37,991 bases of DNA from Monocercomonoides exilis PA203 (Eukaryota > Protista > Preaxostyla). The translations under genes were made by a program, and so were the position numbers. The notes beneath the pieces were generated by a model, which was not told where the DNA came from, did no database searches, and saw only the letters and a program-made list of their open reading frames with translations. Location: positions 1-37,991 of the forward strand of contig LSRY02000087.1 of NCBI GenBank assembly GCA_001643675.2. Reading direction: 5' to 3'. Positions within the stretch are counted from its first letter, which is position 1. Each line of letters starts with the position of its first letter. Positions 1-37,991 of the stretch are shown piece by piece.

Positions 1-919
1 TTACAGTATTTTCATTTTATTGTTGATTTCTTTAGGATCGAATTATCACAAAAATTATTGATAAAATTTGCCTTTTCGTTTGATTATTTATAAAATCCCA
101 GTGATTTTCAACAAAATTTTGTTTTTTGGTTTATTTTTTAACTGATTCAGATTTCCCATTTTAAAATATTGCTGAGCTATGCTGAATATTTGCATTCAGT
201 ATTGCATGATTTTTAGAAATAATACTGGAAATTAGTAATTACAGATATTACTTTTTCATCAAATAATATTATCTATGACAAAAATATATTATTTTTGCCT
301 GCATAAATGAAAATTCACAAAACATAATTGTGAACCTAATTTTCTTTCGTTTCAGCTGAGATGAACACTTGTTGTTTTCATATAGGGTGCATATTTTATC
401 TTGACCTCAAAATTTTATCTCAACCCTTTTTTTGAAACTTTCTGAAGCTTTTTCGAGCTTTTAGCAAAGGTTTGAAACAAAAATAAATAAACAAACAATT
501 TTATCATAATTATTTACAACTTTATGTTGTTTAATTTTTTGTAAATTTTTGTGCATATAAATTGTTGTAATTTTTTATTTTAGCACCCAGATCAAAGACT
601 TGCTGGCCATGAAGCGAATATTTCATACGGAACGTTTAAAGCCACAATATCATAATTCCACATTCATATATTTTTATTTTAACTAGTTTTTAACATTTTC
701 AATATAATTTTTCACCTTTTTTCTGATTTGACTGTTTTTGCTTAAAACACGTTTTTTAAAAACATGTGTTTGTGTCAAATTTTATGTAAATGAAAAAATA
801 TTCAAAATCTTATTTATCGTTTATTTGCATAAAGCATTGAAATGAAAAGGAACTTTTCAAGAATATTAACTAAAAGCAAGTACATATGATACTTTTGTTA
901 TTCAAATTACCAAACATAT

Positions 920-1144
920 GGGTGATTCGCAAATGTTTTATTTTCAAATTAATCAAAATTTCATATTTTACTCAAAATTTTGTTAACAAATATCAAACTT
1001 CACTTAAATGGAATCTATTTCTTGATAATGCTATTTCAAACATTCTTAAGCAGATTTGTGAGCTGAAACAGAAATGTGAGCAAAATATGAAATTTTTGAT
1101 TAATTTGAAAATTAAACATTTGCGACTTTTCAAAAGAATCACCC
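920..1144. mobile_element. MITE (family B), 225 bp, long imperfect TIRs (~60-70 bp), ATAT target-site duplication
   Basis: ATAT|GGGTGATT...AATCACCC|ATAT. The left end gggtgatt-cgcaaatgttttattttcaaattaatcaaaatttcatatttt matches the reverse complement of ~1082-1144 apart from an 11-bp deletion and a few mismatches. No credible coding capacity. Confidence 0.8.
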
Positions 1145-1773
1145 ATATACTAACAAATAATCATTTTAACATACAAGAATCTTTTTATTTTAATAATGTT
1201 TATTTATCATTTCAATAAATTTCAAAACAAATTCATATGCGTCCTTAAATCGTATTTTTGAAAAATGTGTGAAATGAGAAAAATGATAAAAACAAGTTGA
1301 GAAAGTTTTAAACAACTAAATCATATAAAAATAAAACGATGTATTATGAACTGAAAGCTTAAAACTTCTGAGAATAAGTATTCGATGGAATAGCAGCAAG
1401 TCAATGATCAAAACATAAAATTATTATTATCCTCGATCTTTTTGCAAAACATGAAAAATTGAAAAAAATACAGAATAAGGAAATTTAAACATTTCAAACA
1501 TTTCTGGTAATTTTTATTAATCACAGGCTTGTGTGAAGCTAAAAGCATGACAAAAAGAAAAAGGTCTTGATAAAGTGAAAAGGTCAAGATAAAATCATAG
1601 CCATATATATGTTTTTCCACTTACTTATGAAGGAATGGATTTGATGTTGAAATAATGTTAAAAGCTCTATGAAATCATGCTTTAAAATATAATAAAAAAT
1701 AAAATCTTCATTATTCCAAGTAGCTTGTTCTTCATCACACGCATTTGAATAATTTTTTGTGATTTTAATGAAA

Positions 1774-1829
1774 TTTTTCTTTTTTTTTTCTTTTTTCTTT
1801 CTTTCTTTCTTTCTTTCTTTCTTTTTTTT

Positions 1830-1872
<43 letters not shown>
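1774..1872. repeat. Compound microsatellite: poly-T/(CTTT)n followed by (GT)19
   Basis: Read directly: T-rich/CTTT tract at 1774-1834, then GT dinucleotide at 1835-1872. Confidence 0.95.
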
Positions 1873-1874
<2 letters not shown>

Positions 1875-3324
1875 GCAATTCATTGTTCCTTTATTTTCTT
1901 TATCCGAATTGTTTCCTTTATTTTTTTCCATTTTTATTTTCTTTTTCAAATTATCATCCCATTCATTTAGCACCTTATCTTCTGTTATTTCTTTGCCGTT
2001 GAAGTCAAATCGATTTTTATGAGAAGGAAAAGGATAAGTCGATGATAGAAAAAGCTTCATCAGAACTGGCTTAGACGAGTCTTTCAGCACACTGCTGCAT
2101 TTGGATGCTCGTTTTTTGACAGAATGTGATAACTCGAATGAACTGGTTGATAAAGAGCTTCCACCAGAGCTGTTCTCTTCGCAGCTGAAGACGACGAAAA
2201 AGGTGCTTCGAACTGTGAACTCATCTCAGACTTCAGGACAGCAAACACTCCTCGGTCAAATGGCTGGCGGATGCATGTGCTTTGAGTGACGGTTATCACA
2301 ACATCCACATTTTCTTTTTGAATTCTTGCCAGATTGTTTGATCTGCACGAGAAACGTGTGAGTCGATAAGAAGCAAGCAGTGTGATTCGTCGAGTGATAT
2401 GTGTTGTCTTATTTCTTTGATCAAAGGGAGAAGAATTGAAAGTGCACACTTCCTAAACGTTGAAGATTTCATCCATTTGCATTTGTTCGGTTAAATCTCA
2501 AGATTTGAAGACTGAAGAGGCTTCAAGTCATCAGGAAGTTTGAGACTCGGGCACAGAATCACTGAAGAAAGTGATTGTCCATCAGCTGCAACCGCCGCAA
2601 TCAGTGTAGAATTCGTGATTCTCTCAATAGATTAAGCGAAGCTGGATTTTGAATTTTATAGATGAACAACATTTCGATAGGAGCTATCGGGAACTCTGAG
2701 TGATGACTCGTCCACATTAAATATCAGTGCATTGTTGTTATTTTTTGTTCGATGAAATCCATTGAGAATATCATCCCAGGGCTTTGAAACTTGTTGGCAT
2801 GATACCAAAAGCCTGTTCTCGTCAACAATTTTCGGTTTTGATATCTTCAACTCTGGATGTCGTTTGATGAAATCGTAGGCAACTGACGCAGAAATTTTAA
2901 CATCTGGCTTGTTTTCTGGTTGACAAACATAAACAATGTTTTTGATCCGTTTGATATTAATTAATACATTTCAAAGAATATTTATGCAAACCAGTTCACG
3001 CATTTTCTTGATGGTTAAGCTTGCTCCAGACAGTGATTCAATTTTTGTTTCGTCCAGCACTGTTTGCTCTTTTTCGCCAATTTCCACAGCAGGTCTTCCA
3101 ATTTTTGAAACAAGTCTGCCTTGCCGAACAGCCTTCACAGCACGCTTGATTCGTGTTTTGCTGAATTTTTGCTGTTGTTTGCATCCACCATGCGCACAGC
3201 TCCATCATTAACTATATGCGCCATTCGCTCCAGCGGATTCCGAAATAATTGATATTTGAACGACAGCATCTCCCCGCAGCTTCATCTGACCCGCAGTAGA
3301 TTTCCTTGCAACTTCCTTTTTCAT
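1873..3324 (-). pseudogene. Decayed pogo/Fot1/Tigger-type (Tc1/mariner superfamily, DDE_1) transposase
   Basis: Manual minus-strand translation gives, in order: N-terminal ...KIGRP..., AYDFIKRHPEL (CENP-B/Tc5-type HTH end), IFNVDESSL (D1), STLIAAVAADGQSLSSVIL, KWMKSSTF, LLLIDSHVSR (D2) and STCIRQPFDRGVFAVLK (D3). D2-D3 spacing is about 35 after correcting a frameshift. Several in-frame stops and at least two frameshifts. The 3' boundary is approximate. Confidence 0.88.
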
Positions 3325-3564
3325 TTTTAATTTTTGGGTTATTATCATTGAGCCAGTTAATAAATTTTATTATCGCAAATTTCAATTTTCATTGAAATTT
3401 AATTTTTTATACATTAAATGCATATTTTTTGAATTTCATACATTAGAACCAACCTGTAACTGAAAAACTTCAACGGGAGGCTTTAAACCCCTTATTTCCC
3501 TCCCCATAAGAAACAGGTTCTACATTTAAATGTATTTATTCAATTGCTTATATTTTTCAAAAAT

Positions 3565-3820
3565 GAGTGATTATTTTTTGAAATCATATTTTTTCTAACA
3601 AAAATTTCGGTTTGGACACTTAAAAAGAATATTTATAAATGGACCCTGTAAAGTGATAGATTTTTTTAATGATGCAGCTGCAATAATTTCTAGTCAAACC
3701 TTGGCTTTTGAAACGAATAATAAACATTTGATGTTTAATTGACGATTATTCAGCAAATGAAAATGAATTTTCTAAAGAATAATAACACCGAAAAAGTTAT
3801 GATTTAAAAAATAATTACCA
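3565..3820. mobile_element. MITE (family A), diverged 256-bp copy, AAAT target-site duplication
   Basis: AAAT|GAGTGATTATTTTTTGAAATCATA...TATGATTTAAAAAATAATTACCA|AAAT. The interior is colinear with 20470-20721 (ataaatggac...aaagtgata, ttggcttttga, ccgaaaaagttatgattt). Confidence 0.8.
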
Positions 3821-3905
3821 AAATACCAAAAAACTACGAATTAATCGAAATGTGGGTGGCTTAATAATTGATTTTAAAAAATAGGATCTAATAAAAATAT
3901 GACCG

Positions 3906-4500
3906 TATTTTTAAATATCACAAAACCTAAATGAACCATTACATTAAATTGAAGTCTTATGCATTGAATTATACATCAAAACAGATTTTGATACAAATAT
4001 AAAATCCTTATCACCTGGACACAATTTTTGTGTTCTCCTTTAAAAATTATCAAAAGGCTTTCATTTCTTATGTTGTGCAAACATATTCATTCTCGTTGAA
4101 TATTCACTTTTGGTTCAATTATCAAAAAGAAAAGCCTTTTTACATTCATTGTTAACCTTTTTTATTTTGAAAATGGGAAAAACAAGGACGTTTGTATTTG
4201 TTGATTATCTTCATTGATAAAATTTCCCCATTTTACCATGAACAGGATATACAATGAACAAAAATACGTCCAATCCATCCAGCTGGGGACGAAGAAGACG
4301 AAGAAGAAAAAGACAATGATGACTTTGTTGAGTGTGAAGAAGAAGATGGGGAAGAAGATTACAATGAAAAATGCTTCACATGCTTTCAGAGAATGCGTTA
4401 TTTTCTCAACAAGGAATGTATCAACTATCATTAATTTAAATTTGATGATCCTTTTTGAATGTTTGATGAAAATATAAATATTTCACCTGAATAATTGCTT
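3906..4500 (+). repeat. Outer, older part of the left palindrome arm (homologous to ~34340-35200 reverse complement)
   Basis: 3906-3993 aligns to 35113-35200 and 3991-4057 to ~34779-34846 at roughly 75-80% identity. About 4058-4470 is nearly identical to ~34365-34778. Confidence 0.85.
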
Positions 4501-4819
4501 CTTTTTCCATTTATCACATAATGCAGAATTCTTGCGTTTATCAAAAAATAAGGAATGTTCGAAACATTTTCAGCCTTTATTTCACAATCCGTATTTCATC
4601 TTTATTCCAAAAATATTGAAATATCAAAAATAGTGAAAAATTTTGGTAAATATAATGTGGATCACATCTCATGAAGCAAGAAAGTTTGAAACAAATATTT
4701 TTCACATATCAATATTTAATTGAACATAAAGGAATTTGTTTGAAAAAAAAAAGATTCAAAAAGAATGGGTTATCAAAAACCCAATATTGGAAAAACTTTT
4801 ATTTCTGTTTTAAGTTTCC

Positions 4820-7800
4820 ATGCTCGACAAGTGCTTGCTGATATCTGCATTCATTTCCATATCCTTTCAATTAGCCGCCAACACAAGAATTGAATATCTT
4901 TCAAAAAGTGCCAGCAAGAGGGTTGTTTCCTTTGGCCTTGACGAGATGGATAATGGACCGATTTCAGTAGGAAGAAGTGCTCCGTCCATTGCAGTTGATG
5001 AAGATGCAAATTTGAAACACGAAAACGAAATTGCGGAAAAGAACTTCACAAAGCCGGTGTCTTCGACCATCGACACATTCATTGAAATGCACAACAGCAC
5101 TTTTGTGCCTCAAAAGTCACCTTCTTTCCCACAGGAAGACAGTGTCAGATAGTGACATCTTGTTCGTCTCTTTTTCTGAAGCAGGTTTCTATGTCATTTG
5201 GGGCAAAGGCGATTTCCAGATTTTGTGAAGCAGAAGGCGGAAGGATAGAGATCTGCAATTTGAGTTTGCTGTTCCGAACACAAAACCGTTCGATTTCATC
5301 GCTTGTTGAGTGGAAAGAAAGTGCAGAGGGCGAAATTGGCTGTGGCAAAGCCTTTTGTCAGACACTTCGTTTTCGTGCTTGTCGACTCCACCCTTCTTGT
5401 CTGTGTTTGGTTCGCTGTCTCTTTTGCACATGTCGATGGAAAACGTGGTGTTTATGAATGTGTCAACAAACATTGCACACAGCAGCACCACTGCTTTCTC
5501 AGAAGCAAACCATCTCCAGAAATCTCTTGTCTCCAGCATCTTGCTGGTTGACTGTGACCAATCACTGTTGAGTGTTGATGAGAGTGCAACGAGGCTCGCA
5601 AAGTTAGTCGTGTTCAACTCTTCGTTTCTCAGATCGCATGACATTCAAAAGGATCAATGCTTCAACACTTCACTGCCTTCGTTTTCGAGTGGACAAATAG
5701 AGTTCGACAGTTGCAGATTTGAATCATGCACATCAGCGACACGGAATGGAGGCGCACTAAATGTTGGTGGGAGTGCTTCTCTGACACTCAGAAGTTGCAC
5801 TTTCACAAATTGCTCAATAACTTATTGTGGAGAAAATATGCCAAGAGGAGGTGCTGTTTACACATTCACAAGAGCGAATTGCACTGTTTTAAACACTTTG
5901 TTTTATGGGTGCTCATGCAATTGTTCATCAGTTCAACCTTTTGGAGGAGCTTTGGCTGTTTTCAATGCTTTCACATTTTTGAAACAATGCGAGTTCAAAA
6001 ATTGCTTTTCTCGCACATGTGGAGCATTTAACATTGAACAGCATAAAAAATTGGAACTTATTGACTGCTTGTTCGACAAAAATGAAGCAATTGTATCAAG
6101 AGGTTCTTTTCATTTATACAATGGAACATTCAATGATTCTATAACCAACAGTTTGATCAAAGATTCAAAAGTGGAAAACGGTTTTGCCGGAGCACTCAGT
6201 TTTGAGTTTTATACAAATAAAATGATCTTTATAAAATATTGCCTATTTGATAATAACATATCCCCAACAAATGAAGGGAATGATATCCATTTTAGAGCAA
6301 ATAATACAGTTAATGCAACCAAAGAGTGGATAATATATTCATATTCGACATCAAGTCAGACCGGGAGAGTGTATTGCAACGGAGACAAAGCAGGGTGGCT
6401 CCCAGATGTGCCTGCAGTGTACGATCCTCTGAGAGTCGACTCAGCTGGGGAAGCGATGATGCAGGATGCGGGAAGAATGGAGCAGAGTGCAGGACAATCG
6501 CGTTTGCGGTGACACAGTGGGTGAGCCACAGACACACAGGGGTTGTGGTGTGCAGCGAGGTGAGTGTGGAGAAGGCTGCGAGCATCTCCGGGCTGGAGAT
6601 TTGCATAAGCAAAGATGCAACAATGGAACATGGAACGATTCGGTCGGATGTGGAAAGCGGCTCGCTGTTCAGTGTGGGTAGCGGGAAGCTGGAGTTGGAG
6701 GGTGGACAGTGATTCATGATACAGGAAATTCGAGGGGTTCGTCTCTGTTTGCAGTGGATGGGTATGAGGGTTTGGCGCATGTAAAGAATTGCACGATACA
6801 AGCGGACTCTGTGGATTTGTCGTTTCACGAGCCGCTTTTTGTGGCAGGGAGGGGAAAGATTGCTATCGAGGACTGCCAAGTGGAGAATGTGTGTCTGGAA
6901 GGGTGCAGTCTGCTGATGTGGAGTGCTGAAGGAAGTGTTTGTGTTCGAGGCGGGAATATAACTCAGATAACGAGAAGAAATGGAAACGGGGAGTGGCAGA
7001 GAAGGCGTTGGAGGCAGGAGAGATGTTTGAGTTTGGGAATGTGACGATGACCGGGTGCAGGTGCAGTGCGGGGATGGCGGAGCGATTTGGGTGGAGATGG
7101 TTGGAGGAAGCTGTGCGAGAATAGGATCAGAAAGTTCAGTCACAGGGATGAAGCAATGCTGGGCAGAACGGAGTGGGGAAGGAGGTTTTGCTGGAGAGAG
7201 CAGAGGTGGAGGGATATGTTTGGTGCTGAAGGATGGAGGCGAAGACTTCTGTGTGGCTCGCCCGTTGTTTGAGGAGAACAATGCGGATTGGGGGCGAAAT
7301 GTGTTTGTCAAATCTCCGGACCTCAAGAAAAGCACTGTTCAAGCACATTTTCCGTTCTATCCAGAGTATTTCTCGGAGCAAGAGATGCAGGGAGAAGATG
7401 GAAGAACACCGAATATTGGAATCCCGCTGGTGTATTTCCTGCAGCTGCGAGAAGCGCGAGTGAGTGTGGGAGACGGGGAGTGGATGTGAGTGCATGTGGA
7501 TTTGCAAAGTATCAGTGCAAGACGATGGACTATGCATTTGGGCAGCAGGAAGGGATGCATCTGGTGCTGTACAACAAGAGCTACACATGGAGAGAGTGCC
7601 TGGTGCTTGATGGAGCAGAGGGATATGACTTGAGCGGGAAAGAAGGGATGTCGGAGGTGAGGATGGTTGGGAACGAGAGTGGGCTGTACGAGATGGTGAA
7701 GGTGGGGAGCAGTGTGCAGATATCACTTGTGGCATTTGCCTTGGAGCCTGAACTGAAACAGTCGCAGACTTGTGTGTTTGCAGTCGAAGGGAAGGGAATG

Positions 7801-10800
7801 GTGCGCTGACGCTCTCTTCATCGCGGGTGAGCGGCGATGCGGATGTGCTGTCTGTCCCGTTCTGTTTTGTGTGTGTGAGAAAGGGAAGATGCTGATGAGC
7901 AGTGTTGTTGTGGAGCATTTGTGCTTTTGGTGGAGCCGTTTGTGAGGTGCAGCGGAACGGAGTCTGAAACGGTGATGATGCAGGCAACGTTCGCTGACAC
8001 GACAAGCTGGGGAGAAGAAGGGTTGATTGTGCTTCGCGATGGCTCCACGGCAAAAATCAGCAAGAGTGCGTTTGAAAGCAGCAGCGGAAGCAAGCAGCCG
8101 ATGATTGTTGTGAACAAAGCCAGGAAGACCAATGTGAGCGAGACAAGCGTAGACTGCTCTCTTTCTGGTCAAGGAGATGGGTGTTTCCTTCGCGGAACGC
8201 TGGGAGTGGGGTGCGAAATGGTTGTAGATGGAGGAAACATGAGTGGGACATGCCCAAGAGGAAACGGGGGAATGCTGAGACTGGTGCTGGAAGGCGGAAG
8301 CAAGCTGCAGATTGGAAGAAGCATGGAGACGATTGTGAGCAAGTGCAAAGCAGTTTTTGCAGCAGGGAGTGGGGGATATGGAGGAGGGATGTATTTGGAG
8401 ACAAATAGCAGTGACGTGAATATGGGGCTGAATGCAGTGAAGTTTGATGGATGTCAAGCAGACAGGCATGGACACAATCTGTTTTTAACAGCCCCCAACT
8501 TCACAGCTTCTGTGACAAAAGCCACACTCGGATTTGTGGCTGACACCACAAATGAAGAGGAGCTTGAGGGATATGAAGGAGGAAACAGCACATATGCAAT
8601 CCCGTTGGTGCTGTATCTGCGTGACGACCCTGAGCCAGTTATGGTTGGTGGAGATAACAAAAAGATTTCGACAGATGTGGATATGCTGGACACGGGTGCG
8701 AAACGATGGACTTTGTGATGGCTCGGTGGGTGGAGGAAAACGGACTCAACGCATCAATATCAAACACTGTGCCGCTATACTCGGAGGCAAGTCTTGTCAG
8801 CGGAGTATTTGTGCTGAACGGCACATCAGTATATTCTCAAATAGACGTGTTCGAAAATGCTGCAAAGAAACAGGATGGGATGATAGAGACAAGCTGTGCG
8901 ACAACATTTACGGGACTGAAGATTACTGGGCCAGCGAGCTTGAACACGAGGTTTTATCTAATATGCACGAAAAGTGGAGTCTTGACATTGAGCTCGTGCG
9001 CTCTGAGTGTACGCTCGTCACTCACAGCTGCATATTCCATGATCGCCTGCACAGGAGGGCAGACAACGTTGAATGATGTGACCATCAGGAATGCTGTGTG
9101 TGCGTGTGGAGCCATGATTTGGATCACAGGAGAAGGAAGCTGCACCATGGATGAATGCACAATGATGAATGCAAAGGGTTCGGAAGCAACAGATGGATGC
9201 GTTGTCTATGCATCATCTGGCACTCTGGAAATAGGAAACACGACATTTTCAGAGGAAGGGGCAGATGACAGATCAGGCAGCGTGAGGCTGGCAGATAAGC
9301 TGGGAAAGTGGATGGGAGTGAGGAACTGCACGTTCAGAGGCTTGTCAAGGAACGGAGAAAAAGGATGTGTGCTGTTTGGGATGTTGGATGAAGGGATGGT
9401 GCTTGAGCTGAACGATGTGAACATGGAGAACTGCACTGTGAGTGGAGGAAGCGGAGGAGGATGCTTTGTGGAGTTGTCGAAGACAGCAAGACTTCGTGTC
9501 GGAGAGAGTGGGAATAGAATGCTGGCTGAAGGATGCCGAGCGCTGGCTGGCGAATGTGGCGGATTGAAGGGATTTGGAGGAGGAATGCTGGTGAAGTGCA
9601 TTGAAGAGGCAAGTGATATGATAATTGCGGGGGTGAAATTTGGAGAAGGGGAAAAAGCGAACATGGCTGACAAGGGAGGAAACAATGTGTTTGTTTCGTG
9701 TGTGAATTTATCAATGGTGGTGAATGAAGGCTCGTTCAACTTTGACTTTATGAAGAAAGTTGAAGAGTCGCCCAGGCTGTGGGATTTGATGGGGATGGAA
9801 AATGGAGCAAGAGAGAATCCGATTCCGCTTGTTGTGTTCTTTCGAGAAAGCGCAGGGAATGTGTTTGTTGGAGACAAAGGGTGCGATTATGTATTATGCG
9901 GGTTTGAGGATTATCCGTGCAGAGGAATTGTGCATGCTGCAGCACTGCGAAAAGGATCGGAAAACGTGGTGGTTACGCTTCTTGCAGACTTTGGGTTTTG
10001 CGATTCCATAATTCTGGATGCTCAAGAAATGACCATCAACACCCAAGGCAACAGCCACGAAAGAATGGTCCATGGAGAAGGAGAAGGAGAATCCGACTGG
10101 TTGATAGAGACCAAAAAGAACATCACTTTTGAAGATGTCTCATTTGGGATGCCGCCTTCATTTAACTACCAACGTGAAAGCTTTCTGAGGTGCAGCAAAG
10201 ACAAACTGGAGCTCAGAAGGTGTTTGGCGAAGGTTGAGGCAGACTCAAGGAGGATTGATTATTCATTTGTTAGTGTGGAAGGAGGGATGCTTGTGATGGA
10301 TGATTTTTCAGCGATGGAGTTGTGTGCTGTGCAACATGGGCTTGTGGATGGAAGAGGGCTGGACTCAAAAGTGGAGCTAAGTGGGGTGAAGTTTGAGGGT
10401 ATTTCTGTGGAAGGAGAAAGAGGAGTTGTGTGTGGGCAAAGCTGTGGATTGCTCAGCATGAATGATTCTTGGATGAATTCGTCTGCTCTTGGAGACAGCT
10501 GCTTGGTGTGGTTTTGCGGGTGCGCATCCGTTAACATGAAAGGGCTGAGCATCTGGAACGTGTCGAGAACAGCAGGGAGTGGAGGGGCATTCAGTGGAGA
10601 AATAGGAGAAGGGTGCAAGTGCGAGATCCGAGGGAGCACATTTGGCAATGTGAGTTGTGGGGAGCATGCTGGAAGGGGAGGGTGCGGAGCTGTGGAGGTG
10701 ATGAGAAATGGGAAGCTGATTATTGAGGGGTGCGTTTTTGAAAAGAATGGGGTGGATGAAGAAGCAGGGGTTTGGGGGAGGGTTGTTTGCTCGGTTTGTG

Positions 10801-13800
10801 GATGTGAGTGTAAAGTACAGCATGAAGCACAACACATTTGCAGAGAACAAAGCAAGCGTGGGGAAAGATGTGTATGTGATTTGCCCGCAGGCGAGAAAGA
10901 TGCTGTATCAGGAGTTGTGGGAAGGAACAGTCGAAGAGGATGATGAAAAAGAGCGGTTTTGGGTTTATGATGAGAGTTCTGGAGTGGTAATCAACACTTC
11001 GATATTAGTTATGCTTTTTCCGGCAGGCGAGGAGATTGTATTTGTTGATGGAACAGTGATAAATTCAGAGGGGGTGTGGGCACGAAGAAACACCATGTGG
11101 CGATGTGTTGCATGGGTTCAAAGCAATGAACGAAAATCAGACCACAATAAGGATTGTGTCGGGCACATTTTTGGGATCAGTTATTGATCGAGACTCATCG
11201 CTCGCAATTGAAGGGGCAAAGGCAATTCACCCAGAGCTGGAGATAAAACAAAGCGGGCAGCTATGTGTGTCTCATGAAAACATATCCCTTTCGCTTCGAG
11301 GCTTGACTTTCAGATTTGCAACAGAACTTTCGCCAGCATTAACTTCTTCACAATTATCTTCGGTATCTTCTTTTGAGTTGAATTCTGTCTTTGCTATCAG
11401 CTGCGGACGATGCGCAGTGACAGATTGTGCATTTGGAAGAGGAGGCGAAGGAGGAGATGAAGACCAATCAGAGGTGACAAGATGGCTGGTATATGAAACC
11501 GGAGGTGCAGTTGAGATGAGTTCTGTTCAGTTTGAAAGTGTTGATTTTTGCAATGAATGTGGGATTGGACTTTGCCTTGGTGGAGAAATGGTTTGCCAAA
11601 ACGTCACAATTTCCCACATTGCAACAGATGGCCCGAATATGTTTGAAAGCAGAGGCAATGCTCGGGTGGAATTCAGCATGATGAACGTGAGCCATGCAAG
11701 AGCAGAGAAAGGACGATTTGTCACTGTGAAGGAAGGGTCGAGCTTGATGATGGGCGAGGAGTGTGCGCTTGAGGGTTGTGGGCGAAGTTCAGTGAATGGG
11801 AGTTTTGCTTGCTGCGAAATGAGCAAGGAAGCAGAGCTGAAGATAGAATCTGGGGCAATGAGCCATTGGGCATGCGACAATGAGAAAGGTTATGGAGGAT
11901 GCCTGTTCGTCAAGCTGTGTGCCGGGTTTGGTGGAGATTTTTACTTCAAAAATATTCAGTTGAGTGAGAATGATGCCTTTGAGGGGGAAGGACATGTTTG
12001 TGGAATGTGTAGAACTAAATGCATCGGTGACACAAGAAAGGTTCAGGTTTGAGCTGGCAGAGTGGGAGCGACGGGAAGGCTGCTGATCTGAAGGGTATTG
12101 ATGCAACGCGCTTTCCCTCTCCAGTGGATTTGAGGCTGTTTCTTATTCAGGCGCACTGCATGCAGGCTGTTGTGTCCAGCGAAGGGTATGACACTTTGGG
12201 CTGCGGGGTGCTGATGCATCCCTGCCAGTCATTTTGGAGAGGCTATTGCAACACGCAGGCAGACGCAGATCCAAAGGAGCTGGCAATACAGGAGGGTGCA
12301 ACAGTCAGTCGCGGATACGATATGTCTTCATTTGTTGTTGCTTCGTTGCCAGCAGAAGAATACAGCAAACTGCACATTTCACATGACATCCAGGATGGGA
12401 TATCTGGTGCAGTGTTTTGGAATGCCAAGGCGCTGTTGTTCCGCACAATCAAATTCTCATTTCCCCCAACAGCATCATCTGCCGTTCGTTCGATGATTGC
12501 TTCGTCGTCTGCAAGCTCTTTGCTGTCGATTATCAACTGCTCCATATCCAAAGCGAGTGGCGCTGCAGTTCAATATGTGGCTGTATCAGTCACAGGGGCG
12601 AGCTTGTTATTGAAAGCAGTTCGTACACATCGTCTGGCGAGTATGCTTCTGCTCCCTTTTCTGTTCGTGGCACAATGTGTGCGATAAACAGCTCATTCAG
12701 CACGGCTCAAACGAGATCAAGCAAGGAAGGAGGGCTGATGCAAATCAAAACGAGTGGCGGTGATTCGGTAAAGATGGAGGGATGCACACTGGAAGGGTGT
12801 GCATGCACTGAAGAGAATGGGAAAGGGGGGCGCTTTGTATGTTGATGGGAAAGAAGCCGTTCAGTCTAATTGTTTGCTGCTGAAAAGTGTCAATTTTGCA
12901 GCGAATCACGCACAAATCGGGGAGCACATGTTTGTTGCGTGTAAAGACCTGAATGCCACAGTGACAAAGTCGAGCTTCATGTTTTCGTTGGATTTTGTCA
13001 AGGAAGATGACAATGGGCTGATGGGAAGCGATGCAGTGCATAATGAAACAACGCTTCTGAGGTTTCTTGTGCAGTACAAAGGAAGCACAGTGCACATTGC
13101 TCGAGCCGGGTATGACTTGTTGCGATGTGGAGGAGCAGAGGATCCGTGCAGGAGCTGGACTCACGGGGTGAAGCAATTTGAGTCAGAGTCCCCACAAAAA
13201 TAGTTGTGATCGATGGAGGCTGCAACTACAAGGAGAATGGGGTGCTTTCGGATTATGAAGTGAAGTCGATTGGGGAGGAAGAAGAGGAGCAATCAAGAGC
13301 TGAGCTTTGCGTCGTGCAGGGCGATGACGAACAACATGACGTGTGCATGCGAAATGCAGGGGTGCTTTGTTTTGAAAAGATCTCGTTTGTTGTGGCAGAG
13401 GGGTTTTCAAACGAGGAAAACGGGGTGATTGTCAGCGAAGATGGGAACTTGAGGTTGACGAGCTGCGAGGCTTGGATGAACGGCAGAGCTTTGCTGGAAA
13501 ATAGCGCTTCATTTGTCGTTGTGCTGAGAGGGGCTGTGCTGCTGGAAGGAATGACAGTGAGCCGCTCATCGTTTGGAAGAAGTTTGATGGAAATAGCGTC
13601 TCATGTGGATTGTGTGTTGGATTCTGTCAGTGCAGAATTGATAAATGTTGAAGAAGGATGCATAATTAGCATGAGAGATGACGACTCTGAGCAAATGAAC
13701 AGCAAAAACGCTGGAGCAGGGATTTCATTAAACAAGTGCTCATTCAAGAATATCACAAACAACGGAGAGAGCGGAAGCGTTGTGGTTGTTGGAGGAAGAG

Positions 13801-16800
13801 GCAGTGGAAGCAAACTTTGCATTAATTCGAGTATGCTTGAAATGTGCACAAGCAGCAATTCGCAGAAAGGAGGGGCAATTCTGTTTCGATTGAGCTCTGG
13901 CGGATGCTTGGACGTGAGGGGTTCGACGATTGGGCTGTGCAGCTGTTCGGCACAGAATGGGTGTGGAGGCGGCTTCTATGTTGAGGCTGTGCATGCAGGA
14001 AGCCTGAACATGCTTTTTGCTAATATCAAGTTCGACTCGAACATTGCGCATATCGGGAGGGATTTGTTTGTGGAGTGCAACAACATCAAAGAGCAGATCA
14101 ACGAGACGCAGTTCCAGTTTGATCTGAGAGAATCGAAGTACAACAGGCTGAATGCAATATTTGGAATAGACAGAGCAGAGTTGTGTGTGGAGGCAGTGAA
14201 TCTGATTGAGTTTATTGTGATATATCAGAATGACACGATCTTCACGAGCTCGGATGATGGATCAGCAAGTGAAGACAGCAAAAACTGTGGAACTCAGGCG
14301 CTTCCATGCTTGTCGGTTGGGTATGCTGTTGGCCATCTCACATATGACTTTGAAAGCCAGATTGTGGTTGTTGGAGAAGGGTTGATTGGAAAGGAAGTGG
14401 ACGTGGCAAATGTATCGATACGATCGCGGGGATCAGAGACTGCACTTCTGCGCATTGGCACACAACTGGAATGCACACGCCAGTATGTGGTGCTGTGTTC
14501 GGAGGCAGTTTTCTTCAGGGGGATTTCGTTTGTTGTTTGTGCAGAGAGCATGCGTGGTCATGGATGCTTTGTGGAGTGCAGCAGAGGCACAACACAAATG
14601 ACAAGGTGCTCGTTTCGAAGCGATGCAGAGATGGGAGATTCCACCAAGATAAATGCCATTTTGGTGCAAGTGGAGGCAAGGGGATGTCTGCAACTGGAAA
14701 ACACAACACTGAGACAGATATCGTCAGAATGTCCGCTGATAGCATGTGAAGGACAATCAACGCTGCGCTGCACTTCCCTAATCATGGAATCGCTTTTCTG
14801 TGCATGTGATGCGATTCTTGTAAAAGAATGCGAATTATTGGGCATGGAAAAAGTCGAGTGCCATGATGTTGTGTGCGGCAGTGGAGCGCTGTTTGCCTTT
14901 CAGGGAATAAATGCTGGTGAGAGGAGTGGAAACAGTGAAGAATACTCTCTTTCAATGGGCTCATTTAAAAATATATCAATCGAGGCAAGAAAGCAAACAC
15001 TTTTCTGTTTTACGCGCTTAACAAATCTGCGAATGCGAAACATCACTTTTAGCAGATGCTCGGCACTTGTGCAGAATGGCATGTTGCTATCTTCTGATAG
15101 ATGCCATGAAACAGAAATTGAATACTGCAGCTTTAGCGGGAAAGGAATGGACGACACCGTGGAGTCAAAGACGCCAAGAAGCGAGATATGCAAATGGAAT
15201 GGATCACTAGTTGCCCTGCAACAGTCTGAGACAATAATAAGAGGCACCACCATATCAGAATCGCCAATCGGGGGATTATTTGTGTCTGGAGGGAATGTGA
15301 TGATAGATCAAGGGGAGTTTCGGGACAACAATGCAAAGGTGAAAGGATATCCATCTGCACGAAGGAATATAGCATGCGCTGATCGTGGCATGCTGTCAAT
15401 CGCAAGCCTGAAAGGAGGAGACGGCATGTTGCCAAGCACATCCATGTGGATTGCAAATAGCAATTGTGTGCTTGGTGGAATTGCTTCAGAGCGAGCATCA
15501 TCATTTTTTATCCCTGTGCTAGAGTCGGTGAAGATGGAAAAAGGAGAAATTACAACAGAGCTCACATTCATCGGAAGGCTTCTTCTTCCATGCAATCTGA
15601 CAGTTCAGATAGCTTTTTCAATTGGAAGTGAGTCTCAAATAGAAAAGCAAAATATGAATGAGAGCGACTACAAATCTGAAACTGAGATTCACAGCTGGAT
15701 ACCTTCCACAAAAATAAATGGAGTATCGGAAGAGGTTGAAGTGTCAGTGTGCATTCTGTTTGGAGACGAGAGCATTCGGCGACCAACTGATTCTTTCATC
15801 CTGAAGAACAGGAGCGAGCAGAAGAGCTTTGGCGATGAGAAAATAACAGAAGGAGCACAAAGCCCAAATGCATCATGGCCAGTTATTGTTTGCATCGCAG
15901 TAGTAGTAATTCTTTTAATAACATTGATTATATTTATAGTCCGATGGAGAAAGCAAAAGAGAAGAACAGAAGAGCTGGAAGTGATTGTTGAAGACACAGT
16001 GAAGAAGGATCCGAAAGCGTTTGAGATGGTGACGATGGAGATGTCACCCGAGGAGCAGTGGAGGAGAGCTGAGAGGGAGGCAGAGAAGAAGAATGAAGAG
16101 AGGATAAAGAAGAGAGTGTATGAGAAAAGCTTGGGACATTCAGAGTCATCAGAGCATTTGTTGAGTGAGAGTGGCTCAACAGAATACATCTTGGGGAGAG
16201 ATTCAGACAAGATCCCTCAATGGATGCTTGAGAAGGTTGAAGATGAGGAAGAGACGAGGAAAAGAACACCATCGCCATCCATTTCATCCACCTCAACAAC
16301 AGACACTACAGACACAGACACAACATTTGTTCGAGGAGAGGATCTGTGTCCAACCACCTCATCGATGTCGAATCTGGTGGATGCAATGGCCTGTTCATCG
16401 CCACATGAGAAGCTCATTGTGGACTTGAGGGATTCGCTGTTCATGTTGCTTCATGGAAGGAATGAGAAGAAAGAGATGGCGATAGGCACTCTGCAGGAGC
16501 GGGAGGTCTCGGCTGCTCAGATCCTGTTCTGGGTGGCCAACCTTGCCCTCCACTCATTTGATGAAGAACAGGAATTGCCTTCTCTTGCCAACCTCAGCCC
16601 TCACATCGTGCTGTTTTCTGAGCACATGGTGATCTGCATTGCACTCCACTCCGACTGCTCCTCAGACTCAGACACTTCATCCACTTTTTCTTCCACCTCG
16701 ACAATTGTCACCTCTTCCTCTGATGTTTCTGTGAAGAGCGAGAGATTCTCAAAATCACCACCACCTTCGTCGGCCTTTGAGGATGAGGATGACAACCGGA

Positions 16801-17201
16801 AAGAGTGTCTGCGGTGGAAGGCGCCAGAGCTGCTGATGAACAAAGATCTGGGAGCCACAAAGAAGACAGTTGTGTTCTCGATTGGGATGATGCTGTGGGA
16901 GAGTCTGACGCTGGAGATCCCGTTTGGCGAGTATGAAGCAGAGGTGGCGGGGATGTGGCTGAAAGAAGGAAAGCGGCCGAAGACGGGAGGACTGGAAGGG
17001 AGCAGGCTGGAAGGGCTGGTGAAAGGGTGCTTTTCGCAAGAGGCGAGGGACAGGTGCACTCTGACAGATGTGAAGCGGGTGCTAATTGGGCTGTTCCCGG
17101 CCGGGACAGTCATGCTCACAGTGACCGATGCGATTGGGCTGGAGGAAGAATCAGGAAGCTACAGGAAATACAGCAGGTTCAGTGGGGAAGGAAGCAACTG
17201 A
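4820..17201 (+). CDS. Giant (~4100 aa reconstructed) type-I membrane protein with Cys/Gly-rich beta-helix-like (pectin-lyase/Pmp-like) ectodomain, TM helix and tyrosine-kinase-like pseudokinase tail; frameshifted in this sequence (copy 1)
   Basis: ATG 4820 begins the signal-peptide-like MLDKCLLISAFISISFQLAA. Overlapping ORFs at 4820, 5152, 5310, 6326, 6709, 7055, 7288, 7921, 8706, 10723, 11105, 12049, 12417, 12799 and 13206 chain into one protein by +/-1 shifts. It carries repeated GGA[LIV]/GGG motifs and D-x3-CG-x4-PC motifs, a TM at 15876-15941, RWKAPE...VFSIGMMLWE, and a TGA stop at 17201. Confidence 0.82.
13206..17201 (+). CDS. Uninterrupted C-terminal 1331 codons of copy 1 (last ectodomain modules, TM, Ser/Glu-rich linker, pseudokinase C-lobe)
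   Basis: 4-kb open frame. The listed start is not a real initiation site but follows a frameshift at ~13195; the mirror copy reads through this point. Confidence 0.9.
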   Translation: MIDGGCNYKENGVLSDYEVKSIGEEEEEQSRAELCVVQGDDEQHDVCMRNAGVLCFEKISFVVAEGFSNEENGVIVSEDGNLRLTSCEAWMNGRALLENSASFVVVLRGAVLLEGMTVSRSSFGRSLMEIASHVDCVLDSVSAELINVEEGCIISMRDDDSEQMNSKNAGAGISLNKCSFKNITNNGESGSVVVVGGRGSGSKLCINSSMLEMCTSSNSQKGGAILFRLSSGGCLDVRGSTIGLCSCSAQNGCGGGFYVEAVHAGSLNMLFANIKFDSNIAHIGRDLFVECNNIKEQINETQFQFDLRESKYNRLNAIFGIDRAELCVEAVNLIEFIVIYQNDTIFTSSDDGSASEDSKNCGTQALPCLSVGYAVGHLTYDFESQIVVVGEGLIGKEVDVANVSIRSRGSETALLRIGTQLECTRQYVVLCSEAVFFRGISFVVCAESMRGHGCFVECSRGTTQMTRCSFRSDAEMGDSTKINAILVQVEARGCLQLENTTLRQISSECPLIACEGQSTLRCTSLIMESLFCACDAILVKECELLGMEKVECHDVVCGSGALFAFQGINAGERSGNSEEYSLSMGSFKNISIEARKQTLFCFTRLTNLRMRNITFSRCSALVQNGMLLSSDRCHETEIEYCSFSGKGMDDTVESKTPRSEICKWNGSLVALQQSETIIRGTTISESPIGGLFVSGGNVMIDQGEFRDNNAKVKGYPSARRNIACADRGMLSIASLKGGDGMLPSTSMWIANSNCVLGGIASERASSFFIPVLESVKMEKGEITTELTFIGRLLLPCNLTVQIAFSIGSESQIEKQNMNESDYKSETEIHSWIPSTKINGVSEEVEVSVCILFGDESIRRPTDSFILKNRSEQKSFGDEKITEGAQSPNASWPVIVCIAVVVILLITLIIFIVRWRKQKRRTEELEVIVEDTVKKDPKAFEMVTMEMSPEEQWRRAEREAEKKNEERIKKRVYEKSLGHSESSEHLLSESGSTEYILGRDSDKIPQWMLEKVEDEEETRKRTPSPSISSTSTTDTTDTDTTFVRGEDLCPTTSSMSNLVDAMACSSPHEKLIVDLRDSLFMLLHGRNEKKEMAIGTLQEREVSAAQILFWVANLALHSFDEEQELPSLANLSPHIVLFSEHMVICIALHSDCSSDSDTSSTFSSTSTIVTSSSDVSVKSERFSKSPPPSSAFEDEDDNRKECLRWKAPELLMNKDLGATKKTVVFSIGMMLWESLTLEIPFGEYEAEVAGMWLKEGKRPKTGGLEGSRLEGLVKGCFSQEARDRCTLTDVKRVLIGLFPAGTVMLTVTDAIGLEEESGSYRKYSRFSGEGSN

Positions 17202-18101
17202 GAAGGCAGAAATTAAAGTGAGCGTGATTTTGACGGATGAGCATAACAATGTTTGAAAATGGAATGACAAAGAAAAGAGAAACGGAAAAAGAAGAGGCTA
17301 GTGGAATTGGTCACACAAGATTTCACAGATAGAAGATCCATTGAAGAAGCATTGGAAGCAAATGAATGGATGGATTGCAGCCGCATTTTGTGTGACGAAT
17401 ATGGTGAGATGCCCGTCATCACGCACAATTGCGATATCTGCTTGAATTTATCTTGCTCTCTTTTCTTTTCTTTCTTTTATTTTTTCCTTTATATTTTTTG
17501 TTTGTGAAGAAAGGATTTCTTCTACGTGCCTTTTCTTCTATTGGCTGATTCATGGCATTTGCATGCACGTGCCACATACACTCTGCATTTCAGCACATGT
17601 CTATTTTTGAGGCATTGGCTTTCTTCCAAGTTGAATTATGTTATTAATAGTATTTTTCATTTCAAAGAAATTCACCAAAAAAATGATTCAAAATCGGGAG
17701 AAAAAATCAATCAAGAAAGCACGATTATGATTCAAAAAATTCTTTGTTTTAACTAAATATAAATTCTATTGTTGTTTCAATTTAAAATCAAATAATAATT
17801 TTTTATTTGTTAATTCAATACTTGAATTTATGATGATATTAGAAGCAATATTCCACACTTTTTTGGATGTTATTTAATTGTTTGACTGTTAGCACATAAA
17901 CAAAAGTGTTTCTGAAAAATCACTGAAAAAAAAAATTCTTATTCATTTTAATAAAATTCAACAAACCAATTTGTGATTATATTTTTTATTGAAAAAACAA
18001 GATAGTTATTTGTATTAAAGGTAAGAGTGAACTCAACCGACACCCTAAAATTAACATCCATAATCATTTTCCCAACATATTAAATGATAAATATTTAATA
18101 T

Positions 18102-18358
18102 GGGTGATTATTTTTGAAATCATAACTTTTTTCGGGATGCTGATTATTTTGATAATTCATTGTCAAAGAGAATCAATTAATCTTTGAAATGAAAAAATCA
18201 TTTCAATTGTGTCAAAAGCCAATATTTGATGAAAATGGAATACAAAGATTGTCTTTATAGGATTTATCACTTTCCTGTGTCCATTTATCAATATTCAAAA
18301 CGATATTATCAAATCGAATTTTTTGTTCAAAAAAATATGATTTCAAAAATAATCATCC
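18102..18358. mobile_element. MITE (family A), 257 bp, ATAT target-site duplication
   Basis: ATAT|GGGTGATTATTTTTGAAATCATA...TATGATTTCAAAAATAATCATCC|ATAT; the TIRs match at 22/23. Confidence 0.85.
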
Positions 18359-19293
18359 ATATATTCTAATTTTATTTAGAAAAATAACTATATTCAAATA
18401 TTAAAAATCATCTCTTTCTTATCATTTATTTACAAAAATAATTAGATTTTCTAGGAAAACCCTAACTTTTTTTTACCTTTTCTTAACCATAGCAAATAAA
18501 ACGCGAAAACAATTAGTCGTATAACACTAAAAAATCTTCAATTCAGAGATTGTTTAAGAAAAGAAATAACATAAATATGAATGTAATGAGTGTGATCAAA
18601 ATAGGTGTCGATTGATGCCACTTTTGCCGTGTTAAAAAAATTATTATTAAAATAATTTTTAGTCTGTTCGCGTGTGAAAAAGTTTTCAAAAATAGCAAGC
18701 AAAAGTGTTTGTGCACATAATTTTTCGTTGGCACTTCATCAAAAGAAATAATTGTTTATCATCGAAACTTTATTATTTTAATTTCCGAGAGCGTATTGCA
18801 TAAAAGAAACGGAATAAAAAAATTCACACAAAATTTAGTGAGATTGCGTTCATAATTATTTCAATCTGAAAATCAATATGAATATATTTCACTTGATTCT
18901 GATTTTTTTTAAAAGAGAAAAATATATCATTTTTTTTTAATATCACATATTTGTCAGATTTTAAAATTCACTCAACCAACATCGTTGAATTCCCAACAAA
19001 TATTTCAAAATTTGCATTCAAAATTCAAAGTTCTTGAACCATGATAATATCAATAAATTCAGAAAGAAATGATAAATATCAGCATTATAGGAACTTAAAA
19101 ATTTTATGGTAAATTATGAATATGACAAACGATTATCAACACTTTTCTCAAAATGATTATTTTCTTTTGTTTTTTTGAATGTTTTTCGAATGAATCAATT
19201 CTCTTAATTGCTATTTATTTCTTTCCTTTCAAAAATGAAATGAATTTCACCTGTGTGACTGTTTCAAAAATCAAACCATTTTTACTGAAAATT

Positions 19294-19545
19294 GGGTTAT
19301 TCTTTTTGAAAAGTCGCAAATATTCAATTAATTATGATTAATATAGAAGCCTCCATTTTAATTAGAAATGATTTATGATGAAAGCAAGCACCAAGTTAAA
19401 AACAGAATAATCTCGTTTTGTGAACATGTAATTGAAAGAATAGTTTTGTTTTTTGACAGATCAGTTCTCAACATTGATCAAAATGGAGGTATCTTTATTA
19501 ATCATAATTAATTGAATATTTGCGACTTTTCAAAAAGAATAACCC
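19294..19545. mobile_element. MITE (family B), 252 bp, on the symmetry axis of the giant palindrome; AATT flanks
   Basis: AATT|GGGTTATTCTTTTTGAAAAGTCGCAAATATTCAATT matches the right TIR of the 920-1144 element (GGGTGATTC-TTTTGAAAAGTCGCAAATGTTTAATT) at about 32/36. The TIR is perfect over 19294-19343, continues with 3 mismatches to 19359/19480, and encloses a 120-bp non-palindromic core at 19360-19479. Confidence 0.82.
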
Positions 19546-20469
19546 AATTTTCAGTAAAAATGGTTTGATTTTTGAAACAGTCACACAGGTGAAATTCATT
19601 TCATTTTTGAAAGGAAAGAAATAAATAGCAATTAAGAGAATTGATTCATTCGAAAAACATTCAAAAAAACAAAAGAAAATAATCATTTTGAGAAAAGTGT
19701 TGATAATCGTTTGTCATATTCATAATTTACCATAAAATTTTTAAGTTCCTATAATGCTGATATTTATCATTTCTTTCTGAATTTATTGATATTATCATGG
19801 TTCAAGAACTTTGAATTTTGAATGCAAATTTTGAAATATTTGTTGGGAATTCAACGATGTTGGTTGAGTGAATTTTAAAATCTGACAAATATGTGATATT
19901 AAAAAAATGATATATTTTTCTCTTTAAAAAATCAGAATCAAGTGAAATATATTCATATTGATTTTCAGATTGAAATAATTATGAACGCAATCTCACTAAA
20001 TTTTGTGTGAATTTTTTTATTCCGTTTCTTTATGCAATACGCTCTCGGAAATTAAAATAATAAAGTTTCGATGATAAACAATTATTTCTTTTGATGAAGT
20101 GCCAACGAAAAATTATGTGCACAAACACTTTTGCTTGCTATTTTTGAAAACTTTTCACACGCGAACAGACTAAAAATTATTTTAATAATAATTTTTTAAC
20201 ACGGCAAAAGTGGCATCAATCGACACCTATTTTGATCACACTCATTACATTCATATTTATGTTATTTCTTTTCTTAAACAATCTCTGAATTGAAGATTTT
20301 TAGTGTTATACGACTAATTGTTTTCGCGTTTTATTTGCTATGGTTAAGAAAAGGTAAAAAAGTTAGGGTTTTCCTAGAAAATCTAATTATTTTTGTAAAT
20401 AAATGATAAGAAAGAGATGATTTTTAATATTTGAATATAGTTATTTTTCTAAATAAAATTAGAATATAT

Positions 20470-20721
20470 GGATGATTATTTTTGAAATCATATTTTTTGA
20501 ACAAAAAATTCGATTTGATAATATCGTTTTGAATATTGATAAATGGACACAGGAAAGTGATAAATCCTATAAAGACAATCTTTGTATTCCATTTTCATCA
20601 AATATTGGCTTTTGACACAATTGAAATGATTTTTCATTTCAAAGATTAATTGATTCTCTTGACAATGAATTATCAAAATAATCAGCATCCCGAAAAAGTT
20701 ATGATTTCAAAATAATCACCC
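20470..20721. mobile_element. MITE (family A), mirror copy of 18102-18358
   Basis: ATAT|GGATGATTATTTTTGAAATCATA...TATGATTTCAAAATAATCACCC|ATAT. Confidence 0.85.
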
Positions 20722-21611
20722 ATATTAAATATTTATCATTTAATATGTTGGGAAAATGATTATGGATGTTAATTTTAGGGTGTCGGTTGAGTTCACTCTT
20801 ACCTTTAATACAAATAACTATCTTGTTTTTTCAATAAAAAATATAATCACAAATTGGTTTGTTGAATTTTATTAAAATGAATAAGAATTTTTTTCAGTGA
20901 TTTTTCAGAAACACTTTTGTTTATGTGCTAACAGTCAAACAATTAAATAACATCCAAAAAGTGTGGAATATTGCTTCTAATATCATCATAAATTCAAGTA
21001 TTGAATTAACAAATAAAAATTATTATTTGATTTTAAATTGAAACAACAATAGAATTTATATTTAGTTAAAACAAAGAATTTTTTGAATCATAATCGTGCT
21101 TTCTTGATTGATTTTTCTCCCGATTTTGAATCATTTTTTGGTGAATTTCTTTGAAATGAAAAATACTATTAATAACATAATTCAACTTGGAAGAAAGCCA
21201 ATGCCTCAAAATAGACATGTGCTGAAATGCAGAGTGTATGTGGCACGTGCATGCAAATGCCATGAATCAGCCAATAGAAGAAAAGGCACGTAGAAGAAAT
21301 CCTTTCTTCACAAACAAAAATATAAAGGAAAAATAAAAGAAAGAAAAGAAAAGAGAGCAAGATAAATTCAAGCAGATATCGCAATTGTGCGTGATGACGG
21401 GCATCTCACCATATTCGTCACACAAAATGCGGCTGCAATCCATCCATTCATTTGCTTCCAATGCTTCTTCAATGGATCTTCTATCTGTGAAATCTTGTGT
21501 GACCAATTCCACTAGCCTCTTCTTTTTCCGTTTCTCTTTTCTTTGTCATTCCATTTTCAAACATTGTTATGCTCATCCGTCAAAATCACGCTCACTTTAA
21601 TTTCTGCCTTC

Positions 21612-24600
21612 TCAGTTGCTTCCTTCCCCACTGAACCTGCTGTATTTCCTGTAGCTTCCTGATTCTTCCTCCAGCCCAATCGCATCGGTCACTGTGAGCA
21701 TGACTGTCCCGGCCGGGAACAGCCCAATTAGCACCCGCTTCACATCTGTCAGAGTGCACCTGTCCCTCGCCTCTTGCGAAAAGCACCCTTTCACCAGCCC
21801 TTCCAGCCTGCTCCCTTCCAGTCCTCCCGTCTTCGGCCGCTTTCCTTCTTTCAGCCACATCCCCGCCACCTCTGCTTCATACTCGCCAAACGGGATCTCC
21901 AGCGTCAGACTCTCCCACAGCATCATCCCAATCGAGAACACAACTGTCTTCTTTGTGGCTCCCAGATCTTTGTTCATCAGCAGCTCTGGCGCCTTCCACC
22001 GCAGACACTCTTTCCGGTTGTCATCCTCATCCTCAAAGGCCGACGAAGGTGGTGGTGATTTTGAGAATCTCTCGCTCTTCACAGAAACATCAGAGGAAGA
22101 GGTGACAATTGTCGAGGTGGAAGAAAAAGTGGATGAAGTGTCTGAGTCTGAGGAGCAGTCGGAGTGGAGTGCAATGCAGATCACCATGTGCTCAGAAAAC
22201 AGCACGATGTGAGGGCTGAGGTTGGCAAGAGAAGGCAATTCCTGTTCTTCATCAAATGAGTGGAGGGCAAGGTTGGCCACCCAGAACAGGATCTGAGCAG
22301 CCGAGACCTCCCGCTCCTGCAGAGTGCCTATCGCCATCTCTTTCTTCTCATTCCTTCCATGAAGCAACATGAACAGCGAATCCCTCAAGTCCACAATGAG
22401 CTTCTCATGTGGCGATGAACAGGCCATTGCATCCACCAGATTCGACATCGATGAGGTGGTTGGACACAGATCCTCTCCTCGAACAAATGTTGTGTCTGTG
22501 TCTGTAGTGTCTGTTGTTGAGGTGGATGAAATGGATGGCGATGGTGTTCTTTTCCTCGTCTCTTCCTCATCTTCAACCTTCTCAAGCATCCATTGAGGGA
22601 TCTTGTCTGAATCTCTCCCCAAGATGTATTCTGTTGAGCCACTCTCACTCAACAAATGCTCTGATGACTCTGAATGTCCCAAGCTTTTCTCATACACTCT
22701 CTTCTTTATCCTCTCTTCATTCTTCTTCTCTGCCTCCCTCTCAGCTCTCCTCCACTGCTCCTCGGGTGACATCTCCATCGTCACCATCTCAAACGCTTTC
22801 GGATCCTTCTTCACTGTGTCTTCAACAATCACTTCCAGCTCTTCTGTTCTTCTCTTTGCTTTCCGGACTATAAATATAATCAATGTTATTAAAAGAATTA
22901 CTACTACTGCGATGCAAACAATAACTGGCCATGATGCATTTGGGCTTTGTGCTCCTTCTGTTATTTTCTCATCGCCAAAGCTCTTCTGCTCGCTCCTGTT
23001 CTTCAGGATGAAAGAATCAGTTGGTCGCCGAATGCTCTCGTCTCCAAACAGAATGCACACTGACACTTCAACCTCTTCCGATACTCCATTTATTTTTGTG
23101 GAAGGTATCCAGCTGTGAATCTCAGTTTCAGATTTGTAGTCGCTCTCATTCATATTTTGCTTTTCTATTTGAGACTCACTTCCAATTGAAAAAGCTATCT
23201 GAACTGTCAGATTGCATGGAAGAAGAAGCCTTCCGATGAATGTGAGCTCTGTTGTAATTTCTCCTTTTTCCATCTTCACCGACTCTAGCACAGGGATAAA
23301 AAATGATGATGCTCGCTCTGAAGCAATTCCACCAAGCACACAATTGCTATTTGCAATCCACATGGATGTGCTTGGCAACATGCCGTCTCCTCCTTTCAGG
23401 CTTGCGATTGACAGCATGCCACGATCAGCGCATGCTATATTCCTTCGTGCAGATGGATATCCTTTCACCTTTGCATTGTTGTCCCGAAACTCCCCTTGAT
23501 CTATCATCACATTCCCTCCAGACACAAATAATCCCCCGATTGGCGATTCTGATATGGTGGTGCCTCTTATTATTGTCTCAGACTGTTGCAGGGCAACTAG
23601 TGATCCATTCCATTTGCATATCTCGCTTCTTGGCGTCTTTGACTCCACGGTGTCGTCCATTCCTTTCCCGCTAAAGCTGCAGTATTCAATTTCTGTTTCA
23701 TGGCATCTATCAGAAGATAGCAACATGCCATTCTGCACAAGTGCCGAGCATCTGCTAAAAGTGATGTTTCGCATTCGCAGATTTGTTAAGCGCGTAAAAC
23801 AGAAAAGTGTTTGCTTTCTTGCCTCGATTGATATATTTTTAAATGAGCCCATTGAAAGAGAGTATTCTTCACTGTTTCCACTCCTCTCACCAGCATTTAT
23901 TCCCTGAAAGGCAAACAGCGCTCCACTGCCGCACACAACATCATGGCACTCGACTTTTTCCATGCCCAATAATTCGCATTCTTTTACAAGAATCGCATCA
24001 CATGCACAGAAAAGCGATTCCATGATTAGGGAAGTGCAGCGCAGCGTTGATTGTCCTTCACATGCTATCAGCGGACATTCTGACGATATCTGTCTCAGTG
24101 TTGTGTTTTCCAGTTGCAGACATCCCCTTGCCTCCACTTGCACCAAAATGGCATTTATCTTGGTGGAATCTCCCATCTCTGCATCGCTTCGAAACGAGCA
24201 CCTTGTCATTTGTGTTGTGCCTCTGCTGCACTCCACAAAGCATCCATGACCACGCATGCTCTCTGCACAAACAACAAACGAAATCCCCCTGAAGAAAACT
24301 GCCTCCGAACACAGCACCACATACTGGCGTGTGCATTCCAGTTGTGTGCCAATGCGCAGAAGTGCAGTCTCTGATCCCCGCGATCGTATCGATACATTTG
24401 CCACGTCCACTTCCTTTCCAATCAACCCTTCTCCAACAACCACAATCTGGCTTTCAAAGTCATATGTGAGATGGCCAACAGCATACCCAACCGACAAGCA
24501 TGGAAGCGCCTGAGTTCCACAGTTTTTGCTGTCTTCACTTGCTGATCCATCATCCGAGCTCGTGAAGATCGTGTCATTCTGATATATCACAATAAACTCA

Positions 24601-25973
24601 ATCAGATTCACTGCCTCCACACACAACTCTGCTCTGTCTATTCCAAATATTGCATTCAGCCTGTTGTACTTCGATTCTCTCAGATCAAACTGGAACTGCG
24701 TCTCGTTGATCTGCTCTTTGATGTTGTTGCACTCCACAAACAAATCCCTCCCGATATGCGCAATGTTCGAGTCGAACTTGATATTAGCAAAAAGCATGTT
24801 CAGGCTTCCTGCATGCACAGCCTCAACATAGAAGCCGCCTCCACACCCATTCTGTGCCGAACAGCTGCACAGCCCAATCGTCGAACCCCTCACGTCCAAG
24901 CATCCGCCAGAGCTCAATCGAAACAGAATTGCCCCTCCTTTCTGCGAATTGCTGCTTGTGCACATTTCAAGCATACTCGAATTAATGCAAAGTTTGCTTC
25001 CACTGCCTCTTCCTCCAACAACCACAACGCTTCCGCTCTCTCCGTTGTTTGTGATATTCTTGAATGAGCACTTGTTTAATGAAATCCCTGCTCCAGCGTT
25101 TTTGCTGTTCATTTGCTCAGAGTCGTCATCTCTCATGCTAATTATGCATCCTTCTTCAACATTTATCAATTCTGCACTGACAGAATCCAACACACAATCC
25201 ACATGAGACGCTATTTCCATCAAACTTCTTCCAAACGATGAGCGGCTCACTGTCATTCCTTCCAGCAGCACAGCCCCTCTCAGCACAACGACAAATGAAG
25301 CGCTATTTTCCAGCAAAGCTCTGCCGTTCATCCAAGCCTCGCAGCTCGTCAACCTCAAGTTCCCATCTTCGCTGACAATCACCCCGTTTTCCTCGTTTGA
25401 AAACCCCTCTGCCACAACAAACGAGATCTTTTCAAAACAAAGCACCCCTGCATTTCGCATGCACACGTCATGTTGTTCGTCATCGCCCTGCACGACGCAA
25501 AGCTCAGCTCTTGATTGCTCCTCTTCTTCCTCCCCAATCGACTTCACTTCATAATCCGAAAGCACCCCATTCTCCTTGTAGTTGCAGCCTCCATCGATCA
25601 CAACTATTTTTGTGGGGGACTCTGACTCAAATTGCTTCACCCCGTGAGTCCAGCTCCTGCACGGATCCTCTGCTCCTCCACATCGCAACAAGTCATACCC
25701 GGCTCGAGCAATGTGCACTGTGCTTCCTTTGTACTGCACAAGAAACCTCAGAAGCGTTGTTTCATTATGCACTGCATCGCTTCCCATCAGCCCATTGTCA
25801 TCTTCCTTGACAAAATCCAACGAAAACATGAAGCTCGACTTTGTCACTGTGGCATTCAGGTCTTTACACGCAACAAACATGTGCTCCCCGATTTGTGCGT
25901 GATTCGCTGCAAAATTGACACTTTTCAGCAGCAAACAATTAGACTGAACGGCTTCTTTCCCATCAACATACAA
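21612..25973 (-). CDS. Uninterrupted C-terminal 1453 codons of copy 2
   Basis: 4.36-kb open frame. It matches copy 1 except just after the TM helix (VRKAKRR vs VRWRKQKRR, net 6-bp deletion). Confidence 0.9.
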   Translation of the reverse strand: MYVDGKEAVQSNCLLLKSVNFAANHAQIGEHMFVACKDLNATVTKSSFMFSLDFVKEDDNGLMGSDAVHNETTLLRFLVQYKGSTVHIARAGYDLLRCGGAEDPCRSWTHGVKQFESESPTKIVVIDGGCNYKENGVLSDYEVKSIGEEEEEQSRAELCVVQGDDEQHDVCMRNAGVLCFEKISFVVAEGFSNEENGVIVSEDGNLRLTSCEAWMNGRALLENSASFVVVLRGAVLLEGMTVSRSSFGRSLMEIASHVDCVLDSVSAELINVEEGCIISMRDDDSEQMNSKNAGAGISLNKCSFKNITNNGESGSVVVVGGRGSGSKLCINSSMLEMCTSSNSQKGGAILFRLSSGGCLDVRGSTIGLCSCSAQNGCGGGFYVEAVHAGSLNMLFANIKFDSNIAHIGRDLFVECNNIKEQINETQFQFDLRESKYNRLNAIFGIDRAELCVEAVNLIEFIVIYQNDTIFTSSDDGSASEDSKNCGTQALPCLSVGYAVGHLTYDFESQIVVVGEGLIGKEVDVANVSIRSRGSETALLRIGTQLECTRQYVVLCSEAVFFRGISFVVCAESMRGHGCFVECSRGTTQMTRCSFRSDAEMGDSTKINAILVQVEARGCLQLENTTLRQISSECPLIACEGQSTLRCTSLIMESLFCACDAILVKECELLGMEKVECHDVVCGSGALFAFQGINAGERSGNSEEYSLSMGSFKNISIEARKQTLFCFTRLTNLRMRNITFSRCSALVQNGMLLSSDRCHETEIEYCSFSGKGMDDTVESKTPRSEICKWNGSLVALQQSETIIRGTTISESPIGGLFVSGGNVMIDQGEFRDNNAKVKGYPSARRNIACADRGMLSIASLKGGDGMLPSTSMWIANSNCVLGGIASERASSFFIPVLESVKMEKGEITTELTFIGRLLLPCNLTVQIAFSIGSESQIEKQNMNESDYKSETEIHSWIPSTKINGVSEEVEVSVCILFGDESIRRPTDSFILKNRSEQKSFGDEKITEGAQSPNASWPVIVCIAVVVILLITLIIFIVRKAKRRTEELEVIVEDTVKKDPKAFEMVTMEMSPEEQWRRAEREAEKKNEERIKKRVYEKSLGHSESSEHLLSESGSTEYILGRDSDKIPQWMLEKVEDEEETRKRTPSPSISSTSTTDTTDTDTTFVRGEDLCPTTSSMSNLVDAMACSSPHEKLIVDLRDSLFMLLHGRNEKKEMAIGTLQEREVSAAQILFWVANLALHSFDEEQELPSLANLSPHIVLFSEHMVICIALHSDCSSDSDTSSTFSSTSTIVTSSSDVSVKSERFSKSPPPSSAFEDEDDNRKECLRWKAPELLMNKDLGATKKTVVFSIGMMLWESLTLEIPFGEYEAEVAGMWLKEGKRPKTGGLEGSRLEGLVKGCFSQEARDRCTLTDVKRVLIGLFPAGTVMLTVTDAIGLEEESGSYRKYSRFSGEGSN

Positions 25974-28900
25974 AGCGCCCCTTTCCCATTCTCTTCAGTG
26001 CATGCACACCCTTCCAGTGTGCATCCCTCCATCTTTACCGAATCACCGCCACTCGTTTTGATTTGCATCAGCCCTCCTTCCTTGCTTGATCTCGTTTGAG
26101 CCGTGCTGAATGAGCTGTTTATCGCACACATTGTGCCACGAACAGAAAAGGGAGCAGAAGCATACTCGCCAGACGATGTGTACGAACTGCTTTCAATAAC
26201 AAGCTCGCCCCCTGTGACTGATACAGCCACATATTGAACTGCAGCGCCACTCGCTTTGGATATGGAGCAGTTGATAATCGACAGCAAAGAGCTTGCAGAC
26301 GACGAAGCAATCATCGAACGAACGGCAGATGATGCTGTTGGGGAAATGAGAATTTGATTGTGCGGAACAACAGCGCCTTGGCATTCCAAAACACTGCACC
26401 AGATATCCCATCCTGGATGTCATGTGAAATGTGCAGTTTGCTGTATTCTTCTGCTGGCAACGAAGCAACAACAAATGAAGACATATCGTATCCGCGACTG
26501 ACTGTTGCACCCTCCTGTATTGCCAGCTCCTTTGGATCTGCGTCTGCCTGCGTGTTGCAATAGCCTCTCCAAAATGACTGGCAGGGATGCATCAGCACCC
26601 CGCAGCCCAAAGTGTCATACCCTTCGCTGGACACAACAGCCTGCATGCAGTGCGCCTGAATAAGAAACAGCCTCAAATCCACTGGAGAGGGAAAGCGCGT
26701 TGCATCAATACCCTTCAGATCAGCAGCCTTCCCGTCGCTCCCACTTGCCAGCTCAAACCTGAACCTTTCTTGTGTCACCGATGCATTTAGTTCTACACAT
26801 TCCACAAACATGTCCTTCCCTCAAAGGCATCATTCTCACTCAACTGAATATTTTTGAAGTAAAAATCTCCACCAAACCCGGCACACAGCTTGACGAACAG
26901 GCATCCTCCATAACCTTTCTCATTGTCGCATGCCCAATGGCTCATTGCCCCAGATTCTATCTTCAGCTCTGCTTCCTTGCTCATTTCGCAGCAAGCAAAA
27001 CTCCCATTCACTGAACTTCGCCCACAACCCTCAAGCGCACACTCCTCGCCCATCATCAAGCTCGACCCTTCCTTCACAGTGACAAATCGTCCTTTCTCTG
27101 CTCTTGCATGGCTCACGTTCATCATGCTGAATTCCACCCGAGCATTGCCTCTGCTTTCAAACATATTCGGGCCATCTGTTGCAATGTGGGAAATTGTGAC
27201 GTTTTGGCAAACCATTTCTCCACCAAGGCAAAGTCCAATCCCACATTCATTGCAAAAATCAACACTTTCAAACTGAACAGAACTCATCTCAACTGCACCT
27301 CCGGTTTCATATACCAGCCATCTTGTCACCTCTGATTGGTCTTCATCTCCTCCTTCGCCTCCTCTTCCAAATGCACAATCTGTCACTGCGCATCGTCCGC
27401 AGCTGATAGCAAAGACAGAATTCAACTCAAAAGAAGATACCGAAGATAATTGTGAAGAAGTTAATGCTGGCGAAAGTTCTGTTGCAAATCTGAAAGTCAA
27501 GCCTCGAAGCGAAAGGGATATGTTTTCATGAGACACACATAGCTGCCCGCTTTGTTTTATCTCCAGCTCTGGGTGAATTGCCTTTGCCCCTTCAATTGCG
27601 AGCGATGAGTCTCGATCAATAACTGATCCCAAAAATGTGCCCGACACAATCCTTATTGTGGTCTGATTTTCGTTCATTGCTTTGAACCCATGCAACACAT
27701 CGCCACATGGTGTTTCTTCGTGCCCACACCCCTCTGAATTTATCACTGTTCCATCAACAAATACAATCTCCTCGCCTGCCGGAAAAAGCATAACTAATAT
27801 CGAAGTGTTGATTACCACTCCAGAACTCTCATCATAAACCCAAAACCGCTCTTTTTCATCATCCTCTTCGACTGTTCCTTCCCACAACTCCTGATACAGC
27901 ATCTTTCTCGCCTGCGGGCAAATCACATACACATCTTTCCCCACGCTTGCTTTGTTCTCTGCAAATGTGTTGTGCTTCATGCTGTACTTTACACTCACAT
28001 CCACAAACCGAGCAAACAACCCTCCCCCAAACCCTGCTTCTTCATCCACCCCATTCTTTTCAAAAACGCACCCTCAATAATCAGCTTCCCATTTCTCATC
28101 ACCTCCACAGCTCCGCACCCTCCCCTTCCAGCATGCTCCCCACAACTCACATTGCCAAATGTGCTCCCTCGGATCTCGCACTTGCACCCTTCTCCTATTT
28201 CTCCACTGAATGCCCCTCCACTCCCTGCTGTTCTCGACACGTTCCAGATGCTCAGCCCTTTCATGTTAACGGATGCGCACCCGCAAAACCACACCAAGCA
28301 GCTGTCTCCAAGAGCAGACGAATTCATCCAAGAATCATTCATGCTGAGCAATCCACAGCTTTGCCCACACACAACTCCTCTTTCTCCTTCCACAGAAATA
28401 CCCTCAAACTTCACCCCACTTAGCTCCACTTTTGAGTCCAGCCCTCTTCCATCCACAAGCCCATGTTGCACAGCACACAACTCCATCGCTGAAAAATCAT
28501 CCATCACAAGCATCCCTCCTTCCACACTAACAAATGAATAATCAATCCTCCTTGAGTCTGCCTCAACCTTCGCCAAACACCTTCTGAGCTCCAGTTTGTC
28601 TTTGCTGCACCTCAGAAAGCTTTCACGTTGGTAGTTAAATGAAGGCGGCATCCCAAATGAGACATCTTCAAAAGTGATGTTCTTTTTGGTCTCTATCAAC
28701 CAGTCGGATTCTCCTTCTCCTTCTCCATGGACCATTCTTTCGTGGCTGTTGCCTTGGGTGTTGATGGTCATTTCTTGAGCATCCAGAATTATGGAATCGC
28801 AAAACCCAAAGTCTGCAAGAAGCGTAACCACCACGTTTTCCGATCCTTTTCGCAGTGCTGCAGCATGCACAATTCCTCTGCACGGATAATCCTCAAACCC

Positions 28901-31900
28901 GCATAATACATAATCGCACCCTTTGTCTCCAACAAACACATTCCCTGCGCTTTCTCGAAAGAACACAACAAGCGGAATCGGATTCTCTCTTGCTCCATTT
29001 TCCATCCCCATCAAATCCCACAGCCTGGGCGACTCTTCAACTTTCTTCATAAAGTCAAAGTTGAACGAGCCTTCATTCACCACCATTGATAAATTCACAC
29101 ACGAAACAAACACATTGTTTCCTCCCTTGTCAGCCATGTTCGCTTTTTCCCCTTCTCCAAATTTCACCCCCGCAATTATCATATCACTTGCCTCTTCAAT
29201 GCACTTCACCAGCATTCCTCCTCCAAATCCCTTCAATCCGCCACATTCGCCAGCCAGCGCTCGGCATCCTTCAGCCAGCATTCTATTCCCACTCTCTCCG
29301 ACACGAAGTCTTGCTGTCTTCGACAACTCCACAAAGCATCCTCCTCCGCTTCCTCCACTCACAGTGCAGTTCTCCATGTTCACATCGTTCAGCTCAAGCA
29401 CCATCCCTTCATCCAACATCCCAAACAGCACACATCCTTTTTCTCCGTTCCTTGACAAGCCTCTGAACGTGCAGTTCCTCACTCCCATCCACTTTCCCAG
29501 CTTATCTGCCAGCCTCACGCTGCCTGATCTGTCATCTGCCCCTTCCTCTGAAAATGTCGTGTTTCCTATTTCCAGAGTGCCAGATGATGCATAGACAACG
29601 CATCCATCTGTTGCTTCCGAACCCTTTGCATTCATCATTGTGCATTCATCCATGGTGCAGCTTCCTTCTCCTGTGATCCAAATCATGGCTCCACACGCAC
29701 ACACAGCATTCCTGATGGTCACATCATTCAACGTTGTCTGCCCTCCTGTGCAGGCGATCATGGAATATGCAGCTGTGAGTGACGAGCGTACACTCAGAGC
29801 GCACGAGCTCAATGTCAAGACTCCACTTTTCGTGCATATTAGATAAAACCTCGTGTTCAAGCTCGCTGGCCCAGTAATCTTCAGTCCCGTAAATGTTGTC
29901 GCACAGCTTGTCTCTATCATCCCATCCTGTTTCTTTGCAGCATTTTCGAACACGTCTATTTGAGAATATACTGATGTGCCGTTCAGCACAAATACTCCGC
30001 TGACAAGACTTGCCTCCGAGTATAGCGGCACAGTGTTTGATATTGATGCGTTGAGTCCGTTTTCCTCCACCCACCGAGCCATCACAAAGTCCATCGTTTC
30101 GCACCCGTGTCCAGCATATCCACATCTGTCGAAATCTTTTTGTTATCTCCACCAACCATAACTGGCTCAGGGTCGTCACGCAGATACAGCACCAACGGGA
30201 TTGCATATGTGCTGTTTCCTCCTTCATATCCCTCAAGCTCCTCTTCATTTGTGGTGTCAGCCACAAATCCGAGTGTGGCTTTTGTCACAGAAGCTGTGAA
30301 GTTGGGGGCTGTTAAAAACAGATTGTGTCCATGCCTGTCTGCTTGACATCCATCAAACTTCACTGCATTCAGCCCCATATTCACGTCACTGCTATTTGTC
30401 TCCAAATACATCCCTCCTCCATATCCCCCACTCCCTGCTGCAAAACTGCTTTGCACTTGCTCACAATCGTCTCCATGCTTCTTCCAATCTGCAGCTTGCT
30501 TCCGCCTTCCAGCACCAGTCTCAGCATTCCCCGTTTCCTCTTGGGCATGTCCCACTCATGTTTCCTCCATCTACAACCATTTCGCACCCCACTCCCAGCG
30601 TTCCGCGAAGGAAACACCCATCTCCTTGACCAGAAAGAGAGCAGTCTACGCTTGTCTCGCTCACATTGGTCTTCCTGGCTTTGTTCACAACAATCATCGG
30701 CTGCTTGCTTCCGCTGCTGCTTTCAAACGCACTCTTGCTGATTTTTGCCGTGGAGCCATCGCGAAGCACAATCAACCCTTCTTCTCCCCAGCTTGTCGTG
30801 TCAGCGAACGTTGCCTGCATCATCACCGTTTCAGACTCCGTTCCGCTGCACCTCACAAACGGCTCCACCAAAAGCACAAATGCTCCACAACAACACTGCT
30901 CATCAGCATCTTCCCTTTCTCACACGCACAAAACCAGAACGGGACAGACAGCACATCCGCATCGCCGCTCACCCGCGATGAAGAGAGCGTCAGCGCACCA
31001 TTCCCTTCCCCTTCGACTGCAAACACACAAGTCTGCGACTGTTTCAGTTCAGGCTCCAAGGCAAATGCCACAAGTGATATCTGCACACTGCTCCCCACCT
31101 TCACCATCTCGTACAGCCCACTCTCGTTCCCAACCATCCTCACCTCCGACATCCCTTCTTTCCCGCTCAAGTCATATCCCTCTGCTCCATCAAGCACCAG
31201 GCACTCTCTCCATGTGTAGCTCTTGTTGTACAGCACCAGATGCATCCCTTCCTGCTGCCCAAATGCATAGTCCATCGTCTTGCACTGATACTTTGCAAAT
31301 CCACATGCACTCACATCCACTCCCCGTCTCCCACACTCACTCGCGCTTCTCGCAGCTGCAGGAAATACACCAGCGGGATTCCAATATTCGGTGTTCTTCC
31401 ATCTTCTCCCTGCATCTCTTGCTCCGAGAAATACTCTGGATAGAACGGAAAATGTGCTTGAACAGTGCTTTTCTTGGGGTCACGGAGATTTGACAAACAC
31501 ATTTCGCCCCCAATCCGCATTGTTCTCCTCAAACAACGGGCGAGCCACACAGAAGTCTTCGCCTCCATCCTTCAGCACCAAACATATCCCTCCACCTCTG
31601 CTCTCTCCAGCAAAACCTCCTTCCCCACTCCGTTCTGCCCAGCATTGCTTCATCCCTGTGACTGAACTTTCTGATCCTATTCTCGCACAGCTTCCTCCAA
31701 CCATCTCCACCCAAATCGCTCCGCCATCCCCGCACTGCACCTGCACCCGGTCATCGTCACATTCCCAAACTCAAACATCTCTCCTGCCTCCAACGCCTTC
31801 TCTGCCACTCCCCGTTTCCATTTCTTTCTCGTTGTCTGAGGTTATATTCCCGCCTCGAACACAAACACTTCCTTCAGCACTCCACATCAGCAGACTGCAC

Positions 31901-33983
31901 CCTTCCAGACGCACATTCTCCACTTGGCAGTCCTCGATAGCAATCTTTCCCCTCCCTGCCACAAAAAGCGGCTCGTGAAACGACAAATCCACAGAGTCCG
32001 CTTGTATCGTGCAATTCTTTACATGCGCCAAACCCTCATACCCATCCACTGCAAACAGAGACGAACCCCTCGAATTTCCTGTATCATGAATCACTGTCCA
32101 CCCTCCAACTCCAGCTTCCCGCTACCCACACTGAACAGCGAGCCGCTTTCCACATCCGACCGAATCGTTCCATGTTCCATTGTTGCATCTTTGCTTATGC
32201 AAATCTCCAGCCCGGAGATGCTCACAGCCTTCTCCACACTCACCTCGCTGCACACCACAACCCCTGTGTGTCTGTGGCTCACCCACTGTGTCACCGCAAA
32301 CGCGATTGTCCTGCACTCTGCTCCATTCTTCCCGCATCCTGCATCATCGCTTCCCCAGCTGAGTCGACTCTCAGAGGATCGTACACTGCAGGCACATCTG
32401 GGAGCCACCCTGCTTTGTCTCCGTTGCAATACACTCTCCCGGTCTGACTTGATGTCGAATATGAATATATTATCCACTCTTTGGTTGCATTAACTGTATT
32501 ATTTGCTCTAAAATGGATATCATTCCCTTCATTTGTTGGGGATATGTTATTATCAAATAGGCAATATTTTATAAAGATCATTTTATTTGTATAAAACTCA
32601 AAACTGAGTGCTCCGGCAAAACCGTTTTCCACTTTTGAATCTTTGATCAAACTGTTGGTTATAGAATCATTGAATGTTCCATTGTATAAATGAAAAGAAC
32701 CTCTTGATACAATTGCTTCATTTTTGTCGAACAAGCAGTCAATAAGTTCCAATTTTTTATGCTGTTCAATGTTAAATGCTCCACATGTGCGAGAAAAGCA
32801 ATTTTTGAACTCGCATTGTTTCAAAATGTGAAAGCATTGAAAACAGCCAAAGCTCCTCCAAAAGGTTGAACTGATGAACAATTGCATGAGCACCCATAAA
32901 ACAAAGTGTTTAAAACAGTGCAATTCGCTCTTGTGAATGTGTAAACAGCACCTCCTCTTGGCATATTTTCTCCACAATAAGTTATTGAGCAATTTGTGAA
33001 AGTGCAACTTCTGAGTGTCAGAGAAGCACTCCCACCAACATTTAGTGCGCCTCCATTCCGTGTCGCTGATGTGCATGATTCAAATCTGCAACTGTCGAAC
33101 TCTATTTGTCCACTCGAAAACGAAGGCAGTGAAGTGTTGAAGCATTGATCCTTTTGAATGTCATGCGATCTGAGAAACGAAGAGTTGAACACGACTAACT
33201 TTGCGAGCCTCGTTGCACTCTCATCAACACTCAACAGTGATTGGTCACAGTCAACCAGCAAGATGCTGGAGACAAGAGATTTCTGGAGATGGTTTGCTTC
33301 TGAGAAAGCAGTGGTGCTGCTGTGTGCAATGTTTGTTGACACATTCATAAACACCACGTTTTCCATCGACATGTGCAAAAGAGACAGCGAACCAAACACA
33401 GACAAGAAGGGTGGAGTCGACAAGCACGAAAACGAAGTGTCTGACAAAAGGCTTTGCCACAGCCAATTTCGCCCTCTGCACTTTCTTTCCACTCAACAAG
33501 CGATGAAATCGAACGGTTTTGTGTTCGGAACAGCAAACTCAAATTGCAGATCTCTATCCTTCCGCCTTCTGCTTCACAAAATCTGGAAATCGCCTTTGCC
33601 CCAAATGACATAGAAACCTGCTTCAGAAAAAGAGACGAACAAGATGTCACTATCTGACACTGTCTTCCTGTGGGAAAGAAGGTGACTTTTGAGGCACAAA
33701 AAGTGCTGTTGTGCATTTCAATGAATGTGTCGATGGTCGAAGACACCGGCTTTGTGAAGTTCTTTTCCGCAATTTCGTTTTCGTGTTTCAAATTTGCATC
33801 TTCATCAACTGCAATGGACGGAGCACTTCTTCCTACTGAAATCGGTCCATTATCCATCTCGTCAAGGCCAAAGGAAACAACCCTCTTGCTGGCACTTTTT
33901 GAAAGATATTCAATTCTTGTGTTGGCGGCTAATTGAAAGGATATGGAAATGAATGCAGATATCAGCAAGCACTTGTCGAGCAT
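21612..33983 (-). CDS. Giant type-I membrane protein with beta-helix-like ectodomain and pseudokinase tail; frameshifted (copy 2, convergent with copy 1)
   Basis: Mirror of 4820-17201 with the same N-terminus (MLDKCLLISAF at 33983) and C-terminus (...FSGEGSN* at 21612). ORF pieces include 33345-33983, 32821-33492, 32291-33076, 27995-30094, 26793-28049 and 21612-25973. Confidence 0.82.
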
Positions 33984-34403
33984 GGAAACTTAAAACAGAA
34001 ATTAAAGTTTTTTTCAAAATTGGGTTTTTGATAACCCATTCTTTTTGAATCTTTATGTATTATGACAAATTCATTTTCTGTTCCATAGCTCATTAAGAAT
34101 GTGAATTATCTTTTTTCTAATTCAGTGCAATTAATCATTTTTTTAAACTGACTTATGATTGATCTTACATTTGTATGATTATCATTTTAATGGAAATGCA
34201 AATAAAATCCATTTGTTTATTTAATGTGGTTGTTTTCTTTCATTTTAGGGAAATAAATTAATTTTTAATATGAAAAAGAAATAAAGATTTTGGCAATCTA
34301 ATATTTCAAGTGATTGTTGAATTTTGTAACGATAAACGAACATTATTCTGGGGGAATTTTTATAATTTTCATCAAACATTCAAAAAGGATCATCAAATTT
34401 AAA

Positions 34404-34583
34404 TTAATGATAGTTGATACATTCCTTGTTGAGAAAATAACGCATTCTCTGAAAGCATGTGAAGCATTTTTCATTGTAATCTTCTTCCCCATCTTCTTCT
34501 TCACACTCAACAAAGTCATCATTGTCTTTTTCTTCTTCGTCTTCTTCGTCCCCAGCTAGATGAATTGGACATATTTTGTTCAT
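34404..34583 (-). other. Short acidic ORF (59 aa, MNKICPIHLAGDEEDEEEKDNDDFVECEEEDGEEDYNEKCFTCFQRMRYFLNKECINYH), possible small gene or exon fragment
   Basis: Manual translation; GAA/GAC-rich coding-like composition inside AT-rich DNA. The left-arm copy (~4254-4434) has one extra A near the start. Confidence 0.3.
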
Positions 34584-34846
34584 TGTATATCCTGTTCATG
34601 GTAAAATGGGGAAATTTTATCAATGAAGATAATCAACAAATACAAACGTCCTTGTTTTTCCCATTTTCAAAATAAAAAAGGTTAACAATGAATGTAAAAA
34701 GGCTTTTCTTTTGATAATTGAACCAAAAGTGAATATTCAACGAGAATGAATATGTTTGCACAACATAAGAAATGAAAGTCTTTAGATAATTTTTTATGGA
34801 AAGCACAATAAGTTGTGTTCAGATGATAAAGATTTCATATTTATAT

Positions 34847-35112
34847 GGGGAAAATACGGACTTTCAAGCTTTTTTGCGCAAGGCATTGAAAAATTGCTTC
34901 ACTCATAACTTTATTTTTGCTTTTTCAGATTTCAAATTTAATAAGATTTTCACATCCGTAAGCAGGCATCGTTGAAATCAAATCAAAAAGTTTTCCGACA
35001 TTTCACGAATGTCAAAAAATGGATCCATTTTTATTATGTTTTTTGACATAAAATAGTTTTTGAAAAGTACATAATTATTCAATGAAAACGCCTGAAGCAA
35101 AGTATTTTACCC
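34847..35112. mobile_element. MITE (family C), 266 bp, 3-bp TAT target-site duplication, PIF/Harbinger(Tourist)-like
   Basis: TAT|GGGGAAAATAC...GTATTTTACCC|TAT, with TIRs matching 10/11 and 20/28 extended. The homologous left-arm site (~3991-3993) is empty and has a single TAT on the minus strand. Confidence 0.82.
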
Positions 35113-35737
35113 TATCGTTGTCTGATTTGATGTTTAATTCAATTCGTAAAACTTCAATTTGATATTATCGTTCATTTTGGTTTTGTGATATTTTGAAATA
35201 TTAAGTTATTTTTGGGAAGATTGAATTAATTCAAACAAAACAATGATGAACATTCTTCAGAAAAACTGATGAATAGCAAAACATTGTTGATAAAAAACTT
35301 GACAATATTATATCAATAATATTTGTTTTTGATAAGAAAAAGTATTCTTCTTAATTGTTTTTATGTAAGTCTGATAACAACTGATTCACATAAATTGCTT
35401 AAAAGTGTCATCTCCTTTTCCAGCTTCGTAATTATCTTCATCAAATGAATTTGAAATTTTTGACTTAACGTGGTTCAAAAACGAAGTTTTAAAAAGTGAA
35501 ATTTCACAAACGCTTTCAACTATTTCCTTTGAAAGAAAACAACATTAATAAGTTTTATAAATCATAGGAATTCCGAATATATTTAAAAACTGATAAAGCT
35601 CACATTACTATATCATTCACTTTCATCATTTTGAAATTTAAAAACAAAAATTACGAAATGAAATGCTAGAAGCGATTACAAACAATAATATTCATAAATC
35701 ATTTTATTAACAGATAAAACAGAATTGCCTATTTTTA

Positions 35738-37390
35738 TCAAAATTCGTCTACTCCTTCAAAAGGATCTGTTTCATCCTCTTCTGTGTCTTCATCAAGTTT
35801 TTGATTTCCTACACTGTGCAGTCCAATGCATCGAGCTTCCTCAATGTCTCTTTTTTTCATTTCTTTCTCTTTTAAATGCAAATTTTCTTCTGCATCACTG
35901 CCATCATCACCAAGTCCAGAAGCCAGCTCAGCCACCCGATCAATCTTTGCCAATCCAAACTTCTCCCCCATTTTCTGATATGCAATCTCGCATTTTTTGA
36001 AAAACTCAGCCGTCTCATTGTCTAAAATGAAATCTGCATCATCCAAATACCGATTGGCGCTCAGCTCTTCAGAAGACGTCACCCCATTTTCTTCATTGTC
36101 ATCATAGAACACAATAGAATCACTGTCTTCATCGTCGCTAACTTCATTAACACTAAGTTCGTCTCCTTCCTTGTCTTTCACTGTTTCTTTTCTTCCTCCT
36201 TCAATTCTGCTTCCTTTCTCTTTTTTGGCTAAAGCTTCTTCTATGTGAAGATGAAAAGATAACTCTTCTTTTTTCTCTTCTTCTTCGTTCCTGCTAACTC
36301 TATACAATTTTCCAGAATTCTGCGTCTGGCCTTTCTTCTTTACTTGCTCTGAAAATTCCCACTCATCACTTATGCTATCATTTTCATCATCTTCTTCCTT
36401 CTCCGCAAATGCATAAAGAGCACGAGGAACAGGAAGCGCATTGGGATTTTGATGAGAAAGACCTGGCTTGATCAGTAATTTACCTCCAATAACGTGCACA
36501 ATTGGAGATTTGGCAATGCCGTTTTGAGGACTATTTGCCAAATTTGTCCCTCCATCACTGACTGATCTATGATGTTGAATGGACTTGTCTGCATCAGATG
36601 ATGAAATCGGAGCGGTTGTTGCAAGAGAGGATGATGGTGACTGTATTGGAGTCGGTGATGGAGAAAGAGAAATTGAAGAGGTTTCATGAGAACTGGAAGA
36701 TGTTAAAGATGAAGGAAGAAGTGAAGAAGGTGAATGAGAATGTGATGTTGTTGATTGAGAAACTGTTGAGCGAGGAATTCGTGAAGGGCGTAAAGATGAA
36801 GATGTTGAAGTGTTAGCAAATGAAGATATTGAAGTGGATGTTGAAGATGCATGAAGACTTGAAGATAGTTTTGTTTTTTTTAACTTTGATATTGGATTTG
36901 CAGTTGTTTGCTTTGATAACTGAATTGCGATTTGGAAAATATCAGACTTTGGAATCTCTTTTGGAATTGTTTTGCTTATGACACGATATTCAACTCGTTG
37001 TTTTCGCATTTGAGATAAATTTTTCTGAGTATCAAATTGAGCTGCGCTAATGACTTCAGTGCAAACAGGTATCTGCATCCTTTGTTTAGTAGTACTTATT
37101 GTAATGTGGGAAGCTATTCGTCCAACTCTTGACGCATAAAGTCGAACTTCCAAAGAAATAATTGCTGATACTTTCGGTTCAACAATTTGAATGCTCTGGT
37201 GTGCACAAGGAATAACTTCTATAAGTTCACTTTCAAATTTTCCAGGCCGCATTGCAATTAATAATATTGTCGAATATATTTGTCCTCTTTTGACAACTCC
37301 AAAGTCCAAACGATCAGGATAAACAACAACTCCTCCATTGATAACACGTGGAAGCAATCGCTCCAAAAGTCGGATATCATTTTGCTGCAT
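35738..37390 (-). CDS. Hypothetical protein (550 aa): N-terminal Ig-like/ASH(MSP)-like beta domain candidate, Ser/Thr-rich linker, acidic C-terminal half; possibly the last exon of a spliced gene
   Basis: Uninterrupted 1653-bp ORF in AT-rich DNA. VYPDRLDFGVVKRGQIYSTILLI resembles the P-x-x-LDFG start of ASH/MSP-type domains. The ATG lies within a 3'-splice-site-like sequence (ttttctattttaatgcag|caa). Confidence 0.8.
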   Translation of the reverse strand: MQQNDIRLLERLLPRVINGGVVVYPDRLDFGVVKRGQIYSTILLIAMRPGKFESELIEVIPCAHQSIQIVEPKVSAIISLEVRLYASRVGRIASHITISTTKQRMQIPVCTEVISAAQFDTQKNLSQMRKQRVEYRVISKTIPKEIPKSDIFQIAIQLSKQTTANPISKLKKTKLSSSLHASSTSTSISSFANTSTSSSLRPSRIPRSTVSQSTTSHSHSPSSLLPSSLTSSSSHETSSISLSPSPTPIQSPSSSLATTAPISSSDADKSIQHHRSVSDGGTNLANSPQNGIAKSPIVHVIGGKLLIKPGLSHQNPNALPVPRALYAFAEKEEDDENDSISDEWEFSEQVKKKGQTQNSGKLYRVSRNEEEEKKEELSFHLHIEEALAKKEKGSRIEGGRKETVKDKEGDELSVNEVSDDEDSDSIVFYDDNEENGVTSSEELSANRYLDDADFILDNETAEFFKKCEIAYQKMGEKFGLAKIDRVAELASGLGDDGSDAEENLHLKEKEMKKRDIEEARCIGLHSVGNQKLDEDTEEDETDPFEGVDEF

Positions 37391-37991
37391 TAAAATAGAA
37401 AATAAACTCTTCCTTTATAACTATCGCACTTTGTTAATTATTGGAATTATTTAACAATAAAAAATGAAATTGTGCCATAAATGGAATATTTTGATCAAAA
37501 ATTTTCATCAATTTGTTTTGGTTAAAGATCGAATGTCAAAATCTTTAGGTTTAATTTATTTTGGAATGTGTCGTGAGCAAGTAATATTTTACTTCTAACT
37601 TTTACATTTGTGTAGAATTTATACATGATTCTGGAAAGATAATAAGATTTACTGATTGCGATTTTGTTCCTCAAGAAAAGCGCGATTTTTGTGAATCTGA
37701 TGCTTTTCAATCTTCATCTCAAACATTTTCATCTTCAAGTTCAGCTTTTCAAAAGACTCAAGTTAAAGATAATGAAATTGAATTGGAAGATAAAGTTGAC
37801 CTGAGAACAATTGTTTGCGTTCAGTTTATTTTTCATATTTTCTATTTTCACATCCTCACATATTTAGGCTCAACTGAGATATTTAAAAAATACGAAAACA
37901 AAAGAAAACGAATTTATTTACGAAATTTAGAAATTGTAACTCGCAAATACGAAGAACAGATTGAACCTTTAATTAAGCAGAGAAATAAAGC

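Follow-up and report, generated by a model that had tools for sequence, protein, structure and literature searches.

Fold-back at inverted repeats is known chiefly from induced breaks and from cancer amplicons. In experiments, inverted repeats of 42-229 bp lying beside a break yield palindromes, the described cases being a 42-bp repeat at an HO break in yeast and 79- and 229-bp repeats at an I-SceI break in CHO cells (PMC7999016). In ODIRA, as described for yeast SUL1, three copies arise, seeded by interrupted repeats of 5-6 bp with loops of 40-80 bp (PMC4689423, PMC10766186), and the junctions retain the seeding repeat (PMC10766186). The palindromes of mammalian sex chromosomes, which undergo gene conversion between their arms, carry gene pairs on arms that are more than 99% alike, with divergence between paralogous palindromes (PMC3723533, 10.1101/800185). 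Among metamonads, Giardia muris bears identical inverted pairs of surface-protein (VSP) genes, head-to-head or tail-to-tail, whose spacers hold NEK, ankyrin and zinc-finger genes and pseudogenes, and no TIR element (PMC7641422).

Here, I describe a gene-bearing palindrome of the gut protist Monocercomonoides exilis, likewise a metamonad, that centres on a MITE. It occupies most of the window, namely the entire 37,991-bp contig C88 of an 82,301,135-bp, 101-contig assembly (Table 1), and is probably a naturally occurring variant of palindrome formation seeded by inverted repeats, a repair outcome already known. Like the fold-back products of yeast and CHO cells, it is a large palindrome on an inverted repeat, here probably pre-existing, whose loop is kept as the spacer. 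Those products are induced and dicentric, whereas this palindrome is natural, has become fixed and lies interstitially, and its probable seed is the TIR pair of a transposon. With ODIRA it has in common a junction that keeps the interrupted repeat, here the probable seed, yet it comprises two copies instead of three, with a 66-bp repeat and a 120-bp loop; ODIRA is marked by an inverted triplication whose two junctions carry short repeats, and this was not found, there being two arms and decayed outer strata, with at most one small hairpin at the outer ends. It resembles the mammalian palindromes in its arm identity, in the divergence of paralogous copies and in its gene pair, but differs from them in that its spacer is 120 bp long and lies within a MITE, and in its protist host. 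A word search of the assembly paper (PMC8767320) gave no mention of palindromes or inverted repeats, and a literature search, most subscription journals being outside its scope, returned no paper on MITE-centred large palindromes; such a gene palindrome is apparently undescribed for M. exilis in the literature searched. That it is real and under concerted evolution is well supported. The structure is fixed and natural, and one genome offers both a candidate 'before' state, in paralogue C, and the 'after' state twice, in palindromes A and B. This allows a direct test of how gene-bearing palindromes originate, and it hints at how the large receptor-kinase-like family of this organism adds copies.

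Table 1. Features of the window (palindrome A) and of its two paralogous loci; positions are those of the window unless a contig is given.
Feature	Position	Strand	Basis
Left flank, equals C40:848,695 onward	1..4718	+	
Dispersed family member, 240-bp subfamily, ATAT target, off any axis	920..1144	.	
MITE-like insertion, left outer end	3568-3819		
Outermost stratum, 85% to 35121-35200	3906..3985	+	self-BLAST
Older outer stratum, 95.5% to 34342-34846	3991..4495	+	self-BLAST
Left arm, 14.6 kb	4719..19293	+	self-alignment
Receptor gene, about 3,960 codons	5310..17201	+	
Second MITE, related GGGTGATT family, inside arm	18098..18362 (mirror ~20466-20725)	.	
AATT, left target-site copy	19290..19293	.	
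Axis MITE, 252 bp; non-autonomous, with TIRs and a Sola1-like target	19294..19545	.	
Left TIR, 66 bp, outer 50 bp same as right TIR	19294..19359	+	
Unique loop, 120 bp, the true spacer of the palindrome	19360..19479	.	
Right TIR, 66 bp, mismatches at 19490, 19491, 19495	19480..19545	-	
AATT, right; target-site copy or mirror of the left one, indistinguishable; AAAT in paralogue C	19546..19549	.	
Right arm, with the bulk of the contig's homopolymer deletion errors	19546..34086	-	arm comparison, short-read contigs
Mirror receptor-gene copy, tail-to-tail	21612..33492	-	
Right flank, equals C28 up to 32,461	34087..37991	+	
Older outer stratum, mate of 3991-4495	34342..34846	-	self-BLAST
MITE-like dispersed repeat between the right strata, interrupting the right outer stratum alone	34847..35112		
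Outermost stratum, mate of 3906-3985	35121..35200	-	self-BLAST
Palindrome B, mid-contig, arms 99.88% alike, MITE on axis	C40:707,220-735,371		
Paralogue C, non-palindromic	C40:485,011-488,775		

A palindrome of about 30 kb with 14.6-kb arms had been proposed in a first-pass annotation of the window, and self-BLAST returns it as one inverted alignment (4719-34086, 99.24% over 29.4 kb). The description of its centre was borne out as well: a 252-bp element stands as spacer with AATT on both sides, its TIRs are perfect over the outer 50 bp and differ in the inner 16 bp at three positions (51, 55 and 56 of 66), 120 bp between them are unique, and taking out the MITE with one AATT leaves a perfect spacer-less palindrome. 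This last result is uninformative on the order of events, for mirror copying of a flank ending in the self-complementary AATT would look identical. The three mismatches look real, since a variant short-read contig covers only part of the depth at 19490, 19491 and 19495, the remainder agreeing with the reference; over 19314-19459 a short-read contig shows no difference. Short, non-coding and flanked by its 66-bp TIRs, the element is a MITE by structure, folds into a hairpin of -67 kcal/mol (z = -14.9), and has the geometry of a seeded palindrome, the repeat lying exactly on the axis with its loop as the spacer.

The family to which it belongs is dispersed in high copy: an assembly search that allowed one mismatch to the consensus found 783 termini, against 0 in the control, and the family has about 390 or more copies, the 252-bp subfamily being confined to 3 loci. 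A 4-bp AWWT target is duplicated perfectly in 9 of 11 dispersed members (eight ATAT/ATAT, two of which are one duplicated site, and one AAAT/AAAT), two being imperfect; a one-base target mismatch, as at paralogue C (below), also occurs in a dispersed copy (L012). None of these 11 copies has mirror-symmetric flanks (0.23-0.42). The 4-bp AWWT target is a hallmark of Sola1 (PMC3845634, citing Bao et al. 2009), and target, G-starting TIRs and a length of ~250 bp are common to the axis MITE and to the Sola1 non-autonomous elements of that source; its TIR sequence is unlike that of the insect families, and the element may be called no more than Sola1-like. The suggested match of its termini to those of the MITE at 920-1144 holds; that copy belongs to another subfamily. 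The short left TIR of that copy in C88 is probably an assembly error, the same site being complete (240 bp) in C40. As to the second MITE within the arm, the segment that includes it (18019-18635, ~616 bp) is present in A and C and absent from both arms of B.

All three copies of the 252-bp MITE, in palindromes A (the window) and B and in paralogue C, sit at the same site, ~2.1 kb downstream of paralogous receptor genes, and hence descend from one insertion. A and C are alike over the kinase tail, 3' flank and whole MITE, and the likeness ends exactly at the right end of the MITE. Beyond the right TIR, C has AAAT and then a microsatellite of AAAAAT units, a further TIR element and the 5' part of a family gene in tandem. 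Its target copies read AATT/AAAT, and the flanks of its MITE have a mirror identity of 0.45, where A and B reach 1.0. Of the receptor gene, A and C have only the tail in common (15802-19293 with C40:485011-488522), C having another ectodomain. An empty, pre-insertion site was not found in the assembly, where the 3' flank is present in A, B and C only, and the right flank of C is therefore not proven ancestral.

Evolution of the arms has been concerted: when all four are aligned, 480 sites separate A from B and 3 separate left from right arms, those 3 at the outer end, which implies a single origin of A and B and concerted evolution since. This signature of arm-to-arm conversion, on which the first-pass annotation is silent, explains the present identity of the arms. 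At positions 40-41, both TIRs of C read CC and those of B read CC/TT, whereas both TIRs of A read TA, so that copying in A extended into them. All three loci have mosaic tails, with 0 of 300 differences in some windows and more than 40 in others, a patchiness which suggests ectopic conversion and tail swapping. Ordering the three loci by the MITE itself was attempted and abandoned, the pattern being star-like (14, 17 and 14 differences at 231 sites; 6-7% divergence).

The MITE probably seeded the inverted duplication through fold-back at its TIRs. Two histories had been offered at the outset, nucleation by the TIRs and insertion into the apex of a perfect palindrome that was thereby stabilised; paralogue C, with the same insertion and an unrelated right flank, speaks for the former and against the latter, the order as such being unproven. 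The MITE-first order is favoured because C can be read as the pre-duplication state at the price of one base change in a target copy. A single MITE would have inserted at AATT ~2.1 kb downstream of a receptor gene then presumably in single copy. Breakage, or stalling of a fork, at the right TIR or just beyond it would have exposed single-stranded DNA, the right TIR annealing to the left one and priming outward synthesis along the left flank, either by fold-back or by a leading-to-lagging template switch. The backward copy would have grown to at least 15.4 kb by the time a second switch restored the link to the chromosome, so that the MITE loop stayed as spacer and a mirror of the left flank supplanted the old right flank. 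Block duplication of the palindrome would later have given A and B, in each of which copying from one arm to the other would have kept the pair near-identical; in A such copying would have extended 41 bp or more into the TIRs. Metamonads have no Ku and DNA-PKcs (PMC8516963), an absence that may favour fold-back repair. Against a MITE-first order stand the mosaic tails, through which the tail of C could derive from a palindrome; the nearly equidistant MITE copies, which give no order; and the fact that, among the five palindromes examined, two and perhaps a third can do without a TIR element.

The outer ends bear on the first of the competing histories. Beyond the near-perfect arms, strata of 95% and 85% identity indicate that the duplication once extended at least to 3906/35200, and near-perfect arms are consequently no sign of a very recent event. 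Such strata also fit an older tail-to-tail pair with an ordinary spacer, in one 3' flank of which the MITE later inserted; fold-back at the TIRs would then have deleted the spacer and rejoined the other arm by homology, the MITE setting the axis and not creating the second gene. The palindromes on C8 and C10, with spacers made of diverged 3' flanks, are the precursor that such re-centring would expect. It is nevertheless unlikely, given that C has the same insertion followed by a head-to-tail gene and no second arm, that the MITE copies, with 6-7% divergence of their own, are at least as old as the 95% stratum, and that the genes beyond the strata have no tblastn match to each other.

A rearrangement driven by transposase, through alternative or aborted transposition, may be regarded as quite improbable, whether as the builder of the inverted duplication or as the agent that cut the arm of C at the element end. 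Alternative transposition of maize Ac/Ds yields inverted duplications (10.1101/2020.01.07.897926), C meets its right flank exactly where the element ends, and a GGGT..ACCC hairpin with a 12-bp TIR match lies at the outer arm end where the right arm of B leaves homology; yet the distal junctions have neither an intact element end nor a target duplication, and a 12-bp match is marginal in AT-rich DNA.

Insertion of the MITE into the apex of an existing spacer-less palindrome, which it would have stabilised and of which C would afterwards have lost the second arm, is very improbable. The apex AATT does suit an AWWT target, and restoring the empty site yields a perfect palindrome, but a single arm offers 426 AWWT sites, so that a strike at the apex requires special targeting, and the arm loss in C must end precisely at the TIR; it is on these two counts that palindrome-first is the costlier order. 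Moreover, long spacer-less palindromes are unstable (PMC7999016, PMC10766186), and a second, unrelated element family (on C80, below) would have to share the preference for an apex.

The 29.4-kb palindrome is very probably a real structure, because its two unlike flanks run on into two large contigs: positions 1-5200 align with C40:848,695-854,002 and 33,600-37,991 with C28:28,055-32,461. C40 terminates ~900 bp beyond the same axis MITE and C28 opens with 13.7 kb of the left arm; one locus assembled three times with unlike flanks on its two sides is not the product of a simple fold-back read. For ~11 kb from the centre outward the arms differ by short indels alone, nearly all of them homopolymer deletions of the right arm, and short-read contigs put back right-arm bases at several sites (19900, 19925, 20028, 20151 and 20887). 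Word depth in one short-read run, a weak measure and not a copy number, is 122 in the flank common to all copies against 26-31 in single loops, nearer to the five copies expected if the palindromes are real than to the three expected otherwise. No contig spanning both arms was found among the short-read (Logan) contigs. The assembly reads came from a nanopore ligation-kit library of genomic DNA with no amplification step described, and were processed with Canu, Nanopolish and Pilon (PMC8767320). An artefact of nanopore fold-back reads or of a misjoin at the TIRs, to which the small and redundant contig, the poorly read second arm and the loop orientation unlike that of C40 and C28 might point, is already largely refuted and hardly credible in view of the flanks, the thrice-assembled apex, the mid-contig palindrome B, that library, the word depth (weak as it is), the outer strata with substitutions and an insertion on one side only, and the description of second-arm read errors as a mark of true inverted duplicates (PMC7229812).

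Whether the route is general was a further claim of the first-pass annotation, and it stands in part. Six predicted centres were taken, and four proved to be near-perfect inverted duplications. At C80:1,365,701 a palindrome of at least 10 kb (L031:4120-5880), whose arms carry a 735-aa ORF without Pfam match, centres on a different dispersed TIR element of 673 bp, matching positions 66-738 of the query with its midpoint on the axis. At C8:1,498,990 and C10:1,446,213, with spacers of 385 and 721 bp, the centres resemble the 3' flanks of paralogues and hold no high-copy repeat family; at C10:1,383,064 the spacer is 4.4 kb and no TIR element was found locally. Two of five independent palindromes are hence element-centred, by two families, and by a rough estimate on this small, non-random sample such exact centring is far above chance. 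The expected enrichment of GGGT(G/T)ATT-type elements at centres is not visible: none of the four other centres, a small sample, carries the family, and none of the 11 dispersed copies acts as a palindrome axis. The midpoints of seven convergent kinase-motif pairs, a weak test, had no exact TIR among the matches listed. The enrichment that a dedicated MITE-seeded amplification system would call for was not seen in this small sample, and the palindrome is more probably the outcome of a recurring repair accident that duplicates the neighbours of a hairpin element. It is possible, if doubtful, that in this protist, which lacks NHEJ, MITE hairpins of several families are a main, recurrent source of inverted gene duplications and keep re-priming long tracts of copying from the apex; if so, transposon remnants would create receptor gene pairs and drive both their homogenisation and the swapping of their tails.

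The receptor gene encodes, in order, a signal-peptide-like start, a beta-helix ectodomain, a transmembrane segment and a degenerate tyrosine-kinase-like domain. Pfam searches, run on separate ORF pieces and not on a joined gene model, gave Beta_helix in two upstream pieces and a partial PK_Tyr_Ser-Thr past the transmembrane segment. The gene resembles the tyrosine-kinase-like family, the largest in the M. exilis genome (PMC6759080), and the assembly contains 468 exact occurrences of a 19-mer taken from its kinase region. By eye, the kinase-like domain has no canonical HRD motif and is thus probably a pseudokinase. The locus was assembled three times with different reading-frame breaks, and breaks of this kind in palindrome arms are not to be taken as pseudogenes.

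At the outer ends, 4496-4718 and 34087-34341 do not correspond: the left side has an unrelated 224-bp segment, while the 256 bp of the right are common to the right arm of A and the left arm of B, which points to a replacement within the left arm of A. At 4767-4782 (mirror near 34022-34037) a small GGGT..ACCC hairpin precedes 12 bp that match the MITE TIR exactly, and the right arm of B loses homology just past its counterpart; this may be a seed of the second junction, or chance. A far older symmetry beyond the strata was considered and rejected, the genes there having no homology to each other by tblastn. The gene beyond the left outer stratum is a DDE_1 remnant; at 1877-3558 lies a decayed multi-copy element (at least 40 copies) whose minus strand encodes part of a DDE_1 transposase (Pfam E 1.6e-07 for the C40 copy). 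On the right, 35738-37390 (minus strand) holds a 550-aa ORF with no strong Pfam match and no close DNA paralogue found.

The redundant C88 appears to bridge C40 (869 kb) and C28 (1.19 Mb), which can probably be joined through its palindrome. The MITE loop is in plus orientation in C88 (19360-19479) and in minus orientation in C40:868078-868328 and C28:13768-14009, reflecting either assembly ambiguity or a genuine flip-flop through arm crossover; as a proof of crossover it was dropped, for it differs among assemblies of the same locus. On C80, a third MITE appears inserted in one TIR of the 673-bp element and is now mirrored in both. Symmetric opposite-strand pairs of repeat matches mark further candidate palindromes at C58:200046-201841, C14:2590025-2591075, C43:304389-305366 and C32:446978-448611.
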